From IMG/VR virus record IMGVR_UViG_3300043470_000815: a DNA stretch of 64,000 nucleotides; one strand, 5' to 3'. Positions within the stretch are counted from its first letter, which is position 1, and each line of letters starts with the position of its first letter. The notes under the pieces are model-generated. The model saw only the letters and a program-made list of their open reading frames with translations, was not told where the DNA came from and did no database searches. This DNA comes from a virus. Shown one piece after another: positions 1 to 64,000 of this stretch. The translations under genes and the position numbers were made by a program.

Positions 1-162
1 CCAATCTCCATATTCCCTATACCGATAATCTATATAAAATCCGTATTTTTTAGGTAAGACATTAAGCATTTCCAAATCTTTTTCATCTTCAATATTCAAT
101 AAAGTTTGAACCCAATCAACTATACGTTGGGAACGGTTATTAGAATTACAAAGTATCATAAA

Positions 163-567
163 TTATTTAAGTTTTTCAATAAGTGAATAATATTCATCAA
201 CATTCGGGGTTGGGAGTGTATCGTAGTATTCTTTTTCAATAAATCGCAATTCGGAAACAATATACTTTACAATTGCAGTATCATAATGATATTCTACGGC
301 AGATTTATCAGTACCTAACCAATAATTATATCCTTTTACAATATACCCAAACCGCCAGCAACTTGCGGGATGAATCGCTAATAAAAATTTTGCAGTTTGG
401 AACGGTGTAAAATCGGGTGGTAAGTTATTTAAAATAATTTTTAAACAATCTTCGTTTAAGAATGGATTATAACCATCCAACCGTAAAATAATTGCCAAAT
501 CATTCCAAATATCATCTGTTTTTGGATACCAGCCTTTAGCGTATAAAAGTAAGTGTTTCAGTTTCAT
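163..567 (-). CDS. hypothetical protein
   Basis: 134-aa ORF in minus-strand run; no family recognised. Confidence 0.7.
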   Translation of the reverse strand: MKLKHLLLYAKGWYPKTDDIWNDLAIILRLDGYNPFLNEDCLKIILNNLPPDFTPFQTAKFLLAIHPASCWRFGYIVKGYNYWLGTDKSAVEYHYDTAIVKYIVSELRFIEKEYYDTLPTPNVDEYYSLIEKLK

Positions 568-609
568 AAATTAAATCTGCGATTTAATAGGTTAATAAAA
601 TAGAATATT

Positions 610-825
610 TTATTTTTTATCATTTAAAGTCATTGAAAAATAATTTTCCAACAACGTGTGAATTGATATAAATCCATAACAAAGTACGAACATTATTCCC
701 GCTTCCCAATAAATCTGACCTTTACCAGTTAAATGATATGCCATCCAAGAAATAGTAAAATAAACGCCTGATAATAATCCAAATATTATAAGTGGTGTAA
801 TTGATAATGATAGTATTTTTTTCAT
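610..825 (-). CDS. small membrane protein
   Basis: two hydrophobic segments; directly downstream of promoter at 853-893. Confidence 0.65.
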   Translation of the reverse strand: MKKILSLSITPLIIFGLLSGVYFTISWMAYHLTGKGQIYWEAGIMFVLCYGFISIHTLLENYFSMTLNDKK

Positions 826-852
826 AAAAAGTTAAATTAGTAATTAATAGTA

Positions 853-893
853 CAAAGATACATGGGTTGGGTGGTTTATGCAATACCATTAAC
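853..893 (-). promoter_or_regulatory. Bacteroidota sigma70-type promoter
   Basis: minus strand GTTAATG-gta-TTG-N20-TATCTTTG matches -33 TTG / -7 TAnnTTTG. Confidence 0.8.
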
Positions 894-1101
894 ATTTTAT
901 TAATGATTTAACTTTTAAAAAACGTCGAATTACTTTTTCAACCGTATAGGGCCGCAAATTTCATTATAATATTTTACGGCTTCTATGTATGTCCAAAAAC
1001 GGTGTACTTCAAAATGATCTTCGCCATTTTCGGTATAAGCATAATCCCAAATTTTCCATTGATTATTGTCGGGATTAAATTGTGGTTCATGTGTTTTCAT
1101 A

Positions 1102-1733
1102 CTAATGATGGTCTATTTCGTTATAATATTGTCGGTCTTTTAGCAATTCAATCACGTCAGTCAATTTATATGGCTTTAGATCATTTCCATCCACCCCAAT
1201 ATCCATTTGACGACCATTACCAAAACGATTATCACCCTGCCAATGTTGATGACCATGAAGTTGGTATGTGCCTTTACGGATTTCATTCCATGATGAAATT
1301 TTAAAATGAAACAGTACGAGTTTTACTTTTTCGATTTCAATTTCAAGATACTTTTGACGTGACGCGAACAAGTGATCCCATTTTCCTTTTTCTTGATGTG
1401 GATCGTGATTCCCGGTAATAAGATGTATTTCCTTAACATTCAACATGTTACGAAATATTTCAATGTTTTGCTCACCCGCGAACGACCAATCCCCCAAGTG
1501 AAATAAAATTCCATCGTCAGGGATTAAAGTGTTAAAATTGTCTGCCATTTTTTGGGTCATTTCAAGCGGCGTATCAAAATCCCTAATTTTTAAGTCATTG
1601 CCGTTAATTGACCATTCGGTTGTACCACGCGTGATGTTTTTATGGAACGCATGTGTCAAGTGTCCGAGGTAATCCATACTCTTTCTAAAAGAGATTTACT
1701 GGACACCCCGGACATAATAGTGTTTTTTGTCAT
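1102..1733 (-). pseudogene. calcineurin-like metallophosphoesterase, frameshifted near the N-terminus
   Basis: main ORF 1102-1677 has LGD, GNHD, HGHQH motifs; the first motif (RVWITSDT) is in another frame starting at ATG 1733 and ends at TGA 1656-1658. Confidence 0.7.
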
Positions 1734-1746
1734 TTTAATTTAATAT

Positions 1747-2193
1747 TTAAAACTCGTTATTATTATAAATTGATGTTCTCGGTTTAGGTAAAAATTTCAT
1801 ACCACAATTTGGATAGTTTTTTCGGTATTCTGCCAAAAATTTTGTTGCTTTTTTTATACCATTTGACTGTTTGTATTCATCATCAGTATCACCATCAAAT
1901 TCAAAAACTTTACCAATATCTTCGGGATTTATAGATTCATCATCATAAACCATTACATAAGACTGTGTTGGAAATTTACCAGTTTCTAAAAATTCGATAA
2001 ATCTCCACCCATGTCGTTGAATACAATGTTCACCGTTCCACCACATACGAAACTTTTTAAGTTTACCATTTTCAACAAAACAAATATCAACAATTTCCTT
2101 TGTATAAGTAAACCAAATTTTAGTTTCGTCAAAGTTTGTAACAAATGTTTTGAATGCTTTTTCAAAAGCAGGTTTAGTTCGGTAATCTTTCAT
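1747..2193 (-). CDS. hypothetical protein
   Basis: 148-aa ORF in operon-like run. Confidence 0.7.
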   Translation of the reverse strand: MKDYRTKPAFEKAFKTFVTNFDETKIWFTYTKEIVDICFVENGKLKKFRMWWNGEHCIQRHGWRFIEFLETGKFPTQSYVMVYDDESINPEDIGKVFEFDGDTDDEYKQSNGIKKATKFLAEYRKNYPNCGMKFLPKPRTSIYNNNEF

Positions 2194-2439
2194 TTATAAT
2201 TTATAGTTATCTGTAAGTTGAACATAAACTTCAACGGTAATAAACATAGAGGCACAACTTGTATCACCAACCGTATAAATATTTGCTGGTTTATAGTTGT
2301 TTTTATGGGTTGGTTGGGTAGTTGTTAAAAAACTAATTTTACCCGATTTATTAGCATAACTATTAAACGCAGTGTCTAGTTTAGTAATATCACCACCCAT
2401 CTTTAAATAGGTATCCAAACTTATTTTAATTTTTTCCAT
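2194..2439 (-). CDS. hypothetical protein
   Basis: 81-aa ORF abutting neighbours. Confidence 0.6.
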   Translation of the reverse strand: MEKIKISLDTYLKMGGDITKLDTAFNSYANKSGKISFLTTTQPTHKNNYKPANIYTVGDTSCASMFITVEVYVQLTDNYKL

Positions 2440-2442
2440 GAT

Positions 2443-2784
2443 TTAATATTTTTCAATGTTTACTAATCCTAAATCTCGAAAATCGGATTTTAATCCTAGT
2501 TCATTAGGCAATTTACCACAATAATCTTCAAACATATATATGATTTCCAATGCTTTTGAATCATCAATGGGTACACCATCCACCCGCCAACCACCATCGT
2601 CAATTGTAGTAATATTTACAGAACTGTTACTACCTGTGAAAATAGAAATGTTTAAAATACCAGCATCGTAGTCATAAACACCTTTAAAATCACCTGTTAA
2701 AAAAACTGCTTGATAAATATCTCCATGCGTTTTTTTAAATTTAGATGATTCTTTTAATATTGCGTGTAATTCGCGTATTGTCAT
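2443..2784 (-). CDS. hypothetical protein
   Basis: 113-aa ORF behind promoter 2827-2867. Confidence 0.7.
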   Translation of the reverse strand: MTIRELHAILKESSKFKKTHGDIYQAVFLTGDFKGVYDYDAGILNISIFTGSNSSVNITTIDDGGWRVDGVPIDDSKALEIIYMFEDYCGKLPNELGLKSDFRDLGLVNIEKY

Positions 2785-2826
2785 ATTTTTTTAATAAAAT
2801 TTTAATTTTATCTTTTAATTATACTG

Positions 2827-2867
2827 CAAAGATAGGTAGGTGGGGTGGAATGTACAACCCCATTAAC
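2827..2867 (-). promoter_or_regulatory. Bacteroidota sigma70-type promoter
   Basis: GTTAATG..TTG-N20-TATCTTTG on minus strand. Confidence 0.8.
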
Positions 2868-3309
2868 ATTTTGTTATCAAATTTAAGGCTTTAAACAATC
2901 CAACCTCCAGTGCTTGTTCAAATGTTATAAATCCTTGAAATTCACCAATTAATTGAATCTGTTCATCGTCATAAGTCTGACCATCGTGGATATTTTTTGC
3001 ATCAAATTTATCAATATTATACAAATAACCCAATTTTTCTTTGCGATTGTAGAAGTTTACAGTAACATAAACTTCGATATTATGTTCATCCCTAAGCCAT
3101 TTTTGAAGTATAACTTGTGATGGAGCAGAGATCATTGGAAATTTTAATTTACCTAACCCGTTTTCAATTTCAGAATTACACCATTCATCTTCGTAATGGC
3201 GACTTAATTCACAATGTTCAACATCATAATAAAAGGCAGAATTTTCATTAAAACCTTTAGTCTTTGCTAGGTTGGCAGTTTGATATTTTACAATTTCTTG
3301 AGTAACCAT
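2863..3309 (-). CDS. conserved phage hypothetical protein
   Basis: LAKxKGF and APSQxxLQKWLRDEHNIEV motifs recur in Bacteroidota phage proteins (recall). Confidence 0.7.
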   Translation of the reverse strand: MVTQEIVKYQTANLAKTKGFNENSAFYYDVEHCELSRHYEDEWCNSEIENGLGKLKFPMISAPSQVILQKWLRDEHNIEVYVTVNFYNRKEKLGYLYNIDKFDAKNIHDGQTYDDEQIQLIGEFQGFITFEQALEVGLFKALNLITKC

Positions 3310-3323
3310 ATCTTTTCAAATTT

Positions 3324-3593
3324 TTAATAATCCCATTCGGAATCGTTGATTCGATAACCATTTTCGCGAAGTAATGATACAAGTTCAACAGCACATTTTG
3401 GACACAATTCCATTTGTTGTAGATCACCTCCCCCACATTCGGGAAATGCCTCGCCTGTTTTATGTTTAAATTCGCAATTAAACGCATCATAACTGTCTAT
3501 GTGTATTTTATTATTACATTTGTCGCAAAGTGTATAACTTTCAATAGTTACTTCCACTTCTTTTAATTGCGTTTCGGTTTTTATTATTTGCAT
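3324..3593 (-). CDS. hypothetical Zn-binding protein
   Basis: two CxxC pairs (CDKC, CPKC). Confidence 0.6.
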   Translation of the reverse strand: MQIIKTETQLKEVEVTIESYTLCDKCNNKIHIDSYDAFNCEFKHKTGEAFPECGGGDLQQMELCPKCAVELVSLLRENGYRINDSEWDY

Positions 3594-3598
3594 ATATT

Positions 3599-4645
3599 TT
3601 AAATCTTTTCAAATTTAGGTTTAATCAAGTTCCAAATTAACTTATCGGTCAATTCGGTGTTATTATCGTATTTCGCGAATAGAATTTTTGGATAAATTTT
3701 AATAAAATATATTTTACTACATTCATTTACAAATTTTGCAAATTCCTTTCGGGTGGTTGTTTCATGTTTTTGAAATAAATAATCATAATACGAATTAATA
3801 TCCCTAAACCATAATTTCAAATTATTTTCATACTGTTTAATTTTATCATAAAATTCATCAGGTACATCATTCAATATCGAAGAGACTGGTTTACCATCCC
3901 GTAACGCTTCCCAAACCGCCGTAGTTGAAAGATTAGTCATTTGCCGATGTAACCGTACATAATCTGCAAATTTGATCTTACACCGATTACCATTAGCAAA
4001 TTTAACGACAAATCCTTCGTGGTTTTGCCAGTTTAAAGATTTCAAATCTGAATAAGATGTATAAGGATATTTTTTTACATAATTTAACCCATATTGTAGG
4101 GTATAATCAGCAAGTCCGTCAAAGTATTCGATTTTACCTGTTGGGTGGAAAATTCCAGTTAAAATTAGGTCGGGTTGCTCATATTTAACAACAATTTGTT
4201 CAAATCCTACCAATTCAAAACAATATGTTAATAATTTGGCCCGACAATTTAGTGCAAAATCCTTATATTTTTCAAACAATATTCTTTTAGCCTCAACCGC
4301 GTAAGGTGAAGTAAATGAGCCACGCGAATTTACAACCAATTCATTATTATACCAAAAAATTCCGATGTACTGTCCGTCTAATTTGGAATAGACTTCAAAC
4401 TGGTCGGTTGGAGTGTGTCGATTTTCTTCCAAGTTAAAGAATTTTTTGAATCCCTTGGAAATGATATTACCTTCATAATCTGTAACCAGTCCACGACATT
4501 CAATTAATAATGGATATTCGTCCCACAAATTTTCATATTGAACTTTGGCAGTATAATTCCAAATGTGTAAGGATAAGGTTGGGTGGGATTGAACCGTAAC
4601 TAACCCATCCTGTAAATATTGCTTTAGTATTTGTTTATTTATCAT
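3599..4645 (-). CDS. T4 Rnl1-like RNA ligase
   Basis: ECRGLV, motif I SKLDG, SRGSF, FELVG, EGFVV, KIKFADYVRLH. Confidence 0.9.
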   Translation of the reverse strand: MINKQILKQYLQDGLVTVQSHPTLSLHIWNYTAKVQYENLWDEYPLLIECRGLVTDYEGNIISKGFKKFFNLEENRHTPTDQFEVYSKLDGQYIGIFWYNNELVVNSRGSFTSPYAVEAKRILFEKYKDFALNCRAKLLTYCFELVGFEQIVVKYEQPDLILTGIFHPTGKIEYFDGLADYTLQYGLNYVKKYPYTSYSDLKSLNWQNHEGFVVKFANGNRCKIKFADYVRLHRQMTNLSTTAVWEALRDGKPVSSILNDVPDEFYDKIKQYENNLKLWFRDINSYYDYLFQKHETTTRKEFAKFVNECSKIYFIKIYPKILFAKYDNNTELTDKLIWNLIKPKFEKI

Positions 4646-4874
4646 TTTATTTTATATTTTTTTCACGAATAAAATATTATTTTATTTCTAATTGTTTAAC
4701 TTGATTCATTATTTTATCAGTAAGTTCTTTCATTTCCGAAACTCGAATAGAATCTTCTTTAAATGTATCTTCAACTGCTTTCAATGCACATCTACATAAC
4801 CAATCTATATCAGTGTGAAATTCTGAATAATCAGTATATTTGAATTTTAGTTTAAATTTTTTCTTTTTCATAAT

Positions 4875-5135
4875 TTAGCAATTTATAACAGATATAGTTA
4901 AAATGTGTTTACCGTTATATTTGGTACATGTGAACAATCTACGTGGAATCTTTTTCATCACTTTTTCGGTTAGTCGGAGTGATGATAATTTAGTAGAACC
5001 TTCATCAATTACCGAAACCCAATTTCCACGAATTTTACTTGGTTGAATAAAATCACGTGCTTCGCGATAGGTTGGGAAAAACCAATTGTTGACTTGACCG
5101 CTTGCTGGAATAAATTCGGTTACGAAATATGTCAT
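4875..5135 (-). CDS. hypothetical protein, tandem paralog 1 of 3
   Basis: shares WFFPTY..AR.FIQPSKIRGNWVSVIDE and TKYNGKHILTIS with 5132-5398. Confidence 0.75.
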   Translation of the reverse strand: MTYFVTEFIPASGQVNNWFFPTYREARDFIQPSKIRGNWVSVIDEGSTKLSSLRLTEKVMKKIPRRLFTCTKYNGKHILTISVINC

Positions 5136-5398
5136 AATTTAATAGTAGATATAGTTAAAATATGTTTACCGTTATATTTAGTAAACGTGGTCAATCTATA
5201 CGAATGACCTTTCCACCGTTCAATAGTTTCAATGGGTGGATGTTGATGATTAATATATGATTTTTCATCAATTACCGAAACCCAATTTCCACGAATTTTA
5301 CTTGGTTGAATAAACCTTCGAGCAGATAGGTAGGTTGGAAAAAACCATGTATTTACTTGGTTGGTATGTGTATTCAATTCAGTAACAAAATAAATCAT
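5132..5398 (-). CDS. hypothetical protein, tandem paralog 2 of 3
   Basis: near-identical blocks with 4875-5135. Confidence 0.75.
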   Translation of the reverse strand: MIYFVTELNTHTNQVNTWFFPTYLSARRFIQPSKIRGNWVSVIDEKSYINHQHPPIETIERWKGHSYRLTTFTKYNGKHILTISTIKL

Positions 5399-5401
5399 AA
5401 A

Positions 5402-5674
5402 TTATTTATTATTTACGTGAATGGTTATGATTGTGTCAATATCTGTAAACATTGCAACTTGGAATGCCCATTGACTCGCAGACTTTGGAACAACTTTTAC
5501 CAAAACTTCTTTAGGTTGATGTGGAAATTTCTTTACCAACTTAACATCACCTCCCACCCATTTTCCTTTATTCGGAAAACCATTAATAGAACGACGGGCA
5601 GATAGGTAGGTTGGGTGAACCGTTATGAAACTGTGATTCAATCGTGTGTTGAAATTTGATACGATGTATTGCAT
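5402..5674 (-). CDS. hypothetical protein, tandem paralog 3 of 3 (diverged)
   Basis: PTYLSARR and ITIH similarity to 5132-5398. Confidence 0.7.
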   Translation of the reverse strand: MQYIVSNFNTRLNHSFITVHPTYLSARRSINGFPNKGKWVGGDVKLVKKFPHQPKEVLVKVVPKSASQWAFQVAMFTDIDTIITIHVNNK

Positions 5675-5734
5675 TTTATTTATTAATTTTTATCAAGAAA
5701 ACCTGATATGTGTGAATAATTATTATTAATAATA

Positions 5735-5775
5735 CAAAGATACAGTGGTTGGGAGGGTTAAACAAGACCGTTAAC
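5735..5775 (-). promoter_or_regulatory. Bacteroidota sigma70-type promoter
   Basis: GTTAAC..TTG-N20-TATCTTTG. Confidence 0.75.
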
Positions 5776-6211
5776 AAATCATTTAGGTTTTGTATAATTT
5801 TCACAATATTCCATTGCGGCTTCTAGTGTTTGAAATCGTAGATCATCCTGCAATGTATTGTATCTAAAATCATTTTCACCTTCCATCAAAACGTAATATC
5901 TACCTTCAACGCCAGCGATTTCAAACTGGATTTTATTTTTTCGGCCATACCAGCGTGGATTAGACCAGCGTTCAGTTTTTTTAGTAAATTTCATAAATTT
6001 TTAATTAGGTACAAGTACATATTTAATAGAATCTTTTTGGAATGACCCACCCTGCCTGTGATGATCGAAAAATCCATTCATCACGAATGCAAAATCTTCG
6101 CTTAATACACCATCTTTAAATACCAAAACTAATGTTTTACCCATTTCAAGATACATTCCTTTTTTACGGCGTTTCCAAAATAGATCAACCGAAATCATTT
6201 TATATGTCATA

Positions 6212-6535
6212 TTATTTTATATTTAATTCAATTTCCATTTCTAAAGTGTCTGCATTATACCAACACGACGCAATTAAAATTCCCGGATTAAAACCACCCG
6301 ATGTTTCAAAATTCAAAAAAACAGTTCCCCAATATTTATTAGGGTTATGTGCTAGTTGACGAAATCCCACGAAATTAAGTGATACGTTGGATATAAAGTT
6401 TCCAAAACACCCAACCTGATCCATAATATCAGAGTGTTGGATGGTTGGTTGACCACTACCATTATAGGTTATTTTTACTTCAATATTATTGAATAGTGCG
6501 GAAATGGCCTTTTCAAGATCGGTGAAATTTATCAT
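6212..6535 (-). CDS. hypothetical protein, paralog of 6541-6867
   Basis: shared INFTDL, IQHxDIMxQVGCFGN, WGTVxLNxE, SCWYN. Confidence 0.75.
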   Translation of the reverse strand: MINFTDLEKAISALFNNIEVKITYNGSGQPTIQHSDIMDQVGCFGNFISNVSLNFVGFRQLAHNPNKYWGTVFLNFETSGGFNPGILIASCWYNADTLEMEIELNIK

Positions 6536-6540
6536 ATAAT

Positions 6541-6867
6541 TTATTTTTTAGTAGGTTCGATTTTCCATTGACCATTATTATACCAACATGATAAAATTTG
6601 CATTCCATTTGATCCACCACCAAACGATTCATAATTCAGATAAACAGTTCCCCAAAAATTATTATTGTCACCTGATGGACGACTATAATTGAAAAAATCA
6701 ATTGACGCGTTGGCAATAACGTTACCAAAACAACCAACCTGATTCATTATATCGGCGTGTTGGATGATTGGACGACCATGTTCATTAACGGCGATTTGCA
6801 CGTCGATATTATTGAATATTTCAGAAATCTCGGTTTGGAGGTCAGTGAAATTAATTTGATTTGTCAT
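6541..6867 (-). CDS. hypothetical protein, paralog of 6212-6535
   Basis: as above; first gene after promoter 6933-6984. Confidence 0.75.
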   Translation of the reverse strand: MTNQINFTDLQTEISEIFNNIDVQIAVNEHGRPIIQHADIMNQVGCFGNVIANASIDFFNYSRPSGDNNNFWGTVYLNYESFGGGSNGMQILSCWYNNGQWKIEPTKK

Positions 6868-6932
6868 ATATAAAATTTTAAATTTTATTTTTGTGTGTTT
6901 AAAATTTAAATGATTAGTTATTAATTATACCA

Positions 6933-6984
6933 CAAAGATACACCCACTCAAACAGTTCCACAAGTCCATTAACTAACTGTTAAC
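6933..6984 (-). promoter_or_regulatory. Bacteroidota sigma70-type promoter
   Basis: GTTAACAGTTAGTTAATGGACTTG-N20-TATCTTTG. Confidence 0.8.
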
Positions 6985-7061
6985 ATATTTATTCAGTACA
7001 TATCAAAAAACCTGATCGTTGGGTAGGAAATGTAATATTTGGAGGTGGGAATATACTTATA

Positions 7062-7577
7062 ATGTATATGGCACGAATGAGTCCCGAAACATATCATCCT
7101 TTATTATCCTTTAGATTCAAGATTATTTTTTCCGTTTTGGAAGGAATTGAATTTTACGGAAAAGCAATAACACTCCCATCAGCGGAAAATAACCCAATAA
7201 CAGTTGAGTATGGAAATACATACGTTAAAGTTAAGGGAAAAACAAGATGGAACGATGTTACAATGACTTGTTATGCGTTTGAAAAGATAACGCATGATAG
7301 GTTATGGCTTTGGTTAAATGACTTACATCAAAAAATAGATGAAGGTAAAGATTATTACGCAGATCAATACAAAAGAGACATTATAATCCATTTAATGAAT
7401 CCAAAAAACGATGAAGTAGTCGGTACATGGAAATTAATTGGTGCATTTATAAATACAATTAATTTTGGTGATTTAGATTTTGCAACGGAAGAGATTGTTC
7501 AACCACAAATAACGATTTCTTATGATTATGCACTGTTTGAACCCAAAAAAACACAACAAACATCAAATTTCGCGTAA
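7062..7577 (+). CDS. tail tube protein (T4 gp19-like)
   Basis: RFKI..LPS..ITVEYGN..KGKTRWNDVT..W..YKRDI..W.LIGAF..FGDLD..ITISYDYA pattern of gp19-family tube proteins. Confidence 0.8.
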   Translation: MYMARMSPETYHPLLSFRFKIIFSVLEGIEFYGKAITLPSAENNPITVEYGNTYVKVKGKTRWNDVTMTCYAFEKITHDRLWLWLNDLHQKIDEGKDYYADQYKRDIIIHLMNPKNDEVVGTWKLIGAFINTINFGDLDFATEEIVQPQITISYDYALFEPKKTQQTSNFA

Positions 7578-7610
7578 TGTGAAATTAGTAAAAATTAAAT
7601 TAAAAATTAA

Positions 7611-8417
7611 ATGAACGAAACAGTAAAAGTTACAAACAACGAAGAACTTATTAATGTTAACAAAACATCACTATTTCCGACCCAAATAGTCGATTTACCA
7701 TCCAAAGGACTGGTGTATGAATTAGATAATCCGCTTTCAAGTGGAACAATCGAAATCAAATACATGACAGCCAAAGAAGAAGACATTTTAACCACCGAAT
7801 CTTATATAAAAAGTGGAATTGTGCTGGATAAATTGCTTCAATCTTTGATTGTTAACCCTGTGGTGGTTAGGGTTTACGACCAACTGGTAACGGGTGACAG
7901 GAATGCGTTGTTAATTGCCGCAAGAAAGTACGGATATGGTGAAAATTACGATTTTGAAACAACTACACCATCAGGAAACAAGCAAAAAGTACATGTAAAT
8001 TTAGATGATTTAGTCGCAAAGGAACTTTTCGATGAAACTATTTTCACTAATCGTAATCGTTTCAGTTTTCAGTTGCCTCGCAGTAAAAATTACCTAGAAT
8101 TTAAGATTTTAACCATCGGTGACGACAAACAAATAACGGAACGGTTGAAAAAATACAAAACATCCAATGGTCGCGATTTACAATTAACGGAACGTTTGAA
8201 TAAAATGATAATCAGTGTGGATGGGAACGAAGACCCGATCTATATACGCAATTTTGTCGATCAAATGTTGGCTTTAGACAGTCGTGCCTTTAGGGAATAT
8301 GTTGCCAAAATTCAACCCAATGTGAACATGGAAATTGATGTCATTGACGAGGAGACGGGAGACTCCTTTCGTACTGGAGTTACCCTCGGATCATCGTTTT
8401 TTTGGCCTGAACTTTGA
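7611..8417 (+). CDS. tail assembly chaperone / baseplate hub subunit (T4 gp26-like)
   Basis: VDLPSKG..IEIKYMTAKEEDIL..GDRNALLIAAR..YG..ALDSRAFR..FFWP pattern; follows tail tube. Confidence 0.7.
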   Translation: MNETVKVTNNEELINVNKTSLFPTQIVDLPSKGLVYELDNPLSSGTIEIKYMTAKEEDILTTESYIKSGIVLDKLLQSLIVNPVVVRVYDQLVTGDRNALLIAARKYGYGENYDFETTTPSGNKQKVHVNLDDLVAKELFDETIFTNRNRFSFQLPRSKNYLEFKILTIGDDKQITERLKKYKTSNGRDLQLTERLNKMIISVDGNEDPIYIRNFVDQMLALDSRAFREYVAKIQPNVNMEIDVIDEETGDSFRTGVTLGSSFFWPEL

Positions 8418-8592
8418 TTATAACCAAAAGGTTTATGAACAAATATTTGATTTGTGTTTTTATGGGCAGGGGGGCTTTCAGTTCAACGATCTAATGGCAA
8501 TGCCTGTAACAGTTCGATCATTTTATTACATGAAATTAGGGGCAATATTGGAAGAACGAAACAAGCAAATAGAAGCGGCGAATAGTAAATGA
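8398..8592 (+). CDS. probable frameshift extension of the tail chaperone (GT-like C-terminal part)
   Basis: +1 frame ORF FFGLNFDYNQKVYEQIFDLCFYGQGGFQFNDLMAMPVTVRSFY overlaps the T7 run at the end of the upstream gene; no suitably placed ATG. Confidence 0.6.
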   Translation, partial: FFGLNFDYNQKVYEQIFDLCFYGQGGFQFNDLMAMPVTVRSFYYMKLGAILEERNKQIEAANSK

Positions 8593-8669
8593 TAAAATTT
8601 ATCATTTTTTTATGATAGATACATATCAATTAACCTACCTAATTTTAAATTTAAATCATTAAAATAATT

Positions 8670-8708
8670 AAGGGACATTGGCGTAAAAACCTTTGTCCCT
8701 TATTTTTT
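8670..8708 (+). terminator. rho-independent terminator between convergent genes
   Basis: AGGGACA..TGTCCCT stem followed by TATTTTTT. Confidence 0.65.
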
Positions 8709-8860
8709 AGTAATTAAAATCCTTTATCAATTCTTATAATATCCACCCAACCAAATTTTTCATAGACTTGATTGATTATGTCTAAGATACTATTTCCTTT
8801 AAAATAAAGATCGACTTCAATGAAGTCTGTATTTTGAATTGTTATTTTATATTGTGTCAT

Positions 8861-9346
8861 TTATTTTTCAATTGTTACAACATTATCAACTACGATTATT
8901 TTACCAGTATCGTCATTTTCTTCACCTTGAAATTCGACTTCACCCGATAACGTTATACCCCAAGGTTTTAAAAAATTGTCAATGATATATGTTAACCATT
9001 CATCATAACAATAAAATTTTTCATTACCATCCCATTCGATTCCCATATTATCTTCGGTTGGAATCCATTGACACCATAAGGATGGTTGGGTACTTGGGGG
9101 GTGGTTATAATTGACAATATCCGATGTTTCAGATTGTCCATAATCTCCGTCATCAAAACAGAAAAATTCACCGTCTAATCCGTATTTACCATTCAAACCA
9201 TGTTGACCATTATATTGGGTCATTAGTATATCAGAATTTCGTTTCATACGACGAGTTCCCGAAAATGTGTGTAGATAAGTACTTTGTTCATCTGTTAATG
9301 GTTTGGACAAATTAAATTGTCCGTCAAATTGTGTTGTGTATCCCAT
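8861..9346 (-). CDS. conserved phage hypothetical protein
   Basis: MGYTTQFDG..QPSLWCQW..WDGNEKFY..GEVEFQGEE, a widespread phage/bacterial family (recall). Confidence 0.75.
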   Translation of the reverse strand: MGYTTQFDGQFNLSKPLTDEQSTYLHTFSGTRRMKRNSDILMTQYNGQHGLNGKYGLDGEFFCFDDGDYGQSETSDIVNYNHPPSTQPSLWCQWIPTEDNMGIEWDGNEKFYCYDEWLTYIIDNFLKPWGITLSGEVEFQGEENDDTGKIIVVDNVVTIEK

Positions 9347-9370
9347 ATTTAAATTTTATATTTTATTTTG

Positions 9371-9718
9371 TTAAACTTTAATAATTTGCGTAACGTTTGG
9401 TTTAATAGTTCCACCCCCACCCCAAGCCATCCATTCCCGTTGACCGACCGCCCATTCAATTGCTTTTTGCAATGTACCTTCGACAGTACCTAAAAATGGT
9501 GCAACATGAGGGCCGTTAAAATCAGGATTAGGGTCTTCGCCATACACATCCCACCTACCAAAATCAGTTAGTTTATGTTTACGCAATAGTTCTTCACCAG
9601 TCCACCGATTCGTGACAAATTTATCAAATCCACTTTGTGCGGTGGGTTGTTTCGATTTAAGAATTTGAATTTCGTTTTCAAGTTCTTTTATTTTATTGGC
9701 AATTAATTCTTTTGTCAA
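9371..9718 (-). CDS. hypothetical protein
   Basis: 115-aa ORF. Confidence 0.7.
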   Translation of the reverse strand: MTKELIANKIKELENEIQILKSKQPTAQSGFDKFVTNRWTGEELLRKHKLTDFGRWDVYGEDPNPDFNGPHVAPFLGTVEGTLQKAIEWAVGQREWMAWGGGGTIKPNVTQIIKV

Positions 9719-9728
9719 ATTGTTAAAT

Positions 9729-10079
9729 TTATTTATTAAGAAAAAGGGATGGATTTTTAGTATGTATCAATAAATCCAAATGAATATTATGTTTTATTAA
9801 AATATCCAATTGTTCGTCGGTCATTACATCAACTGCTTTTAATAACATTTCTGTTATGTCATTAATATCGTAACAATTAATATTATTATAATATTCAACT
9901 TCACCGTCGGGTTGGATATAATTGTCAAAATTAAATTCTTCGATACATGGATTGTTAGTATTTAACCATGTAATAAATAAACACCGATTATTATTATTTC
10001 TAATACCAAGTACAATATTTACATCATTATCAAAATAATGCACATCTAAATAAACTTGTGTTGAGTATATATTATTCAT
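9729..10079 (-). CDS. hypothetical protein
   Basis: 116-aa ORF. Confidence 0.65.
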   Translation of the reverse strand: MNNIYSTQVYLDVHYFDNDVNIVLGIRNNNNRCLFITWLNTNNPCIEEFNFDNYIQPDGEVEYYNNINCYDINDITEMLLKAVDVMTDEQLDILIKHNIHLDLLIHTKNPSLFLNK

Positions 10080-10315
10080 AAAATTTTAAATTTCTGTAAG
10101 TTCGGAAAAAGGCATATACCATTCCTGACCAGTGTAAAAATTATCGGAGTCTGTTTCATCAATAACTTCCAATTCGCATAAAACTTCGATGTCATTAATA
10201 ATACCATTAAACAATGGTTCTTTAGTGTCGTCGAATAAAAATTCGTTATAAACACCTCCATCATAACAATGGAATATGATTCGCGGATAACGATCCGATT
10301 TAAATGTTTTTTTCA

Positions 10316-10660
10316 TTATTTGATAAATGATGGTGAAAATTTAAAAGACCACTCCCATACATCGTTGAATATATTGGGTGAATAATTCCAAAATGGTGGG
10401 TTACAAACTGGCATAATTTTACGACCATAAATGTTTGTATATCTTAGTCTGTATTCATTTGCCGAATATTCGGTTGTATCTGTTCGTGGTTTTGTACGAA
10501 ACATTAGCGACAATGCTACCCGCACATCGTGTATGGTAGGAACTCCGCACTCGATCATAATTTCTTTGTTTTCACAATAGAAAGTTGTTTCTTGACCGAG
10601 TGTGAAAGTGGATACTTCTTTTTTTCCTAAAATGAAATTCTTATTAATTATTTCTGACAT
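10316..10660 (-). CDS. hypothetical protein
   Basis: 114-aa ORF behind promoter 10698-10749. Confidence 0.65.
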   Translation of the reverse strand: MSEIINKNFILGKKEVSTFTLGQETTFYCENKEIMIECGVPTIHDVRVALSLMFRTKPRTDTTEYSANEYRLRYTNIYGRKIMPVCNPPFWNYSPNIFNDVWEWSFKFSPSFIK

Positions 10661-10697
10661 AATTTTAATTGTTTTGAATGATTAATTATTAATGATA

Positions 10698-10749
10698 CAA
10701 AGATACTGGATAGGTTGGGAGTACACAATACCATTAACTAACTGTTAAC
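10698..10749 (-). promoter_or_regulatory. Bacteroidota sigma70-type promoter
   Basis: GTTAACAGTTAGTTAATGGTATTG-N~20-TATCTTTG. Confidence 0.8.
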
Positions 10750-11211
10750 ATTATACCAATCTAAAAACTTATCAATTACATCAATTGTTGCTTCCAGTTC
10801 GGTTGGATATTGTTCACCGTATATTGTTCCAAATGAATCTTTATATGCTTGGCGAATATGACAATAATACATATTATTAAAAGTAGTTTCAAATTCGTAA
10901 ACTATATCCATTTGACAAATTTTATTCTTAACACGCATGAGCCAGTTCCAGTCTGAATCATATCTTAAAGAATATTCATAATCGTCTAAAACTTTACCAT
11001 CCACCTTTACAAAATGTAATTCCGATGGGTTGGGATTTTCAATAAAATCTTTTTCCTTATACCAAACACCCCCATCATCAGTTTCCCAAACGCTATAAAA
11101 TTCGTCATAATTTTCATAATTTTGACTGAATATAAAGCCTTCAAATTTGGCACATTTTTTATTGAACCCAATGAATTGGGTTTTGTTAAAATCAATTTTT
11201 ATCTGTTCCAT
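10738..11211 (-). CDS. hypothetical protein
   Basis: 157-aa ORF with YDSDWNWLM.VxxKI motif common in Bacteroidota phage proteins (recall). Confidence 0.7.
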   Translation of the reverse strand: MEQIKIDFNKTQFIGFNKKCAKFEGFIFSQNYENYDEFYSVWETDDGGVWYKEKDFIENPNPSELHFVKVDGKVLDDYEYSLRYDSDWNWLMRVKNKICQMDIVYEFETTFNNMYYCHIRQAYKDSFGTIYGEQYPTELEATIDVIDKFLDWYNVNS

Positions 11212-11554
11212 TTATTTTTAATTTCTATTAATTCTTGGTAATTTTTATCATTAAGGTATTTAAGTTTCGCTGCTGTTATTTTTCGATCAATCCCAATACT
11301 TTTAAAGTACGCAACTTGGAGGGATGTGATTTCGTTGATTATCCGAATTTTTAATTCTAAATTATCCATTTATTTTAAATTTGTGTTAATTGCATTATAT
11401 AAATTTTTTATTTCTTCAATGGTTACAGAATCTATATTTTCACAAAACTTATAGAGTGTAAAATATGCTAATTGCATATCCTTCCCCAAATCGAAATACC
11501 AAAAGCGATAATCAGAATCAGACATATTTTTCATATTTTATTTTAAATTTGATG

Positions 11555-11595
11555 TAAAGATACTGGATAGGTTGGGAGTGTACAATATCATTAAC
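11555..11595 (-). promoter_or_regulatory. sigma70-type promoter, variant -7 box TATCTTTA
   Basis: shares spacer GATACTGGATAGGTTGGGAGT with promoter at 10698. Confidence 0.65.
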
Positions 11596-11947
11596 TATCC
11601 ATTAACAATGTTATAATATCTTGTGTTTTATATTGATCCGTAATTATATTTGGTTTGGTTGGAAAGTTTTCAAATCGTATATGAACTTCCTTTTCAGCAA
11701 TCAAAATTGGATAACGGTTACTACCTGCAAATTTCACAAAACGACCTTTGATTATTTTTCCAGTTGGATGAATATACAACCCACCAAACTTTGAATTTTT
11801 AGCAACCAAACAAGTTTTGTCACTGTAAATTACCCGCATATCATCCATCGCACAATTTTTACGAATGTATGGTTTAATGATTAATGTAAACGTAAAACCT
11901 TTTTGTTCGGCTAGGTTGGTAGTTTCCATTTTAATATTTGATTCCAT
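11591..11947 (-). CDS. hypothetical protein
   Basis: 118-aa ORF. Confidence 0.6.
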   Translation of the reverse strand: MESNIKMETTNLAEQKGFTFTLIIKPYIRKNCAMDDMRVIYSDKTCLVAKNSKFGGLYIHPTGKIIKGRFVKFAGSNRYPILIAEKEVHIRFENFPTKPNIITDQYKTQDIITLLMDS

Positions 11948-12260
11948 TTTTATCTAAGATTCGTCTTGCAGCAATCACACTTTCATTATCAGGATGACCG
12001 TTTGCAATTGATATTAATTTTTCTAAACGATTGGGTGGTCTTAATTCACCAGTGTTAACCTTTTCCCAATATTCCTTTCGCAATTCTTCACGACGTTCAA
12101 TTAGATTTCGGTCTTTTTCGGCTTGAGCGTTAACCATTTTAGACCATGTTTTGTCGGAATTGTTGCCTTTGTTTTTATGAAAAGCAGCATCGCCTATATC
12201 CTGACGACATGCACCGTTGATGGAAAGGTATGTTTCTTCCGAAATTACATTATTGTTCAT
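11931..12260 (-). CDS. hypothetical protein
   Basis: 109-aa ORF. Confidence 0.7.
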   Translation of the reverse strand: MNNNVISEETYLSINGACRQDIGDAAFHKNKGNNSDKTWSKMVNAQAEKDRNLIERREELRKEYWEKVNTGELRPPNRLEKLISIANGHPDNESVIAARRILDKNGIKY

Positions 12261-12287
12261 AGATATTAAAATTTGATGATATAATTT

Positions 12288-12563
12288 TTATTCTTCAATT
12301 AAGTCTTTTAAATACGTTCCTACTTCCTTTTTACCTTTTTTAATCCCTTTTTCTACTCCTAACTCAAATACTTTATCAGCCAGTATTCCCATAACATCTT
12401 TTAAAGTAGTTTTATCGTTATTACGTATATGAATTGTTTGCCATTGATCTAAGAAATAAAATTCAACTTTTGCTAAAAGACCTTCTGCTTGGTTAATATT
12501 TTTCTTTGGAAACAAAAACCCACATTCTATGAGTTCATCATGTAATTTTTTCGTTATGTTCAT
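12288..12563 (-). CDS. hypothetical protein
   Basis: 91-aa ORF, last before the non-coding block. Confidence 0.65.
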   Translation of the reverse strand: MNITKKLHDELIECGFLFPKKNINQAEGLLAKVEFYFLDQWQTIHIRNNDKTTLKDVMGILADKVFELGVEKGIKKGKKEVGTYLKDLIEE

Positions 12564-12604
12564 ATATTGATAGTGATTTAATTATTGGTAGAATTATTAA
12601 TTTA

Positions 12605-12732
12605 CCGTTAGGGATGGATGTATTTACCGTTAGGGAGGGATAATATTATAATATTTATTTAGTTTAATTATTGGTGGGGATAATATACAGCCAACCGTTA
12701 GGGATAACTTATAATTTTACTTCCGTTAGGGA
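12605..12732. repeat. four direct repeats CCGTTAGGGA
   Basis: copies at 12605, 12627, 12695, 12723. Confidence 0.85.
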
Positions 12733-13154
12733 GGTCTTTTTTGGGACAAAAAAATGATCCACGAACAATGAAGGGGTATTACGACCACCCAACCTCTTCC
12801 TTTTTCACCGAAATTAACGCTTAATTCACCCCCCTACCTCCCCAAAATGACCCCTATATTACCCCCCCTATTTTATACTGATTAGTGAGTTAAAACAAAA
12901 CATTATTTGGCAAACATTAAACGTTTAATAAATATAATAAATTTTAAATGTTAGGTTGGAAGGTTATTCCAGCACTTGATACAACACAATGCCATTATTC
13001 AATTGATTTAGTGTTGAATCCTCCCAATCCAGCATAGTACTGAATGGTATTTGCAAGAATGTTTAATGAAACATTAGCGTATGCAGATAATTCAATTTTG
13101 ATACATTCGATGAATAAATTTTCCATAATATTGATTGATTTATTAATTACGATA

Positions 13155-13206
13155 CAAAGATACGTCCTACCAACCCAATAAACAATACCATTAACTAACT
13201 GTTAAC
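13155..13206 (-). promoter_or_regulatory. Bacteroidota sigma70-type promoter
   Basis: GTTAACAGTTAGTTAATGGTATTG-N~20-TATCTTTG. Confidence 0.8.
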
Positions 13207-13804
13207 AAAATTAAAAAAAAACCTTAGTTGACAATCATTACGGTTTCAACGTAAACCATGTCATTTTATATTAAAAAAAATCTTAATATGACCGGACGAC
13301 AGGTGGGAGGTAAACCCCTTCCCCCATGAGTAGTTTAATTAACATTAAAAATCACGAAACGTCAATTGTTATCCTGAATATTCCTGTCAAAATGAATAGT
13401 ATTGATACGGAATGACCATTATACTGTAAAACAATGAAATACCATCCAACCAAAAAGATAATCGTTTAAATCGGTGAATATATACGTCAATTTCTTTCCC
13501 TACCTATCAAGGTTTTTTGATAATTTTTGAACGGCATTGACAGTTGATATGATAGGTTGGTACGGAATAATCAAAGCATGAATATACTGTAAAATAATGA
13601 ATAGTATTATTAATAATACCATGTATATCAATATTATTAATACTTACCCTTATCTATCAGGTTTTTTGATAATTTTGGGTCAAAATGAATAAATTTGATA
13701 GGGTTGGTAGGTACTAATCGTTACACTCAAACTTTAAAAAACTGTTAAAATAATAAATGAATTATAGTTAAAATTTTAACATTTAAACAATTTGTTTTAT
13801 GAAA

Positions 13805-14539
13805 ATTGTGAAGATTAAAGTAATGAAAAACAATGAAAATTGTGAAGTATTTTTATTAATTTCTACCCTACCTATCAGGAAGTTGATAAATGTCGGTGAA
13901 TGCTAATGATTATGTAAAACCAACCTGAATCAATATACAACCATTTTTTGAACGATCTATACCTGAACCGTATGAATACACCAACCAACCTATGAAAAAC
14001 GAAAATACATTGATATATGATACCAAATAAACCAATCTAAACAACTATTGTCTGAAACATGAACACATACACGCTAATTGTTAGTATTTATGAATTAATT
14101 AACAATACATGAAAATATTAACAATACATGAAAATTACATAAAAATACTAAAAATTAATTGATAATTGATGTAAAGTATGTAAATACAATTAAAAATATA
14201 TAAAAAGAGGTACTTATAGCAAAAGTCCAAGGTACAATTTTCCCCGTGCCTATTGCGTTCCCTACGGTCAGCACGGCGGAAAATCGCGTGTGTGAAAAAC
14301 GAGGTTTTCCACCCATCGGGCTGGTGAGGGTTTATTTTTTCATAATTTTTGAGGGTATTGGTTTCTTTGTTTTTCTTTTTGCTTTAGTTTTTCTTTTATT
14401 TTAAATTAATAATAATTCCTGCGTGCGTATCGCGACACATGCACTCGCACACATAATGCGAGCAAGCACGTGCGTGTACATACGCGAACGCATACACACG
14501 TGTGAGATTGTGAAGATTTATTGATTAAAAATTGTGAAG
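13805..14539. repeat. four ATTGTGAAG repeats in two pairs
   Basis: copies at 13805, 13839, 14507, 14531. Confidence 0.75.
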
Positions 14540-14641
14540 AATTAATGTTCATTTTATGTTAACATAAAAGTTAAGGAATAGTTAAAATAAACATTTTGTT
14601 TTGCCTACCAAACAGTTATAATTTTAAATTTGTAATGAATT

Positions 14642-14682
14642 GTTAATGGACTTGTGGGGAAGGATAAATGGACTTATCTTTG
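14642..14682 (+). promoter_or_regulatory. Bacteroidota sigma70-type promoter (plus strand)
   Basis: GTTAATGGACTTG..TATCTTTG read directly on plus strand, upstream of ORF 14715. Confidence 0.8.
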
Positions 14683-14714
14683 TATCATAATTAATAGTTA
14701 AACATTTAAATTTT

Positions 14715-14993
14715 ATGCAAACTTTACAATTAAACCCAAAAGACCAAGGCGGTATAATCGACCAAATGTTAAAATTAAAAGCATCAGTAAATTATCATAA
14801 TGCTGAAATTTTACCAAATTATAAAAATATGCAAGTTTGGGAGACAAATGAATACTCCTTAATTAATAACGCAAATTTGGCAGAACTTGAAAGGTTAGAA
14901 AATCATATAATTAAGCATGAGCGGCTTTTTAATTCTATTCTTTGTGAGTACGGCTATACCGTTACTATTTTTCTTATAAAATTCATTAAATAA
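14715..14993 (+). CDS. hypothetical early protein
   Basis: 92-aa ORF with its own promoter; hairpin follows at ~14999-15020. Confidence 0.7.
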   Translation: MQTLQLNPKDQGGIIDQMLKLKASVNYHNAEILPNYKNMQVWETNEYSLINNANLAELERLENHIIKHERLFNSILCEYGYTVTIFLIKFIK

Positions 14994-15271
14994 AAAAATC
15001 CCACCAAGGTTGGTAGGACTTTCATTATTTTCCATATTTTGGAAAGTTTCCAATTTTTGGAATAATTCCATATTTTGGAAAAAGGGTTGGGTTAATATTT
15101 CAATTCATACTGGATTGGTGGGAGATGATAATTGTATGTAAATCAATGATATATGTATTTTTTTAAATTAAATTTCAATTTAATCTTTTAATCCAAAATT
15201 TATAACACGGACTAAATGAGTGCTTTATCTCCCCCCACCCCAGTATAAATTAAAATAAATTAAAAATAATA

Positions 15272-17077
15272 TCATTTCGGCAATTTTTTAGCCATTTTTC
15301 GTGAAATTAAATAATATTTCCCTTTTTTAATTTTCATAATTTCAACTTTTGGTGATATTTTTATTACCAACCCACCAGTAAAAACCATCCAACCTTCTTT
15401 TGTTTCGCCTAAGTATTGCTTATTATTTAATATTTCAGTTAACCAAACTACCCGTTTATGTGATCGTTTAACCTCTAAATTGTTATTTAACAAACCGCTA
15501 CTTCCAAAAACATATCCCTTATCAGCACTCATTTCATCACTTAAATTATAAACAAACGACTTTTCATATCCAGCCTTAATAGCAATTAAAAAAGATTGTA
15601 ATATCCATTCAGCCTGTATCGAATCATTTTCAACTGCCTGACATAATGGTGTAGAACATGGATTTGTATCGTAACCAAATTCGGTTAGCCAAAATTTAAC
15701 ATTTTTCCTACCCAACGGGTCAATATTTGATATATCATTGTTAGTATTATTATTGGTGGATAGGTAATCCCTCCCTACCTTATTTTTTAAAACATTTAAA
15801 CGTTGATACAATTTATCAGTTATAGGATCAATACCATCCCCCAAATATAAATTAACCGTTTGTGCTGGAAATGGTGGATTTGCCGAATTACAATAATGAT
15901 GAACATTTATAACATCAGCCGCAAATATTTGATCCGTTCGGTTTTGTTTAAACCACTGATTCATATCTTCAATATATTTCGTATTGATAGCCGATATACC
16001 AGCCATCACAACCTTCATTGATGGATCAGCCGTTTTGATACCATAACCTTTTCCCATACGTCCTTCGTGACCATCATAAACCGCACTCATAAAGGCGGCA
16101 AATTGCTCGGCTGTGTACTTATGCGTTGGATTCTTCCAAGGTCGGTCGGGTTCATTTTCTAGTTCGATATAAGACAGTAAATCTAGTCCACTTTGCAACA
16201 AATTCACAATATCACCATTCCACCTAGGCTCTTGATTTACCTTTAAATCCTGTGATGGATATTTAACCCTACCATACCTTGCTGCCAATTGAAATCCGTA
16301 TTGTGAAATTGACCTGTAAGACAACGGATCGTTTGGATTAGTACCAATATCATTCATCTTTAAATCTGCCCATTCAGGGTCATTTGGTGATTCGTGTGAC
16401 CAGTTTGGAACTTTGTTGATACACGGAATTGCAGTAATATTTTTATTCTTTAATTCCTGATAATATTCATCATACATTCCATCAGCCTGTACGGTTGGAT
16501 TAACCGCTAAACCTTTCGGAGTCCAAGACCATTGAACCATTTGATAAATCCTGATATTTTGACATGGAATTAGGTCGGTTGGTATCCAATGAAACCCATT
16601 TGTACCAATTGATAATGCGTCTCCAGTTAACTTTTTAGTGTTGGGAGGAGTCACAGTAGAATCATAATAAAACTCCAGTTCGGTGATTGGTATATCCCCT
16701 TGAATATCAGAAATGGAAATCAATATTTCATCGACTTCCATTGTTTTAAATGTCTTGGTTTGCCATTTATTGAATTGATTCAATTTTACATTGATTGTAT
16801 CCGTTTGGTTAATTAGTGTAAAGTTTGGTTGTCCAACCCAATCAAACAGTTTTAATTTATTAAATTTAACTTTTTCAGTAAATTTGATTTTTGCTAATAC
16901 TGGATAATCACCAGCATTCCACCCCGGAAACCACCCCGACTGTGTATTTCCATCAAATAATTGTAACGCACCTGTGGATTGTCCTCGAATGACCGTGATT
17001 GAATATAGTTTATCATTGATTTGTCCCCACATCATAATAGGGAATAGTAATAGAGTTAATAATGTTTGTGTTTTCAT
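15272..17077 (-). CDS. secreted clan GH-A glycoside hydrolase with N-terminal discoidin/CBM32-like domain
   Basis: signal peptide MKTQTLLTLLLFPIMMWGQ; LFDGNTQSGW; acid/base ENEPD; DVINVHHY; nucleophile WLTEFGYD. Confidence 0.75.
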   Translation of the reverse strand: MKTQTLLTLLLFPIMMWGQINDKLYSITVIRGQSTGALQLFDGNTQSGWFPGWNAGDYPVLAKIKFTEKVKFNKLKLFDWVGQPNFTLINQTDTINVKLNQFNKWQTKTFKTMEVDEILISISDIQGDIPITELEFYYDSTVTPPNTKKLTGDALSIGTNGFHWIPTDLIPCQNIRIYQMVQWSWTPKGLAVNPTVQADGMYDEYYQELKNKNITAIPCINKVPNWSHESPNDPEWADLKMNDIGTNPNDPLSYRSISQYGFQLAARYGRVKYPSQDLKVNQEPRWNGDIVNLLQSGLDLLSYIELENEPDRPWKNPTHKYTAEQFAAFMSAVYDGHEGRMGKGYGIKTADPSMKVVMAGISAINTKYIEDMNQWFKQNRTDQIFAADVINVHHYCNSANPPFPAQTVNLYLGDGIDPITDKLYQRLNVLKNKVGRDYLSTNNNTNNDISNIDPLGRKNVKFWLTEFGYDTNPCSTPLCQAVENDSIQAEWILQSFLIAIKAGYEKSFVYNLSDEMSADKGYVFGSSGLLNNNLEVKRSHKRVVWLTEILNNKQYLGETKEGWMVFTGGLVIKISPKVEIMKIKKGKYYLISRKMAKKLPK

Positions 17078-17247
17078 AAGTAAAATCTTTCAATCAAATT
17101 TTTAATTTGATCTTTTGTTTTATTTTGTTTATATAAGTTTTAGTGAATAATTCCTACCTGACTGGTAGATTTAATTTAAAAAGATTAAATTGAAAATTTA
17201 ATTGAAAAAAACCCATCTACCAGTTTTAATTGATAGATAGGTTGTGT

Positions 17248-17511
17248 TTAAAATTCTTGGTAATAATAAATTGTTTTGTCGGTATCCAATAGGTTAATTG
17301 AAAATAATCCATCCGAACATTCTATTTCACGTGAATCGAAAAATGTTCCACGATTACAATCACACGCAAAATTACCTTCCTCCCATATAAAAATATGAGG
17401 TCTGCCTGTTTCATCATCAATCAAGCACATGTGTGTTTTTTCATGTATAATACCAGTTTCATTTTCTTTTATTTGTAAAATACATTCAATATATTTATTT
17501 TTCATCTTCAA
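17248..17511 (-). CDS. hypothetical protein
   Basis: WEEGNFACDCNR motif, 87 aa. Confidence 0.65.
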   Translation of the reverse strand: MKMKNKYIECILQIKENETGIIHEKTHMCLIDDETGRPHIFIWEEGNFACDCNRGTFFDSREIECSDGLFSINLLDTDKTIYYYQEF

Positions 17512-17667
17512 TCAATTTAAAAAGTTGATCTGCAACCGACCAACCCAACCAAATAATAATAATCGGTATAGCAAAGGTTGGATATGGTTTAGTCGTGAAT
17601 TGCCAACCGATCAGTGATCCAAGTAAGCATGAAGCAAAGAAAAAATGGTAATAATTTCGCATTTATT

Positions 17668-18159
17668 TTAAAAATTTAAGTTAAGTTCTAAATCATTTGG
17701 TGCTGGTCGATTACCACCAAAATAAGGTTGGATTCTAAACGACGTTAGGTAACTTTTCTTTAATGCTTTTGGTACATCAATTTCAATCTTTTCATTACCG
17801 ACCCAAATCGTTACTTTATTATAAGTTATTTCAAAGTTTACTAGGTCAGTCGGATTAGCATTTAAAATCGGGCCTAAAACTATTTCGGGTGATACAATTG
17901 TACCGTTAACATTAAAGTAAGCACAAACCTGTACTTTGTTTATTGTCGGATTCCAACGCCACCCAACCATTATTGCATTTTGACTTGGAATTAACGGATT
18001 AAAACTAATACCCGTTAACTTGTTCCAATCGTATTGATCGCCTTTATCTAATTGATAAACACAATTGGTGAATTTTACCGATCCATTAATAGATCGTAAA
18101 AAGAATTTAGGACATCGGGGAGTTGAAAAGTGACTGTTTTCTTTGAATTTGAAGATCAT
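17668..18159 (-). CDS. hypothetical beta-rich protein
   Basis: DWNKLTG..GWRW..PYFGGN motifs, possibly lectin/laminin-G-like (weak). Confidence 0.65.
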   Translation of the reverse strand: MIFKFKENSHFSTPRCPKFFLRSINGSVKFTNCVYQLDKGDQYDWNKLTGISFNPLIPSQNAIMVGWRWNPTINKVQVCAYFNVNGTIVSPEIVLGPILNANPTDLVNFEITYNKVTIWVGNEKIEIDVPKALKKSYLTSFRIQPYFGGNRPAPNDLELNLNF

Positions 18160-18808
18160 TGTTTTCCTTTTTTTGTTAAAACTTGTTTTTAACGTTTTTT
18201 GATTTTTCTTTGTGTTTTTTTTCCCATTCTTTGTAGTTTGGGAGGTTTTGTTCTACTTTTTCGACATTTCCAAACAACCGCTTGAAAACTGCTGTAAAAT
18301 TGTTTAATGCGTTTTGTGTTGATTTGTCCTGATTATTATTTGACATTTTTAATTTTTGATTTGTATTCTAAATAATTATCCGCTTGGTTATGATAAGACC
18401 TTCGTGTTACATTTGCGACAAATAATAACAATATTGATGTAACAGTTCCACCAACCCATATTTTCGCGATAATTTCACGTGAAAAAATATCTTTCAAGAA
18501 ATACGAAATTCCTGTTGATAGTAAAAATATTACAATCGCTAAAATCGTAATTGAAAGTGATTTTGAATCACCTTCATTTTTGTGTAATTCTACCTGTTGT
18601 TGATGTTTCTTTTTCATTTTTAAAAGAATAATTAGTTTCGTTAATAATTACATTTATGCCAATTTCATCGGCAGTTTTAATGATGAATAATAATCGTTCA
18701 CAAACCGAGGTTGGGAGTGTATCATCATTAATGATTTTTACTACTTTACCGTTTTGAATGAATATTATATTTTTCATGTAAGAAAATCAAATATAAAATT
18801 TGATGTTA

Positions 18809-18860
18809 CAAATATACTAACGTTAAACCCAATAAACCAAGTCATTAACAAATGATTAAC
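18809..18860 (-). promoter_or_regulatory. sigma70-type promoter (TATATTTG)
   Basis: GTTAATCATTTGTTAATGACTTG..TATATTTG; palindrome at 18786-18804 adjoins it. Confidence 0.7.
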
Positions 18861-18883
18861 TAGGTTGAGAGGTATGTCAATAA

Positions 18884-19180
18884 TTATTCATAAACTATTA
18901 CCGTTTTTTCTACGGGTTCTACTAAATATAAATCATTACATTCAGTACCATCATAAGACGATTGCTCACCGTCAAATCTAACGTAGCAGTCTAATGCTGG
19001 AAAATACCAAACCGCCGTGACTTGTTCATCCGATTCAAGTGTACGTTCAACACGTTTAAGATTTTCTACAATTGTTGGTGGTAATGCTACGTCTAAATAT
19101 TCGGGTGCTGTGTTTGCATTTAGAAAATCGTAGCAGTTTTGCGTTTGTAGATGTTTAATTAATTCTTGTTTTGTTTGCAT
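18884..19180 (-). CDS. hypothetical protein, paralog of 19217-19471
   Basis: shared TKQELI, AVWYFxxLDxYVxF, VEPxxxI.Y. Confidence 0.75.
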   Translation of the reverse strand: MQTKQELIKHLQTQNCYDFLNANTAPEYLDVALPPTIVENLKRVERTLESDEQVTAVWYFPALDCYVRFDGEQSSYDGTECNDLYLVEPVEKTVIVYE

Positions 19181-19216
19181 AAAATTTTCAATTTTATCTT
19201 TTATGTTTTAATTATT

Positions 19217-19471
19217 TTATTTTTTAATATATTGTATTATTGTTTTAGGCTCAACTTCATAACATTTCCCAAAAGTATCATTATTAGATTCAAACTTAAC
19301 ATATAAGTCCAAATCTTCAAAATACCAAACCGCGATATTACCAAACGGGTCGATATTAAACTCAACTCGTCGAACCCTAAAGTATTCGATTTTATCCATG
19401 TTTGGTAGAAATCGCAAAAACTCCATATTTCGGAAGTTATTTAATTCATCAATCAATTCCTGTTTTGTCAT
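19217..19471 (-). CDS. hypothetical protein, paralog of 18884-19180
   Basis: as above. Confidence 0.7.
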   Translation of the reverse strand: MTKQELIDELNNFRNMEFLRFLPNMDKIEYFRVRRVEFNIDPFGNIAVWYFEDLDLYVKFESNNDTFGKCYEVEPKTIIQYIKK

Positions 19472-20301
19472 TTTGCATAAAAATTTTGTTTATGGTCATA
19501 AAACTTGTTTTTATGACTTAATAAATTATGAAAGTTATTACATATAAAGGGTATTTGCCATAGTGGGGCAATTCGATCCACCATTGCTTCCAACCACTTT
19601 GAATATGCGATATATTGATTCTTAATACCATCAGGATTTAAAAATTCACGTTCAATTGCCAACACTTGAGCCTCTTCGATGATTACTTGTTTTTGCATGT
19701 CAAACGTTAAATTTTTAAACTTTTCAGGGCAAACATAAACCGTTGTCTGTCCTTCGTCTTGTAAATACTTGAACGCTGGTTTATCGTATTTTTTGACCAG
19801 TTCGTGTAGATCGTCGTGAACATTTTCTCTTGAAACAGCATCGTTGAAAAAATCACTGGATTCTTTTGTGAAGTCCGCTCGCCACTTTTCACCAAATTTG
19901 TTTGTCCAAAATTCATGCAATTCGTAGAACAATGGTTCTATGACTGTACAACCTTCTTCGGACATTAACCAAATATCATAAAAAGTTTTTTTCTTATGAA
20001 CTTTGTCGAATGATACGTGTGATGATTTTAGTGTGAATAGTACGTCTTTTAGTACATTATCTGCAACATACCTCACAACCAAGGATTCCTTTATATTTTC
20101 CAAATAGTTCCAAACAGGCGGAATATAATGACATTCGGTTTTGTTCCCATACATCATTTTAAAGCAATCTTTGTCCTGTTGGGTTGGTTCATGGTCAATC
20201 AATATGTCGTAATCAGCCGTATCTTTACAACGTTGTTGAATACGTGGATTGTCAGGGAATAACGTTTTTAGTAAACGTGAACCTATTTTGTAATGATTCA
20301 T
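19468..20301 (-). CDS. phage nucleotidyltransferase-like protein
   Basis: N-terminal IGSR..DYDIL pol-beta-type signature; LFTLKSSH..FFNDAVSR..HDDLHE blocks. Confidence 0.55.
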   Translation of the reverse strand: MNHYKIGSRLLKTLFPDNPRIQQRCKDTADYDILIDHEPTQQDKDCFKMMYGNKTECHYIPPVWNYLENIKESLVVRYVADNVLKDVLFTLKSSHVSFDKVHKKKTFYDIWLMSEEGCTVIEPLFYELHEFWTNKFGEKWRADFTKESSDFFNDAVSRENVHDDLHELVKKYDKPAFKYLQDEGQTTVYVCPEKFKNLTFDMQKQVIIEEAQVLAIEREFLNPDGIKNQYIAYSKWLEAMVDRIAPLWQIPFICNNFHNLLSHKNKFYDHKQNFYAK

Positions 20302-20377
20302 AAATTAAAACTCGTTTTAATCTTTTATAATTGTAAATACCTACCAGTCGGGTAGGATTTTTTAAGTTACAAAGATA

Positions 20378-20845
20378 CTACCTCCGAACTGATAAAAATT
20401 CTAAACATTCTTCAATCAAATCCTGTAAATTATTATGGGGATTGGTTTCATATCGTTTTGTGTACCAATAATCCAAATATCGTACATTGTCTGCATTATT
20501 AGGACGACCATAAAATATTTTACCTGAATCCAAATACTTTCCAAATTCTACATTTGATGTTAAACCCAATATTCCATTTGAAATGTCACGTGGAATCCAA
20601 AATAAAATAACATCGGAATTTGACATATAAAAATCTTCCCATTCAATTACATCATCGTAATTTGCCCATTTTCCATGTTCAGGTTCGGGAATTACGACAG
20701 TTCCATCAAACCCAAGTTTTTCTAAAATTTCGACGGCTTCTTTTCGCCAATTTAAAACTTGTTCACCTCGTGGACTACAACCCGCCAAGAAAATGGTTTT
20801 TCCTAAATCGTGAATTGTAAAATTTCCGCTGTATATTTTTTTCAT
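20378..20845 (-). CDS. nucleoside 2-deoxyribosyltransferase-like protein
   Basis: IFLAG..WR..IEWE..SDVILFWIPR..TSNVEFG. Confidence 0.8.
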   Translation of the reverse strand: MKKIYSGNFTIHDLGKTIFLAGCSPRGEQVLNWRKEAVEILEKLGFDGTVVIPEPEHGKWANYDDVIEWEDFYMSNSDVILFWIPRDISNGILGLTSNVEFGKYLDSGKIFYGRPNNADNVRYLDYWYTKRYETNPHNNLQDLIEECLEFLSVRR

Positions 20846-20899
20846 ATAATAAATTTTTAATTTATTTATTTAATATCATACCAGTTTGGTAGGAATTGA

Positions 20900-21277
20900 T
20901 TATTTAGTATAAACCTTTCGTATAGGTTTAAACTGTGCTTTTTTAGATTCGTTTACAAGTTCATCAATGGCCAGTTGTGCCTTGGTTGGATTGTCATAAT
21001 AATAATATCCAAAACCTTCGTGCATCCAAGTTTTTGCATGTTCCCAAACAAATACATACTTAAATTTTGTCCAAGACCATTTTTTAACGTGTTGCTGAAT
21101 AAAATATCGTGATGAACCATCGAATTGTGTCTCTTCGATTATCATAAAAGATGTAAGTAATTTTTTATTAAACATTTGGAAATACATTTTCGTCATAAAA
21201 TTTTTGCATGGCATTCCAGCAAAATAGAATTTCTGTTTCAGACACGGGGCGAAAATGCCAAGCATCAACACCGACAT
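20900..21277 (-). CDS. hypothetical protein (true start probably near 21146)
   Basis: C-terminal part resembles 21810-22112; annotated N-terminus overlaps the phosphoesterase. Confidence 0.55.
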   Translation of the reverse strand: MSVLMLGIFAPCLKQKFYFAGMPCKNFMTKMYFQMFNKKLLTSFMIIEETQFDGSSRYFIQQHVKKWSWTKFKYVFVWEHAKTWMHEGFGYYYYDNPTKAQLAIDELVNESKKAQFKPIRKVYTK

Positions 21278-21737
21278 TAATCATCTTTGGTTGAACTTTC
21301 CAAAGTCCATGAATGTGTCCTGTGATTGCGAAATTATAAGCAGTGTCATCCAAGGCTTTCTTGCAATTAATTGGATAGTGGTTTAAATATACCAAATTAT
21401 CACCTAATAACAAATCAAATGATTCATAAATATGGTCGAAATAATCATGTAATAATCCTATATGTTGTTCATCGTAATTTCCAATTATTAAGTTAAATTT
21501 GGAATTAGGATACCTCGATTTTAATGAAGTTAACCATAAATGACATTCGGTATCATACAATACGTCTCCCAAATGCCAAAGGGTATCGCCATCTTTGAAA
21601 TCCGAATTAAAAAATCCGTCCATAATCGCGTGATTTTGCTCATTAATAGATTTAAACGGTCGGTAAAATAAGTTTGGCTTTCCATCAATTCCAATGCGTG
21701 GATCGCCTAAGTGCCAATCGGCTGTAAAGTAGTTCAT
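21168..21737 (-). CDS. calcineurin-like metallophosphoesterase
   Basis: ADWH, LGD, GNYD, LNHYP, GHIH motifs. Confidence 0.9.
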   Translation of the reverse strand: MNYFTADWHLGDPRIGIDGKPNLFYRPFKSINEQNHAIMDGFFNSDFKDGDTLWHLGDVLYDTECHLWLTSLKSRYPNSKFNLIIGNYDEQHIGLLHDYFDHIYESFDLLLGDNLVYLNHYPINCKKALDDTAYNFAITGHIHGLWKVQPKMINVGVDAWHFRPVSETEILFCWNAMQKFYDENVFPNV

Positions 21738-21809
21738 TTCTTTTAATTTGTTTTTAATTTTATATAGAACCTACCCCAATTTTAAATAATTTAACTGTTA
21801 GGGAGGGTA

Positions 21810-22112
21810 TTAAACCAATTCAGTCGTTTTATATTGTGATAATAAATGTTTGCGTAATTGTTCCAATGATTTTTCAGCAGCATCTAATGTTGAAAACGTG
21901 CTACTTCCATCCGACCAAATATAATTTCCTATTTCATCTTCAATACGAGGTGCTTCATCCCAACTTTCAACTGTTTCAAATTTAAACATTGACCAATTGA
22001 ACTTGCGTTTAATGTTGCGTTGACGAATACGATAAACAGTATCGTTTTCCGTTAAATATGGAAATGAAACTTTTTCGATCCTAAATGTGTAATTAAATTC
22101 TTGTGGATTCAT
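21810..22112 (-). CDS. hypothetical protein
   Basis: 100-aa ORF. Confidence 0.65.
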   Translation of the reverse strand: MNPQEFNYTFRIEKVSFPYLTENDTVYRIRQRNIKRKFNWSMFKFETVESWDEAPRIEDEIGNYIWSDGSSTFSTLDAAEKSLEQLRKHLLSQYKTTELV

Positions 22113-22123
22113 AATATTTTATT

Positions 22124-22864
22124 TTAAAATTGTAAATTATCAAAAACATAAGGTGTTTTAAAATCAGCAGTCCAATGTGTATTCCCATCGTGACTAATCC
22201 ATAAGTCACCATTTTTGAAATACTTTTGTCCAATGAACCCATAATTTAATGCAGAATATTTAATATTGCCCCACGGGACTTTAACCCGCACATCATAACC
22301 ATCCTTATCACCAATAATAACAATGGCGTTACGTTCCACCCGCTGTTCAATTTTCCCATTACCATGAATATCCATGAATGGAATATAAATTCGTTCAGGA
22401 TCAACGGTGTTAACGTATTCCAATAATAAAGGTTGGTGCTGCATAGAACGCCCTTCCGGTATTTTTACAACAATCCATGAATATTCAGAATAAGCATCTA
22501 TCATTTTATAAATCCATTCGGGAACGGCTTGTTTCCACCCTATCAATATATCTACCAATTCCGAACCATTAGTGGTGACAATTTCATACATTCCACATTG
22601 TTCGATTGAAATAGATTTACCACCTCGCGATCCTTTTGTCCATTCATTGGCAAAGAACTTAGATAAATCATTTAAGAATTGACTATATTCCGATGAATCA
22701 TGGAATGTAATCTTTTGATATGTGGGAATTGGTAACATCATTACCGCCCCACCTTTCGGAGCAGTTACATTGTTCGCGTATGCCAATAAATGTTTTTTAT
22801 TGGGCAATATGGTTGAAAATATTTGGGTCGAATTGACCACTACGTCTGTGTTGAATATACACAT
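22124..22864 (-). CDS. conserved hypothetical protein
   Basis: MC..TQIF..YANNV..AVMMLPIP..CGMYEIV..IPFMDIHG. Confidence 0.75.
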   Translation of the reverse strand: MCIFNTDVVVNSTQIFSTILPNKKHLLAYANNVTAPKGGAVMMLPIPTYQKITFHDSSEYSQFLNDLSKFFANEWTKGSRGGKSISIEQCGMYEIVTTNGSELVDILIGWKQAVPEWIYKMIDAYSEYSWIVVKIPEGRSMQHQPLLLEYVNTVDPERIYIPFMDIHGNGKIEQRVERNAIVIIGDKDGYDVRVKVPWGNIKYSALNYGFIGQKYFKNGDLWISHDGNTHWTADFKTPYVFDNLQF

Positions 22865-23143
22865 TTTATTATAAATTTTTTATTAATTGTGACCAACCTA
22901 CCTAGATTGGTTATTTTTTTTAATTAACCCAATAATAAACCGTCAACGTTTTGTAATGCGTTTCAGTTCGTCGTTTTTTATATCGGTTGGATGTACATGC
23001 AAAAGGTACATATTTTAATTTTAATGTACCTTTTTCTAATTCGTCAGCAATAAAGGATTTTATTGTTTGGTCGGGATAATAACCACCCACATCCAAAATC
23101 GTAAATTCTGAATATTTTCGTGCTAATGTAATTTTAGATTCTT

Positions 23144-23473
23144 TCATTTTCTCCAACTTGGAATGTAATCTTGAATGCACTTATTTGCGGTTGCTTCACT
23201 GATTATTTCGGTCATTTGATTTACATCTAAGTCGTTAATTGTTTCTTGATTTTTAATAGTAAATTTACCTATTGTCATAAGTGTAACATCATACAAATCT
23301 TTGCCGTTTATTTTTATTTCAAAGGCATTGAATCCGCATGTGTTTTTAGCACAAAAAAGAATGCCTAAACCATTACCGTTACAAGCCAATTTTTTTGTAG
23401 TTCCAATATTAAATAAGAACTGTTTGCCTAAAATAGACTCTAATTGACTTAAAATTAAAAATGTGGTTGTCAT
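23144..23473 (-). CDS. conserved phage hypothetical protein
   Basis: ILxQL..FL..IG.KK..NGLG..INGKDLYDVT pattern; behind promoter 23503. Confidence 0.65.
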   Translation of the reverse strand: MTTTFLILSQLESILGKQFLFNIGTTKKLACNGNGLGILFCAKNTCGFNAFEIKINGKDLYDVTLMTIGKFTIKNQETINDLDVNQMTEIISEATANKCIQDYIPSWRK

Positions 23474-23502
23474 TGTATTTAAATTAGTTGTGAATTATGA
23501 TA

Positions 23503-23554
23503 CAAAGATACGACCTCCCACCCCAACAAACAAGTCTATTAACCAATTGTTAAC
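23503..23554 (-). promoter_or_regulatory. Bacteroidota sigma70-type promoter
   Basis: GTTAAC..GTTAATAGACTTG-N~20-TATCTTTG. Confidence 0.8.
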
Positions 23555-23589
23555 AAGTTATTCATTCTGAATAACCAAACGAAGTAATT

Positions 23590-23630
23590 CAAAAAACAAA
23601 GGGAATGTATATTTCTACACACTCCCTTTT
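23590..23630 (-). terminator. rho-independent terminator
   Basis: AAAGGGA..TCCCTTT stem with T-run on minus strand. Confidence 0.55.
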
Positions 23631-23637
23631 CCTATTT

Positions 23638-24063
23638 TTAACCTTTCAATTTCCTTAATTGTTCTTCAAGATCACCCAATGTAACGTTTTTATCACGTTC
23701 AGCGGCAATCCTATCTTCTAGTTTTCTGATTTCGGCTTGTTTGGTTTTTTCGGCGGCGGAATTTTTTTCTTTATCCAACTTGTAACCAATCGTTAGATCA
23801 ATGAACTTATACCACGTATCCAGCCTTTTTTCCAATTTAGATTGGTCTTCCGTCTTAGACCACGAGTCAAGGTCATTGAGTTGATTTTTTTGCCCTTTAA
23901 GGGTCTTTAAAAGCAATCGTAGTGATACTACACTTGCGGCGTTTATGATTTCCCAAGGATTGACCATGTTCGCCCCGAATTTTCCTTCCAACACATCTTC
24001 ACTAAATGATAAGTCAGTATAAAGGGTTCTTAATGTTTGTAAATTTTCTTTTGTAAATTCCAT
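23638..24063 (-). CDS. hypothetical coiled-coil protein
   Basis: 141 aa, charged helical C-terminus. Confidence 0.7.
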   Translation of the reverse strand: MEFTKENLQTLRTLYTDLSFSEDVLEGKFGANMVNPWEIINAASVVSLRLLLKTLKGQKNQLNDLDSWSKTEDQSKLEKRLDTWYKFIDLTIGYKLDKEKNSAAEKTKQAEIRKLEDRIAAERDKNVTLGDLEEQLRKLKG

Positions 24064-24179
24064 AGATAAAATTTTTAATTTTATTTGAGTGATAATTTAA
24101 ATTTATTGATTATTGATTTTAATTCCTACTAGATTGGTATTATTTTCCGTTAGGTAGGGTTTTGATTTACTGTTAAATA

Positions 24180-24288
24180 AGTCGGAGACAATATCCCGCG
24201 TGGCACTACTGCCATGAACCCTTTTATTATTTAACGTCGGGGTTAGGAAACCCGATTACAGTTTTAAAAGTTTGATACGTCTCCGACT
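24180..24288 (-). ncRNA. candidate structured ncRNA downstream of the vWA gene
   Basis: perfect 10-bp terminal helix AGTCGGAGAC/GTCTCCGACT extended by GTATC/GATAT, enclosing two hairpins. Confidence 0.6.
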
Positions 24289-24323
24289 GTATTTTTAAAT
24301 CCTACCAATCTAATAGGAATTGA

Positions 24324-26171
24324 TTAAATTGTGTTTTGTTTTATTAATTCATAACGGTTTGACATATACAACGTTTTCAACGGTAAGTAAGTATCAATAA
24401 CATCTAAATCGTCAATATTCTTAAAGATTTGATTAATCACACCTGCATTATAACCCATTACGTGTAAAGTATTAGGAACTCCAGCGAACTTCGATGGTTC
24501 GTCCCTACCAGTCACAACGTCCCAAATAACTACAACACCATCCCACCCATAATTCAACATTTTGCGACGAAAATCTAACATGGATTGTGCTGCATTACTT
24601 AGACGATTCATATCACCATCCGAAACAACAACAAAAACGGGATACCCTTGTAGTTGTTCAATTTTATGCTGTTTAGTTAATGGGTCAGATTCAATCCACC
24701 TACCTAATGTGTCGGCAACTGATGTGAAGTTTGTACTTCCACCATTAGAATCAATGAATTTTGATATATTTCCATAGTTTTCACTAAAAGGTTTAGTACG
24801 ATCAATTAATTTTTCTACCTTAGTTGCAACACCTTGTAAAAAACGATTTGGGCGGGTTGTGCCTGTTGAACCATCCGTGTAAACATTTGCTTCCGATCCG
24901 AATGTAATAAGGACGTTATCTAATTCATTGGATGGATTTTTTAACATTGTAATTGTTGATAGCAAACGAGCCATAAACGTTGCAACACCTGTCATACTAC
25001 CCGAAATATCCGCAATTGTCAATACTGGAACATCGAACTTAACTTGATCCAAAATACTTTGTGCATTTAAATTCAGTTGGGTGGTGGATTGTTGCATCTT
25101 TTCCAAAATACTAAACATCGTTTCTCCACCCGTGTTGACTTTGGCCGCTTTTTTAACCTGTGATAACGCAATTTTATCTTCTTCACTGGCAGTTCCTAAA
25201 CGGATTTTTTCAGTCAGTTCACGTTGCGTTTCTTGTAATTTGGCTTTATTGGTTTCCCATTCAAGTAACCATTTTCCTAAGTCATTTTTCCACTTAGATT
25301 TTAATTTATCATCACCATCCAACAACCTACGACGGGTACGGAAACGTGCCGATGACGGCATTTTATCCAACAAATCATTAAATTGAATTTTGTCCAAATC
25401 GTTAATTTTTCCTGTTGAAAATAGAACACTTTCCAATTCTTGGTTGTATTGTTTTTTCCATTCAGCCAACCCCGTGAATTTTTTGTATTTTTCACCACGT
25501 GAAACTTCCCACCCTAATTCAACTGATAATAAATCGTAAAATTTACTACGAAGTTTCATATTGGCTTTGACTAAATCAGACAAATCACGTTGACCAACCT
25601 TTTCACGGGTTGTACGGTCTAACTTTTGACGCTTAGATGTTCGCACGTTTGTTAGGAATTTTGCAATTATCATACAATCCACCACATTACCTTTACGGAT
25701 AATATTTGCGAGGTATTTTGCAACTTCCGATAGATCAACACATTCCAACATGTTAATGTTTTCGGTTACTTGTTTACTACCAGTTTTTGTCTTGACACGT
25801 GATGCTAATACGTTGTCCAATGTGGTATATTGCCTTATACAATCGCTTGTGACGAACTTTAGGTATTGGGTTGGATGATTTAGCCTTGTCCAATTTAAGA
25901 TTGTCCTAAACGCTTCACGGTTGGAATTACCACCGTTATCTAACGAAGTTTCATTTCGTAGAACGTTATGTGTTCGGTTGGAAATGTCGCCACAACTGAA
26001 TGCAATTATCCAAAACAATTGTTTTTCTTGTTCGGTTTTACAATCGCGGAATGCGTTGGTTAGAATTGCGGGTGTAATTTTACCTGATTGGGCAGCCTGA
26101 TAAAATTCAAATAAAGCAAGTTTTCCATAAAATGGATTTTCACTTGCGGGAGTTTTTAATGAAACTTTCAT
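24324..26171 (-). CDS. DUF2828-like (TROVE/Ro60-related) vWA-domain protein
   Basis: C-terminal vWA with MIDAS DISGS, STNF, VVSDG, VVIWDV, VMGYN; N-terminal helical region with GGNSNREAFRTILNW..HP resembling DUF2828. Confidence 0.7.
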   Translation of the reverse strand: MKVSLKTPASENPFYGKLALFEFYQAAQSGKITPAILTNAFRDCKTEQEKQLFWIIAFSCGDISNRTHNVLRNETSLDNGGNSNREAFRTILNWTRLNHPTQYLKFVTSDCIRQYTTLDNVLASRVKTKTGSKQVTENINMLECVDLSEVAKYLANIIRKGNVVDCMIIAKFLTNVRTSKRQKLDRTTREKVGQRDLSDLVKANMKLRSKFYDLLSVELGWEVSRGEKYKKFTGLAEWKKQYNQELESVLFSTGKINDLDKIQFNDLLDKMPSSARFRTRRRLLDGDDKLKSKWKNDLGKWLLEWETNKAKLQETQRELTEKIRLGTASEEDKIALSQVKKAAKVNTGGETMFSILEKMQQSTTQLNLNAQSILDQVKFDVPVLTIADISGSMTGVATFMARLLSTITMLKNPSNELDNVLITFGSEANVYTDGSTGTTRPNRFLQGVATKVEKLIDRTKPFSENYGNISKFIDSNGGSTNFTSVADTLGRWIESDPLTKQHKIEQLQGYPVFVVVSDGDMNRLSNAAQSMLDFRRKMLNYGWDGVVVIWDVVTGRDEPSKFAGVPNTLHVMGYNAGVINQIFKNIDDLDVIDTYLPLKTLYMSNRYELIKQNTI

Positions 26172-26225
26172 TAATTTGTAAGTTAATAAGTGAAAAAAAA
26201 AATAAAATACTACCTAATGGTTAAA

Positions 26226-26447
26226 TTAAGGCAATTTTGAATATTCATAAATTATACGCATTTTATCCCATAATTCTATTTCGATTTCTCGTTCATCGGG
26301 TAATGAAAATATCAAAGTTCTTTTCATTTCGCCTATTCGATAAGATGAAATATTATTTATTTCGGGTATTAATGCTTCGTAAAATTGTACGAATTTTCCG
26401 TTGGGAGTTAAATCTTTGAATATTTCGGATATTTGTGATTCTGTCAT
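26226..26447 (-). CDS. hypothetical protein
   Basis: 73-aa ORF between RNA elements and vWA gene. Confidence 0.55.
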   Translation of the reverse strand: MTESQISEIFKDLTPNGKFVQFYEALIPEINNISSYRIGEMKRTLIFSLPDEREIEIELWDKMRIIYEYSKLP

Positions 26448-26486
26448 ATTAAATTTATTTAATCTTTTTATTGTTAAATTATTAAG

Positions 26487-26600
26487 CAGGGGTTATTGGA
26501 CTCGAACCAATATTTCGACCTTGGAATGGTTGTTAAATGAATTGTAAGTAATCAAATGAATACTTTAATTTACGCGTCCTACCAGTTAGACTAAACCCCT
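26487..26600 (-). ncRNA. tRNA-shaped RNA with inserted helix-ACAAU module
   Basis: acceptor AGGGGTT/AACCCCT, D arm GTCT..GGAC, T arm ATTGG-TTCGAGT-CCAAT; hairpin AAGTATTC/GATTACTT + ACAAT between D arm and a weak TCC anticodon arm. Confidence 0.75.
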
Positions 26601-26781
26601 TAATTGTTAATATTAGGCAAGAACCAAAAAATATATGAATATTACATATATCCACTTCTTAGGAACAATACTGTGTTTTTGATTCCTACCCATTTATTTA
26701 AAGTTAGTGTGAATAATATTCACCGTGTTTGTAACAGAAATCTGTTACTTAAAGAGACAGAAGGTAAACTTCTGTTTAAAA

Positions 26782-26880
26782 AAATCCACTTGTTGTTGTC
26801 CACCACTGGACGAATCACCATACATGAAGGTAAATATAAGAATCGAACTTATCATTTTTTAATGTATTGTAAGTGGATTT
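26782..26880 (-). ncRNA. Y RNA (YrlA)-like circularly permuted tRNA mimic
   Basis: terminal helix AAATCCACTT/AAGTGGATTT + ACAATAC; inside in order T arm (ATAAG-TTCGATT-CTTAT), loop-closed acceptor-like stem, D arm (GTCC-AGTGGT-GGAC). Confidence 0.75.
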
Positions 26881-26934
26881 AAAATTTATGTTTAAATCCC
26901 GATAGAATTAAAGTTAATCTTTGTGATTTAATTG

Positions 26935-27086
26935 TCGGGGAGGTGGGAATCGAACCCACGTTGTATAATATATCAGATTATTTTATATGTTAAAAGTATT
27001 GTAAGTAAATTAAACTCTGAATTAATCGTTAGTATTTTAATTGATAAAGTTTTTAATCTACTCATTTCCAGCGTTTTAACTCCCCT
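26935..27086 (-). ncRNA. tRNA-shaped RNA with helix-ACAAU module in place of the anticodon arm
   Basis: acceptor GGGGAG/CTCCCC, T arm GTGGG-TTCGATT-CCCAC, internal helix GAGTAGATT/AATTTACTT + ACAATAC. Confidence 0.7.
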
Positions 27087-27092
27087 GTATTT

Positions 27093-27311
27093 CTAAAATC
27101 TTTTCAACTTTTCGTATAAATCCCAAAAAACACTTCCTATACAAATGAATGTTCCTGTACATAAAACAACGAAAGATATTTGCAATTTAATCCATGTCGA
27201 TGTATTATACGCACCATTATCATCAGCATAAACCGAAATAGCCGTCAATACAACTATATTAGAAAACGCTAAGTATAAGAAAAACAATTTACTAATTAAT
27301 TCGATGCTCAT
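27093..27311 (-). CDS. small membrane protein
   Basis: two hydrophobic helices. Confidence 0.6.
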   Translation of the reverse strand: MSIELISKLFFLYLAFSNIVVLTAISVYADDNGAYNTSTWIKLQISFVVLCTGTFICIGSVFWDLYEKLKRF

Positions 27312-27631
27312 AGAATATTCCGTTTGCGGTTAAATATCCAGTTACATCTTCTTTGTATAAAAAGTGCATTACTGGACAAAATTTACCATTGTCATTAAGA
27401 TAACCGAATACATATTCGGTATTACCGTTAATCGGGTCTTTTGGATATAAAAAGGATTCAAGTCCTTCAAAGTTTAATATTGATGTTTGTGTCATTTTAT
27501 TTTAAAGTTTAATTATTTAATTTAAAAAATGAACTATTTGGACTGAAAATATCCACCCTATTCACACTCGACTTTACTTGCATAGTTTCCGACCGTATAG
27601 GCTCTTGTTGTGACAATAGTTCATATTAAAA

Positions 27632-28192
27632 TTAAGCGTATGCTGTCCAACTTTCTTCGCCACCATCCCAAATAGAACACCAACCATATTCAGTACTTAC
27701 ATACGGTTTACCATCAGATAAACACTTGATTCTTTTTACCCAAGGTTTTTCGTTCTTAAAATCATCCTTGATTGGTGTACAATAACCAGTCATATCACCA
27801 GTTGCACGACGATTTTGCTTAACCTCCCTAAGTTCCAACGTTTGACCTTTTACTTTTGTTACTTGGTAAAAGTTGATGTTGGTTTGTTCCCAACCCCACG
27901 AGTAAACGAAAATATCACCTTCGCTAACTTTGGCAGTTTTTACTAATTCAGCAATTTTTTCACGACGGGCAACTTTAATAGATTCCGATTTTTGATATTC
28001 GGCAATGGTTTCGGCAGCCCATTCATTTCTGCGTTCTTCACTTTTAAAGTAATAATTCTTCAAAGTTTTAGTTTTGCTGTACTTTGCTTTTGGTGTATTT
28101 TGTACAAGTTTGGCGGTTGGTAATCCGTTGGCGTTGTTACCTGTTTCGATGTAAAATTTATCGGTGATGTTGATAATGTTAGTGGTTGTCAT
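27632..28192 (-). CDS. conserved phage hypothetical protein
   Basis: GDIFVYSWGWEQTNINFYQV motif, widespread in phage early regions (recall). Confidence 0.75.
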   Translation of the reverse strand: MTTTNIINITDKFYIETGNNANGLPTAKLVQNTPKAKYSKTKTLKNYYFKSEERRNEWAAETIAEYQKSESIKVARREKIAELVKTAKVSEGDIFVYSWGWEQTNINFYQVTKVKGQTLELREVKQNRRATGDMTGYCTPIKDDFKNEKPWVKRIKCLSDGKPYVSTEYGWCSIWDGGEESWTAYA

Positions 28193-28254
28193 TGTGTGTA
28201 AAGTTTAAATGTTTAATAAAATGTAAATAAAATTTATTTCCTTTAATTATACCA

Positions 28255-28306
28255 CAAAGATACTACCTCCCAACCTATCCCACAATAGCATTAACTAACT
28301 GTTAAC
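28255..28306 (-). promoter_or_regulatory. Bacteroidota sigma70-type promoter heading the RNA/vWA unit
   Basis: GTTAACAGTTAGTTAATGCTATTG-N~20-TATCTTTG. Confidence 0.8.
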
Positions 28307-28398
28307 AATAACGTTCAATTCTTTTTAAAAGTTATTCAGTTTAAATAAGCGAAAAAAACAGTGTGTTGTTACACCAAAAGTATTCATTTGTTTTCTTA

Positions 28399-28518
28399 GT
28401 TGCCGTACCATTTCAAATGAATGTGTAGTATTTAATTACAACCTTTTGTATTTATCCCAAAGCACATCACAAACTACTGTTACCATAATTTGCATTTCGC
28501 ACATGGCGGGTACTCAAC
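28399..28518 (-). ncRNA. candidate structured RNA
   Basis: ORF-free; long-range pairing GTTG-A-GTACC / GGTAC-GG-CAAC enclosing several possible hairpins. Confidence 0.35.
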
Positions 28519-28755
28519 TACTCTTTAAACGATTGCTACCCTCAAGCACACGTCCTATCTTTTTCGGTTATTTAAACTGAATAACGTTACTTCCGTTTTT
28601 TACTACGAATTACGGATTGTACAATCGAACCAACCCCACTATTAATCGGAATCGCGTAACGTTTTAATTCTTGTGGTAAGCGTTTAAATTCATATTCATC
28701 AAGAAATGAACCAGCCTTCCAGTGTTTAAATGGTATTGATAGTTTGTATTTCATT

Positions 28756-29034
28756 TTATTTTTTACTCGAATGTACAATTGTGTCACCTAACTTAAAATC
28801 ACCTCCAGCCATAATTACCGATCCGGGCGTGATAATGTTTTTACCAGTTATGTGTAGGTTGGTTGGTTCGGGTTTAACTTCATTCCTTAAAATTTCTTTA
28901 AGTTCATCGCTATCTTTCCACCGATCCCACCAATCGTTAAAGTCTGAATTATTTTTGCCTAAATTATAGGCTTGAAAAAGTACGTTTTTTAGTGACATTT
29001 GTTTTAAATAATTAATTATTGAACTGGAAACCAA
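28756..29034 (-). CDS. hypothetical protein
   Basis: 92-aa ORF. Confidence 0.55.
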   Translation of the reverse strand: MVSSSIINYLKQMSLKNVLFQAYNLGKNNSDFNDWWDRWKDSDELKEILRNEVKPEPTNLHITGKNIITPGSVIMAGGDFKLGDTIVHSSKK

Positions 29035-29234
29035 ACAGTAATTACACTGGCGGGAGGCATGACTATTCCAATAGCATGAATAACTTCCATTTTGTACGGT
29101 GATGCGAAATCACATTGGCATAATTTGACAAAGTTATGAATGTAACAATACAATCCAAATACGATTAACGCCCCGTATAATAGGCAACCTACCTTTGACA
29201 TTCCTGTGAGTTTTGATTTTACTTTAATTGACAT
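29016..29234 (-). CDS. small membrane protein
   Basis: hydrophobic; KLCQCDFASPYKMEVIHAIG resembles a common phage membrane protein (recall). Confidence 0.65.
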   Translation of the reverse strand: MSIKVKSKLTGMSKVGCLLYGALIVFGLYCYIHNFVKLCQCDFASPYKMEVIHAIGIVMPPASVITVWFPVQ

Positions 29235-29507
29235 TTTATTTTAAGTTTATTAATTACTAAATCCACCAAGATCAGTGTAATCTTTCAATTGTTGAATCAA
29301 TTCATCAGTTTCTGTTGAATTATCAATTAAATGCTGTTCAATTACATACCGTTTGGTTGTATCATTCCAAACCGACAACGTTGTTTTTCCTGACGCACTA
29401 TCAGTTTTATATATAAACTGTAAGTCTTTATACGTTTCAACTGTTAAGTAACCATTTATACTTGATGTGTGTTGTGTCATAAAATTTTTAAGTTTTAAAA
29501 GTGTGGG

Positions 29508-29614
29508 TGGAGTATTTGGGAATCGAACCCAAACATTACCAGTGCCGGAAATCGCCTATTTCGGAAATCGGTGCGGACTAATTACAAGTAATTCTGCCTT
29601 TAATTTAATACCCC
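29508..29614 (-). ncRNA. tRNA-like RNA with ~40-nt structured insert in the anticodon arm
   Basis: acceptor GGGGTAT/ATACTCC, D stem AATT/AATT, T arm TTGGG-TTCGATT-CCCAA; no canonical anticodon loop. Confidence 0.65.
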
Positions 29615-29635
29615 TTGAAAATAAGAATTAATTTA

Positions 29636-30070
29636 TTATTGTTTAATATGTGATTTTTTACCACCACAAGATCGTGAACAACATGGTTTAAACGTTGGAT
29701 TTTTAACAAGTTTATAATTGACATGATTACCCGCTTTGATAAATTCTTTATTACAAACCGGACATATAAAACATAAATATTTTTTTGTTATATTTCTGTG
29801 TTCTCTATCTTTTTTGTTATTTTCTTTAGGTGTTAAAATTTGTAAATTATCAATGACATCGTTTAAAGGATTATTATCTATATGATCTACGTGTTCATTT
29901 TTTAATAAAAACCTTTCAAGTTTACAACACATTAAATATCTAGCATACGACATACTTGTTCGCGAATTATCGTTTTTTACTAAAACAACTAAATTTCTAG
30001 GTTCTTTATTTTGTAATAAATAAATTGCTTTATAATCTTCTATAAATGGAATTTTTAGTTCGATTTTCAT
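29636..30070 (-). CDS. free-standing HNH homing endonuclease
   Basis: YARYLM..HVDHIDNNPLNDVIDNLQIL HNH motif plus C-terminal CPVC..CCSRSC zinc finger. Confidence 0.85.
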   Translation of the reverse strand: MKIELKIPFIEDYKAIYLLQNKEPRNLVVLVKNDNSRTSMSYARYLMCCKLERFLLKNEHVDHIDNNPLNDVIDNLQILTPKENNKKDREHRNITKKYLCFICPVCNKEFIKAGNHVNYKLVKNPTFKPCCSRSCGGKKSHIKQ

Positions 30071-30100
30071 TATTTATATATTCTTTTAACTAAAAGAAAA

Positions 30101-30190
30101 TGCACTTAATTTGTGGGATTTGAACCCACCTTCGTTTGTGTTTGAGACAAATTGTTCACCTAGAACAGTTTTAAATTTATTGTAAGTGCA
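30101..30190 (-). ncRNA. tRNA-like RNA whose acceptor stem is replaced by the helix-ACAAU module
   Basis: terminal TGCACTT/AAGTGCA + ACAATA; inside D arm TGTTC/GAACA, anticodon arm TTTGT-CTCAAAC-ACAAA, T arm GTGGG-TTCAAAT-CCCAC. Confidence 0.75.
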
Positions 30191-30194
30191 ATAG

Positions 30195-30266
30195 TACCCC
30201 GTATGGGAATCGAACCCATATTTGTAGATCGAAAATCTACTATACTAACCGTTATATGAACGGGGC
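30195..30266 (-). tRNA. tRNA-Glu(TTC)
   Basis: cloverleaf: GCCCCGT/ACGGGGT, anticodon arm GTAGA-TTTTCGA-TCTAC, T loop TTCGATT. Confidence 0.9.
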
Positions 30267-30328
30267 TAATTTATAACGTGAATGGAAACCCTTCACTAAA
30301 GAGACAGAAGATAAACTTCTGCTTAAAA

Positions 30329-30387
30329 AAATCCACTTATTCGTAAAATACCATAATTTTTGATTTAAAAGTATTGTAAGTGAATTT
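30329..30387 (-). ncRNA. minimal helix-ACAAU RNA
   Basis: AAATTCACTT + ACAATAC ... AAGTGGATTT followed by T-run; no tRNA arms. Confidence 0.65.
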
Positions 30388-30408
30388 ATAATTCCGTTAG
30401 AAATTTAG

Positions 30409-30482
30409 TGGCAGGGGTGTGAATCGAACACACAATAATTGGACTTATGAGACCCACTAGCCTACCAAGGCTTGTCCCTGCT
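30409..30482 (-). tRNA. tRNA-Met(CAT), probably initiator
   Basis: AGCAGGG/CCCTGCC with 1:72 mismatch, loop CTCATAA, T loop TTCGATT. Confidence 0.85.
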
Positions 30483-30506
30483 ATTTATTTTTTTTTTACA
30501 TTTTAG

Positions 30507-30587
30507 TGGGAAAAGATGGAATCGAACCACCAATAAAATTTTTGTAAGTAAATTAAATCTACTAACCTGTTTTTTCCCGATTTTCCC
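30507..30587 (-). ncRNA. tRNA-shaped RNA with helix-ACAA module in place of the anticodon arm
   Basis: acceptor GGGAAAA/TTTTCCC, T arm GGTGG-TTCGATT-CCATC, hairpin AGTAGA/TTTACT + TACAAAA. Confidence 0.7.
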
Positions 30588-30742
30588 TAATTCTAAACCA
30601 TCGAAATGTAAACCTGTTAGGGAGGTTTGTCTTTTAAAAGTACATATAATATAATTACACTTTCCCTTTACAATTTGCTTACACCGATTGGGTGGTTAGT
30701 ATGTAACTTGATATATATTATATACCTGTTTTAATTATACAA

Positions 30743-30794
30743 CAAAGATAAGTACTTTATTTTTACTGTGCAATATCATTAACAACTTGTTAAC
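30743..30794 (-). promoter_or_regulatory. Bacteroidota sigma70-type promoter
   Basis: GTTAACAAGTTGTTAATGATATTG-N~20-TATCTTTG. Confidence 0.8.
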
Positions 30795-30802
30795 TTTTAT
30801 TG

Positions 30803-30875
30803 TTGTCACTAAAGGACTCGAACCTTTAACCTTCTGACTCAAAATCAGACGCACTACCAATTGTGCTAAGTGACA
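30803..30875 (-). tRNA. tRNA-Gln(TTG)
   Basis: TGTCACT/AGTGACA, D arm GCAC/GTGC, TCTGA-TTTTGAG-TCAGA, T loop TTCGAGT. Confidence 0.9.
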
Positions 30876-30892
30876 TTTTTTAAACTGTTATG

Positions 30893-31063
30893 TGGTTGAG
30901 GTAGGAATCGAACCTACAAACTTGATATTTTTTACCATCTTTTACTACCTTCGATGTTTAATATCGTGCTGGTTTACTGTTCATAAGTAGTATATCATGG
31001 AGTTTACCCATAATCAATTGTATTGAACTTCACCAACGCGTTTACCAATTTCGCCACCCAACC
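30893..31063 (-). ncRNA. Leu-like tRNA scaffold with ~100-nt insertion in the anticodon arm
   Basis: GGTTGGG/CTCAACC, D arm GGCGAAATTGGTAAACGC, T arm GTAGG-TTCGATT-CCTAC, 171 nt in total. Confidence 0.7.
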
Positions 31064-31081
31064 ATTTAAATTTTAAAAAAA

Positions 31082-31138
31082 AATCCACTTAATTATCAAA
31101 TTAAAAGTTTGGTTGTTTTAATGTATTGTAAGTGGATT
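31082..31138 (-). ncRNA. minimal helix-ACAAU RNA
   Basis: AATCCACTT + ACAATAC ... AAGTGGATT then long T-run; ends identical to element 26782-26880. Confidence 0.7.
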
Positions 31139-31169
31139 AATATTTTAATATCTACTTTTAGATATTCTG

Positions 31170-31245
31170 TGCAACTAAATGGACTCGAACCATTAACACC
31201 AAGATTCATAAATGAATCAACTCTAACCAATTGAGTTATAATTGC
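31170..31245 (-). pseudogene. tRNA-like sequence with abnormal 6-nt anticodon loop
   Basis: good acceptor GCAATTA/TAGTTGC, D arm ACTC/GAGT and T arm; anticodon arm GATTC-ATTTAT-GAATC. Confidence 0.6.
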
Positions 31246-31429
31246 GTTTTAAAAACCGCCCTACCAACATAATTGTACACTTATTATTGGAATAATATAC
31301 TTACTACTTTCAGGCGATTTTATGACAACATTGTACGGATGTTATCATTATTTTTCTTACTTTGACAATACCGCAATAATTACCGAATATGATGGGTAAG
31401 AAAAAATTTATTAGTTAATTATTAATTAG

Positions 31430-31502
31430 TACCCGTAATGAGACTCGAACTCATAAATCCATGATCCTAAATCATGCTGCTTTGCCAATTTACTATACGG
31501 GC
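31430..31502 (-). tRNA. tRNA-Leu(TAG), short variable arm
   Basis: GCCCGTA/TACGGGT, CATGA-TTTAGGA-TCATG, T loop TTCGAGT. Confidence 0.85.
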
Positions 31503-31520
31503 ATTTAATTGATTAATTAG

Positions 31521-31605
31521 TGCAGATGGTGGGACTTGAACCCACACGCCCATTTAGAACAACGGTGTTTAAGACCGTTTTGGCTACCAATTACAACACA
31601 TCTGC
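31521..31605 (-). tRNA. tRNA-Leu(TAA)
   Basis: GCAGATG/CATCTGC, ACGGT-CTTAAAC-ACCGT, long variable arm, T loop TTCAAGT. Confidence 0.9.
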
Positions 31606-31613
31606 TTATTACA

Positions 31614-31808
31614 TTAACCCCAAAATTCTAGGATTCCTACATTATCAAAATAAAAATATCCAGCCGATTGATTATTTGGTAATTTACTTTCATTCCACTT
31701 ATTTTTAAACTTATTAAAAGTAGATGGTGACATTCTTACATGACCTTTACCGTTAACCAGTTTGGGTGTTTTACCAAATAAACTTTGAAAAATTTCTAAA
31801 GACATCAT
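31614..31808 (-). CDS. hypothetical protein
   Basis: 64-aa ORF directly behind promoter 31844. Confidence 0.55.
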   Translation of the reverse strand: MMSLEIFQSLFGKTPKLVNGKGHVRMSPSTFNKFKNKWNESKLPNNQSAGYFYFDNVGILEFWG

Positions 31809-31843
31809 AATGTGATAGATTAAAACTGTGATTAATTATGATA

Positions 31844-31884
31844 CAAAGATAAGTCGAATATTCATACTGTGCAACCTCATTAAC
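31844..31884 (-). promoter_or_regulatory. Bacteroidota sigma70-type promoter
   Basis: 31-nt core identical to promoter at 47544. Confidence 0.8.
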
Positions 31885-32015
31885 ATTTCATTATCAAACT
31901 GGGATTTCATAAGGACTTTTACCCCACGTTTTTATGGAAATCGACTACCCGAAATGACCACGTGCTTTCTAATTTTACCCTATGTTACACTTAGATAAAA
32001 CCATTTATTTAAACA

Positions 32016-32127
32016 TAACCGCCAAGACTTGAACTTGGAAACAATTTTCATAAAAAAGTTATTACAAGTAACTTTAATATTTCCATTGTATTTTTGTATG
32101 CCATAACTTGTAATTATTCATTCGGTT
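32016..32127 (-). pseudogene. degenerate tRNA-Thr(TGT)-like element
   Basis: T arm CCAAG-TTCAAGT-CTTGG, anticodon arm AAGTTA-CTTGTAA-TAACTT, only 5-bp acceptor and bloated D region. Confidence 0.45.
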
Positions 32128-32201
32128 TGGCGGGAATAAAAGGATTTGAACCTATATTAAGTGATTAACAGTCACCCGTTCTACCATTGAACTATATTCC
32201 C
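32128..32201 (-). tRNA. tRNA-Asn(GTT)
   Basis: GGGAATA/TATTCCC, GGTGA-CTGTTAA-TCACT, encoded CCA. Confidence 0.9.
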
Positions 32202-32405
32202 TTTTAATCTTAAAAAATATCGTTTGATAATATTTGTAATTTTTTCGTTATAATTTTTACACTCACAACCGCGTTGGCCACCTCGGATTGAATACCGGGA
32301 ACATGAGACTATCAATCTTCATTGTGTTATTATAACAATTACAATTCCGTTTGACTATACGGATATAGTTTTATTTAAAAAAATTATTTAATTTTAATTA
32401 TACAA

Positions 32406-32446
32406 CAAAGATATGTACTTCCAACCAATTTCACAATACCATTAAC
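32406..32446 (-). promoter_or_regulatory. Bacteroidota sigma70-type promoter heading the tRNA region
   Basis: GTTAATGGTATTG-N~20-TATCTTTG. Confidence 0.8.
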
Positions 32447-32519
32447 AATCTATTCACAAAAAAACCCCCAAACCATGCGAACACGTTTGAGGGTCAATAT
32501 TTTTTAAGATTTTAAATCG

Positions 32520-34022
32520 TTAAAACTTTTTTAATCCTTCTTTCGTGAACATTATAGTGTTACCTTTCTGATCTTTTCCTTCTATACGGAGAACGTCAAT
32601 GTCATACTTTTTAGTGGATTTTAGTATCAAATCCAAGAAATACGCTGTCCAATATGTTGCATCTGCATAATCCGAACCCGGTAACAGACCTAACCCCCGA
32701 TTAATGAAAAATTCAGTAATTTCAGTATTTAATTTTTTCAATTCATCAGCCGCAAATAAGGTTGTTTTATATGAAACAATATCAATTTTAGTAATTGTTA
32801 CAATTTCACCCGCCGCTAAATCTACATTATTTAATAATACGGGTTCTTTACTTTTAGTCGAACCATTACCAACAATCGACCAACCAATCGAATAATTAAC
32901 ATTTAATGTAAATGATAAATCGCGAACGGTATGGGTGGGTGGATTTACTGGAGGGACTGGTGGATTAACAGGGCCGCCCGTTGGAATATCTTTAGGATTT
33001 TTATCCAATATAGACTTCACAAACGCATAACCATAACCTGTTTCATTGTCCTTACCTGCTGGTAAAATGTCCGATGCAACCCACGCCATGTATTTTTTCA
33101 TAACATCTGTATTGGCTAATACCTTACCCCATTTACTTAACGCAATTGCACATAAGGCGGATTGAAAAGGTGTTGCCATTGAAGTACCTGACAATGATGC
33201 GTATTGTTGATTTAGATAAGTAGATGTGATATTACGTCCCGGTTCAGACATCCAAACTTCCGGCCCGAATGTTGAAAATGAACTACGTTTTAGGTTCTGA
33301 TCTAAACTACCAACCCCAATTACATGTTCACTGTTACCGGGATAATTTACGCCCAAAGTACCTGTATTTCCAGCCGCTATACAATAAATTACACCTAATT
33401 CTTTAGATGCTTTCAATGCAGCCTCGGTTGGAGCGTATTTTGCAGTACCACCACCCAAAGACATATTTACAACTACGAATGTTCCTTGATTTAAATAATT
33501 TTTATTTTCTAAATCTTCGGTTTTAACAGCATTTGCAACCCATTCAAATGAACCCGATCCTTGGTCATTCAGAACTTTGACAGGTTTAAATTGTAATAAA
33601 CCCGCTTGTACCAAACTACGTGCAAGACCTAAGTTTTTACTTCCAATAATACCTGCCACATGTGTACTATGACCTTGAACGTCCACCAATGAACCTGCTG
33701 GTGATGTAAAATTTGAACCAGTCAATTGACCATCTTTTAAATCATTATGGTCATACTTTGAAGCGGTATCAAATACTTTAACAACAACTTTATTTTTACA
33801 TTCAGTTGTTAAACGCGTGATTAATTCATCGGGCAAAAGTAAATCTTCGCCCCAATTGGTTGGCCCTGCCAACACGTCACGTTTTGAAATTACTTTATCG
33901 GGTTTACCTTCCCCGGGAAATGGTGTAATGTCAAATGATTGACTAAATGTTACATTTGTTATAAAAAGTAACGCGATTGATAGGAATTGTTTCATTATGT
34001 TTTTAATTTTTGTTTTAACCAA
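32520..34022 (-). CDS. secreted subtilisin-like S8 serine peptidase
   Basis: signal peptide MKQFLSIALLFITNVTFSQ; triad VFDT, HSTHVAGII, AAGN, SGTSMATP. Confidence 0.9.
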   Translation of the reverse strand: MVKTKIKNIMKQFLSIALLFITNVTFSQSFDITPFPGEGKPDKVISKRDVLAGPTNWGEDLLLPDELITRLTTECKNKVVVKVFDTASKYDHNDLKDGQLTGSNFTSPAGSLVDVQGHSTHVAGIIGSKNLGLARSLVQAGLLQFKPVKVLNDQGSGSFEWVANAVKTEDLENKNYLNQGTFVVVNMSLGGGTAKYAPTEAALKASKELGVIYCIAAGNTGTLGVNYPGNSEHVIGVGSLDQNLKRSSFSTFGPEVWMSEPGRNITSTYLNQQYASLSGTSMATPFQSALCAIALSKWGKVLANTDVMKKYMAWVASDILPAGKDNETGYGYAFVKSILDKNPKDIPTGGPVNPPVPPVNPPTHTVRDLSFTLNVNYSIGWSIVGNGSTKSKEPVLLNNVDLAAGEIVTITKIDIVSYKTTLFAADELKKLNTEITEFFINRGLGLLPGSDYADATYWTAYFLDLILKSTKKYDIDVLRIEGKDQKGNTIMFTKEGLKKF

Positions 34023-34064
34023 TACAGTTAATATGTATAAATATATACCACATAATAAAAAACA

Positions 34065-34667
34065 CTATCCAACGTTATAAACAGTCCCAAAATATCCAAC
34101 CAAATCACCTTTATCGGATTTTAATTGATTACCGTGAATTTGAATTGAAATTTCTTGACCAGTTGGTGTAATATAGATCATATTCATATTGAATACCATT
34201 TTATTTTTTACGGCATGTTCCCATTCTGACATGACATCTTTTTTATCATCTTCATGTATCCAATTCATCCAATCATTTCCCTTTAGTTCACTTTCGGTTC
34301 GTTCCGTGATTCGACATAATGTTAAATTAACATCAATCCAACTACCTGAACTATCTGTTATAAATGTACCATACGGCATTGATTTTAACAGTGCTAAAAG
34401 TTTCTGATCTTGTAATTCGACCTTAGATTCAATTCGATTAATTGCGTCACGAATAGAAGAGCCGCCATTTGGCTTCAATTCTAATTCAATTCGATCTATT
34501 TTTGGTTTTAAATCTACAATTGTTTGTAAATTTTTATGAGCGAGTTTTATTTCGTCCCATTTTGCTTTTAACCAAAATTTCCAAAGTAATCCTAAGCCGC
34601 CAGTAACGGGTGCGAGTAGTTTTAACCATTCGCCTAATCCTTTTAAAAGTATCTCCATGTGATACAT
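34065..34667 (-). CDS. membrane-anchored PAS-domain protein
   Basis: N-terminal hydrophobic helix, coiled coil ELKPNGGSSIRDAINRIE, PAS fold (ITDSSGSWIDVN..ELKGNDWMNWIHEDD..GYFGTV). Confidence 0.8.
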   Translation of the reverse strand: MYHMEILLKGLGEWLKLLAPVTGGLGLLWKFWLKAKWDEIKLAHKNLQTIVDLKPKIDRIELELKPNGGSSIRDAINRIESKVELQDQKLLALLKSMPYGTFITDSSGSWIDVNLTLCRITERTESELKGNDWMNWIHEDDKKDVMSEWEHAVKNKMVFNMNMIYITPTGQEISIQIHGNQLKSDKGDLVGYFGTVYNVG

Positions 34668-34750
34668 AAATATATCACATTATTTAAAATCACATCCTAT
34701 TTTAAATTGAACCAAACAATTCTTACTTGGGGGGTTGGTTTTTCTAAATA

Positions 34751-34972
34751 TTATTTCAAAATTTTATTCTTCAAATACACTTTTCCATATTGGGAATTTA
34801 TGTATTGTTTTTCACGTCTAACATCATAAAAAACCTGATATATAGAATCCTTGTAAATTGCAAGAATTTCTAATTCAGATTTTGATTCATAATTTGCGTA
34901 TATATATGTCATATACGATGCTTTTTGCACTTTACATGAAGTCAGCAATAAGCAAATTAATAACATTCGCAT
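34751..34972 (-). CDS. small lipoprotein
   Basis: lipobox LLTSC. Confidence 0.55.
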   Translation of the reverse strand: MRMLLICLLLTSCKVQKASYMTYIYANYESKSELEILAIYKDSIYQVFYDVRREKQYINSQYGKVYLKNKILK

Positions 34973-35259
34973 GTGGTTGGACGTGTGTTTAATGTGTCAA
35001 TTACTTCTTTAGAAAAACGAAAATATCCAATTGTATCGGTATTTGCCAGCATTGGTTTGATTTCCGTTTCAAGTTCACACTTATCGGTATTTAAATACCA
35101 TGTTTCGGGTTCATTAAATACAACGTATTGGTGTTTGTTATCGGGTAGCCAGCAAATAGTATAGTCGTATTGCGTGATCTTGCAACGCAACGGTTTACAT
35201 TCGTCTTTAGTGCAAGATGTGAATAAAAGTATTGATAATAGTAATATATAATTTTTCAT
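34957..35259 (-). CDS. lipoprotein
   Basis: lipobox LFTSC. Confidence 0.65.
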   Translation of the reverse strand: MKNYILLLSILLFTSCTKDECKPLRCKITQYDYTICWLPDNKHQYVVFNEPETWYLNTDKCELETEIKPMLANTDTIGYFRFSKEVIDTLNTRPTTCECY

Positions 35260-35769
35260 TTATTTATAAAGATATTTAAAAATGTACCATAATACTGCAT
35301 ACACACATAAAAATGGTGTGATTATTACGATTAAAATGGTGGTGATAATTGGCCAAAATGGATTATAGGTATAATTCAAATAACCCAACCCACCAGCAAC
35401 TATTAAGCAAAATATTACAAAGAATAAATTACTTGTGATTTGTCGATAATTCATATTTTAAATTAAAATTGCTTCTTGTGTAAAAATAATAGGTAATTCA
35501 TATCCCGGCTCACAAAGTATTTGCTTACCAAACATGACTTCATCACATATTTTTGTATTACTTCGGTCAATAGGATTTTCACGAATATAATCAATTACAT
35601 CATCAATATCCATAAACGTCTTGATTGGTTGGTATCCGTACCAATGTCCTTTATTAATGTAACCCCAAATTTGATATACTTTCATATTTTATTAAATTTT
35701 TAACTGTTTAAATATACATGGTAAATGAATTTCATTTCCTAAAAGAATCAAATATAAAATTTGATGTTA

Positions 35770-35810
35770 CAAAGATACAGACCTTATTTGGGTTTCACAA
35801 CCCCATTAAC
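35770..35810 (-). promoter_or_regulatory. Bacteroidota sigma70-type promoter
   Basis: GTTAATGGGGTTG-N~20-TATCTTTG; palindrome 35747-35765 adjoins it. Confidence 0.8.
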
Positions 35811-36464
35811 ATTTCGTTTACGATTTAAGTGCATTTCAGCATAAAATTTAACACGCTGTTTGAATTTCCAAAACAACCCATCCTCCAGTTTTTGATCCCA
35901 ATAATTTACATCGGGTTTACCAGTTTTTGGATTGATATAACTGAATTTAGGACAATGTTTACCAGTAACGTCGTGGTGACGAACGACACGTCCCAAGTCC
36001 ACTTCATATTTTGAATTGTAAAATCCTTTATTTATCAATTGCCAACCAACCGATTGGGCGGTCATTTCCAAAATCAAAGAATCATTACGACCGCCACCCA
36101 AACACATTTCATAAGATAATGAATTATTATTTAATATCTTACTTTTTAACCAAGGTTTAGGTATAAAACCAAACCAATGCCTGTCACCAACCGCGTATGC
36201 AACATTATGTTCTTCGGTGCATTGTAATATTTCAGTATCATCGACGCAATAGTGTGTACCAGCCTGACGTTTTTTTTGTAAATATTTTGCATTGGCCTCG
36301 GCATCGGCATTTTCACCGAGATTAGCAGTGTAGTGAATAACAATGTATTCTATTGACCGATTTCGTTGTTTTTTGGTATTATCCAAGATTTTACGAAAAC
36401 TTATCATTGAAATTATCATTATCACTAATGATATTAACAATATTATTTTATATTTATTTTTCAT
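35784..36464 (-). CDS. N-acetylmuramoyl-L-alanine amidase (Amidase_2) with N-terminal membrane anchor
   Basis: YIVIHYTAN, THYCVDD, HNVAYAVG, RHHDVTGKHCP. Confidence 0.9.
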   Translation of the reverse strand: MKNKYKIILLISLVIMIISMISFRKILDNTKKQRNRSIEYIVIHYTANLGENADAEANAKYLQKKRQAGTHYCVDDTEILQCTEEHNVAYAVGDRHWFGFIPKPWLKSKILNNNSLSYEMCLGGGRNDSLILEMTAQSVGWQLINKGFYNSKYEVDLGRVVRHHDVTGKHCPKFSYINPKTGKPDVNYWDQKLEDGLFWKFKQRVKFYAEMHLNRKRNVNGVVKPK

Positions 36465-37014
36465 AGGATTTACTTACTTTTAATTTGTTTTCTTCGGTTA
36501 TTTGTTCTACGTATTGGAAATTGTGATTCCATAAAGCGAGTTCCATTTTACGACGACGGTTGTGTGATTTTCTTATATTTTTATTAGATGAACCACAACC
36601 TTTTGATGCGTGGCAGCATTTACCCAATGACGAACCCGATTTAGTTAAACCACAATTATATGAATACAATTGAAGTGCAAGATTTTTATATGGATCGGAA
36701 TGTAATTTACCATATTTTTTAAGTTCCCTAACAGTTATTGCAGTTGCTTCATTATATGAAATTCGTCCATCTGTTAAATATTCTTTAATTTCATGCCTAC
36801 GTCTGTTACCTTGATCGTTCCACCCAAACCCGATTGAATATGCCTGACGACCACGTACAACACCATCTTTATACCAAGTTGAACTGTAACCTTCGTTGGC
36901 TTTTAATTCCCAAACCAAGATTTGGTAGGGAGTATATTTTAATTTTAATGTATTAGCGGCTAAGAAAATACCGATAATAGAAATCACGGCTAGATTGTAA
37001 ACAATTTTATTCAT
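36454..37014 (-). CDS. phage lysozyme (GH24-like), possible SAR endolysin
   Basis: LKANEGY..YKDG..YSIGFG, YSYNCG, RRKME; hydrophobic N-terminus. Confidence 0.75.
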   Translation of the reverse strand: MNKIVYNLAVISIIGIFLAANTLKLKYTPYQILVWELKANEGYSSTWYKDGVVRGRQAYSIGFGWNDQGNRRRHEIKEYLTDGRISYNEATAITVRELKKYGKLHSDPYKNLALQLYSYNCGLTKSGSSLGKCCHASKGCGSSNKNIRKSHNRRRKMELALWNHNFQYVEQITEENKLKVSKSYEK

Positions 37015-37070
37015 ATCAATAAATATGATATGTTAAAAATTTTAACAGTTGTGTTAACAAAATATTAACA

Positions 37071-37106
37071 AAAAAGCCGCTTACACTTTTCAGCATAAAC
37101 GACTTA
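37071..37106 (-). terminator. rho-independent terminator
   Basis: AAGTCGTTTATGC..GTGTAAGCGGCTT hairpin then T-run. Confidence 0.5.
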
Positions 37107-37139
37107 TATTCAAAAAATAATAAACATTTCTTTTAAATT

Positions 37140-37517
37140 TTAAAACTTGCTTAATCCAGTACACCCAATAATCTGTCCAGTTGCACGTGGATCGCTTGAA
37201 ATCGTTCCGTCCTCCCCTTTTCGCACCATCCCCGTAGGAACATATAAATCATCTGTACATCGACCATTTGCCAATGCTGCTTGTGCTGTAATGATTGAAA
37301 CGATTAATAGGTTGGTTGGGTCGTATTCGGGTAAATCAATGGTATCACCAAATGTTACTTTGGAAACTGGAATGTTTATACCACCAATAAACAATGGGTC
37401 AAGTTCAACGGCTGTTTGAGTTGCACGTGCGTTTCCACTTGATTGTAATGTGTATAAAAGATTAACACCTTGGTAGATGTTAATGGTGTGTGGTGTTAAA
37501 TTGATTAAGTTTGTCAT
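37140..37517 (-). CDS. conserved phage hypothetical protein
   Basis: INLTPHTIN..DLP..LIVS..DLYVP..VR..GQIIGCTGL, widespread small phage family (recall). Confidence 0.75.
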   Translation of the reverse strand: MTNLINLTPHTINIYQGVNLLYTLQSSGNARATQTAVELDPLFIGGINIPVSKVTFGDTIDLPEYDPTNLLIVSIITAQAALANGRCTDDLYVPTGMVRKGEDGTISSDPRATGQIIGCTGLSKF

Positions 37518-37819
37518 TTTATTTTTAATTTTAATTATTCAAAATATTTTTTAATGTCGGAATAGTTGGTAAAAACACCCTTTTCAACAAAACCCATCCT
37601 TGATACGGGGTGAATAGTAAACCAGTCTCCTCCCGATACATGACCTCGAACCGTATTTCCAAGTAATTCATAACTACAATGAGTTATTTCGGGGCTGTAT
37701 TTTAACAGCATGAATGCACAATAAGCGGAATCGGTTAACATTCCCCGCAATTCACATTCAGTAAATTGGTTGAGAATCTCAAATTGCTTTTTTTCCATAT
37801 TTTAAATATTTGTTAAATT

Positions 37820-38122
37820 TTATTCACAATTCATTATATCGCTCAAAGATTTCGCAGTTGATACTTCTGTAATCCATTGAGCAACTTCATCCGTAGATAC
37901 CCAACCTTTACATGTCCCATTACCAAATTGATAGGATTTATCATTTCCATCCCAAATAGCAATTTCGGCATCTGAACATTTAAATATATCACGTGGAGCA
38001 TTGAATGGTGATACCTCGAATGACCGATTTTGACAGTAATTACCTGCCCCCCATTGAATTGAAATGGTCAATCCGTTAGCAAATGTGAATTGAACACCTT
38101 GATTATAACAGTTTGTAAACAT
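37820..38122 (-). CDS. conserved phage hypothetical protein
   Basis: FTFANGLTISIQWGAGNYC..AEIAIW..GWVSTDEV. Confidence 0.75.
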   Translation of the reverse strand: MFTNCYNQGVQFTFANGLTISIQWGAGNYCQNRSFEVSPFNAPRDIFKCSDAEIAIWDGNDKSYQFGNGTCKGWVSTDEVAQWITEVSTAKSLSDIMNCE

Positions 38123-38157
38123 AATATTTTTAAGTTTAAATGTGAAATTTGATGTTG

Positions 38158-38209
38158 CAAAGGTAAGGGGGTGGGTGGGATTTTACAAGGTCATTAACAA
38201 CCTGTTAAC
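38158..38209 (-). promoter_or_regulatory. sigma70-type promoter (TACCTTTG)
   Basis: GTTAACAGGTTGTTAATGACCTTG-N~20-TACCTTTG. Confidence 0.75.
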
Positions 38210-38561
38210 TTTTTACATATTTTTCCAATATTTCCTTAACCGATGCAAAATGAAGGTATTTTCCTGCAATATCAGTTGTAATTTGTGTACCGTCGGGTAG
38301 GACTTGTATAACTCCCTTCCGTAGTGGTTCAGTATAACTTAAACGGGGACTTTTTAATCTAACACCATCTTGGTATCCAATTTCATTTCCACGTCGCATT
38401 CCACTATCTTGCTTTGAAACACCAATATATGTATATTGTTCCATTTCACCGACCTGATACGCATATTCATCAAGTACTACTTCTTCAAATTTTAGATTTG
38501 GTAATGATGATCTTTTAGTTTTTGCGGCTTCCAACGCCGCTTTTCGTTCTTCGATTGACAT
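38205..38561 (-). CDS. hypothetical protein
   Basis: 118-aa ORF behind promoter 38586. Confidence 0.7.
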   Translation of the reverse strand: MSIEERKAALEAAKTKRSSLPNLKFEEVVLDEYAYQVGEMEQYTYIGVSKQDSGMRRGNEIGYQDGVRLKSPRLSYTEPLRKGVIQVLPDGTQITTDIAGKYLHFASVKEILEKYVKS

Positions 38562-38585
38562 ATTTTTTATTGATTAATTATACCA

Positions 38586-38636
38586 CAAAGATACACCACC
38601 CAATCCATAAAACCAAGTCATTAACAAATGATTAAC
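38586..38636 (-). promoter_or_regulatory. Bacteroidota sigma70-type promoter
   Basis: GTTAATCATTTGTTAATGACTTG-N~20-TATCTTTG. Confidence 0.8.
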
Positions 38637-38925
38637 CTTTCAACACATTTTTAGTAGTTTTCCACGTATTATATTGTTCCTGCGAAATAGTTAATTCGAT
38701 TAGATCATTTTTATTGTAGTTTTCAGGCACATACGTCCAAAATTCATTGGGTTTCTGATTCTGTTCGATTACTATTTTCGATTGATTTTTCGGGATGTAA
38801 ATTTTGATTTGCATTGGTAATAGTTTTTATTAAATAAGTTTTTTGTTCTTTTAAAAGAATTAATTGTGATTCCAATTCATTTATTGTAAATTCGATTAAT
38901 CCTAATTCAGTGTATAATTCTTGCA

Positions 38926-39405
38926 TTATCGGGTTACTTTAATATTATACCCACCAACCAAATTCGCACAATTATAGCAAAGATACCGTAAATTTGACCT
39001 ATTAAAATTACGATCATCACCATCTATACAATCTAAAATTAGTGGTATTTGTTTTGTTAAAATATTTTGTTCTGAAAAACCACAACTTTCACATCTTGGA
39101 TCAAATAAACCTTCATCTAACAGCCGTTTTTCTAATTTTAATTTAGAATAGGTTGGGCGTAATCCATCCAAGATTGCATGAATATCCGTACCAAGGCGGC
39201 TCGGTTTTTTAGGTTTAAATTTACTTTTATGTTTTGCTCTTAAAAATTCGTAATAAGTTTTTCCTGTGGTGGATTCAAAATACATCAATGCGTATCGTTT
39301 CCACGTTTTGGTGGTTATCCGTAAAAATCTTGCTGCTTCTGAATTTGAACTGGAGTTCGTTGTAGCATAAAGAATTTCACGTTCGGTTAGCATTTCACGT
39401 GCCAT
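38926..39405 (-). CDS. HNH endonuclease with N-terminal HTH-like region
   Basis: CESCG..LILDCIDGDDRNFNRSNLRYLCYNC. Confidence 0.75.
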   Translation of the reverse strand: MAREMLTEREILYATTNSSSNSEAARFLRITTKTWKRYALMYFESTTGKTYYEFLRAKHKSKFKPKKPSRLGTDIHAILDGLRPTYSKLKLEKRLLDEGLFDPRCESCGFSEQNILTKQIPLILDCIDGDDRNFNRSNLRYLCYNCANLVGGYNIKVTR

Positions 39406-39676
39406 AATTCGTTTCAGTTAAGTGTAAAAACCATGTCGTTGTTGCATAAAAAATTGCACAAACAAAGTTATCTATAATATTATGTGTGACATCAAAAGGA
39501 TTGTAGTAAAAAGAAAATACAAAACCGATCCAAGTTCCTGTACACAACATGCAACTTAACAATGATTTAAAAAATCTAAGTTTTGTTCCAAAAAATTGGC
39601 GGATGGGACTGAAAATTACCGATTCAACAATAATCATGGTCAATCCAAAACAAACTAATATACAAAGTAATATCAT
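39395..39676 (-). CDS. DUF1360-like membrane protein
   Basis: IFSPIR..LLSCMLCTGTWIG. Confidence 0.65.
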   Translation of the reverse strand: MILLCILVCFGLTMIIVESVIFSPIRQFFGTKLRFFKSLLSCMLCTGTWIGFVFSFYYNPFDVTHNIIDNFVCAIFYATTTWFLHLTETNYGT

Positions 39677-39900
39677 TTTAATGAATTTCGTTGTTCGACT
39701 TTAAATGGTATTTGATACATAAACAATGTAGTCGTATATTTAGATATTTCATCTTTATGAATTTCCTTTATAAATTTCAATCCATTTATTTGTTCCATAA
39801 TTAAAGATGCTTGTAGTTCACTCCACCCAAACAATTCCTTTAAAATTGGTATTTTATCGGTTTTGCCGATATATAAATCTACATTATCTTTACAACACAT
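39673..39900 (-). CDS. hypothetical protein, weakly ClpS-like
   Basis: ILKELFGWSELQASLIM resembles the ClpS core; weak. Confidence 0.35.
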   Translation of the reverse strand: MCCKDNVDLYIGKTDKIPILKELFGWSELQASLIMEQINGLKFIKEIHKDEISKYTTTLFMYQIPFKVEQRNSLK

Positions 39901-40141
39901 TATGTTTGGCTTTTAATTGTTCGATTATTTTCAAATCTTCGTATTTTTGATGCTCTTTGGCATACGTTTCCAAATACGGTAAAATTTCTTTTTTAATGTC
40001 ATTGCCTATTTTTTTCTGCTTAGACACCATGTTTAGTACATTTTTATAAATAAAATCAAAGTTCATAGATAAAATATTTAATCAAATTTTTGAATCAAAT
40101 TTTAATTTGATCCTTTTTGATTTTTTCTTTGTTAATTTTAT

Positions 40142-40567
40142 TTAACGTTTTTTACGTCTTGATTCGTTTATTAATTCGCGTCCTAACAAGTAAATATCAA
40201 AACTTGATTTTTCAACACCTTTGGCTGGAGGCTCTTCGTCGGGTGCGGGTTCTTCATCTTCGGGTGCTGGAGGCTCTTCTTCGCTAGGTTTGGCAGCCTT
40301 TTTTTCGGGTTCGGGCGTAACTTCCGTACCATTCATTATTTTTTGTAAAAGTTCTAACGTAATAATGTTTTGACCAACCTGAATTTGTTCAATATCCGTG
40401 TATTGGAACGACGACGGACTTCCATTTGCGTCAAAAGCCACCCCTTCGTTTGGATCGTCAACATCAGATTCGTCGCTTAATGTCAACACTTCACCGTCCA
40501 CCGTGACAACAACATCTTTACCGATGTTTAGATATTGACGTAAATAATCACTATCAAAATAATACAT
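40142..40567 (-). CDS. hypothetical protein with acidic Pro/Glu-rich C-terminus
   Basis: 141 aa, EEEPPAPEDEEPAPDEEPP. Confidence 0.7.
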   Translation of the reverse strand: MYYFDSDYLRQYLNIGKDVVVTVDGEVLTLSDESDVDDPNEGVAFDANGSPSSFQYTDIEQIQVGQNIITLELLQKIMNGTEVTPEPEKKAAKPSEEEPPAPEDEEPAPDEEPPAKGVEKSSFDIYLLGRELINESRRKKR

Positions 40568-40832
40568 AAATTTTTATCCTATTTAATTTTGTAACAATAT
40601 TGTAATATACTAAAGAATTTTTCGATGGTATATGTTTTTCCGTTTTCTGTTTCTACTTTTAATAATTCTAGTTTGGTTGGGTGGTTCTTTATTGTTTTCA
40701 GTAAAATTTCATACCCTTCTTTTTTCGTAAAAGTATGCGTGTTGTGGCAGACATATTCTTTTAAATATTTTTTACCTTTTTTCATTTCACCCAATAAATA
40801 CTTACCATTTGGAAATATTAAGTAATAATTTA

Positions 40833-41723
40833 CTATATTTGGGTCTTTAACCATTCCAACACGTCGTATTTCGGCGAATAACCAAGTTTTTTTAAATTAA
40901 GTATTGAACCTTTCGTGTGTGGAGGCTCTTGTTTAGGTTCTAGGTAATTTACGTTGGTATAATGTGGAAATACACTTACAATTGTATTAATATCATAACT
41001 ACGACCAGTTGATATATTAAATATATTACTGTACATCTTAGAATCCAATACCAAATTCAATGCCTGAATAAAATCATTTATATGCGTAAAATCCCGTGTA
41101 TTTTTACCATCACCAAACACGTCTAATGGAATTTTGTTTCTATAATTTTCCAAGAAAATCTGCAATACCGTTGAATAACCACTTAATGAAGTCATTCGAT
41201 CACCATAAACGTTAAATGGTCGCACTATAAACGTATTCATTAAATAATTATCAGCGTAATATGTTACCAGTTCTTCTGCCATTTTCTTGGATAATGCGTA
41301 TGGGCTGGTTGGTCGTAAAATATGATGTTCACGCATTACGTCGTGTTTAGAAATTCTACCATAGACACTTGAAGATGAAACATATACAAATCTACCTTTC
41401 CAGTTTTGCAACGCATTTAGAACATTTACCAAATTACCAACATTATTTTTAATATATTTGTATGGGTCTTGGTAGGAGGGTTGAACACGTGCCGTTGATG
41501 CTAAATGGATAACTACGTCACAATCCCACAATATTTCTTTTATTTCGGAACTGTCCATTGTGCATAGATCATTGACATAATTTATTGCTAGGTGGTTGGT
41601 ATAATTACCCGTTGATTGATTATCAATTCCAACCACACTATGTCCATGAGCCAAATAATAATCAGTTAAATGTCCACCACAAAACCCCTGATTCCCTAAA
41701 ATTCCTATTTTCATTTTTAACAT
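40833..41723 (-). CDS. NAD-dependent epimerase/dehydratase
   Basis: GNQGFCG, HLAS, SSSSVYG, YALSK, RPFNVYG, RDFTHI. Confidence 0.92.
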   Translation of the reverse strand: MLKMKIGILGNQGFCGGHLTDYYLAHGHSVVGIDNQSTGNYTNHLAINYVNDLCTMDSSEIKEILWDCDVVIHLASTARVQPSYQDPYKYIKNNVGNLVNVLNALQNWKGRFVYVSSSSVYGRISKHDVMREHHILRPTSPYALSKKMAEELVTYYADNYLMNTFIVRPFNVYGDRMTSLSGYSTVLQIFLENYRNKIPLDVFGDGKNTRDFTHINDFIQALNLVLDSKMYSNIFNISTGRSYDINTIVSVFPHYTNVNYLEPKQEPPHTKGSILNLKKLGYSPKYDVLEWLKTQI

Positions 41724-42940
41724 TCGATTAATTCGTGTTCATAATGTGTTAAATCGTTTATCGTAACTTTCAAATTTCCAATCTGAAATTCGCCGAGTTC
41801 ATTGGTATCATTTATTATCGCACTTAAATTTTGAATATAATTAAAATCCAAATCATTAAATGTTCTACAATCAATTTCCACTAATATATTTGGAATTTCG
41901 GGTATATTGTAAAATTTATTACCAATATCAAATTGTGTGGATTGTTGAATATCGGTGATTATATCGTACACAATATTATCCCGAACGGTTGTAATTGTAT
42001 CAAACTTCAAAAAATCACACCAAGGCTCTAATAAATAAATTAAATCAATATTAGAATTTTTAATGTGGAAGGTTGTTTTAAATTGATGTTCGGGTGTTAT
42101 TGGGTAATGCCATTCATCGTGCATTGGTACAGATTTCCATTTACGAATAAAATTTTTCAACGATTTTAATTGTTGATTATCCCATTCCGTACTATTTGTG
42201 CCAACCTTCGTTAAAGTTGGATTCCAGCGACTTCCAGCACATGAACGATGATAAACAAATGATTCCCAACTTTGTATAAATTCACATCCATTTAAAAGTA
42301 ATCTATTCCACAAATCATCATCTTCACGGGAGGTTGGTCTAAATAATGAATCACAACCACCAATTGATAAATATTCGTCAGTTTCCATCAAATAAGGTGC
42401 AAAAATACCTTTCGTAATTAAATTTGTTTTTTCGGTAGAATTTACCAACATATCTACATAACTTTGTAGTCGAAATTCGTCTAAATCTTTTGGGTCGGTT
42501 GGTAGCCAGTCCAAACTAATTTTACACCGTTCGGGTGGGTGTAAACTTGCTGGTTCACATCTTGTAGCGGAAATAACTCGTTTGGGTTGCATATATTTCA
42601 GTAACCCATCCAACGATCCTTTTAACCAAACCATGTCAGCATGTGCAAGTACAAACAATTTTGTTTTTACACGTTCTACCAATGAATTGAATAAAATTAC
42701 ATGTCCCAATCTTTCAGGGCCGTCGTTGACAATATAATCAAAACGTTCATCAGATTGTTTTATTTCTTCCATCCAAAATTTACTACCATCCAAGACGCTA
42801 TAATCATCAGCACATAAAATATAAGGTTCTTTTCCTATATTTCTACGAATCGAGTCATAAGCATATTTTAAAAAGTGTAAATTTTCCCTTGAAGGAATTA
42901 TAAACGTTACGTCGTTATTTGTATAAGTCATTTTTTTCAA
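41717..42940 (-). CDS. glycosyltransferase family 2
   Basis: TFIIPS, ADDYSxDG, HADM, REDDD. Confidence 0.85.
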   Translation of the reverse strand: MKKMTYTNNDVTFIIPSRENLHFLKYAYDSIRRNIGKEPYILCADDYSVLDGSKFWMEEIKQSDERFDYIVNDGPERLGHVILFNSLVERVKTKLFVLAHADMVWLKGSLDGLLKYMQPKRVISATRCEPASLHPPERCKISLDWLPTDPKDLDEFRLQSYVDMLVNSTEKTNLITKGIFAPYLMETDEYLSIGGCDSLFRPTSREDDDLWNRLLLNGCEFIQSWESFVYHRSCAGSRWNPTLTKVGTNSTEWDNQQLKSLKNFIRKWKSVPMHDEWHYPITPEHQFKTTFHIKNSNIDLIYLLEPWCDFLKFDTITTVRDNIVYDIITDIQQSTQFDIGNKFYNIPEIPNILVEIDCRTFNDLDFNYIQNLSAIINDTNELGEFQIGNLKVTINDLTHYEHELIEC

Positions 42941-43037
42941 AATTAAGAGGGTAGGTAGGAATTAACCCACCTAACCCCCAATTGAATTAAAAAGATCAAA
43001 TTAAAAATTTGATTCATAGTTTCTGCGAAGTGAATTA

Positions 43038-43505
43038 TTATTTGCTGATTGGAATTACTGGAATCTTTTCAGGTTCAGGTTCTTTCAATCGCGGTACGTT
43101 GATAGACAAGAGTCCATCTTCGTATGTACTTGTTAAATTGTTGTGGTCGAATCCGTGTGGAATTTTCCAAACAAAGTCAAAATCTTTGCGGATAATGCCT
43201 CGTTTTAGAACTTTCACGTCGGATTGTTCACTTTCTGTTTTACTACGTGTGTACTTAATATTTAAATTTCCACCCGATTTAGTAATATTAATATCTTCAA
43301 TATTACCTCGAATAATTGGAATTTCAAAAATCAGAAATTCGGGTGTTAAAATAACATCCATCGGGTACGATGTTTTCATATTTTCAGAAAACGGTGCGAA
43401 TGGTGTATCGGTTTGAAATGCGTCTTTGAACAATAAGTTCATTTCGCGAAAAAATGGATCGTTAAAGATTCCGTTGTGTTGGTTTGAATAATAAATTTTT
43501 GCCAT
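43038..43505 (-). CDS. small heat shock protein (Hsp20)
   Basis: YPMDV, RGIIRKDF, YEDGLLSINVP, IPI tail. Confidence 0.9.
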   Translation of the reverse strand: MAKIYYSNQHNGIFNDPFFREMNLLFKDAFQTDTPFAPFSENMKTSYPMDVILTPEFLIFEIPIIRGNIEDINITKSGGNLNIKYTRSKTESEQSDVKVLKRGIIRKDFDFVWKIPHGFDHNNLTSTYEDGLLSINVPRLKEPEPEKIPVIPISK

Positions 43506-43820
43506 TTGTTTTTACTTCCTTAGATAGTGTTTTAAAATATATAAGCAGAATATTCTGCCAGCAGAAACTAATAAATCAAATTTTATATTTGATCCTTTTT
43601 AATTTGATATTTTAAATCTTAATTATTATCATTATCACGATCACGGTTTACATCAGCCGTGAAATATTTGCTTAATAATGACTTTGGGATTGTTACAATT
43701 TCTTGATCCCACTCGGTTGGATACTTTTTCAAGCATTCAAGGATAATCCATTCCACCCCATCAAACGGTATTCCGCTTGGAACTTGAGTTTCATAAACTA
43801 CCACATACAAAGATTTGGTT

Positions 43821-44780
43821 TTAAGGTTTTGATAATATTTCTTCATAATTTTCCTTTATGGTTTTTATATAATTTTCTTTACTATAAATATCATTTGCAA
43901 CTCGAAAAGCATATTCGCAAACGTGATCGTAGAATAATTTATTTTTTGACAGGTGGTTGGCTGTTTTCCACACACTTTCCATATCACCAACCTCAAACGA
44001 TAATTCAGGATAACAAAGACGTTGTGTATCAATAACATTCCACCCTAAGCATGGAATTTTCAAAAGTGAACAATTTAAATTAAATGAACCTGCCGCTGCC
44101 TGACGCATTAAATGAACGGCGTATTTACATTTTGATAAATCATACATCCATTCATTCCAATTTTGATACGGGAGGTGTATTATATTGTCTATACTTCGTT
44201 CTTCGTCTTGTTTTCTACCCATTGACGGGACGTAGCATTGTTCGTTGAAAATCGTGGCTATAAGCATTGAATCTAATCCATTGTACCATTTGCCCATATT
44301 TCCACCAATCATTACACCATTCCGGTTGTGTGGTGCTGTTAATTTAGTTTTATCCAAATAGTCAGTAATTACTAAGGTTGGATTTATAAATACTAATTTG
44401 TCATTAAAAATTCCTTTGAAATATTTTACATCTATTTCATTGTGACAGAAAATTGCATCAACTTTAGAAACAAAATCAATATATTCCAATTGCGAATGTA
44501 CCGAATTGTCTTGAAAATTATCATGTGCGGCTTCTTGCATAATTGCGAGTTTATGACACACACCTTTCATTTTTACAAATGTATCGTGAGATAACAACGG
44601 TGAACGTTTTGGGATTATGTAAATTCCTAAATCAAAATGTCCACACTTTCCATAATCATGTTGATAAATATTTATATGGAACGCGTTTAAAGCAAAAACC
44701 CAATTGTTATCGGTTCGCCCCACATTTGGATAAGTTTGCATTCCGTTGTAGTTCGATTCACTAAAAAAAACTATTTTCAT
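43821..44780 (-). CDS. GT-B fold glycosyltransferase-like protein
   Basis: WNEWMYDLSKCKYAVHLM..GSFNLNC..IPCLG nucleotide-binding region. Confidence 0.7.
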   Translation of the reverse strand: MKIVFFSESNYNGMQTYPNVGRTDNNWVFALNAFHINIYQHDYGKCGHFDLGIYIIPKRSPLLSHDTFVKMKGVCHKLAIMQEAAHDNFQDNSVHSQLEYIDFVSKVDAIFCHNEIDVKYFKGIFNDKLVFINPTLVITDYLDKTKLTAPHNRNGVMIGGNMGKWYNGLDSMLIATIFNEQCYVPSMGRKQDEERSIDNIIHLPYQNWNEWMYDLSKCKYAVHLMRQAAAGSFNLNCSLLKIPCLGWNVIDTQRLCYPELSFEVGDMESVWKTANHLSKNKLFYDHVCEYAFRVANDIYSKENYIKTIKENYEEILSKP

Positions 44781-45438
44781 TTTATTGGTTTAAGTTCAAG
44801 TATATTTTTAGAAATATGATGTTCGATTTCCCACCCAAACTGTTTAATTTCTTGATTTAAATCGAATACATTCAACCGTCCTTCATATATCAACAAATTT
44901 GTATTTATAAAAAATATTCCATCATCTACATGATTTGAAATTATTTTTAAATTATGCGTTCGCATTGGGTTAATTGTGGAATAACCCGCTTGTTCAGGCG
45001 TTTTCATATATAAAATCTTTGATTTTATTTTTTAATTAAATTTTCAATTTATTTTGTTAATAAAATATTAGATTTTTGTATTTCTTTTTGAATCAGTGAA
45101 CAATATTCATACAGTTCATGCGTTTCACACAACTTTAATAATTTTTGTAATCCTTGTTCCCAACCATCCTCTTTAATTGTTAAAAATTCTTTAAATTCTT
45201 TTAGGTTGTAGAATAGGTTGGGTGGGAATATCAAAGTTTCATATTGTAATTTGGTCATATATTATTAATCGTAGTTCCTTTAGAGAATTGGTGGATTGGT
45301 TTAGTTGCAATACTTTATTCTTAAAAATATTTACACAATATAAATCATCATACATTTCGATATGAATATTATACTCATTAACTTGTAACAAATACAAATC
45401 GGTTTCTACACCTCCCAACCCCGTACAATTTTGATGTC

Positions 45439-46122
45439 TTAAACGCATTCTTTTAAAGTTTTAAATTCAATTGTGTAATTTTGAACTAAATGATCAATTG
45501 ACATTCTTAATTGATTGTAATTAGACTCGTTCCAAACATTGTGATTGTGCCTACCTGCTATGTGAGATTGAAACATTATCATATTATCGTTGTGAATGCT
45601 TATATTTTCCTGTTGTATTCCATCGTGACCAGTGAAAGTTATGAAGTTACTTCTTCCCCACCTAACTTCTCTACTATGTACTTCGTGTATAGCAGCATAG
45701 TCGAACTGTGTTGGGATTAATGCAGCAGTTGATTGACTTGTTAACCATCCGGGACTTCTCCACCCAACTGGTAATACACCTACTTCGTTCCACTCATTGA
45801 ACATCATTCGTAGTCTATCTAATGAAGTATCCATTGTGTTTAGTTCGGCAAATTCACATTCCCCGTATAATTTTGGGTTGGCAGTTTGGTGATAATGTCC
45901 ATGACAAGCAATTTCAAACTTTGGATCATTATTAAGTTCATTTATCCAACCTTTATGTTCGGATATAGGCCATTGACCGTGATAATTTGCCGGGCAAAAT
46001 AGTGTGAATTTTACCCCAAAATCATCATGTAATTTTTGCATCCATTTTTCTACTGGAGTGCCTAAAATCCTGTAATGGGGGGATGGATTTACGTCATCGA
46101 CGCTAAGCGTTATTTTTAACAT
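45439..46122 (-). CDS. polysaccharide deacetylase (DUF2334/NodB-like)
   Basis: SVDDV, KFTLFCP, CHGHYH, GWRSPGW. Confidence 0.8.
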   Translation of the reverse strand: MLKITLSVDDVNPSPHYRILGTPVEKWMQKLHDDFGVKFTLFCPANYHGQWPISEHKGWINELNNDPKFEIACHGHYHQTANPKLYGECEFAELNTMDTSLDRLRMMFNEWNEVGVLPVGWRSPGWLTSQSTAALIPTQFDYAAIHEVHSREVRWGRSNFITFTGHDGIQQENISIHNDNMIMFQSHIAGRHNHNVWNESNYNQLRMSIDHLVQNYTIEFKTLKECV

Positions 46123-46291
46123 TTATTAAAATTTAAAAAATAATCAATACATAATATTAATGTACTAAATGATACAAGTACCTTAAATATTAAATTAGTA
46201 ATTGGAAAATTCGGTGGGAAAAATATTATTAAAAATCACCCAATCACTAATAAAATTATGTAAATTGGTCTAAACGGAATGAATGTTGTTT

Positions 46292-46522
46292 TCATTTAAT
46301 ATTACGAATATTACTCACTTTGTTAGAAAAAATGTAAAAACTAACCACATAGATTTGATTACCAATTGTGTCTTCCATCATATACGGATAACCTTGACCA
46401 GCCAGTAGTGAAGTACTTGGCGAAATCACATATTTTGGAAATTGCTTTTGCAGTACTTCCATTTGCGTTACTGGTGACGTACAACCAGTAAAAAACAATA
46501 ATATTAATAATAATTTATTCAT
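46292..46522 (-). CDS. small lipoprotein
   Basis: lipobox FFTGC. Confidence 0.6.
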   Translation of the reverse strand: MNKLLLILLFFTGCTSPVTQMEVLQKQFPKYVISPSTSLLAGQGYPYMMEDTIGNQIYVVSFYIFSNKVSNIRNIK

Positions 46523-46843
46523 TTTCAGTAATAGTTTTTGATAAAATTTTTGCGTTTACAGCACCAATTGGTAAATATTGAATTGATAGGTATTTATTAC
46601 AATCGCCTTTTAAATACATTATACCATCACTGTCAGTTTTTATGATTACATTTTCCTTTGCAAATACTTTATATTCAATTGTGTCAATTAACCCCGTTGA
46701 ATATTTAACTTCGGCAAAACCTTGGGCGGTGGGTGGAGTTTTAAAAAAGCATTGTGAACATGAAATCACGATTAAACCTAAAAATAATTTACGCTTAAAA
46801 TGTTCAAAAGTATATACAATCATTATTATTAAATTTTTAATCA

Positions 46844-47167
46844 TTAAATTTCAAATTTTTTATATTCGTCAAAAAGGTCAATTAATTCTCTACGAAGTGT
46901 TACTCGTAAATCTTCATATTCATCTAATTCATCAATCCATTGTTGCTGGTTATTTTCAGTCGAAAATAAAACCATATCTTTGAATGAAAAATATCCAGCC
47001 CATTCATTGAATGAAAATTCTAAACCTTCAAACCAGTCACGATCACGCCCTAACTGTTCATTGATCTCTGAAATAATATCATAGATTTCATCGAGTGTTT
47101 TATCAAAAAATTTCATATATTTTTGGGAATTTAGTACGTGGGAATACATCAAAGATGCCTTCCTCAA
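46844..47167 (-). CDS. hypothetical protein
   Basis: acidic ~100 aa ORF. Confidence 0.6.
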   Translation of the reverse strand: MRKASLMYSHVLNSQKYMKFFDKTLDEIYDIISEINEQLGRDRDWFEGLEFSFNEWAGYFSFKDMVLFSTENNQQQWIDELDEYEDLRVTLRRELIDLFDEYKKFEI

Positions 47168-47519
47168 GTTCTACGTGAATACAATTATGAATTAATTCGT
47201 TATAATTTATATCAATTTTGCAGTTAGGATGTCCATATTGGGAAAACCCAACCACCCGAACAGGTGTTCCAGTTGGTGCAATATATTCGTCAAATTGGGT
47301 CGGATAAACTGGTTGTTTTATTTTTTCCAATTCATTTTGATCGAAATATGAATAAAACTTTACATTTTCTGTTATACAAGCAACTTGAGTACGTCCATAC
47401 TCGTTTGGTGGGGCGGACTGAATAAATTCCAATCCTAAAAATCCCATTGGTAATTTGCCGATTGATACCCGTTTTTCGTGAGTATCATTTAATTTGAAAA
47501 TTTCAGAATATTTTATCAT
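47103..47519 (-). CDS. hypothetical protein
   Basis: 138-aa ORF behind promoter 47544. Confidence 0.65.
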   Translation of the reverse strand: MIKYSEIFKLNDTHEKRVSIGKLPMGFLGLEFIQSAPPNEYGRTQVACITENVKFYSYFDQNELEKIKQPVYPTQFDEYIAPTGTPVRVVGFSQYGHPNCKIDINYNELIHNCIHVELEEGIFDVFPRTKFPKIYEIF

Positions 47520-47543
47520 TTATTTATCATTTTTAATGTACAA

Positions 47544-47595
47544 CAAAGATAAGTCGAATATTCATACTGTGCAATATCATTAACAAGTGATTAAC
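47544..47595 (-). promoter_or_regulatory. Bacteroidota sigma70-type promoter
   Basis: GTTAATCACTTGTTAATGATATTG-N~20-TATCTTTG. Confidence 0.8.
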
Positions 47596-47655
47596 AAAGT
47601 TATTTTTTAAAATAAAAAAAAGGATTGCTGTTTAGACAATCCATAATTTTTAAAA

Positions 47656-48102
47656 TTAATTATAACATATCGGAATTATTGGTCTTTCGGGTCTGTTTTC
47701 AAAATTTAAACTTTGATAACATTTATAATACTTAGTTTTATGTTTTCGGGTCGATTTCATGGTTGTTAAAATTTCACCTTCTTCAAATAGTCCTAACAAG
47801 AAATTTGTAATATTATCTTCTTTGTTGGAATAAAAATGAATAATGTTTTTAACTATCATATCATCAGGATCGTCAACAACGGGCATTTCGATGAAATCCA
47901 TCCCCACAACGATTTTGTTACCCGGAAAGATACTAATATCCATAATGTCATCATGTTTATATTCATTACTAAATAATAAATACACCGATTCATCAACATC
48001 AAAATCAGTATCCAATAGATATTTAAAAAACAAAATCTTTTGTTCACTATCTAAGTTATTATAAATAAATTGTAACTCTTCCTGACGGGTTTCATCGTTC
48101 AT
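47656..48102 (-). CDS. hypothetical protein
   Basis: 148-aa acidic ORF. Confidence 0.65.
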   Translation of the reverse strand: MNDETRQEELQFIYNNLDSEQKILFFKYLLDTDFDVDESVYLLFSNEYKHDDIMDISIFPGNKIVVGMDFIEMPVVDDPDDMIVKNIIHFYSNKEDNITNFLLGLFEEGEILTTMKSTRKHKTKYYKCYQSLNFENRPERPIIPICYN

Positions 48103-48453
48103 ATTATTTTAAATGTTAATTATCTATTCAAATTCAGTTTTCGCCAAAATACCGTTTTAGCACTTATGAATGTATCAATTATATGCGATTTTTCAAATTT
48201 ATTGACATCGGACGGTAATTTCAAAAATGAAATGTCTCCAGTGTCACATACATAATTTAAATTTTGAAGTGTTATTTTTTCATTCATTGTACCGATTTGA
48301 AACACTCCAACCACTGTATTATTTCCCTTTGTATCTAAATACGATTTAGATACATTTTCTAAAATAAAATCAATTGATGATACATACTTTCCTAATTTGT
48401 TGTTGGTGATGCCTACTGATAGGTTTACTGACATTTAATAGTTATTTAATGGA

Positions 48454-49044
48454 TTATTTAAAAATAGTCAACTTGTAAATATCTTCAAAATATGAATAAT
48501 CAATATTGAAAGGTATTTTACTATTTGACAATACATTTATAAATAGTTCATTAAAAGGGAAATCATTTAACGTTTCGTCGTCTGATTTACAATTTAGAAT
48601 AAAAATGCAACATTCCGTGCATTCATTGTACATTTTATTGAAAAATAAATTGAACGCATCCCATTTATCAGGTGCATTTATAGAATTTAACGTACCAATT
48701 AATAACGCAATATCTACACTGTGTGATAATTCTACGTTTAAATAATCGGCATTAAATAATGTAAATCTATCATATTTTCCACCAGCCGCTTTACAAAGAA
48801 TTTCGTTAATTTCAAACCCAATATATTCTTTGCAGTTATCAACGTGTCTAAAAATATCACCACGTCCAGCACCAACATCTAAAATAGTTTTATTATTCGT
48901 ATTGACTTCCGATAACGCCCAACCATAAATTTGATCTTGCATTTCGACATCGGGATAACCAACCATTTCAGGATCGGTTTTGATGTAATCGGGTATTTCT
49001 ACTTGTTCAACGGTCTTAGTTTTTAGTAAATCTTCTAAATTCAT
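48454..49044 (-). CDS. class I SAM-dependent methyltransferase
   Basis: ILDVGAGRG, YIGFEI, GTLN. Confidence 0.85.
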   Translation of the reverse strand: MNLEDLLKTKTVEQVEIPDYIKTDPEMVGYPDVEMQDQIYGWALSEVNTNNKTILDVGAGRGDIFRHVDNCKEYIGFEINEILCKAAGGKYDRFTLFNADYLNVELSHSVDIALLIGTLNSINAPDKWDAFNLFFNKMYNECTECCIFILNCKSDDETLNDFPFNELFINVLSNSKIPFNIDYSYFEDIYKLTIFK

Positions 49045-49392
49045 ACTTCGTCGAATGAGGTTGGTGGAAAATATACCTTTTCATCTTGTGAAAAGTCGTA
49101 ATTATCAGGATTAATTCGTGCTTCCAATTTTGAACCCGAATTTAACGGTGTCAATTTTGTCAATGATACGTGAATAATATTTTCGGGTTGGTCGGTGATA
49201 TTTTCAAACCAAACCCCCCGTTCACTTAATACGTCGTAATAAGTTATTCCTTTCTTAGTTTGTACTTTTTTACAAACACCTACTTCTTTTTTACCATTAT
49301 TGCTCACAATAACAGTTTCACCACTTTTTATTTTTTTTCTTTTCATGTATAAATTTTTAATCAAATTTTTAATTTGATCTTTTTGATTTTAT

Positions 49393-50298
49393 CTATAAAC
49401 TTTTAATTAAATCTATCAGTTCGTCTTGTGGAAATAAATCCCATTTTTCAAAATTACCCCATTTATTTTTTGGAGATACGTTTGTATGTGTAAAAAGTCC
49501 ATCCGCCGACCTAACAATGTTAGCGTCATAATCGAAAGCCATCCACACATCTTTAAAATTTTTAATTCGTTTTTGCAGTCCTAACGTTATGTCGATCCCA
49601 GTTTCTTTACCAATCGTTTTAATCAAAAATTTCATTGATTTTAGTTGCGAATCCGAATATTTAATCCAATATTCGTAGCCACGAAATGGTTTAGATAATT
49701 TTATAACATTTTCAGAATTTACCAATGTTCCGTTTGGGTTGGAAGGTGTTGTGTAAGTCCTAAAACCGCCCTTACTGTCCTTTGTAACCCACCCAAAATG
49801 ACACAATTCAATTCCAACCGATGTTCGGTGTACCGCGTTATTTCCAATGCCTAAATGCCACGCATAAGACTGTTTGGGAGGCATACATTCTAAAATTTCA
49901 CCATCAAATTTTCTGTCTAAATTGACAGGATTTACACCACCGATTAGGTAGGCAGTCCCAATTTTACCTCGTTGGTCACGTTCCCAATCGTTAACGACGT
50001 TGTACGGATTATGCCAACCAGCCGTGTGATGTAAAAATATTGACCGCTTACGTTCATTAGTGACAAAATATTCATCGGGTTTTAAACGATATTGCTTAAT
50101 GGTCGGGACTGATTTTATATCCGTATCCAATAACCCATCATTTAATTTGTCAATGGTTTTAATTATTTCATCATTTATTTGTCCAGTTGGAAATATCCCA
50201 TTTTTAATTTCAAAATTGCGAATAGCAGCGGTTGTAAATTCGTCGTATTCGTTGGTTATCGGAATATTTAAATAGGATTGTATGTCTGAAAGATTCAT
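49393..50298 (-). CDS. N-acetylmuramoyl-L-alanine amidase with N-terminal peptidoglycan-binding domain
   Basis: IQSYL..TTAAIRNFE..PTG PG-binding repeat; IFLHHTAG, YAWHLG, SVGIELC, FTHTNV..KWD. Confidence 0.88.
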   Translation of the reverse strand: MNLSDIQSYLNIPITNEYDEFTTAAIRNFEIKNGIFPTGQINDEIIKTIDKLNDGLLDTDIKSVPTIKQYRLKPDEYFVTNERKRSIFLHHTAGWHNPYNVVNDWERDQRGKIGTAYLIGGVNPVNLDRKFDGEILECMPPKQSYAWHLGIGNNAVHRTSVGIELCHFGWVTKDSKGGFRTYTTPSNPNGTLVNSENVIKLSKPFRGYEYWIKYSDSQLKSMKFLIKTIGKETGIDITLGLQKRIKNFKDVWMAFDYDANIVRSADGLFTHTNVSPKNKWGNFEKWDLFPQDELIDLIKSL

Positions 50299-50341
50299 TT
50301 CGATTGTTAATTTGATTAAAAAAATGGTTGGGTGGGTAATT

Positions 50342-50839
50342 TTATCCCAAAGAAATTAAAGTTGCACCTGAAAATGGTGTAATTACGCCCGGTACGACAC
50401 TGCTTGTATAAGTCCCAACCAAAGTCATAATATGCGTTCTAAACGACATTATTAATGCGTTCAACATTATACTAAAGTTAGTATTTTGAACAACTGGTAC
50501 ACCCACCCAAACACCCGGACTTAAAACATTTACAATTCCCAACGGCCCTGTTATGATTATTCCTGTCCAGTATGATATTATATGTACACCAATTTGTTGT
50601 GTGAATTGTACTGGATCATGTGTCGCTGAATTTGCTTTACAAACTGCCAAAATACCCTGATATAATATAGGTAATTTCGGTGCATTGTTGATAATCTTAC
50701 CACCACCCGTCATTGTTTCAAAATGAAGTGTAACGGCTTGATGATACGCATCAGCAATTGTCCAAGCAAACTGTTCGGTTGTCGTGTGTGGATTTCCCGT
50801 CAACACCATACACTTTGAATTGAATAATGTCCATGACAT
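50342..50839 (-). CDS. hypothetical protein, possibly virion-associated
   Basis: 165 aa; similar proteins recalled near baseplate genes of large phages. Confidence 0.6.
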   Translation of the reverse strand: MSWTLFNSKCMVLTGNPHTTTEQFAWTIADAYHQAVTLHFETMTGGGKIINNAPKLPILYQGILAVCKANSATHDPVQFTQQIGVHIISYWTGIIITGPLGIVNVLSPGVWVGVPVVQNTNFSIMLNALIMSFRTHIMTLVGTYTSSVVPGVITPFSGATLISLG

Positions 50840-50842
50840 TTA

Positions 50843-51493
50843 TTAAAATGCGTTTGCGATTTCGGGATATGACTGGTTCAAAACAATATCTCGCGATAAT
50901 GTTTCGTTCTTTTTCGTTTCATTAAAAATACAAACGGATGATGTTAGTTTACAATTCTCAACGTTTGAATTTCCCAATATTCGAGCGGTATCATGTAACG
51001 TAGAATTACTAACAATTGCAGAATCGCCAATCATTGCACCATGATATAATTTTGTATTAGATACATGCGTATTACCATTAATAATACAACTATTATTAAG
51101 ATTGCAAAATTCTATTACAGCATTTCCATAAGCATCGGTATTTCCCGAAAATTGGGAATCTTTAGCACGTACATTATCAAAAATACGTGTATAGTCTTTA
51201 ACCATACAATTATTTAATTTGACTTCACCAAACACAGCCGCACGTTGCATTACAATTGTATCCGTCAAAGTGGCATTATCAAATATCATACCATCATGGA
51301 ACACCCACGAATCATCATCATGTCGTAGATTTTCTTCACTTTGAATATAGCCGCCAATGTCACCTTCATTGATACGAATAATGCCTCTAGTCCATGTTTT
51401 CAGTGCTATAATCCGAAATAATTTGCAGGGTAATTTCGTCTTCGGATGTGTTATCATCTTGGTATCCGCCGTCAGTAATTGGTATTTCTTCAT
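50843..51493 (-). CDS. left-handed beta-helix (hexapeptide repeat) protein
   Basis: LFRIIAL..GDIGGYIQSEENL..SWVF followed by hexapeptide-like repeats. Confidence 0.8.
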   Translation of the reverse strand: MKKYQLLTADTKMITHPKTKLPCKLFRIIALKTWTRGIIRINEGDIGGYIQSEENLRHDDDSWVFHDGMIFDNATLTDTIVMQRAAVFGEVKLNNCMVKDYTRIFDNVRAKDSQFSGNTDAYGNAVIEFCNLNNSCIINGNTHVSNTKLYHGAMIGDSAIVSNSTLHDTARILGNSNVENCKLTSSVCIFNETKKNETLSRDIVLNQSYPEIANAF

Positions 51494-51981
51494 AGTTTTC
51501 CAGTTTTATTTTTGGTATTTTTTGGTTTGTTATTACATTTAGTGTAAATTCATCAGTTTCAATGAAATTTACGTCATATTCATCAACTTCTTCATCACCT
51601 AACATTTCGACTGCCTTAACTTTGGCATCATACAGGCTTTTTGCATTTGGGACAGATACACACCGCCCATCAATAAACATTACGTTCATATAATTAGTTT
51701 TTATTTTCTATTTTATAACGATTATTCAATTCTTCTTCATTTTTGGAATATTACACATTGTTATCAGGCAAATTAGTACTCCTATTATCGGATATATAAT
51801 GCTTGTTTCTTGCTTTTTCATTTTTAATGTTCGATGTTTGATAATTTAAATATTCCGCCATTTCAATAGCAGATGTAAATTGTCTTGATAAATCGTCTAA
51901 CGCATCCAGTACTAATGAATAGTGGTTGGGTGGATTATCTTGTTTAAAACGATTGAAAAAATATTTATCTATTGTCATTTT

Positions 51982-52320
51982 TTAAATTAATAATAATTTA
52001 TTGGTTAGTAATGATGAATTTTGATTAATGACATTGTGTTGGAATGGTTCGTATAGTTTCCAATCCACCGCTGAATATTCTAAAATACAAAAACCATAAT
52101 TTTGTAATTCAATAATATCTTCACGTGTAAACCATTGGTACAAATGTTCCAACGAATCTGCTACTGATAACCACCCAACCAAATCAGTATCAAACGGCAT
52201 TTCAAGGCTGGAATTTGTTAAAAATTTGTATTCAGTATGAATTAATCCAGTAAAATTACCATCTTTATCATACCAAAGACCTACCCCGTTTGGGTTTCCT
52301 ATTCGATAAAATAATTTCAT
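51982..52320 (-). CDS. hypothetical protein
   Basis: FYRI..GLWYDKDGNFTG..WF conserved-looking phage protein. Confidence 0.65.
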   Translation of the reverse strand: MKLFYRIGNPNGVGLWYDKDGNFTGLIHTEYKFLTNSSLEMPFDTDLVGWLSVADSLEHLYQWFTREDIIELQNYGFCILEYSAVDWKLYEPFQHNVINQNSSLLTNKLLLI

Positions 52321-52685
52321 TTATTTAATTCAAAGAATTTAATTAAAGGTTCAAAGAAATTTCCCCAATAATAGATTAAAAATATAACGATTAAACCTAT
52401 ATATGTGGATTGTTTCATAACGGTTGGGTACGGGTTGGGAGGTGTATTTGCTACTACATATCCACCCAACACTGTTAAACAAATATGAATAACTTGTGGA
52501 ATACCAATGTGGTTAAAAAATCCACCCAACCATAATAATCCATTGGTTAATATAACTTTGGATATTATTTTATACCAATTAATTTTAGTGGATACAAATT
52601 GTCCATCCATAAAAATTTCATATATTAACTGTATGAATAATCCACTTAGGATTAGAATTTGCGGCAAAATTAGAATATAATTCAT
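52317..52685 (-). CDS. multi-pass membrane protein
   Basis: about four hydrophobic segments. Confidence 0.65.
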   Translation of the reverse strand: MNYILILPQILILSGLFIQLIYEIFMDGQFVSTKINWYKIISKVILTNGLLWLGGFFNHIGIPQVIHICLTVLGGYVVANTPPNPYPTVMKQSTYIGLIVIFLIYYWGNFFEPLIKFFELNK

Positions 52686-53101
52686 GTCAATTTACGTTGT
52701 AATATACGTTTAACTAAGCAATTAGGAATAACTTGAGGGTTATCCCTTTTAAATTTTTCATACGGAATTTTAAAATAATCAGACAGAACTTCACCAACCG
52801 CCCCCGATCTACTAATTCCCATCAAACAGTGAATGACGAATAAATTTTTATTTTCATTATTATGAACAAAGTTAACAATTTCATCGGCCATTTGTTCATC
52901 AAAAAGTATAAATTTATCCTGAATTTGTTCTTCTGTATCATCAAACGATAAATTAAGTACGTTTGAAGCGGAATCTAGGATGGTTGGATGTTCAATATCA
53001 CGTATTGAAATAAATGCTGTTTGTGAAATTTGGTTGGGAGTTAGTGACTTAATAAACTGTCCAAACTTCCAACGTGACAGAACTATAATTTTTTTAGTCA
53101 A
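52682..53101 (-). CDS. protein-tyrosine/dual-specificity phosphatase-like protein
   Basis: FDD and IHCLMGISRSGAV CX5R motif. Confidence 0.85.
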   Translation of the reverse strand: MTKKIIVLSRWKFGQFIKSLTPNQISQTAFISIRDIEHPTILDSASNVLNLSFDDTEEQIQDKFILFDEQMADEIVNFVHNNENKNLFVIHCLMGISRSGAVGEVLSDYFKIPYEKFKRDNPQVIPNCLVKRILQRKLT

Positions 53102-53144
53102 AATACAAATACGGTTGACCTAAACACCGTAAGGTTATTTAAAA

Positions 53145-53921
53145 TTAATTCATATATTGATACGCCAACTCATACATTCCTACATTAATATCCAAATTAT
53201 TTTGGACATTTGTAATTTTACGGGAAGTACGTTTACTATTTTCAAGTTTAATTCCACCATTGATAAGTTTTTCTTGAATACGATTCATCACAACCCATAA
53301 ATTTTCACCTTCGTCGTCCTTACGAGCCGTCATTAGTAACTTTTCAGCATCTTCGTCTGTAATTTGAACATTCCACCTAAGTTGTGCGGCTTGCATTGCA
53401 AATTCAATCATTTGATCGTCGGATAAAACAATTTTTTGCATTTCTCGTTGAATTTGAACCGCTGATTGCAGTTGTTTTTTAAATCCAAGTATAATGTCAA
53501 ACGCGACCTGTTCAGGTGTGCCATTGTGACGAATTTTAATTGATCCAACCGCACCGTCTTTTGCTGGAATTATTAACCCATTTGAACATACCAAACGGAA
53601 TACACCGACATAACATTCTAATTGCGACGAACCATCGTAACTGTTTTTCAGGACAATTTCGGGATAAACCGTATCACCATTTAAGGTGTATGATTTAATT
53701 GTTTGAATGCGAACAAGATGTTTACCACGACCTTCCAAATTTTGAGTTTTACGACCCTTTTTCGTTTCGATTGAACGAATTTTAAATATATCATTACCGT
53801 TACTGTCTTTTTCTGAAAGGATACTGTTTACAACTTTGCGTGTATCCATAACCACATATCTTTTAGACATTTGACGGCTTGTTTGGTTGGCTGGATTTAA
53901 TGTTTCTAATGTTACTGACAT
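53145..53921 (-). CDS. DUF932/DUF945 family protein
   Basis: NSYDGSS..GVFRLVCSNGLI..IRH..NLWVVMNRIQE. Confidence 0.85.
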   Translation of the reverse strand: MSVTLETLNPANQTSRQMSKRYVVMDTRKVVNSILSEKDSNGNDIFKIRSIETKKGRKTQNLEGRGKHLVRIQTIKSYTLNGDTVYPEIVLKNSYDGSSQLECYVGVFRLVCSNGLIIPAKDGAVGSIKIRHNGTPEQVAFDIILGFKKQLQSAVQIQREMQKIVLSDDQMIEFAMQAAQLRWNVQITDEDAEKLLMTARKDDEGENLWVVMNRIQEKLINGGIKLENSKRTSRKITNVQNNLDINVGMYELAYQYMN

Positions 53922-53951
53922 AAATTTTAAGTTTAAGTTTTAAATATGCCA

Positions 53952-54002
53952 CAAAGATACACCCAATCAACCTACCCTACAATACCATTAACTAACTGTT
54001 AA
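53952..54002 (-). promoter_or_regulatory. Bacteroidota sigma70-type promoter
   Basis: GTTAACAGTTAGTTAATGGTATTG-N~20-TATCTTTG. Confidence 0.8.
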
Positions 54003-54356
54003 CAATTTAAGATATTCATCCAATGTTAATTCACTAATTTCATTATTATATTCATCATACATGTAAAATTCATCAAATGGACATGTTTCACCATCATCGG
54101 CTGGTAAATTACCAATAACACCATTCATAGTAAGACCACGAAATAATGACCAACCACTGTTAAATTTATCACCGAATTTATATTCTGAATACGATCCACC
54201 AGCATATTCATTTTTACATACACACCCTTCAACAAACCATTCATCTTTTTTTGAAACAAATTTACATTTACTTACAATATCTTGACATATTTTATTATAA
54301 TTTTCATTCATATAATTTTTATTCAAACGTAACTTGTTTAACAATTTCCCATTCAT
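53988..54356 (-). CDS. hypothetical protein
   Basis: 122-aa ORF. Confidence 0.65.
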   Translation of the reverse strand: MNGKLLNKLRLNKNYMNENYNKICQDIVSKCKFVSKKDEWFVEGCVCKNEYAGGSYSEYKFGDKFNSGWSLFRGLTMNGVIGNLPADDGETCPFDEFYMYDEYNNEISELTLDEYLKLLTVS

Positions 54357-54702
54357 TTAGTTTCATTTGATATTCGCTAAATAATACACCTTTAATAACA
54401 TCATTATAATAAGACACAACCAACCTATGCTTAATATCATTTTTTGCAAATTCATAAACCTTCATTGAAGGATATTCTTTACATTTTTTTGGCATGGTTG
54501 GTAAATGATATTCCATGTTTTCCGATGTCCAAACTATTTGACAATTATTTTCAGTTTGATTTAATCGTAAATTGGTGATTTTTGATGTGTATGTCAATTT
54601 ACGCTGATCGGGTGTAATAATGTGTACCGTTCGGGTAAACTCCTGTGCTTGTACTAATGTTGTTATGGTTAAAAACACCAATAATGCTTTAAATTTTATC
54701 AT
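54319..54702 (-). CDS. secreted hypothetical protein
   Basis: signal peptide ending VQA-Q. Confidence 0.65.
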   Translation of the reverse strand: MIKFKALLVFLTITTLVQAQEFTRTVHIITPDQRKLTYTSKITNLRLNQTENNCQIVWTSENMEYHLPTMPKKCKEYPSMKVYEFAKNDIKHRLVVSYYNDVIKGVLFSEYQMKLNEWEIVKQVTFE

Positions 54703-54913
54703 TTTTTAATAAAGTTTATATCGTTTGTATTTTTCATAAAATTCGGTTGTACCAATTTCTTGTAATTCGGTTACATAATCCCAAACATCATCTAAAAATT
54801 CGGAATATCCATTCATATAATCACAATAACTTAATGTTTCGTAATCATAACCTTTATAGGCTGCCCATGTTGCAACCCAAATAATACGTTCTTCGCTCAT
54901 ATTTTTTTTAAAA

Positions 54914-55969
54914 TTATTTTAACGTTTTAAATTCGACTTGATTAAACAAATTGTTTAAATTAAATTTTGATTTATCTTCTAATTCTTTCCACCAGTTTCC
55001 TTTTCGTTCATCACAAAACCCGTTTGGATTATTTTCATTTAAAATTCCCGTCCGTTTGTTCGGGTGACGACGGTTGTGAACATGTAGAACATTTTTGAAA
55101 TTATATTGAACAAAATTATCACCTAAAAGTTTTTTAGCAATAATTCCAATGGATGTATCTTCACCCGCCAAAAGTAGTGAATGTGGAATATTAACGCCCG
55201 ATTTAATCAATTCACTGCTAAAACAAACACAACTACCATCAAATCTAGGTTCTGTAAAAGTATCAACAACAACTTCGTCAATAGAAATATTATTAATTTC
55301 GTTCATTCGTTCCAAAGACATATAAGATTTTCCACTCGCTTCGTCGGTTAGTTCGTCGGTAATAATGGATTTTTCAAACATTGGATGAACTGGAGCAAAT
55401 GAATTGTCCCATAATTTTCGGTCTGAAAAGTTGACAATGTATTTTGGTGTTGTATCCTTGACCCGTTCGTGTAACGCTTCTAAAAGATGTAATGTTTGTT
55501 TCGACCATAAAGAATCACATTCACTCCAGCAAATTAAGTCAACTTCTTTGCAATATTTATAGTTTAAGTCACGTCTTGCGTCTGCTATGTTATAAAATTT
55601 ACTATTTGATGTTTTACAATTACCAGTTACATATCCAACCCCAATCTGATTAAATGTACGAATTGCGATATTTTGTAATTCGCGAATAGAATCATTAAAT
55701 ATTTTACGTTTAAATATATCCGATTCTAACGTTTCTTTGTCAATATTAGTATGATTGTATTTCAGGTGGGTGGGATATTTATCCCTAAAATAATCCCAAT
55801 CAACCTTTTCGTAATGTTCCTGTGTTGAAAAACAAAAATCAAACGTTACATTTTCAGGATTTTCAATACCTTCTATCATTTGAACGCATGATTTTATATG
55901 TTCATCCAACATTTCCAATTCGTAAAATTGGCACAGCAAACCAAACACGTACTTATTTTTTAGTTTCAT
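54914..55969 (-). CDS. GT-A fold glycosyltransferase-like protein
   Basis: ARRDLN, WSECDS (DxD-like), GEDT, HVHNRRHP. Confidence 0.65.
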   Translation of the reverse strand: MKLKNKYVFGLLCQFYELEMLDEHIKSCVQMIEGIENPENVTFDFCFSTQEHYEKVDWDYFRDKYPTHLKYNHTNIDKETLESDIFKRKIFNDSIRELQNIAIRTFNQIGVGYVTGNCKTSNSKFYNIADARRDLNYKYCKEVDLICWSECDSLWSKQTLHLLEALHERVKDTTPKYIVNFSDRKLWDNSFAPVHPMFEKSIITDELTDEASGKSYMSLERMNEINNISIDEVVVDTFTEPRFDGSCVCFSSELIKSGVNIPHSLLLAGEDTSIGIIAKKLLGDNFVQYNFKNVLHVHNRRHPNKRTGILNENNPNGFCDERKGNWWKELEDKSKFNLNNLFNQVEFKTLK

Positions 55970-56031
55970 AAAATTTTATATTTTATTTTTTTAATTAAAT
56001 CTTGATTTAATCTTTTTAATAAATTTTTAAT

Positions 56032-56400
56032 TTATTCTTTACTTTCTAAATATTTAATATATTTTAATAATATCCATCCTAAAATAATAATTATCACGAC
56101 TGCAATCCAAACTAAACCTAAAAATATTATGACATTATTCTTAAATGATGTTTTAGGAATATTAATACAGATATAATCTTTTTCTTTATATGCAAAATAA
56201 ACTGAATTATCTGTTTGTACGGATACTATTTCATTAGTTTTTGTTAAAACATTTAAATAAAATATTGGACTTGTTCTAGTTGGATAATCGCGTTTAGATT
56301 GAATTATTCCGCAAACTTGGGTGGTTGGGCGGTCATATAAATATACATACGAGCAGTATGTTAAGAATAAACATAATACACTATAAATTATTTTTTTCAT
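56032..56400 (-). CDS. membrane protein
   Basis: hydrophobic N- and C-terminal helices. Confidence 0.6.
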   Translation of the reverse strand: MKKIIYSVLCLFLTYCSYVYLYDRPTTQVCGIIQSKRDYPTRTSPIFYLNVLTKTNEIVSVQTDNSVYFAYKEKDYICINIPKTSFKNNVIIFLGLVWIAVVIIIILGWILLKYIKYLESKE

Positions 56401-56438
56401 AAATTAAATCTTGATTTAATCTTTTTTTCTTTCATTTT

Positions 56439-56924
56439 TTAAATATTATCGAATTTATATAATTGATATTGATTTATAATTTGTATTAATTTCACATCAT
56501 AGTCTTTAGCCGATGCGTATTTTTTATTTTTCAAATTTCTTGCCCACCCAACAAAGTCTCCATTAGTCCAATATCTACCATTTAATAATTGAATATGTTT
56601 ATTAAAACAATCTTTGTCTGTTTTATAAACTAAATACCCAATTTTATTTCGATGACCAAAATGGTTATTATTTATTTTAGACAATGATGAAGTACCATTT
56701 CCCGATTCCAACAACGCTTGTGCAATTATTATGGAATTTGGAACGTTTGTTCGATTATTCAAAATATTTGGTATAACGGTTTTGTCTAAATATTCACATT
56801 GCTGAACAGTTAATCCAGTTCCATGTATTGTTTCGTGGGTTTGGATTGTCGGGATTGGTGGGGTTGGTTTATGATAACAATGAACTCCAAATAATAAAAC
56901 TACCAATTTAATATATACACTCAA
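56439..56924 (-). CDS. GH73 glucosaminidase (FlgJ-like)
   Basis: IIIAQALLESGNG..NNHFG..YASAKDYDVKLIQII..L.KFD. Confidence 0.88.
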   Translation of the reverse strand: MSVYIKLVVLLFGVHCYHKPTPPIPTIQTHETIHGTGLTVQQCEYLDKTVIPNILNNRTNVPNSIIIAQALLESGNGTSSLSKINNNHFGHRNKIGYLVYKTDKDCFNKHIQLLNGRYWTNGDFVGWARNLKNKKYASAKDYDVKLIQIINQYQLYKFDNI

Positions 56925-57156
56925 AATACCATGTGTTATCCGTAGAACATTTCAAAGTAAGATGTGATAAAAATTCAATTGGTAAATCTATATCATTTTG
57001 TTCTATGTTTTGGGGTGAAATTATTAACCATTTTACATCGGTGGAAAGGACTGACTGCGGATTTAACATTTCACACATTACAAACACAACTGGATTTGTA
57101 ACATCTGCATAACGTATAAATTCATCGGAAACCCATTGAGTTATCTTTTTCTTCAT
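56908..57156 (-). CDS. hypothetical protein, tandem paralog
   Basis: shares STDVKWLIISPQNIEQND and TWYFECIY with 57173-57418. Confidence 0.75.
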   Translation of the reverse strand: MKKKITQWVSDEFIRYADVTNPVVFVMCEMLNPQSVLSTDVKWLIISPQNIEQNDIDLPIEFLSHLTLKCSTDNTWYFECIY

Positions 57157-57172
57157 TTAATCAAAATTTAAT

Positions 57173-57418
57173 TTAATATATACACTCAAAATACCATGTT
57201 TTATCCATAGAACATTTTAATATAATATGTTTTAAACGATCAACCGGAATATCAGGATCATTTTGTTCTATGTTTTGGGGCGAAATTATTAACCATTTTA
57301 CATCAGTTGAAATTATTGCATACGCGTTTAATATTTCACACTGTACAAACGATATAGGGTGTTTTATATCGGCAGTTTTCATAAATACATCTGTAACCCA
57401 ATTTTGCGTTTTATTCAT
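57173..57418 (-). CDS. hypothetical protein, tandem paralog
   Basis: as above. Confidence 0.75.
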   Translation of the reverse strand: MNKTQNWVTDVFMKTADIKHPISFVQCEILNAYAIISTDVKWLIISPQNIEQNDPDIPVDRLKHIILKCSMDKTWYFECIY

Positions 57419-58018
57419 TTAATCAAAATTTAATTTACAAATTACACCTTCCCACCCAACCAATACTCGACCATTTTTGAAATCATAATTTGGTTCGTGA
57501 CCAATATATTTTACAATTTTAATTTTTCCCAAATCTACTAAATCGTCAATTGCTTTTCGGACATCGGGAATTAAACCATAATCGTCAAATACAAATACAA
57601 CGTCGTCTGTATGATTCATATACATTGCACGTGTAAAATCCGTAATAACATTGTCATACGAATGTCCAGCATCAATTAAAAATAAATCAATACAATCATT
57701 GGTAAATGGTGTTTGGACATCCGAATTATATAAATCAATCCCTACATAATTTATATTATCTAGGTTTTTATTTAATTCTTTTGCCTTTTCAAAATTGCCG
57801 GGGAGGTTACAAGTATGAACATAATCGAATATATTTGCCAAAATATTTGAAGTTTGCCCTTTATGCGTCCCCAACTCAACAGCCGTTGAATATGGAATAT
57901 CTTGTAAATATTCTACACAAAATTCCCATAAGTCACGTTTGAATTTATTAGACGTGGTGGTTGGGTTGGTATGTTTGTCTTCGTTTATATATTTTAATAA
58001 GTTGTCTATTATTATCAT
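57419..58018 (-). CDS. class I SAM-dependent methyltransferase (Methyltransf_24-like)
   Basis: VELGTHKG, LIDAGHSY, VFDDYG. Confidence 0.85.
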   Translation of the reverse strand: MIIIDNLLKYINEDKHTNPTTTSNKFKRDLWEFCVEYLQDIPYSTAVELGTHKGQTSNILANIFDYVHTCNLPGNFEKAKELNKNLDNINYVGIDLYNSDVQTPFTNDCIDLFLIDAGHSYDNVITDFTRAMYMNHTDDVVFVFDDYGLIPDVRKAIDDLVDLGKIKIVKYIGHEPNYDFKNGRVLVGWEGVICKLNFD

Positions 58019-58289
58019 TTTTTTTAAATTTTGGTTGGGAGGTTAATACGCTTCAATTTTAATTATACTTTTACCGTTGTCTTTATCGCCACTATTCCAT
58101 GTGCGAATTATTTTCCACCCAATCGGTTTTAAATTACGATTTACTTCACTGATATTATTATATGAATCAAAGCGTTTATCATCATCTATTTCAAATTTAT
58201 CTATCAGTATTGCATCACGAACAGCAGTCATAAATAAATTTAAAGCGTTATTGGAGTGGTAGGTTGTTTGTTCGGGTCTTGGTAAATTT

Positions 58290-59051
58290 TCAAAAATGTT
58301 CATATAAATAATTATAAGTTTTTTGCATCCAAAAGTTGACTTCGGTTGGCCCTTTTGACATTGCATTAAAATGATAAACACCGGAAATTTGTGTAAATAA
58401 CATTCTATCATCTAAAATGTTTTTTCTTGACAAATCTTGCATGTTGTATTGATATGGTAAAAGTTTAACCTCAACGTCAGCACTATTCCGAACAATCATG
58501 TTTAGTAAAGGTTGATCGCAACCGTTCCCCCACCGTTTCTGCATATCCTGAATTTTATCTTCATGTCTCCAGTAAAAATCAAGTACATTTTGATGCAAAT
58601 GTCTATAATTTTTATTTGTTATCATAAATCCTGTATTAAAATAATTCCAAACATCTTCAACTTTGCATTTATCCGTACCGTAAAATTCATATTGATAATT
58701 TTCAATACTACGAATTACCCAATCATAATCACCATCATTATGTACAGCACAAAATTTCCCATCAGATAGTTTAAAAAAATCAGGACAGTCGGGATGAACA
58801 ATTGTATCAGCATCCACCATACAGATTTGATCGTAGTCAATATTAGATTCTTGTAACAAATCAAAAACATAATGTCGCATCAAAATTGGATTCATTCGAT
58901 TCATATCCACGACGGGTTCGGTTAATACAATAGTTGAATAACTATGCTTTTTTGCCCAATGTTGCCAACTTTTTATACTCAAATCATACATATCAGTACG
59001 ATTTGGTTTGGCTGGATTTTTGATGTTGACAAGAAATATTATGTTCGTCAT
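58290..59051 (-). CDS. GT8-like glycosyltransferase
   Basis: VDADT, YFNTG, DQPLLN, YHFN. Confidence 0.85.
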   Translation of the reverse strand: MTNIIFLVNIKNPAKPNRTDMYDLSIKSWQHWAKKHSYSTIVLTEPVVDMNRMNPILMRHYVFDLLQESNIDYDQICMVDADTIVHPDCPDFFKLSDGKFCAVHNDGDYDWVIRSIENYQYEFYGTDKCKVEDVWNYFNTGFMITNKNYRHLHQNVLDFYWRHEDKIQDMQKRWGNGCDQPLLNMIVRNSADVEVKLLPYQYNMQDLSRKNILDDRMLFTQISGVYHFNAMSKGPTEVNFWMQKTYNYLYEHF

Positions 59052-59052
59052 T

Positions 59053-59592
59053 TTATCTTAATATTTGTTTAACAATTTTTTCGTATTCATCATCGGTCAA
59101 TTTATATTCAACTTCCCAATCCTGTACACTTGTAGTTATTGGAATAATATCTTTTATCATTTCTGCATTAGATTTTTTAAATTCGACCGTATCATTCATT
59201 ACCGTTTCAATTCCTTTTAATATAGACTTTAAAGCATGTTCATTTCCGTTGAATATACGTGTCAAATTAATTAAAAAATATTGTTTATTTGTATCCGATC
59301 TAATACAATCTATAAAATTTCGTGCTGCATAATACATATTTTGTTTATCTCTGTCACCTTTAGTTGTAATTATCAAATCGTGATATTTCATCCGCAAAAC
59401 GCCATTTTCCCAAATCTTAGGCATTTTCTTATTTTTAAAATCGCATAAATCACATTCAAAATCAATGACCGATAATTCTAAAGTAATTGGATCATACGCA
59501 AATGTTATCTGACACCTACCTAAGTCTATTGAAGGTTTCTTGGATTCAATGGTTGGGTGGTTGCGTTTAAATATTTTAAATATTTTTATCAT
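59053..59592 (-). CDS. hypothetical protein
   Basis: 179-aa ORF. Confidence 0.65.
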   Translation of the reverse strand: MIKIFKIFKRNHPTIESKKPSIDLGRCQITFAYDPITLELSVIDFECDLCDFKNKKMPKIWENGVLRMKYHDLIITTKGDRDKQNMYYAARNFIDCIRSDTNKQYFLINLTRIFNGNEHALKSILKGIETVMNDTVEFKKSNAEMIKDIIPITTSVQDWEVEYKLTDDEYEKIVKQILR

Positions 59593-60020
59593 CGTATTTT
59601 TTCAATAATTTCAATTTCTAAATCACTCCAATATTCATGTTCGGGATAAACACTTCGATAAATTCGTCGATCACCCGACCAATGTGCTGCTTCCACAATT
59701 AATTCAGTACCTACCAATCCAAGTTTCAATGATTGAGCATTTTCGTCTGCATTATCCGACCATTCTTCATATAAATGAAACATTCCAGTTAAATTTCGGT
59801 CATCTACTGATTTAACCTTAGCAATAAATTGTTCTGAATGATAATAGTCAGCGGATGGTAATATCACATTTTCTAAAAAACCTAATGAACTTGTAATTTT
59901 ACACGAATAACCATTTTCAACAATTATTCCTTTCCCAACTCCAAATCCATTTTTTTTCCAAACTGTAACAAATGGATAATCGTTTATTATTTGTTGTGTC
60001 ATGTATTTAAATTTTAACAT
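59589..60020 (-). CDS. hypothetical protein
   Basis: 143-aa ORF. Confidence 0.65.
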   Translation of the reverse strand: MLKFKYMTQQIINDYPFVTVWKKNGFGVGKGIIVENGYSCKITSSLGFLENVILPSADYYHSEQFIAKVKSVDDRNLTGMFHLYEEWSDNADENAQSLKLGLVGTELIVEAAHWSGDRRIYRSVYPEHEYWSDLEIEIIEKIR

Positions 60021-60262
60021 CTATTGTATTTTCACCGTAATTATAAAGTCCTGAATCCAACCAAGCAGTTTTTTCGGGAAGTTCACAGTTAAAAATATGA
60101 GAATTTAACCAAATTTGTTTACCTTGGGGGGTTGTTAAAATTAATTTATCGTTATAAATAAGATTAATTAAATCTTTATAATTAATTATTAAGTCATTAC
60201 CACCATTGTCGTCTAAATATTGGTCAATTTCTGACCAGTTTATTTGTTGTCGCATATTTTTA

Positions 60263-61309
60263 TCATAATATCAATTTTTCGTATAATTCATTAGCAAAAG
60301 AAACACTTGTTCCAATTTTTCCACCAAACAGGCTTATTAATCGGTCATTGTGCTTGATAATCTCGGTAGGTCGTGCGTCGTCATGTTCATGTTTTGGTAA
60401 AACTGTCCTAACAGTGTACATAGAACCAATATAATCCAATTTTGTTTCAAGCAATTGTTCACACTCGCTAATTATTTTTTTATGTTTAGAATCCGAAAAC
60501 ACCTGTACCATACCGTCATTTAAGACACTTTTATAAGTTTCGGGTACATTGTATTGCTTACCAACCAACCTATCATGTATAGCCTCTTTAACGTGTCCTA
60601 GAATCGACATATCAACGTTTAAACCAAACGGGTCAATACAACAAAAATCACCATCCATTATTACCAAACTTTTATTTTTAAATTTATCAGGTGTTTTTAC
60701 AATTACCTTTTCAACTAATTCAAATTGATAATCGTGTTGGGCAACTGGTTCAAGTAAATCATTGATGTTGGCGTATGTGGCATTGATTATCAAATCAAAC
60801 TCTCCAGTATCAGTAAATGTGGTATTAAATTTACATTCAATATTATGTTTATTAAGTTTATAACAAATATCGTAATATAACAAAGAAAAATCAAATGAAT
60901 TTTCATTGACCTTAACAATTAATTGACAACTATCTAAAAACGGTTCAACTACTTGATATTCAAGATTATTTTCTTTTAAAAACTGAATGTATTGTAGAGG
61001 TGTTACTTTTGAATCATAATTTGCAATTGCATAAAAATGTTCATAGTCTTTGACAATACATTGTTTAAATTCATTTTCAAAATCTTGAACTGAATCCTTT
61101 GTAAACCGAACTGTATTTACCGAACGTGGATAATGATAACCACGATGTAAACGGTATTGATTAATTCCGCTTGCAGATTGTAAAATGGTTGAATGTTTAT
61201 CGAATAAAATCACATCGTAGCCAACCCGTGCTAATTTTATAGCAGCAGTACAACCAAATATTCCAGCACCAACAACCGCTATTTTCATATCCATTTGGTA
61301 GGTGTCCAT
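60263..61309 (-). CDS. FAD-dependent oxidoreductase (DAO-like)
   Basis: VVGAGIFG, ASGINQYRLHRGYHYPRS, GGKI. Confidence 0.9.
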   Translation of the reverse strand: MDTYQMDMKIAVVGAGIFGCTAAIKLARVGYDVILFDKHSTILQSASGINQYRLHRGYHYPRSVNTVRFTKDSVQDFENEFKQCIVKDYEHFYAIANYDSKVTPLQYIQFLKENNLEYQVVEPFLDSCQLIVKVNENSFDFSLLYYDICYKLNKHNIECKFNTTFTDTGEFDLIINATYANINDLLEPVAQHDYQFELVEKVIVKTPDKFKNKSLVIMDGDFCCIDPFGLNVDMSILGHVKEAIHDRLVGKQYNVPETYKSVLNDGMVQVFSDSKHKKIISECEQLLETKLDYIGSMYTVRTVLPKHEHDDARPTEIIKHNDRLISLFGGKIGTSVSFANELYEKLIL

Positions 61310-61623
61310 TCACTCCAACCAAGCCGAGGGCCGCCCAACAATGGATTGAACCAATTTATAAGTGTGGTTTCAATGCGTTTTTCCTCCCAACTTGCTTTGC
61401 ATAACCATCGGGTTTTACCAAAGATAGTTTTTGGTAATTTTAGGAATTTTGTGACTTGGCGGGTTTGTGACTTTTCACCATATTGGGTTGTTAGTTGGGT
61501 AATACCATTTTCAAGTTGTCGGTACTCGTCTGTTAAAAATTTACCTTTCCTTATTTCGGTGATAATGTCTTTGTCCCCGTTGTCATGTATTTTTTCAGTG
61601 ATAATTGGATATTTTTTAGTCAT
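61285..61623 (-). CDS. hypothetical protein
   Basis: 112-aa ORF. Confidence 0.6.
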   Translation of the reverse strand: MTKKYPIITEKIHDNGDKDIITEIRKGKFLTDEYRQLENGITQLTTQYGEKSQTRQVTKFLKLPKTIFGKTRWLCKASWEEKRIETTLINWFNPLLGGPRLGWSEWTPTKWI

Positions 61624-61633
61624 ATTTTAAAAT

Positions 61634-61924
61634 TTAAGGTAAAAGTACCACGCATGGAAATAATTGATCGGGGTATTGTGAAACATATTTCATATATTCA
61701 TCATAATTTTTAAATTCAGATGGATCATAAGTACAAATTTCATTAGCATAGGGATCAAAAAAATTTACTTGATAATCGCTATCATCAAGTGGATGTTTCG
61801 CTGCAAAGTCAACTTGATCCAATTCGTAAAATCCAAACGATTCACGTGAATCTAATATTACAATGTTTTTATCTTGGGTGGGAGGTATTGAATTTACAAT
61901 ATCTCTTAATTGTTTGACTGTCAT
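61634..61924 (-). CDS. hypothetical protein, paralog of 62001-62270
   Basis: shared MTxKQL..I.NxIPxxQD and C-terminal PCxVL. Confidence 0.7.
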   Translation of the reverse strand: MTVKQLRDIVNSIPPTQDKNIVILDSRESFGFYELDQVDFAAKHPLDDSDYQVNFFDPYANEICTYDPSEFKNYDEYMKYVSQYPDQLFPCVVLLP

Positions 61925-62000
61925 AAATAAAATTTTTGTTTAAATTTTCAATTTAATCTTTTTATATTTTATCTTTTTAATTTTAAATTTATTTTAAATA

Positions 62001-62270
62001 CTACCACAATACAATACATGGTTTCATTGTTTCATCAACACATTCTTCCAACCACTCTTCATAACTTTCATATTCTTCCGAATCATACCAAGCAGTTTCA
62101 CCATCATACGATGAATAATATTGTTCGGGAAATACAGCATTATCATTTAATGAAAAATCAAATAATTCTTTAAAACCGTTTCTTTCATCATCACTTGATT
62201 TAATAACTAAAAAGTCATCTTGGTCGGACGGAATTGCATTAATAATTTCTTTTAATTGTTTGATTGTCAT
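62001..62270 (-). CDS. hypothetical protein, paralog of 61634-61924
   Basis: as above. Confidence 0.7.
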   Translation of the reverse strand: MTIKQLKEIINAIPSDQDDFLVIKSSDDERNGFKELFDFSLNDNAVFPEQYYSSYDGETAWYDSEEYESYEEWLEECVDETMKPCIVLW

Positions 62271-62643
62271 TTATATAATTAAATAATTATTCGGGTTCTA
62301 TTTGATTTTGTAATTGAGCAACTTCTAATTTTAATTGTTCGATTTCAGTAACCAATTCAAAAATACACCTTTTCAATAAAAAAATTGTTTGGTTGGTATT
62401 TAATTCACCATTTTCGTTCATTGTAAGTGGCATAGTTTCGTCTAAACCAATAGTTTTGAGTAATTTCAGTTTATCTATATTAGTCATATTTTTTTATTTA
62501 AATCTAACCATTTTTGTAATTCGAGGTATAATAAAAAATCATCATTAAATTCATTAGTCCCACATTTTCCGAGCATGTAAATAAACATTTCCCCCCACCA
62601 AACACGAAACTTGCGTGGGAGTTTTATTAATAGTTTTTTCATT

Positions 62644-63387
62644 CTAATAGTTATCTTGAATAAAATCCCACACATCTGACATTATTTTTACACGATCTTC
62701 AATGGGAAAACCTGTAAAATGCCAAACATAAGCGTATTTAATAAAGTAAGGAGTTTTGTCAATATTTAACTGCCAATTATGTTGAAACATATTCTTTCGA
62801 TGAATTGACAGTAGATTCCAAGAAGGATCGAGTAAATTAATTTTTACACGGTCTTCATTTAATTGAAAATTTAACAATGTTTGTTCTTTTCCACCCGATG
62901 TTAATTTATCAATTTCATGCTTCCAAACCAAGTAATAATTCATTAGGTTTTTAAATGATTTCAAAACATCATTCGTGAAAAATAGAACTCCAGCATTTAG
63001 ATATTTCATTAAATCTAATTCAACATCGGGATAATACATTTGTCTATCTTTAATACTTGACATTACCCAATTTAAATCGCATAAATCGTTAACGCCATAT
63101 ATTCCATCAATCACCAAATCAAAAATATTTGGTGCATCCCACCGAATCATTGTATCCGAATCAACAATTCCAATTTTTTCGTATTTATGTCCCACCTCCC
63201 AAATTTTTTCCTTATTCCAAACAGGGAAAGTAAACCTCGGATCGTGTTCTGTACAAACAATAAGATCAATACTGTGTTTTTTACAATAATATTCCCATGT
63301 TTTTAGGGAGTATTGTGCGTAATCGTTGCATTGTACTTGCTTGGTTGGATCGTTGATATTAACGATATATATTAAGTTTTTATTCAT
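62644..63387 (-). CDS. GT8-like glycosyltransferase
   Basis: VDSDT, YLNAGV, EQTLLN, WHFTG; paralog of 58290-59051. Confidence 0.85.
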   Translation of the reverse strand: MNKNLIYIVNINDPTKQVQCNDYAQYSLKTWEYYCKKHSIDLIVCTEHDPRFTFPVWNKEKIWEVGHKYEKIGIVDSDTMIRWDAPNIFDLVIDGIYGVNDLCDLNWVMSSIKDRQMYYPDVELDLMKYLNAGVLFFTNDVLKSFKNLMNYYLVWKHEIDKLTSGGKEQTLLNFQLNEDRVKINLLDPSWNLLSIHRKNMFQHNWQLNIDKTPYFIKYAYVWHFTGFPIEDRVKIMSDVWDFIQDNY

Positions 63388-63757
63388 TTTTATTGAATAT
63401 TCCGTCGGGGTTGGTGGGCATTATTGAAAAATCGTTTAAAAGAAATTCATTCGTTTTAAGTTCTAATGGGATGGGAGGACATGTCTTATACGACCACCAT
63501 TCCGAACCATCATATTCACCGCGTTCCGACCAACTACCATCGGCGTACCAAATAGTACCTTCCAATTCTATACTACCATAACCATTATCATAATCAAAAT
63601 CAATTGATTTTAGAAAGTTTCGATAATCATCAGTTGTATAATTAACTTTTAATTCGTAATATATCTTTTCTTTACGTGATAATTCGTAAATTAACGTAGC
63701 ACAAAGTACTTTACGATCTTCAATATGTTCCAAAAATTCCGTTTTAGCGTTCGTCAT
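63380..63757 (-). CDS. conserved phage hypothetical protein
   Basis: NAKTEFL..YDNGYG..GTIWYADGSWSERGEYDGSEWW, common in large phages (recall). Confidence 0.75.
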   Translation of the reverse strand: MTNAKTEFLEHIEDRKVLCATLIYELSRKEKIYYELKVNYTTDDYRNFLKSIDFDYDNGYGSIELEGTIWYADGSWSERGEYDGSEWWSYKTCPPIPLELKTNEFLLNDFSIMPTNPDGIFNKNE

Positions 63758-64000
63758 ATATTATTTAGTTTACGTGAAACATTACCAATTATTGTATCTG
63801 AATCCGCCAACCTAGTCCGTTCATCGAATACAAACTTATGACTTTTATTATAATTTAATAAGTTAGCCTGACTAATTATAAATTCAAAAGCACGATCACG
63901 TGATTCCATCAAGAAATCTATTTGCGTAATTAATGGTTCGATTAATTCCCGAACTTCTTCTTTGGTATATTCTTTTTGCATACTAATAACTAAAAACCAA

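What the first reader, a model, noticed from the sequence alone, without database searches (positions are those of the whole stretch)
26487..30587. Three tRNA-order RNAs carrying the motif at the anticodon-arm position
Seen: 26487-26600, 26935-27086 and 30507-30587 have normal 5'/3' acceptor ends and T arms. The helix-ACAA module sits at the anticodon position, with its two strands in swapped order compared with 26782. Inference: these are the un-permuted counterparts and look like intermediates between tRNA and Y RNA. They could be matured by RNase P/Z and CCA addition yet lack a usable anticodon. Element 26487 keeps a weak TCC arm after the insert.
Basis: partly seen in the sequence, partly recalled or inferred. 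Interest (0 to 1): 0.8.

Follow-up and report, generated by a model that had tools for sequence, protein, structure and literature searches.

The report
Tagged tRNA-like RNAs beside phage Ro60-like gene
Three tRNA-shaped RNA genes in a large phage each carry the same small hairpin-plus-ACAA tag, which marks a whole array of tRNAs and tRNA mimics next to a distant relative of the RNA-binding protein Ro60 in hundreds of related phages, so they look like a new form of the Ro60/Y-RNA partnership.

Summary
The three elements are real, but they have three different architectures. 26487-26600 is a tRNA-Gly(UCC) gene with a 42-nt module inserted between positions 28 and 29. Its anticodon arm is intact once the insert is set aside. 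26935-27086 belongs to a conserved tRNA-like family with the module in the D-arm region. 30507-30587 is a minimal form: acceptor, T arm and the module as its only central arm.

The module is a covarying helix ending ACUU/AAGU, followed by single-stranded ACAAUAC. A model built only from other phages picks out these three sites as its best hits in a 10-kb scan.

In 62 related phage loci ACTTACAA occurs 378 times on the strand of one neighbouring gene and 39 times on the other strand. That gene (24324-26171) encodes a 615-aa protein whose predicted fold matches Ro60 over both domains. Its own start codon lies inside a module helix.

My best reading is a Ro60-like protein that binds a portable RNA tag grafted onto tRNAs and tRNA mimics, so a new variant of the Ro60/Y-RNA kind. 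I could not tell whether the tag stays in the mature RNA or is spliced out. Earlier notes of this scan on the same genome proposed the Ro60 link and the 28/29 insert. I tested both.

The parts
26487..26600 (-). Class I element: tRNA-Gly(UCC) body with a module insert. Acceptor 26594-26600/26488-26494, D arm 26576-26591, T arm 26495-26511, discriminator G 26487, no encoded CCA.
   Evidence: Rfam tRNA 42 bits. Coordinates. 97% identical in the near-identical phage locus L129.
26531..26572 (-). 42-nt insert between tRNA positions 28 and 29. P2 UAAAU (26568-26572) pairs with AUUUA (26534-26538). P1 hairpin AAGUA (26561-26565) pairs with UACUU (26546-26550). Motif ACAAUUC at 26539-26545. Linker ACA.
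   Evidence: Model R1 hit 26539-26565, 18.1 bits. Same insert site in 13 other tRNAs.
26516..26530 (-). 3' part of the split anticodon arm: ACC, loop AUUCCAA (anticodon UCC), then GGUCG. GGUCG pairs with C27-G28 (26573-26574) plus ACC.
   Evidence: In-silico removal of 42 nt gives ARAGORN tRNA-Gly(tcc) of standard length.
26935..27086 (-). Class II tRNA-like RNA. Acceptor GGGGAG 27080-27085 pairs with CUCCCC 26937-26942 (6 bp). D-like UUAAAAC 27073-27079 pairs with UUUUAAC 26989-26995. D loop GCUGGAAAU 27064-27072. T arm 26943-26959.
   Evidence: Aligns with relatives in L123, L128, L139, L141, L164, L169, L175 and L184; L179 has one too.
26996..27063 (-). Module of 26935. P1 is 12 bp (27052-27063 with 27003-27014) around a 37-nt loop. 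Motif ACAAUAC at 26996-27002.
   Evidence: RNAfold MFE. R1 hit 26996-27017, 17.1 bits, using a shorter local hairpin.
26964..26988 (-). Hairpin at the anticodon-arm position of 26935, with a 6-nt loop AUCUGA and no canonical anticodon loop.
   Evidence: Relatives have the homologous arm with loop UCUGGA or UUCGAAU.
30507..30587 (-). Minimal element. Acceptor GGGAAAA 30581-30587 pairs with UUUUCCC 30508-30514. T arm 30515-30531. P1 AGUAGA 30558-30563 pairs with UUUACU 30547-30552. Motif ACAAAAA 30539-30545. No D stem and no separate anticodon arm.
   Evidence: Rfam tRNA 30.6 bits. R1 hit 17.8 bits. Absent from L129. A promoter-like site lies about 145 nt upstream at 30731-30750.
26782..26885 (-). 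Permuted counterpart. P1 5' strand, then ACAAUAC, T arm, closed acceptor, D arm and P1 3' strand, followed by a U run and a terminator-like hairpin.
24324..26171 (-). Gene of the 615-aa Ro60-like protein: helical N domain plus a vWA domain with MIDAS DISGS. It is the proposed binding partner of the module.
   Evidence: AF2 model pLDDT 82. Foldseek top 11 hits are all Ro60. VIA Z 13.2 with 398 residues aligned to 1yvr. hhalign to a DUF2828/DUF7788 phage protein, 94.8%.
26130..26198 (-). Module-like helix UUUUCACUU/AAGUGAAAA enclosing the start codon of the Ro60-like gene. The 3' strand lies in the SEN codons. Coordinates are approximate.
   Evidence: The same arrangement is seen in L122, L124, L129 and L130. 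A variant (UUACUU-ACAA..AUG..CAAGUAG) occurs in the other clade.

Best explanation
The three loci are genes for tRNA-derived small RNAs that each carry one copy of a portable RNA module. The module is a 6-12 bp helix (P1) whose junction end is conserved as ACUU/AAGU. A single-stranded ACAAUAC follows it, and a second short helix (P2) often closes it.

The module is most likely the binding site of the neighbouring Ro60-like ring protein (24324-26171). On this reading the RNAs are transcribed from the phage's tRNA array and trimmed at their acceptor ends like tRNAs. They then persist as tagged tRNA or tRNA-mimic RNPs, much as tRNA-like Y RNAs do with Ro60.

26487 is a tagged tRNA-Gly(UCC). 26935 is a member of a conserved tagged tRNA mimic family. 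30507 is a minimal acceptor/T-arm mimic. The protein probably also represses its own translation through a module around its start codon.

Shown here:
- the architecture of the three elements
- covariation of the helix
- the association with the gene, on its strand
- the Ro60-like fold

Inferred, not shown:
- binding of the protein to the module
- retention of the module in the mature RNA
- the downstream role, which by analogy would be RNA surveillance, RNA repair or counter-defence
For: (1) P1 is a real helix.
- The 8 nt before ACAA have a perfect Watson-Crick partner nearby at 25% of 657 distinct sites, against 1.9% of control anchors. There are 39 different strand sequences.
- On 62 distinct hairpin modules, 96.3% of cells pair against 81.7% in shuffles (0/500). 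The covariation score is 0.472 against 0.183, and at most 0.10 when the partner is slid.

(2) The module goes with the gene.
- ACTTACAA occurs 378 times on the gene strand and 39 times on the other strand in 62 loci.
- All 71 model hits are on the gene strand.
- The modules cluster directly up- or downstream of the gene.
- tRNAs further away lack the motif (searches compared).

(3) The start codon of the gene lies inside a module helix in both clades.

(4) The protein looks like Ro60.
- The Foldseek top 11 hits are all Ro60, aligned over the full length.
- VIA-align gives Z 13.2 with 398 residues aligned, against about 170 for vWA-only hits.
- It is a remote homolog of the DUF2828/DUF7788 'RNA-binding protein' that sits beside the tRNA array of a cultured Yersinia phage.

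(5) Module-only RNAs with unrelated 32-50 nt interiors, each followed by a U run, exist at 30328-30395 and 31085-31140. Such RNAs fit a tag better than an intron.

(6) There are precedents.
- YrlA Y RNAs mimic tRNA and lie next to Ro60, in phages too (PMC4201824).
- Phage phiLo Ro60 binds two Y-like RNAs encoded upstream of its gene (PMC12135203).
- Bas63 gp130 has a Ro60-like fold, lies next to tRNA genes and counters the Ppl defence (PMC11482910).
Against: - No binding data exist.
- The known Ro60 site (GNCGAA, PMC4201824) is absent from the module.
- Pfam TROVE does not hit the protein.
- Structural TM-scores to Ro60 are only 0.30-0.45.
- In class I, the anticodon stem and loop are kept intact around the insert for many different anticodons. 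Selection for decoding after removal of the insert would explain this at least as well.
- Many P1 helices simply flank canonical tRNAs as a leader/trailer pair. That pattern looks like a processing signal.
- 30507 is missing and 26935 is replaced in a phage whose protein is 97% identical, so these two may be dispensable.
Confidence: 0.55

Rival explanations
1. The module is an intervening or processing cassette that is cut out. In 26487 it would be a new kind of protein-dependent tRNA intron at position 28/29. An unknown endonuclease would remove it and a phage RNA ligase would seal the ends, giving a normal tRNA-Gly. Permuted and leader/trailer forms would go through the same cut-and-join step.
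For: - 12 of 14 class I genes regain a perfect 5-bp anticodon stem with a 7-nt loop once the insert is removed. The anticodons include Gly, Glu, Asp, Pro, His, Asn, Ile and UCA.
- The junction is always CG|UA.
- The module occupies the same three contexts as archaeal BHB motifs: inside tRNAs, at the ends of permuted tRNAs and in leader/trailer pairs (PMC3978253).
- The window encodes a T4 Rnl1-type RNA ligase and two metallophosphoesterases.
Against: - No endonuclease candidate was found.
- Both junctions lie on the same strand at a three-way junction, so no bulge-helix-bulge can form (by inspection).
- Module-only RNAs and the module at the start codon of the protein gene have no splicing rationale.
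- Canonical tRNAs with the same anticodon co-exist in four loci.
- 26935 and 30507 would give no usable tRNA after any excision.
Confidence: 0.2
2. The module is a cis-acting signal for maturation or termination of the tRNA operon, read by host enzymes such as RNase III, RNase E or RNA polymerase. It has no dedicated phage protein, and the gene next door is a coincidence of synteny.
For: - Leader/trailer helices enclose canonical tRNAs (L121 8850, L122 5242, L125 6387, L126 7851).
- The 3' strand is often followed by a U run.
Against: - Hairpin forms are buried inside tRNA bodies.
- The modules are confined to the flanks of one gene, while other tRNAs of the same phages lack them (searches compared).
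- A module encloses that gene's start codon.
- P1 is short and AU-rich, which makes it a poor RNase III site or terminator.
Confidence: 0.1
3. The three elements are decaying tRNA pseudogenes invaded by a selfish short repeat (MITE-like, or spread by recombination or homing), with no function of their own.
For: - Turnover is rapid. A 680-nt indel between two module copies removes 30507 in L129.
- 26935 is replaced there by a chimera that shares only its last 28 nt.
- HNH endonuclease genes sit inside the arrays.
Against: - The strand bias is strong: 378 against 39.
- The helices show compensatory changes.
- Class I and class II architectures are kept in phages whose Ro60-like proteins are only 30-56% identical.
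- Acceptor, D, T and split anticodon stems covary.
- The two P1 strands occur in both orders, which a DNA element with terminal repeats does not explain.
Confidence: 0.08

Closest known systems
Bacterial and phage Ro60 (Rsr) with YrlA-type Y RNAs (Chen et al. 2014, PMC4201824; phiLo Ro60-Yrl1/2, PMC12135203)
   Same: - Small RNAs with tRNA-like T and D arms are encoded right next to a ring-shaped protein with a helical domain plus vWA.
- A helix with a conserved single-stranded or bulged motif is the presumed protein site.
- Several RNAs accompany one gene.
   Different: - The protein is not recognised by Pfam TROVE.
- The motif is ACUU-ACAAUAC, not GNCGAA.
- There are about 3 to 13 exact-motif sites per locus rather than 1 or 2 RNAs.
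- The module is placed in the D arm, at 28/29 of the anticodon stem, in the anticodon loop, in the variable arm or around whole tRNAs.
- Many carriers keep tRNA gene order and a full anticodon arm.
Felixounavirus Ro60-like protein beside the tRNA array (Bas63 gp130, preprint PMC11482910; Yersinia phage P778 ORF021, DUF2828+DUF7788)
   Same: - A Ro60-like protein adjoins a phage tRNA array that also holds odd tRNA-like genes.
- The authors guessed that some of the 'tRNAs' are Y RNAs.
- It is a remote homolog of the window's protein (hhalign 94.8%).
   Different: - tblastn finds no match to the window's protein in the phage collection.
- The P778 array shows another repeated motif (AGGACU..ACAGCAAACAAU).
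- The ACUU-ACAAUAC module was not seen there: model R1 had no hit in L192 at E up to 1.
Disrupted tRNA genes of archaea and red algae (BHB introns, permuted and split tRNAs; PMC3978253, PMC4090602)
   Same: One short RNA motif recurs inside tRNAs at non-canonical positions, at the ends of permuted tRNAs and in leader/trailer pairs.
   Different: - There is no bulge-helix-bulge geometry.
- The setting is a bacteriophage.
- The motif also stands alone and sits on an mRNA.
- Splicing has not been shown.
Two-piece tmRNA from permuted ssrA genes, and the stable RNAs of unknown function (species 1 and 2) in the phage T4 tRNA region (from my own knowledge)
   Same: These are tRNA-derived, non-decoding RNAs encoded among or like tRNAs. 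For tmRNA, a permuted gene order is tolerated.
   Different: Neither shares the motif or is associated with a Ro60-like protein.

Membership tests
tRNA (Rfam RF00005) | Covariance-model score at or above the gathering score of 29 bits | tested here: met
   Met for two of the three: 26487-26600 at 42 bits and 30507-30587 at 30.6 bits. 26935-27086 got no hit.
tRNA (functional decoder) | Continuous 5-bp anticodon stem with a 7-nt loop, and a call by a tRNA finder | tested here: not met
   - ARAGORN calls none of the three.
- 26487 has the arm only if the 42-nt insert is removed.
- 26935 has a 6-nt loop.
- 30507 has no separate arm.
YrlA / Y RNA | Encoded next to a Ro60 ortholog | tested here: inconclusive
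   The neighbour has a Ro60-like fold (Z 13.2 with 398 residues aligned; Foldseek E 3e-7). It has no TROVE Pfam hit.
YrlA / Y RNA | Conserved Ro60-binding motif GNCGAA(N)G / GGUCCGA in the stem (PMC4201824) | tested here: not met
   The module consensus is ACUU-ACAAUAC. No CGAA motif is seen in the three elements.
YrlA / Y RNA | The 5' and 3' ends pair to form the protein-binding stem, with the tRNA-like part internal | tested here: not met
   In the three elements the ends form an acceptor stem and the module is internal. The neighbour at 26782 does have the Y-like topology.
YrlA / Y RNA | Match to an Rfam Y RNA family | tested here: inconclusive
   Among real RNA genes, only clan CL00001 families (tRNA, tRNA-Sec, tmRNA) matched in 25500-33500 at E up to 5, apart from weak plastid UTR chance hits.
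Ro60 / TROVE-vWA protein (for the partner) | Helical ring domain followed by a vWA domain with a MIDAS motif | tested here: met
   DxSxS motif DISGS. Model helices 18-374 followed by an alpha/beta vWA fold. Only Ro60 chains align across both domains.
Ro60 / TROVE-vWA protein (for the partner) | Sequence-profile membership (Pfam TROVE PF05731 or DUF2828/DUF7788) | tested here: inconclusive
   No Pfam hit apart from weak VWA_2. hhalign to a DUF2828/DUF7788 protein gives 94.8%, E 5e-8, covering the vWA domain and the last helices only.
Archaeal/eukaryal protein-spliced tRNA intron | Bulge-helix-bulge motif with a splice site in each of the two 3-nt bulges | tested here: not met
   By inspection of 14 class I inserts, both junctions lie on the 5' strand of the anticodon stem at a three-way junction.
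Group I intron in tRNA | Intron of 200 nt or more with a P1-P9 core, usually in the anticodon loop | tested here: not met
   The inserts are 33-51 nt and lie in the stem. No intron family matched.

The most novel reading that the evidence does not exclude
A clade of large phages has turned a Ro60-like protein and a portable RNA tag into a system that handles disrupted tRNA genes. tRNAs with a module insert at 28/29, in the D loop or in the variable arm, circularly permuted tRNAs and leader/trailer-clamped tRNAs would all be recognised through the tag. They would then be cut and rejoined by phage enzymes, with Rnl1 as the ligase. This would be the first BHB-independent, protein-dependent tRNA splicing and permutation system outside archaea and eukaryotes.
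Probability: 0.15. Interest if true: 0.92.

Novelty: new variant of a known kind. Interest (0 to 1): 0.74.

Why it matters
Ro60 and Y RNAs are conserved from bacteria to humans, and how they choose and act on RNAs is still poorly understood. This phage lineage offers a natural experiment.
- More than 250 homologs of the protein were found, many on contigs of roughly 100-280 kb.
- One protein family comes with a short, well-defined, covarying RNA tag.
- The tag is grafted onto many different tRNA scaffolds, in several topologies.
- A copy of the tag sits on the protein's own mRNA.

This gives directly testable binding sites. It also suggests that Ro60-like proteins can be aimed at bona fide tRNAs. 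It links to recent evidence that a Ro60-like phage protein next to a tRNA array counters a bacterial defence. If the tag is excised instead, it would be a new class of tRNA intron in phages.

Tried and rejected
- **Close relatives in cultured phages.** blastn of 26000-32300 found only tRNA-sized matches. tblastn of the protein found nothing.
- **Own genome.** None is held for this window.
- **Exact-pattern scan of IMG/VR.** Most of the 120 hits were chance single matches. Only L070 was a true relative.
- **Expression.** One freshwater metatranscriptome held 8% of the sampled words. Only low-depth contigs of related phages could be laid. One contig runs unspliced across 26473-26578, but DNA carry-over or a precursor cannot be excluded. 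I draw no conclusion on splicing or RNA ends.
- **ARAGORN on in-silico deletions.** It is too permissive to locate the insert ends by itself.
- **RNAalifold on the MAFFT alignment of class I.** It recovered the tRNA stems but not P1, because the insert was misaligned. A dedicated hairpin model was used instead.
- **Naive helix search allowing G-U pairs.** The background was high: 8 bp or more at 47% of sites against 18% of controls. It was replaced by the exact-complement test.
- **Promoter reading of TACAAT inside the motif.** Rejected, because the strand upstream of it covaries with a downstream partner and must therefore be transcribed.
- **Val-anticodon reading.** CUUACAA equals a tRNA-Val(UAC) anticodon loop. 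This was rejected as the general explanation, because in most copies the flanks pair with a distant strand rather than as an anticodon stem.

Full report
**Setting**

The window is AT-rich (about 31% GC) and phage-like, with nearly all genes on the minus strand. It encodes:
- T4-type tail tube and baseplate proteins
- a T4 Rnl1-type RNA ligase (3599-4645)
- two metallophosphoesterases
- an HNH endonuclease

No whole genome is held for it, and no close cultured relative exists. Between 26450 and 32300 the minus strand carries six canonical tRNAs and many tRNA-like or small structured elements. A strongly repeated promoter-like site (TATCTTTGTnGTATAATTAA) occurs 10 times against 0.14 expected. 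Four of these sites lie in the RNA region.

**The observation**

The three elements exist where stated.
- Rfam's tRNA model scores 26487-26600 at 42 bits and 30507-30587 at 30.6 bits.
- 26935-27086 gets no tRNA hit. It has a clean T arm and a 6-bp acceptor.
- None has an encoded CCA.

Each holds a local hairpin directly followed by ACAA, so the two helix strands are in the opposite order to 26782, where they are the RNA's two ends. ACTTACAA is over-represented in the window, at 11 against 3.8 expected. Eight copies lie on the minus strand within 5 kb.

**The module**

Across copies, the four base pairs next to the junction are conserved (ACUU/AAGU). The outer pairs vary in a compensatory way, for example AUCCACUU/AAGUGGAU, UGCACUU/AAGUGCA, AAGACACUU/AAGUGUCUU and GAGUCGCUU/GAGCGACUC.
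- At 657 distinct motif sites from the window and related loci, the 8 nt before ACAA have an exact complement nearby in 25% of cases. For control anchors the figure is 1.9%. There are 39 different strand sequences.
- I built a 25-position covariance model from 12 hairpin modules of other phages. It found 71 matches in about 0.9 Mb, all on one strand.
- On the resulting alignment, 96.3% of cells pair against 81.7% in shuffles. The covariation score is 0.472 against 0.183 (0/500 shuffles), and at most 0.10 for slid partners. This alignment is fitted to the model, so it leans towards the structure.
- Scanning window 24000-34000 with this foreign model gives the three focal hairpins as hits 1 to 3.

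In class I inserts a second helix (P2) often closes the module, for example UAAAG/CUUUA, UAAAC/GUUUA and UAAAU/AUUUA. This leaves ACAAUAC as the 3' side of an internal loop.

**Three different architectures**

- **26487.** The module is a 42-nt insert (26531-26572) placed after C27-G28. Without it the anticodon stem CGACC/GGUCG and the loop AUUCCAA (UCC) are perfect.
  - I found 13 further tRNA genes, in 12 other phage loci, with a 33-51 nt module insert at the same CG|UA junction.
  - In 12 of the 14 the split stem is a perfect 5 bp.
  - The anticodons include Asp, Gly, Glu, Pro, Ile, His, Asn and UCA.
  - Acceptor, D, T and the 29-31/39-41 pairs covary.
  - The element is 97% conserved in the near-identical phage L129.
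- **26935.** This belongs to a second conserved family: GGGGAGG-UU-GAAAUGUUGG, then the module, then an arm with loop UCUGGA or UUCGAAU, then UAAC, the T arm and CCUCCCC. The family occurs in L123, L128, L139, L141, L164, L169, L175, L179 and L184. There the module lies between the D loop and the 3' strand of the D stem. In 26935 the hairpin at the anticodon position has a 6-nt loop.
- **30507.** This element has only an acceptor, a T arm and the module, and it is absent from L129.

Other phages place the module in the variable arm (L070 3730 and 3945; L174), in the anticodon loop (L139 8053), around whole canonical tRNAs (L121 8850, L122 5242, L125 6387, L126 7851) or at the ends of permuted tRNAs (L121 8647).

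**The partner**

The array ends at a 615-aa gene (24324-26171).
- It has more than 250 homologs, many on contigs of roughly 100-280 kb, and no Pfam domain beyond a weak vWA match.
- In nine loci fetched by protein identity and 62 fetched by profile, the motif clusters beside this gene and on its strand: 378 against 39.
- tRNAs further from the gene lack the motif (searches compared).
- An AlphaFold model from 65 homologs has pLDDT 82. Its 11 best Foldseek hits are all Ro60, aligned over the full length.
- VIA-align gives Z 13.2 with 398 residues aligned to Xenopus Ro. vWA-only hits reach Z about 11 with about 170 residues.
- A profile comparison links the protein to the DUF2828/DUF7788 'RNA-binding protein' that adjoins the tRNA array of Yersinia phage P778 (94.8%).
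- The start codon of the gene lies inside a module-type helix. In the window this is UUUUCACUU...AAGUGAAAA, with the 3' strand in the conserved SEN codons. Both clades show such an arrangement. This pattern suggests autoregulation by an RNA-binding protein.

**Interpretation**

I favour a Ro60/Y-RNA-like RNP in which the module is the protein's tag and the tRNA-like body is the effector or cargo (confidence 0.55). Published precedents are YrlA (PMC4201824), phiLo Ro60 with Yrl RNAs (PMC12135203) and Bas63 gp130. The last has a Ro60-like fold, sits beside tRNA genes and counters the Ppl defence (PMC11482910).

The main rival is that the module is excised (0.2). The strict preservation of split anticodon arms and the presence of an Rnl1 ligase speak for it. 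Against it stand the lack of BHB geometry, the module-only RNAs, the mRNA copy, and the co-existing canonical isoacceptors, which are only 55-68% identical to the interrupted copies. A host-read processing signal (0.1) and selfish decay (0.08) fit less well. RNA data could not decide the question.

**Novelty**

Ro60 with tRNA-like Y RNAs is known, in phages as well. The new points here are:
- a protein family beyond the reach of Pfam
- a different recognition motif
- arrays with about 3 to 13 exact-motif sites per locus
- one module used in at least six positions and topologies
- module-bearing tRNAs that keep intact anticodon arms

I found no description of this in the searchable literature.

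Noticed in passing
window 30893-31063 (-): An Rfam tRNA hit (40 bits) with a 107-nt insert at the anticodon region and no ACTTACAA motif. This is a different kind of interrupted or expanded tRNA. A related 5' half is fused to the 3' end of the 26935-type element in L129 9477-9626.
   Followed up: partly
window 29505-29615 (-): A tRNA-like element with good acceptor and T arms. Its middle starts with the variant ACUUGUAAU and carries CGAUUUCCG twice.
   Followed up: no
window 30107-30190 (-): A tRNA-like body (anticodon loop CUCAAAC, CAA) whose short acceptor is extended by a module helix UGCACUU/AAGUGCA, with ACAAUA as a 5' bulge. Rfam tRNA scores it at 25 bits, below gathering.
   Followed up: partly
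window 30328-30395 and 31085-31140 (-): Module-only small RNAs. A 9-10 bp P1 encloses 39 nt of unrelated AT-rich sequence and is followed by a U run. The near-identical phage L129 has a hybrid of the two, with the 680 nt between them missing.
   Followed up: partly
window 26745-26790 and 30296-30340 (-): A near-identical terminator-like hairpin (CAGAAG-UUUAYC-CUUCUG, then UCUCUUU) follows two different module RNAs.
   Followed up: no
window 28193-28586 (-): A 394-nt stretch without an ORF between two small genes, just upstream of a promoter-like site. It could be another structured RNA. Rfam found nothing here.
   Followed up: no
window 2815, 6921, 28243, 30731, 31832, 32394, 38574, 47532, 53940 (-) and 14675 (+): A repeated promoter-like site TATCTTTGTnGTATAATTAA, with 10 copies against 0.14 expected. 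It is probably this phage's own promoter class.
   Followed up: partly
L123 2677-3116 (+): A GOLLD RNA (Rfam 186 bits) lies about 5 kb upstream of the Ro60-like gene in a related phage, next to its tRNA array.
   Followed up: no
L122 11536-15001 and L124 12135-16823: A Ter-type cluster (HAD hydrolase, PRTase, TerC, two TerD, and in L124 a vWA-TerF-like gene) lies just downstream of the Ro60-like gene in two relatives.
   Followed up: no
L192 (Yersinia phage P778, record 10447-16000): A DUF2828/DUF7788 'RNA-binding protein' sits beside 19 tRNAs plus unannotated tRNA-like genes. Another repeated helix-plus-motif (AGGACUnUUUACAGCAAACAAU ... ACAGUCCAGCAACAAUG) occurs there. This may be an analogous tag system in a cultivable phage group.
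   Followed up: partly
window 29636-30070 (-); L122 6506-7078; L124 5826-6389; L126 6894-7460: An HNH endonuclease gene is repeatedly embedded in the module/tRNA array just upstream of the Ro60-like gene.
   Followed up: no
L185 8708-8826: A class I module-bearing tRNA with anticodon UCA (reads UGA). It could be a suppressor or a sign of recoding in that phage.
   Followed up: no

What the first reader, a model, noticed from the sequence alone, without database searches (positions are those of the whole stretch)
26782..26880. Circularly permuted tRNA mimic (YrlA-like topology)
Seen: order is 5' helix strand + ACAAUAC, T arm with TTCGATT, acceptor-like stem closed by a 9-nt loop, D arm with GG, then 3' helix strand. 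Established: this permutation is the architecture described for bacterial YrlA Y RNAs. It is the clearest reason to call the family Y-like.
Basis: partly seen in the sequence, partly recalled or inferred. Interest (0 to 1): 0.8.

Follow-up and report, generated by a model that had tools for sequence, protein, structure and literature searches.

The report
Phage tRNA-shaped RNA, Ro60-like partner
This 99-base stretch of a phage genome encodes a small RNA shaped like a tRNA with its ends moved and its anticodon arm missing; it belongs to a large RNA family, absent from Rfam, that clusters beside a gene whose protein is predicted to fold like the RNA-binding ring protein Ro60.

Summary
The order is a 10-bp terminal helix, unpaired ACAAUAC, T arm, acceptor-like stem closed by a 9-nt loop, D arm, then the 3' helix strand.

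It is not chance. A covariance model built only from 30 elements of other phages finds it at 59.8 bits (E 3.8e-10). That model gives 80 hits in 1.17 Mb around homologues of the neighbouring gene, and none in 977 kb of unrelated viral contigs. Covariation is strong: 95% of cells pair against 66% when shuffled, and 28 of 30 pairs show compensatory changes.

The neighbouring 615-aa protein has no Pfam TROVE hit, but it folds like Ro60/Rsr, a helical domain plus a vWA domain with a MIDAS site. The same "handle" (helix ending ACUU/AAGU plus ACAA) encloses that gene's start codon in 47 of 58 loci. This suggests the protein binds the handle.

The element has YrlA topology but is not a YrlA member. 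It gets no Rfam YrlA hit and lacks the GNCGAA Rsr motif.

About 46 of 80 relatives keep canonical anticodon arms, so some may be true permuted tRNAs. This copy cannot decode.

This scan has noted the same system before on other phage DNA. I found no publication describing it. No RNA data were available.

The parts
26871..26880 (-). Handle, 5' strand AAAUCCACUU. Its last four bases, ACUU, are invariant in the family.
   Evidence: It pairs with 26782-26791. Helix covariation across the family is shown.
26864..26870 (-). Unpaired handle motif ACAAUAC. The family consensus is ACAA(U/A)A.
   Evidence: ACTTACAA with flanks AAGNY...WA. It is invariant in the alignments.
26853..26864 (-). Weak V-like hairpin CAUU-AAAA-AAUG in the linker. 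It is A/U only and not conserved.
   Evidence: MFE fold. In relatives the linker varies in length and sequence.
26836..26852 (-). T arm AUAAG-UUCGAUU-CUUAU
   Evidence: The T stem is paired in 99.5% of cells in 77 sequences, and 4 of 5 pairs show compensatory changes.
26813..26835 (-). Acceptor-like stem AUUUACC / GGUGAU(U), closed by the 9-nt loop UUCAUGUAU
   Evidence: All 7 acceptor pairs covary in the family. This copy has a U-U mismatch and one missing base.
26798..26811 (-). D arm GUCC-AGUGGU-GGAC, with A14 and G18G19 equivalents; preceded by U8-like U and C
   Evidence: The D stem is 90% paired and 4 of 4 pairs covary.
26782..26797 (-). Linker AACAAC, where relatives have an anticodon arm, then handle 3' strand AAGUGGAUUU
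   Evidence: 46 of 80 relatives have a 5-bp stem and 7-nt loop at this position; 34 do not.
26778..26784 (-). U run after the handle, a possible 3' end of the transcript
   Evidence: Sequence. The same AAGUGGAUUUUU follows two other handles in the window. No terminator was called by the scan.
24324..26171 (-). Gene for the 615-aa Ro60-like protein P0001: a helical N-terminal domain plus a vWA domain with MIDAS residues D388-x-S390-x-S392
   Evidence: (invariant D388, S390, S392).
26163..26184 (-). Minimal handle AACUU-ACAAAUUAAUGA-AAGUU enclosing the start codon of P0001; a likely translational operator
   Evidence: A covarying handle lies around or just before the start codon in 47 of 58 loci.
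31082..31138 (-). Family member: minimal handle-only RNA with the same helix AAUCCACUU/AAGUGGAUU
   Evidence: 28 bits, E 0.0018.
30330..30386 (-). Family member: minimal handle-only RNA with helix AAUUCACUU/AAGUGGAUU, which includes a G-U pair
30099..30192 (-). Family member: handle UGCACUU/AAGUGCA enclosing a T arm
   Evidence: 26.4 bits.
26487..26600 (-). Acceptor-open tRNA-like gene in which a handle hairpin (AAGUA...UACUU-ACAAUUC) replaces the anticodon arm. It is the unpermuted counterpart of the element.
   Evidence: (tRNA model 42 bits with a 55-nt insert).
26937..27090 (-). A second acceptor-open tRNA-like gene with a handle hairpin (GAGUAGAUUAAA / UUUAAUUUACUU + ACAAUAC) at the anticodon position
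   Evidence: Pairing was read directly from the sequence.
30507..30587 (-). A third acceptor-open tRNA-like gene with a short handle hairpin at the anticodon position
   Evidence: (30.6 bits).

Best explanation
The element is a gene for a small non-coding RNA of about 100 nt. It belongs to a large phage RNA family that is absent from Rfam.

Each family member has two parts:
- A conserved handle: a 9-10-bp helix made by the two ends, whose inner four pairs are always ACUU/AAGU, followed by single-stranded ACAA(U/A)A.
- A tRNA-derived body.

In this copy the body is a circularly permuted tRNA top half plus D arm: T arm, acceptor stem closed by a loop, D arm, and no anticodon arm.

I infer that the handle is the binding site of the neighbouring Ro60-like protein P0001. 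P0001 would also bind a copy of the handle around its own start codon and so limit its own translation. The RNA would then hold a tRNA-shaped elbow and closed acceptor on the protein, as YrlA does on bacterial Rsr. That shape could act as a tether or a decoy for an enzyme that recognises tRNA shape.

Shown by computation: the fold, the family, the covariation, the linkage to the gene, and the Ro60-like predicted fold.

Inferred: transcription as a unit, protein binding, autoregulation, and the tether or decoy role.
For: - **Fold.** The fold is as described.
- **Independent model.** A covariance model built from other phages only finds the element at E 3.8e-10.
- **Linkage to the gene.** There are 80 hits at E<=1e-5 in 1.17 Mb around P0001 homologues, and 79 of them are co-oriented with the gene. 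There are 0 hits at E<=0.001 in 977 kb of unrelated viral contigs.
- **Covariation.** 95.0% of cells pair against 65.7% when shuffled. There are 587 double-sided changes against 162 when shuffled, and 28 of 30 pairs are compensatory. Slid controls pair at 45% or less. The hand-set alignment agrees.
- **Handle helix.** Helices of 8-9 bp occur in 165 of 411 motif sites, against about 37 in offset controls.
- **Ro60-like protein.** The 11 best Foldseek PDB matches to P0001 are all Ro60/Rsr/TROVE over the full length, down to E 3e-7. VIA-align gives Z 13.4 to D. radiodurans Rsr with 394 residues aligned, covering both domains. In the ESM Atlas, TROVE + vWA_Ro60 clusters match at TM 0.54 by query and 0.64-0.67 by target, and DUF2828/DUF7788 clusters at TM 0.60-0.63 by query.
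- **Operator.** The handle encloses or precedes the start codon of the Ro-like gene in 47 of 58 loci, and the helix covaries even where its 3' strand is coding.
- **RNA-level module.** The handle lies inside acceptor-open tRNA-like genes in 52 of 100 ARAGORN 'intron' calls and in 0 of 432 intron-less calls. It therefore acts as an RNA module, not a promoter.
- **Precedent.** YrlA has the same order of parts (PMC4201824).
Against:
- P0001 has no sequence-level TROVE hit, and the TM-scores to Ro60 structures are only 0.33-0.38.
- The handle differs from the Ro-binding motifs of known Y RNAs, GNCGAA or CGAA.
- A phage whose Ro-like protein is 97% identical lacks this element at the same site, so this copy is dispensable or recently acquired.
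- Its acceptor stem and D loop are imperfect.
- Many relatives look like working tRNAs, which a pure mimic model does not explain.
Confidence: 0.6

Rival explanations
1. A working permuted tRNA system. The family would be true circularly permuted tRNA genes. RNase P and 3' processing open the acceptor loop, giving a two-piece or re-joined tRNA. The handle would act as a long variable arm or processing signal, perhaps chaperoned by the Ro-like protein. This copy, lacking the anticodon arm, would be a derivative with an acceptor-end function or none.
For: - 46 of 80 relatives keep a 5-bp stem and 7-nt loop. 45 of these have U33 and 44 have R37.
- They carry 21 different anticodons, and 37 of 46 are not duplicated by canonical tRNAs within the fetched flanks.
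- 17 of 80 have NCCA directly after the acceptor 3' strand.
- Orthologous elements with identical bodies carry the anticodons GUU, UUU, GUC and UCA.
Against: - This copy has no anticodon arm, and its loop reads U-UCA, not NCCA.
- 34 of 80 family members lack the arm.
- In the seven arm-bearing elements I measured by hand, linker lengths on the two sides of the handle sum to 23-33 nt, not a constant. Precise removal of the handle to a 4-5-nt variable loop is therefore not supported (sequences).
- No ligase or splicing endonuclease is a conserved neighbour.
- NCCA and canonical loops could simply be inherited from tandem tRNA genes.
Confidence: 0.17
2. A decaying relic. The element would be a non-functional remnant of a permuted tRNA cassette that lost its anticodon arm. 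It would be carried along in a fast-changing RNA array.
For: - It is absent at the syntenic site of a phage with a 97%-identical Ro-like protein, where another cassette sits.
- It has a U-U mismatch and a one-base deletion in the acceptor stem, a short D loop, and the 60th-best score of 80 hits.
- Its orthologues in L119, L120 and L180 keep the anticodon arm.
Against: - The handle, T arm, D stem and tertiary-contact bases (U8, A14, G18G19, U54U55C56, A58) are all intact.
- Arm-less forms recur in many lineages (34 of 80) with maintained pairing.
- Still shorter forms, a T arm plus closed acceptor only, also keep the handle (L178:1260, L180:3870).
Confidence: 0.13
3. A promoter plus DNA inverted repeat. 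ACTTACAAT would be a phage promoter, since TACAAT resembles a -10 hexamer. The flanking inverted repeats would act at the DNA level, and the handle helix would never form in RNA.
For: - TACAAT matches TATAAT at 5 of 6 positions. The scan lists a sigma-70-like site with this hexamer.
- The motif lies 28-56 nt upstream of the start codon of the Ro-like gene in many loci.
Against: - No -35 element is conserved: positions -15 to -20 peak at 0.41.
- The partner strand covaries at distances of 12 to about 130 nt, and G-U pairs occur on this strand.
- The motif sits in the middle of acceptor-open tRNA-like genes in 52 cases.
- In 64 kb of window it occurs only in the RNA arrays, at the Ro-like gene, and at one other site that looks coding (not checked). 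It is not found ahead of the roughly 70 other genes.
Confidence: 0.06
4. A canonical YrlA Y RNA bound by an orthodox Rsr/Ro60.
For: - It has the same order of parts as YrlA.
- A Ro60-like gene lies next to it.
Against: - The Rfam YrlA model (RF02553, gathering score 69 bits) gives no hit at E<=10 on 26300-27300. The model is in the library, as one search shows.
- The sequence has no GNCGAAN0-1G or CGAA motif.
- The protein has no Pfam TROVE match.
Confidence: 0.03

Closest known systems
YrlA Y RNAs with bacterial and mycobacteriophage Ro60/Rsr (Rfam RF02553; Chen et al. 2014, PMC4201824; Wang et al. 2018, bioRxiv 10.1101/312249)
   Same: - Terminal helix formed by the 5' and 3' ends, with a protein-binding motif on the 5' side.
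- The same order of parts: V, T arm, closed acceptor-like stem, D arm.
- tRNA elbow nucleotides are kept.
- Encoded beside a gene for a Ro60-shaped protein with a vWA/MIDAS domain.
   Different: - The handle is ACUU/AAGU + ACAA(U/A)A, not GNCGAAN0-1G.
- No Rfam YrlA hit.
- The partner is a remote, DUF2828-like relative with no Pfam TROVE match.
- The RNAs come in arrays of up to about ten per locus.
- The same handle is also attached to complete tRNAs, to acceptor-open tRNA-like genes and to bare hairpins.
- The handle also encloses the protein's own start codon.
Thermus phage phiLo Ro60 with Yrl1/Yrl2 (PMC12135203; PDB 9KOP, 9L5Y)
   Same: - A phage-encoded Ro60-type protein with small RNAs encoded upstream of its gene.
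- The structures 9kop and 9l5y are among the fold matches to P0001.
   Different: - phiLo Yrls are stem-bulge-stem RNAs with a CGAA motif and no tRNA-like body is described.
- The phiLo protein is a recognisable Ro60 homologue.
Circularly permuted tRNA genes of Cyanidioschyzon merolae, green algae and Thermofilum pendens (from my own knowledge: Soma et al. 2007; Chan et al. 2011)
   Same: - The 3' half (T arm, acceptor 3' strand) lies upstream of the 5' half (acceptor 5' strand, D arm).
- A short spacer closes the acceptor stem.
- The termini are joined by a helix.
   Different: - Those use a bulge-helix-bulge motif cut by the splicing endonuclease, then circularisation.
- Here the helix is a 9-bp handle with ACAA.
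- No endonuclease or ligase is linked.
- The linkers do not fit precise excision.
- This copy lacks an anticodon arm.
- My literature search found no such genes reported in phages or bacteria.
Two-piece (permuted) tmRNA
   Same: - Permuted gene order: T arm and acceptor 3' strand, then spacer, then acceptor 5' strand.
- A tRNA-like domain without an anticodon arm.
   Different: - No tag reading frame or pseudoknots.
- ARAGORN finds no tmRNA.
- The Rfam tmRNA models match only a T arm, of the neighbouring tRNA-like gene (26943-26960).
Dictyostelid Class I RNAs (Kjellin et al. 2021, PMC7919456)
   Same: - Same design as the handle-only members of this family: a short stem joining the 5' and 3' ends, a conserved single-stranded motif next to the 5' stem strand, a variable remainder, and a length of about 60 nt.
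   Different: - Eukaryotic, with Rnp1A as the known binding protein.
- I could not read the 11-nt motif from the paper's text, so any sequence likeness to CUUACA rests on memory and on an earlier scan note. I did not test it.

Membership tests
YrlA (Rfam RF02553) | Scores at or above the family's gathering score (69 bits) with the Rfam covariance model | tested here: not met
   No YrlA match at E<=10 in 26300-27300 on either strand. The model is in the library and gives only a chance 17-bit hit elsewhere.
YrlA (Rfam RF02553) | GNCGAAN0-1G motif near the 5' end, the proposed Rsr contact (PMC4201824) | tested here: not met
   The sequence of 26782-26880(-) holds no CGAA. Its 5' motif is CCACUUACAAUAC.
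YrlA (Rfam RF02553) | Order of parts: 5' strand, V, T arm, closed acceptor-like stem, D arm, 3' strand | tested here: met
   compared with the description.
YrlA (Rfam RF02553) | tRNA-like conserved nucleotides in the T and D loops that allow the elbow to form | tested here: met
   T loop UUCGAUU (U54 U55 C56, A58). D loop AGUGGU (A14, G18 G19). A U8 equivalent is present.
YrlA (Rfam RF02553) | Encoded next to a TROVE-domain Ro60/Rsr gene | tested here: inconclusive
   The neighbour P0001 has a Ro60-like predicted fold. It has no Pfam TROVE hit, and 3 of 42 relatives give only a weak DUF2828 hit.
YrlA (Rfam RF02553) | Carries tRNA modifications and binds Rsr in vivo | not testable with these tools
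   Needs RNA from infected cells.
   AAAUCCACUU / AAGUGGAUUU plus ACAAUAC.
   59.8 bits, E 3.8e-10, model positions 1-116, with the anticodon arm deleted.
   It lies 611 nt upstream of the start codon on the same strand. 79 of 80 family hits are co-oriented with the gene.
Functional tRNA / permuted tRNA gene | Anticodon arm with a 7-nt loop | tested here: not met
   Only AACAAC lies between the D arm and the handle. ARAGORN and the Rfam tRNA model do not call it.
Functional tRNA / permuted tRNA gene | Bulge-helix-bulge motif at the joined termini | tested here: not met
   The termini form a continuous 10-bp helix with a one-sided ACAAUAC, not two 3-nt bulges around 4 bp.
Ro60/TROVE proteins (for the partner P0001) | Pfam TROVE (PF05731) match | tested here: not met
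   None for P0001 at E<=1, and none among the 25 families listed for its 41 relatives in A1. PDB sequence and profile searches are also negative.
Ro60/TROVE proteins (for the partner P0001) | Helical-repeat N-terminal domain followed by a vWA domain with MIDAS DxSxS, matching Ro60 structures over both domains | tested here: met
   Foldseek top 11 matches are all Ro60/Rsr/TROVE. Z 13.4 with 394 residues aligned to 2nvo. TM 0.54 by query and 0.64-0.67 by target to TROVE clusters. D388, S390 and S392 are invariant. TM to PDB chains is low (0.33-0.38), so this is a remote likeness.
Ro60/TROVE proteins (for the partner P0001) | Binds its partner RNA | not testable with these tools
   Inferred only, from linkage and from the handle at the start codon.

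The most novel reading that the evidence does not exclude
The arm-bearing relatives of this element would be genuine circularly permuted tRNA genes of bacteriophages. I found none reported outside eukaryotes and archaea (own knowledge). They would mature into working two-piece or re-joined tRNAs, with the handle as an open variable arm held by a Ro60-like protein. Arm-less copies such as this one would be derived regulators or decoys of the same particle.
Probability: 0.15. Interest if true: 0.9.

Novelty: new variant of a known kind. Interest (0 to 1): 0.68.

Why it matters
Ro60/Y RNA particles are known in animals, bacteria and a few phages, but what their tRNA-like modules do is still unclear.

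This locus shows a second, apparently widespread phage version:
- The protein family has at least 252 homologues in metagenomes and no cultured representative detectable by tblastn.
- The protein is remote from known Ro60, and the handle is different.
- There are arrays of RNAs that display different tRNA parts.
- The protein's own mRNA carries a built-in operator.

The same handle is attached to whole tRNAs, permuted tRNAs, tRNA top halves and bare hairpins. That makes a natural series for asking which tRNA feature the particle presents, and to what.

If some members are working permuted tRNAs, that would extend permuted tRNA genes to bacterial viruses.

Tried and rejected
- **Rfam.** The gathering-threshold scan of the whole window gave only tRNAs. 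The E<=10 scans of 26300-27300 and 30050-31200 gave nothing relevant.
- **14-mer scan.** A scan of viral contigs for TCCACTTACAATAC gave only single chance matches. I reused those contigs as a negative control.
- **Searches against cultured phages.** Megablast of 10 kb found no match. tblastn of P0001 found no match at E 1e-10 or at 0.01.
- **Own genome.** It is not held.
- **Sequence searches on P0001.** Pfam, PHROGs, PDB sequence and PDB profile searches gave no informative hit.
- **Intron-like excision of the handle.** Rejected for now. In seven arm-bearing elements measured by hand, linker sums vary from 23 to 33 nt, and no ligase or endonuclease is linked.
- **Promoter reading.** Judged unlikely.
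- **Conserved neighbour P0122.** The model is confident, but Pfam gives only coiled-coil noise and the PDB gives no fold match.
- **Terminator scan.** It found none in 26100-27400.

Full report
**What is there**

The window is AT-rich (about 31% GC), and in the part examined (17.6-36.5 kb) almost all long ORFs lie on the minus strand. It also carries a minus-strand tRNA cluster, so it looks like a large phage.

- a 10-nt 5' strand AAAUCCACUU
- unpaired ACAAUAC
- a weak A/U hairpin
- T arm AUAAG-UUCGAUU-CUUAU
- acceptor 3' strand AUUUACC
- a 9-nt loop
- acceptor 5' strand GGUGAU(U)
- D arm GUCC-AGUGGU-GGAC
- linker AACAAC
- 3' strand AAGUGGAUUU, followed by a U run.

RNAfold returns this multibranch fold at -23.9 kcal/mol, z -2.83.

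**It belongs to a family**

The octamer ACTTACAA recurs eight more times on the same strand of the window. Seven of these lie in the two RNA arrays or at the gene downstream.

The 615-aa protein encoded 611 nt downstream (P0001) has at least 252 homologues in metagenomic data. I fetched 59 viral loci around homologues. In them ACTTACAA is massively enriched on the gene's strand, next to the gene. The consensus is AAGNY-ACUU-ACAA-WA.

The bases before ACAA pair with a partner 12-130 nt downstream to give an 8-9-bp helix in 165 of 411 sites. Offset controls give about 37. The outer pairs covary freely, while ACUU/AAGU is fixed.

I call this helix plus ACAA the handle.

**The permuted tRNA-like body is conserved**

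About 50 elements parse cleanly as follows: handle 5' strand, ACAA, linker, T arm, acceptor 3' strand, short loop, acceptor 5' strand, UA, D arm, anticodon arm or nothing, linker, handle 3' strand.

RNAalifold on a MAFFT alignment recovers the handle, T stem and acceptor stem. 15 of 18 pairs show double-sided changes.

With a structure I set by hand on 30 sequences from other phages, 90.7% of cells pair against 66.2% when shuffled.

The covariance model built from these 30 (R1) contains no window sequence. Its results:
- It finds the element end to end at 59.8 bits, E 3.8e-10, with the anticodon arm deleted.
- It finds 80 elements at E<=1e-5 in 1.17 Mb of loci, 79 of them co-oriented with the gene.
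- It finds none at E<=0.001 in 977 kb of unrelated viral contigs.

On the 77 distinct hits, 95.0% of cells pair against 65.7% when shuffled and at most 45% when slid. 28 of 30 pairs have compensatory changes. That alignment was fitted to the model, which favours pairing, but the untuned alignments agree.

**The same handle appears in other topologies**

- **Acceptor-open tRNA-like genes.** The window has three in which a handle hairpin replaces the anticodon arm: 26487-26600, 26937-27090 and 30507-30587. These are the unpermuted counterparts of the element.
- **ARAGORN calls.** In the loci, 52 of 100 tRNAs that ARAGORN calls 'with intron' hold the motif. None of the 432 intron-less calls does.
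- **Other forms.** The handle also brackets complete tRNAs as leader and trailer (for example L118:8846-8955). It also closes bare hairpins of about 55 nt (31082-31138, 30330-30386).
- **Likely origin.** Tandem tRNA genes naturally give the order T arm, acceptor 3' strand, spacer, acceptor 5' strand, D arm. The Rfam YrlA model even gives a weak hit across such a junction. A tandem duplication of a handle-bearing tRNA-like gene, followed by loss of the outer halves, would produce the permuted form.

**The partner protein**

By sequence P0001 is an orphan: no Pfam, PHROG or PDB hit. The only weak signals are VWA_2 in 18 of 42 relatives and DUF2828 in 3 of 42. It has an invariant DxSxS MIDAS motif at residues 388-392.

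Its AlphaFold model has pLDDT 79. The structural comparisons are:
- The 11 best Foldseek PDB matches are all Ro60, Rsr or TROVE structures aligned over the full length, with E down to 3e-7 but TM only 0.33-0.38.
- VIA-align gives Z 13.4 to D. radiodurans Rsr with 394 residues aligned across both domains. Isolated vWA domains align over only 160-196 residues.
- The ESM Atlas places it next to viral DUF2828/DUF7788 clusters (TM 0.60-0.63) and TROVE + vWA_Ro60 clusters (TM 0.54 by query, 0.64-0.67 by target). One cluster carries a mix of both annotations.

I conclude that P0001 is a remote Ro60-like protein. RNA binding itself is untested.

**A probable operator**

In 47 of 58 loci a handle lies within 120 nt upstream of the gene. 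In most of these it encloses the start codon, and its 3' strand lies in the first codons. The two strands still covary, for example cguuacuu...aaguaacg and uuuucacuu...aagugaaaa.

In the window the handle is a 5-bp version, AACUU-ACAAAUUAAUGA-AAGUU (26184-26163). This is the classic layout of a translational operator that mimics a protein's RNA ligand. It is my main argument that P0001 binds the handle.

**Comparison with YrlA**

Chen et al. 2014 define YrlA by a 5' GNCGAAN0-1G motif, V, T, a closed acceptor-like stem and D, encoded beside a TROVE gene. Phage phiLo Yrl RNAs also rely on a CGAA motif.

The element shares the topology and the elbow nucleotides. It fails the Rfam model and lacks the motif. 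So it works like YrlA, probably, but it is not a YrlA.

**What does not fit a pure mimic**

- 46 of 80 relatives keep an anticodon arm with a canonical loop: 45 have U33 and 44 have R37.
- They carry 21 different anticodons, and 37 of 46 are not duplicated by canonical tRNAs in the fetched flanks.
- 17 of 80 have NCCA right after the acceptor 3' strand.
- Orthologous elements with identical bodies carry GUU, UUU, GUC or UCA.

These members may be working permuted tRNAs, or young derivatives of tandem tRNA genes.

Against precise excision of the handle: in seven arm-bearing elements measured by hand, the linkers sum to 23-33 nt rather than a constant. Also, the only conserved neighbour besides P0001 is a 141-aa helical protein of unknown fold.

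This copy has no anticodon arm and its loop reads U-UCA, so it cannot decode.

**This particular copy**

Its orthologues in phages whose Ro-like protein is 55-56% identical (L119:8342, L120:7962, L180:795) share the helix AAUCCACUU/AAGUGGAUU. L119 and L120 also share ACAAUAC and a UUCAC loop start. All three have covarying T and acceptor stems and keep an anticodon arm.

A phage whose protein is 97% identical has a different cassette at this site. The arrays therefore turn over quickly, apparently by recombination at the conserved handles. A relic reading cannot be excluded for this copy. Arm-less forms are nevertheless common (34 of 80) and well kept.

**Rivals and limits**

The promoter reading (TACAAT as a -10 element) is unlikely for four reasons:
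- No -35 element is conserved.
- The partner strand covaries.
- The motif lies inside tRNA-like genes.
- It is absent from the other genes of the window.

No RNA data could be obtained, and no cultured relative was found. Transcription, ends, modification and binding all remain to be shown.

**Prior notes and literature**

Earlier notes of this scan describe the same kind of system on other phage DNA: a Ro60-like/DUF2828 gene with handle-bearing tRNA-mimic RNAs. I treated them as leads and tested the points above independently on this locus.

Literature searches found no description of this RNA family or of permuted tRNAs in phages.

Noticed in passing
window 26487-26600, 26937-27090, 30507-30587 (minus): Three acceptor-open tRNA-like genes in which a handle hairpin (AAGU...ACUU + ACAA) occupies the anticodon-arm position. 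ARAGORN and Rfam read two of them (26487-26600, 30507-30587) as tRNAs with an insert; the third was read from the sequence. In related loci 52 of 100 such 'intron' calls hold the motif.
   Followed up: partly
window 26163-26184 (minus), and 47 of 58 related loci: A handle encloses the start codon of the Ro60-like gene, and its 3' strand often lies in the first codons while still covarying. This is a likely autoregulatory translational operator.
   Followed up: partly
L136:8747-8859, L143:12448-12566, L152:12445-12555, L163:12502-12615: Orthologous permuted elements share the same handle, T arm, acceptor and anticodon stem, but carry different anticodons: GUU, UUU, GUC and UCA. UCA would read UGA.
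   Followed up: no
window 23638-24063 (minus): A 141-aa helical protein (P0122) is the only other gene conserved next to the Ro60-like gene, in 23 of 56 loci, directly before or after it. The AlphaFold model is confident (pLDDT 90) but has no Pfam or PDB fold match.
   Followed up: partly
window 26716-27516 versus L177:2454-2733: A phage whose Ro-like protein is 97% identical carries a different RNA cassette here and lacks the element, the tRNA-like gene at 26937-27090 and two small ORFs. The sequence breakpoints fall at the conserved handle ends.
   Followed up: partly
window 26750-26774 and 30297-30321 (minus): A 25-nt hairpin, CAGAAGUUUAYCUUCUGUCUCUUUA, follows two handles directly after their U runs. 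It may be a terminator or another protein site. The terminator scan did not call it.
   Followed up: no
window 30893-31063 and 31169-31245 (minus): The first is a tRNA with an insert of about 100 nt that lacks the ACUUACAA motif. The second is a tRNA-like gene that ARAGORN reports with a two-base anticodon.
   Followed up: no
window 29636-30070 (minus): An HNH endonuclease ORF lies inside the RNA array and is absent from the close relative L177, so it is probably a mobile insertion.
   Followed up: no
L178:1260-1349, L180:3870-3959: These are still shorter family members: a handle plus only a T arm and a closed acceptor stem (a tRNA top half). L180's copy has ACCA after the acceptor 3' strand.
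   Followed up: no

What the first reader, a model, noticed from the sequence alone, without database searches (positions are those of the whole stretch)
30101..30190. tRNA body whose acceptor stem is swapped for the motif helix
Seen: intact D arm, anticodon arm (loop CUCAAAC, CAA) and T arm are enclosed by TGCACTT/AAGTGCA + ACAAUA rather than an acceptor stem. Inference: a non-chargeable, anticodon-presenting decoy tethered to the vWA protein, for example bait for anticodon nucleases. I know of no description of this topology.
Basis: partly seen in the sequence, partly recalled or inferred. Interest (0 to 1): 0.8.

Follow-up and report, generated by a model that had tools for sequence, protein, structure and literature searches.

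The report
Acceptor-less tRNA mimic on Ro60-type handle
The last gene of this lake phage's tRNA operon is a ~90-base RNA with a tRNA body but no usable amino-acid end, closed instead by a conserved "handle" that travels with a Ro60-shaped phage protein, so it is probably that protein's partner RNA, not a working or dead tRNA.

Summary
On the minus strand, 30190-30101 reads: helix strand TGCACUU, unpaired ACAAUA, a D arm, a canonical anticodon arm (loop CUCAAAC), a canonical T arm, helix strand AAGUGCA, then a U-tract. Only a 5-bp A-U remnant sits where the acceptor stem should be.

The closing helix plus ACAAWA is a "handle". At least three other RNAs in this window share it, as do about 180 RNAs in about 45 related phage loci, where its upper pairs covary. 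It clusters on the strand of, and next to, homologues of the 615-aa protein at 24324-26171. It also lies just before that gene's start codon in 29 of 43 loci. The full-length protein model matches Ro60 best and has an invariant vWA/MIDAS motif. The N-terminal domain alone retrieves nothing specific.

In relatives the handle usually encloses a complete tRNA. About 8-10 lineages carry acceptor-less bodies like this one, mostly with a Lys-UUU loop.

Best reading: a Y-RNA-like partner RNA displaying a tRNA mimic. The decoy role is untested. The topology is not unprecedented, because Deinococcus Yrn1 was modelled this way. This scan has also noted analogous RNAs with a different handle in other phages. 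No expression data could be obtained.

The parts
30184..30190 (-). Handle, 5' strand (TGCACUU), ending in the family's invariant ACUU
30178..30183 (-). Unpaired ACAAUA that follows the 5' strand. The family consensus is ACAA(U/A)A.
30168..30177 (-). A/U linker. AAUUU at 30177-30173 can pair with 30112-30108, giving a vestigial acceptor-like helix of 5 A-U pairs.
   Evidence: the model deletes the acceptor columns
30153..30167 (-). D arm (UGUUC-UAGGU-GAACA). It keeps the GG but has a shortened loop.
30135..30151 (-). Anticodon arm: 5-bp stem and 7-nt loop CUCAAAC, anticodon CAA (Leu) at 30144-30142. C30144 is U in the 97% relative L054, giving UAA, also Leu.
30113..30129 (-). Canonical T arm (GUGGG-UUCAAAU-CCCAC), preceded by the 5-nt variable loop at 30130-30134
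30101..30107 (-). Handle, 3' strand (AAGUGCA), starting 5 nt after the T stem
30092..30100 (-). U-tract (UUUUCUUUU) after the handle. It is the likely 3' end of the RNA and of the tRNA operon. The tRNA-Glu gene ends 3 nt upstream of the element, at 30194.
24324..26171 (-). Gene of the presumed partner protein P0001 (615 aa): a helical-repeat N-domain plus a C-terminal vWA domain with an invariant DxSxS MIDAS motif. The full-length model is Ro60-like. A handle-like ACUUACAA lies at 26176-26183, just before the start codon.
31082..31138 (-). Sister handle RNA with a short 39-nt insert, followed by a U-run
30330..30386 (-). Sister handle RNA with a short 39-nt insert, followed by a U-run
26783..26879 (-). 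Sister handle RNA with a circularly permuted tRNA-like insert: T arm, closed hairpin, D arm. This is a YrlA-like order.

Best explanation
Window 30192-30092 (minus strand) encodes a small RNA of about 90-100 nt, the last gene of the phage's tRNA operon. It belongs to a family of Y-RNA-like RNAs whose 5' and 3' ends pair into a conserved handle. The handle is a helix ending ...ACUU/AAGU..., followed on the 5' side by single-stranded ACAAWA.

Inferred: the handle docks the RNA onto the phage's Ro60-shaped protein (24324-26171). The same motif in that gene's 5' UTR would allow autoregulation.

The cargo here is a tRNA-derived body with D arm, a true anticodon arm with a Leu anticodon, and T arm. 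It has lost the acceptor stem, discriminator and CCA, so it cannot be matured or aminoacylated as a tRNA.

Inferred: the particle presents a tRNA look-alike to a tRNA-binding factor. That factor could be a host anticodon nuclease, a modification or repair enzyme, or another effector. This parallels how bacterial Y RNAs tether Ro60 to an effector.

Shown: the anatomy, the family membership, the covariation of the handle, the genomic linkage to the protein, and the recurrence of the acceptor-less form.

Not shown: transcription, protein binding, and the cellular target.
For: Anatomy.

Handle family:
- ACTTACAA occurs 8 times on the gene strand within 5 kb in this window.
- In 43 related loci it occurs at 0.97/kb within 3 kb of the gene, 0.14/kb farther away, and 0.041/kb on the opposite strand.
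- It lies within 75 nt before the start codon in 29 of 43 loci.

Helix:
- 39% of motif copies have at least 8 contiguous pairs with a partner 25-135 nt downstream, against 6% after shuffling.
- Pairs 5-9 covary: UA/CG/AU/GC.
- Taking helices without regard to what follows, the next bases are A-C-A-A-(U/A)-A.

Nested tRNAs:
- The structure 'handle + full cloverleaf' is 95% paired over 29 sequences, against 67% shuffled and 36-45% when slid.
- Model R1 finds this element at 49 bits, E about 1e-8, with the acceptor deleted.

Census of 81 handle-bearing R1 matches:
- 45 have 6-7 acceptor pairs and 15 have 3 or fewer.
- About 10 of those 15 keep the anticodon and T arms and most of the D arm. These include L005:2676, L034:11970 and L040:13126 (Lys-UUU loops), and L025:13370 (GUU loop). 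L023:9234 (Lys-UUU, reduced acceptor) was found outside the census.
- Phages with an acceptor-less Lys body also carry a normal tRNA-Lys.
- This window has normal tRNA-Leu(UAA) and tRNA-Leu(UAG) genes.

Similarity: the element is more like L005's mimic (69% over 94 columns) than any canonical tRNA of its own genome.

The 97% relative L054 has the element unchanged except for C34 to U34, which keeps Leu.

Protein:
- The top 12 Foldseek matches are all Ro60, E 2e-7 to 2e-4.
- VIA-align gives Z 13.2, rmsd 4.4 A, 392 residues against 1yvr.
- Atlas models give TM 0.63-0.75 to DUF2828/DUF7788 clusters and 0.54-0.67 to TROVE clusters.
- D388, S390 and S392 are invariant.

Literature:
- Y RNAs lie within 4 kb of Ro60 on the same strand and mimic tRNA (PMC4201824).
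- A Ro60-like phage protein beside tRNA genes counters a host defence (PMC11482910).
Against: - There is no evidence of transcription or of RNA ends. The only RNA run held contigs of relatives.
- Protein-RNA binding is inferred from co-location alone.
- The protein has no Pfam TROVE hit.
- Its N-terminal domain folded alone matches only generic helical repeats: Foldseek E 0.09 or worse, VIA-align Z 6.2 or lower. The Ro60 likeness therefore rests on the full-length model and on predicted Atlas models.
- The handle differs from the published Ro60-binding motifs (GNCGAAN0-1G, CGAA).
- The element scores lower with R1 (49 bits) than other acceptor-less members (62-82 bits), and its D arm is atypical, as expected also of a decaying gene.
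- The only close relative is 97% identical, so conservation of this particular copy says little.
Confidence: 0.6

Rival explanations
1. It is a decaying pseudogene. A handle-enclosed tRNA-Leu, like those in L003, L002 and L020, lost its acceptor end. A deletion between the tRNA's ...UUAAG end and the handle's AAG start could have done this. The RNA would now have no function of its own.
For: - The 3' side ...AAAUUAAG aligns with AUGUUAAG, the acceptor 3' strand plus G73 of the nested tRNA-Leu genes of L002 and L020.
- The D loop is shortened.
- A/U-only remnants flank the body.
- The R1 score is low (49 bits).
- Rfam's tRNA model is sub-threshold.
Against: - The handle, anticodon arm and T arm are all perfect in a 31% G+C genome.
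- Acceptor-less bodies with intact arms recur in phages whose partner proteins are only 33-37% identical, beside normal tRNAs of the same anticodon.
- Between the related loci L047 and L040, the change at the first T-stem pair (G-U to A-U) keeps the pairing.
- The one difference from L054 is at the wobble base and keeps Leu.
Confidence: 0.13
2. It is a working tRNA-Leu(CAA) precursor. The handle is a leader-trailer helix that is removed, the weak inner helix UAAAUUU/AAAUUAA serves as the acceptor stem, and CCA is added after G73.
For: - Most handle-enclosed relatives are complete tRNAs. Some have an encoded NCCA abutting the handle's 3' strand.
- A 6-of-7 acceptor pairing can be drawn here.
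- The genome has no other CAA tRNA.
- The wobble change in L054 keeps Leu.
Against: - The acceptor and handle strands overlap by 2-3 nt, so the two helices cannot both form.
- 5 nt instead of 2 separate the acceptor from the D stem.
- ARAGORN makes no call, Rfam scores below threshold, and R1 deletes the acceptor.
- tRNA-Leu(UAA) at 31520-31605 already reads UUG, from established wobble rules.
- In L054 the element duplicates the UAA anticodon of a canonical gene.
Confidence: 0.1
3. The handle has nothing to do with the vWA protein. It would be a processing or termination signal of phage tRNA operons, such as an RNase site or a stem plus U-run. It would sit near the gene only because both lie in the tRNA region.
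For: - Several copies are followed by U-runs (75 of 280).
- Handles flank real tRNAs.
- The TACAAU within the motif resembles a -10 hexamer (one search lists two such matches).
Against: - The octamer is 7-fold denser within 3 kb of the gene than in the rest of the same tRNA-rich loci. It sits in the gene's 5' UTR in 29 of 43 loci.
- Most copies lack a U-run.
- A promoter reading cannot explain covariation between strands 25-135 nt apart.
Confidence: 0.1

Closest known systems
Deinococcus radiodurans Yrn1 Y RNA with Rsr (Chen et al. 2014, PMC4201824)
   Same: The terminal 5'/3' stem binds the Ro60 orthologue. The interior was modelled as D-like features, an 'anticodon arm' with a 5-bp stem, and a T arm. 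The protein-binding stem therefore stands where the acceptor stem would be, which is the same order as here.
   Different: - In Yrn1 the D arm is doubtful, the 'anticodon loop' has 6 nt and there is no variable region. Here the anticodon arm is fully canonical (7-nt loop, U33, A37) and there is a 5-nt variable loop.
- The binding motif differs.
- The protein here is not a recognisable TROVE protein by sequence.
YrlA Y RNAs of Salmonella, M. smegmatis and mycobacteriophages (PMC4201824; structure preprint 10.1101/312249)
   Same: These are small RNAs within 4 kb of a Ro60 gene and on the same strand, with a terminal stem and a tRNA-mimicking module. They also occur in phages.
   Different: - YrlA is permuted (T arm, closed acceptor-like hairpin, D arm) and has no anticodon arm. 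That design is seen in this window at 26783-26879, not in this element.
- YrlA's motif GNCGAAN0-1G is absent here.
- No Rfam family other than tRNA matched this region.
Thermus phage phiLo Ro60 with Yrl1/Yrl2 (PMC12135203)
   Same: A phage-encoded Ro60 ring with phage-encoded partner RNAs upstream of the gene. The solved structures 9kop and 9l5y are among the matches of the full-length model.
   Different: The phiLo RNAs are stem-bulge-stem Y RNAs with a CGAA motif and no tRNA body. Binding is shown there and only inferred here.
Bas63 gp130, a Ro60-like phage protein upstream of the tRNA genes (PhageMaP preprint, PMC11482910)
   Same: A Ro60-shaped phage protein sits next to a tRNA array. The authors suggest that some 'tRNA genes' there are Y RNAs. 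The gene counters a host defence called ppl.
   Different: No RNA family, handle or topology was described there. The relation of gp130 to P0001 was not tested here.
Handle-enclosed complete tRNAs of related phages
   Same: They have the same handle, the same position near the same gene, and the same D-anticodon-T order. Examples with Leu anticodons are L003:7216-7328, L002:8845-8954 and L020:11993-12104.
   Different: They keep a 6-7-bp acceptor stem, a discriminator and sometimes an encoded CCA. This element does not.

Membership tests
tRNA (functional, chargeable) | 7-bp acceptor stem ending in a discriminator base and CCA, encoded or addable | tested here: not met
   Only 5 contiguous A-U pairs remain, and they overlap or abut the handle's 3' strand. 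Model R1 deletes both acceptor strands. ARAGORN makes no call.
tRNA (functional, chargeable) | Score at or above the curated threshold of Rfam RF00005 | tested here: not met
   25.2 bits against a gathering score of 29
tRNA (functional, chargeable) | Anticodon arm (5 bp, 7-nt loop, U33, purine 37) and T arm (G53-C61, UUCRANY loop) | tested here: met
   UUUGU-CUCAAAC-ACAAA and GUGGG-UUCAAAU-CCCAC
tRNA (functional, chargeable) | Canonical D arm with the U8/A14 context and an 8-11-nt loop holding G18G19 | tested here: inconclusive
   The stem has 4-5 bp and the GG is present, but the loop has only 5-7 nt and 5 nt precede the stem.
Y RNA / YrlA (Ro60 partner RNAs) | Encoded within about 4 kb of, and on the same strand as, a Ro60-type gene | tested here: met
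   The element is 3.9 kb upstream of the 24324-26171 gene on the same strand. The linkage is conserved in 43 loci. Whether the protein is a true Ro60 homologue is tested in separate rows.
Y RNA / YrlA (Ro60 partner RNAs) | Published Ro60-binding motif in the terminal stem (GNCGAAN0-1G / CGAA bulge) | tested here: not met
   The handle is ...ACUU/AAGU... plus ACAAWA. No Rfam Y-RNA family matched at E up to 5-10.
Y RNA / YrlA (Ro60 partner RNAs) | Terminal 5'/3' stem that encloses a tRNA-like module | tested here: met
   The order is D-anticodon-T as in Yrn1, not the permuted order of YrlA.
Y RNA / YrlA (Ro60 partner RNAs) | Physically bound by the Ro60 protein | not testable with these tools
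   This needs co-purification or a gel shift.
Ro60 / TROVE protein (partner protein P0001) | Match to Pfam TROVE (PF05731) | tested here: not met
   There is no hit in P0001 or in 32 homologues. DUF2828 is weak in 2 of 32, with best E 0.041.
Ro60 / TROVE protein (partner protein P0001) | C-terminal vWA domain with a MIDAS DxSxS motif | tested here: met
   D388, S390 and S392 are invariant in 32 sequences. vWA structures match at Z 11-13.8.
Ro60 / TROVE protein (partner protein P0001) | Overall fold: a helical-repeat ring closed by the vWA domain, as in solved Ro60 | tested here: inconclusive
   The full-length model has Ro60 as its 12 best Foldseek matches (E 2e-7 to 2e-4) and Z 13.2 over 392 residues. 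Atlas models give TM 0.54-0.67 to TROVE clusters. The N-domain alone retrieves only generic helical repeats.
Handle-RNA family of this phage group (defined here) | Helix of 7 or more bp ending ACUU/AAGU, ACAAWA after the 5' strand, gene strand, near a P0001-type gene, and a match to model R1 | tested here: met
   TGCACUU/AAGUGCA plus ACAAUA. R1 scores 49 bits, E about 1e-8.

The most novel reading that the evidence does not exclude
Phages of this group make Ro60-like particles that display interchangeable tRNA cargo on one handle. The acceptor-less, anticodon-presenting versions (mostly Lys-UUU, here Leu-CAA/UAA) would be uncharged stand-ins for the tRNAs that host anticodon nucleases attack. 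They would act either as decoys that soak up the nuclease, or as adaptors that bring the ring protein and the phage's RNA-repair enzymes (an Rnl1-type ligase is in the window) to cleaved tRNAs. The complete tRNAs locked inside handles would be a protein-guarded reserve.
Probability: 0.15. Interest if true: 0.85.

Novelty: new variant of a known kind. Interest (0 to 1): 0.6.

Why it matters
Ro60 and its Y RNAs are conserved from bacteria to humans, yet what the tRNA-like part of bacterial Y RNAs is for remains open. Here a very diverged Ro60-shaped phage protein, invisible to Pfam's TROVE model, travels with dozens of RNAs that mount tRNA cargo on one handle. The cargo ranges from whole tRNAs to acceptor-less bodies with true anticodon loops.

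If the pairing is real, three things follow:
- It widens the Ro60/Y-RNA family.
- It gives a function lead for an uncharacterised phage protein family.
- It offers a natural series (full tRNA, acceptor-less, permuted, bare hairpin) with which to test what the tRNA mimicry does. One published hint is that a Ro60-like phage protein counters a host defence.

It also matters for annotation. tRNA scanners either miss such genes or call them tRNAs.

Tried and rejected
- **Own genome:** none is held for this window.
- **GenBank phages:** there is no relative by DNA or protein. Only ordinary tRNA similarity was found.
- **PDB by sequence or profile:** nothing was found. PHROGs gave nothing for the protein.
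- **Expression:** the stretch occurs in lake-water metagenomes of several years. The single RNA-library run held only contigs of 85-99% relatives at low depth, and contigs cannot show ends or levels, so it says nothing on expression.
- **Reciprocal test:** a scan of IMG/VR for CACTTACAATA-N30-60-AAGTG was too unspecific and the returned stretches were short. 120 stretches were returned and 1 held the protein gene, so the test is uninformative.
- **N-terminal domain folded alone:** no TROVE match by Foldseek or by the wide VIA-align search.
- **Promoter/terminator scan:** it does not call the element.
- **Reading TACAAU as a -10 box or DNA operator:** rejected, because the two helix strands covary at variable distances of 25-135 nt.
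- **Maturation of permuted or interrupted tRNAs by cleavage and ligation at the handle:** considered as in algal permuted tRNAs (recalled, not tested). Nothing here supports it, and it was not pursued.
- **ACUUACAA in the tRNA at 30507-30587:** this is simply the anticodon loop of a tRNA-Val(UAC). I do not count it as a handle.

Full report
**Setting**

The window is 31% G+C, with nearly all genes on the minus strand. It carries phage genes: a T4-type baseplate protein, an Rnl1-type RNA ligase, amidases and an HNH endonuclease. No whole genome is held for it. The same DNA occurs in lake-water metagenomes, and a 97% relative lies on a 183.6-kb contig (L054). A tRNA operon runs on the minus strand from about 32201 to 30101.

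**The observation**

Read on the minus strand, 30190-30101 has these parts in order:
- TGCACUU
- ACAAUA
- a 10-nt A/U linker
- a D arm
- an anticodon arm with loop CUCAAAC
- a 5-nt variable loop
- a T arm with loop UUCAAAU
- AAAUU
- AAGUGCA
- a U-tract UUUUCUUUU

The minimum-energy fold is exactly the outer helix plus three hairpins. The z-score is -3.55 and no shuffle of 200 folds as well. ARAGORN finds no tRNA. Rfam's tRNA model reaches 25.2 bits, below its 29-bit threshold, and pairs only AAUUU with AAAUU as an 'acceptor'. The element starts 3 nt after tRNA-Glu (30194-30266), so it is the last RNA of the operon.

**The motif helix is a real, conserved RNA handle**

- In this window CACUUACAAUA-type copies close at least three other RNAs: 31082-31138, 30330-30386 and 26783-26879.
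- I fetched 53 IMG/VR loci and 5 further contigs that encode homologues of the 615-aa protein at 24324-26171.
- The octamer ACTTACAA is concentrated on the gene's strand and next to the gene. It occurs at 0.97 per kb within 3 kb, 0.14 per kb farther off, and 0.041 per kb on the other strand. It lies within 75 nt before the start codon in 29 of 43 loci.
- 39% of copies have a partner strand giving at least 8 contiguous pairs 25-135 nt downstream, against 6% after shuffling. Helix positions 5-9 show UA, CG, AU and GC pairs.
- When helices ACUU/AAGU are picked without regard to what follows, the next bases are A, C, A, A, U/A, A.
- Variable spacing and covariation exclude a promoter or operator reading.

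**What the handle encloses**

Three kinds of cargo recur:
- short hairpins
- circularly permuted tRNA-like modules (T arm, closed hairpin, D arm), the published YrlA order
- tRNA bodies in natural order

For the third kind, ARAGORN of 44 inserts as complete tRNAs with their own acceptor stems. They carry many anticodons: Leu, Gln, Ile, Thr, Asn, Pro, Lys, Glu, His, Cys and UCA. Several have an encoded NCCA that abuts the handle's 3' strand.

An alignment of 29 such RNAs supports 'handle + full cloverleaf'. 95% of cells are paired, against 67% in shuffles and 36-45% when slid, and 24 of 29 pairs have double changes.

**Where this element fits**

The covariance model R1, built from those 29 RNAs, finds 30099-30192 at 49 bits (E about 1e-8). 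This is the second-best match in the window. The alignment matches the handle, ACAAUA and the D, anticodon and T arms, and deletes both acceptor strands.

A census with R1 covered the window and 46 loci and gave 81 handle-bearing matches:
- 45 have 6-7 acceptor pairs.
- 21 have 4-5.
- 15 have 3 or fewer.

Among the last group, about ten keep the anticodon and T arms and most of the D arm:
- this element and its L054 twin
- L005:2676, L034:11970 and L040:13126, all with Lys-UUU loops; their duplicate loci L042 and L047 carry the same element
- L025:13370 (GUU loop), L045:12446 (GAA loop, 3-bp acceptor) and others

L023:9234 (Lys-UUU loop, reduced acceptor) was found outside the census.

Those phages also have an ordinary tRNA-Lys(UUU) elsewhere. 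This window has ordinary tRNA-Leu(UAA) and tRNA-Leu(UAG) genes.

End to end, the element is most like L005's mimic (69% over 94 columns) and the nested tRNA-Leu(CAG) genes of L002 and L020 (66-67%). It resembles these more than any canonical tRNA of its own genome. Its 3' side ...AAAUUAAG aligns with the acceptor 3' strand plus G73 of those nested tRNA-Leu genes. It therefore probably descends from a handle-enclosed tRNA whose 3' spacer and acceptor were lost.

In L054 the element is identical except for C34 to U34, which changes CAA to UAA, both Leu. Similarity between the two phages ends 4 nt after the handle, where this phage has an HNH gene.

**The protein**

- P0001 has no Pfam, PHROG or PDB sequence match. 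It has more than 250 metagenomic homologues and an invariant DxSxS motif.
- An AlphaFold model (pLDDT 78.7) has Ro60 proteins as its 12 best Foldseek matches, E 2e-7 to 2e-4. These include Deinococcus Rsr and Thermus phage phiLo Ro60.
- VIA-align gives Z 13.2, rmsd 4.4 A over 392 residues against Xenopus Ro. vWA-only proteins reach a similar Z over about 190 residues.
- The ESM Atlas places the protein next to DUF2828/DUF7788 phage clusters (TM 0.63-0.75) and TROVE clusters (TM 0.54-0.67).
- The N-terminal domain folded alone retrieves only generic helical repeats.
- I therefore call the protein Ro60-shaped, with homology to TROVE likely but not proven.

**Reading**

The best-supported explanation is a Y-RNA-like partner RNA. 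The handle docks on the Ro60-shaped protein, and an uncharged tRNA look-alike is displayed. 'Bait for anticodon nucleases' remains a hypothesis.

Two points lean that way without proving it:
- Lys-UUU predominates among the acceptor-less forms, and by established knowledge tRNA-Lys is the classical PrrC target.
- The window holds an Rnl1-type ligase at 3599-4645.

The rivals are a decaying pseudogene, a real tRNA-Leu precursor, and a handle that is a processing signal unrelated to the protein. They are weighed in their own sections.

**Prior knowledge**

- Chen et al. 2014 (PMC4201824) described tRNA mimicry by Y RNAs in bacteria and 22 phages. They also modelled Yrn1 with an anticodon-like arm between D and T elements, which is the same order as here.
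- Phage phiLo Ro60 binds two phage Y-like RNAs (PMC12135203).
- A Ro60-like protein of phage Bas63 next to its tRNA genes counters the ppl defence (PMC11482910).
- A Listeria phage has abundant RNAs near an Rsr-like gene (PMC12282133).
- I found no paper describing this handle, handle-enclosed whole tRNAs, or acceptor-less anticodon-bearing forms. The held library is incomplete.
- Earlier unchecked notes of this scan describe the same kind of RNA, with an ACAGCAA handle beside DUF2828-type proteins, in many other phages. The kind has therefore been seen before on other DNA. The handle sequence and protein subfamily here are different.

**Verdict**

The element is real, non-random and conserved as a class. 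It is a new variant of the Ro60/Y-RNA theme, not a categorically new system. Its function and even its expression are untested.

Noticed in passing
window 29636-30070 (-): An HNH endonuclease gene (PHROG 14913, Pfam HNH_3) sits directly after the element's U-tract. It is absent from the 97% relative L054, where similarity breaks at window position 30097. This looks like a recent homing-endonuclease insertion or loss at the end of the tRNA operon.
   Followed up: partly
window 26487-26600 (-) and 30893-31063 (-): Two Rfam tRNA matches (42 and 40 bits) have 55-nt and 107-nt insertions in the anticodon-arm region. The first insertion carries a handle-like hairpin followed by ACAAU. They are too short for group I or II introns. 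Their nature is unexplained.
   Followed up: no
window 26925-27086 (-): A tRNA-like gene has a GGGGAG/CUCCCC acceptor stem, a canonical T arm and a long insert containing UUUACUUACAAUA. Its 3' end gives a partial Rfam tmRNA match (E 6e-4). ARAGORN calls neither a tRNA nor a tmRNA.
   Followed up: no
window 30411-30484 (-): A probable tRNA with a CAU anticodon loop is missed by ARAGORN and by Rfam's tRNA model. It shows only a 27.7-bit tRNA-Sec match, and an A1-C72 mismatch can be drawn.
   Followed up: no
L057:6830-6941, L007:9210-9311, L009:6723-6829, L023:9354-9459, L039:3734-3842: Five related phages carry a handle-enclosed tRNA with anticodon UCA, which reads UGA. This hints at opal suppression or recoding in this phage group.
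   Followed up: no
alignment A4, columns 29/102: In 13 of 25 handle-enclosed tRNAs the first acceptor pair (1-72) is not a standard pair, while pairs 2-7 are well kept. This may matter for how, or whether, RNase P releases them.
   Followed up: no
window 3599-4645 (-), 1102-1677 (-), 21168-21737 (-): The window holds an Rnl1-type RNA ligase (Pfam RNA_lig_T4_1, E 1e-19) and two calcineurin-like phosphoesterases. Together they could make up an RNA end-healing and sealing set in the same phage as the handle RNAs.
   Followed up: no
L002:8964-9030, L012:10336-10404: Short handle RNAs whose only cargo is a hairpin with a Lys-type loop (AUUUUAA / CUUUUAA), that is, bare anticodon stem-loops on the handle.
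   Followed up: no
L005:2676-2768: In one relative the otherwise invariant handle pair C-G (ACUU/AAGU) is G-C (AGUU/AACU). This is a compensatory change at a position constant in about 180 other copies.
   Followed up: no
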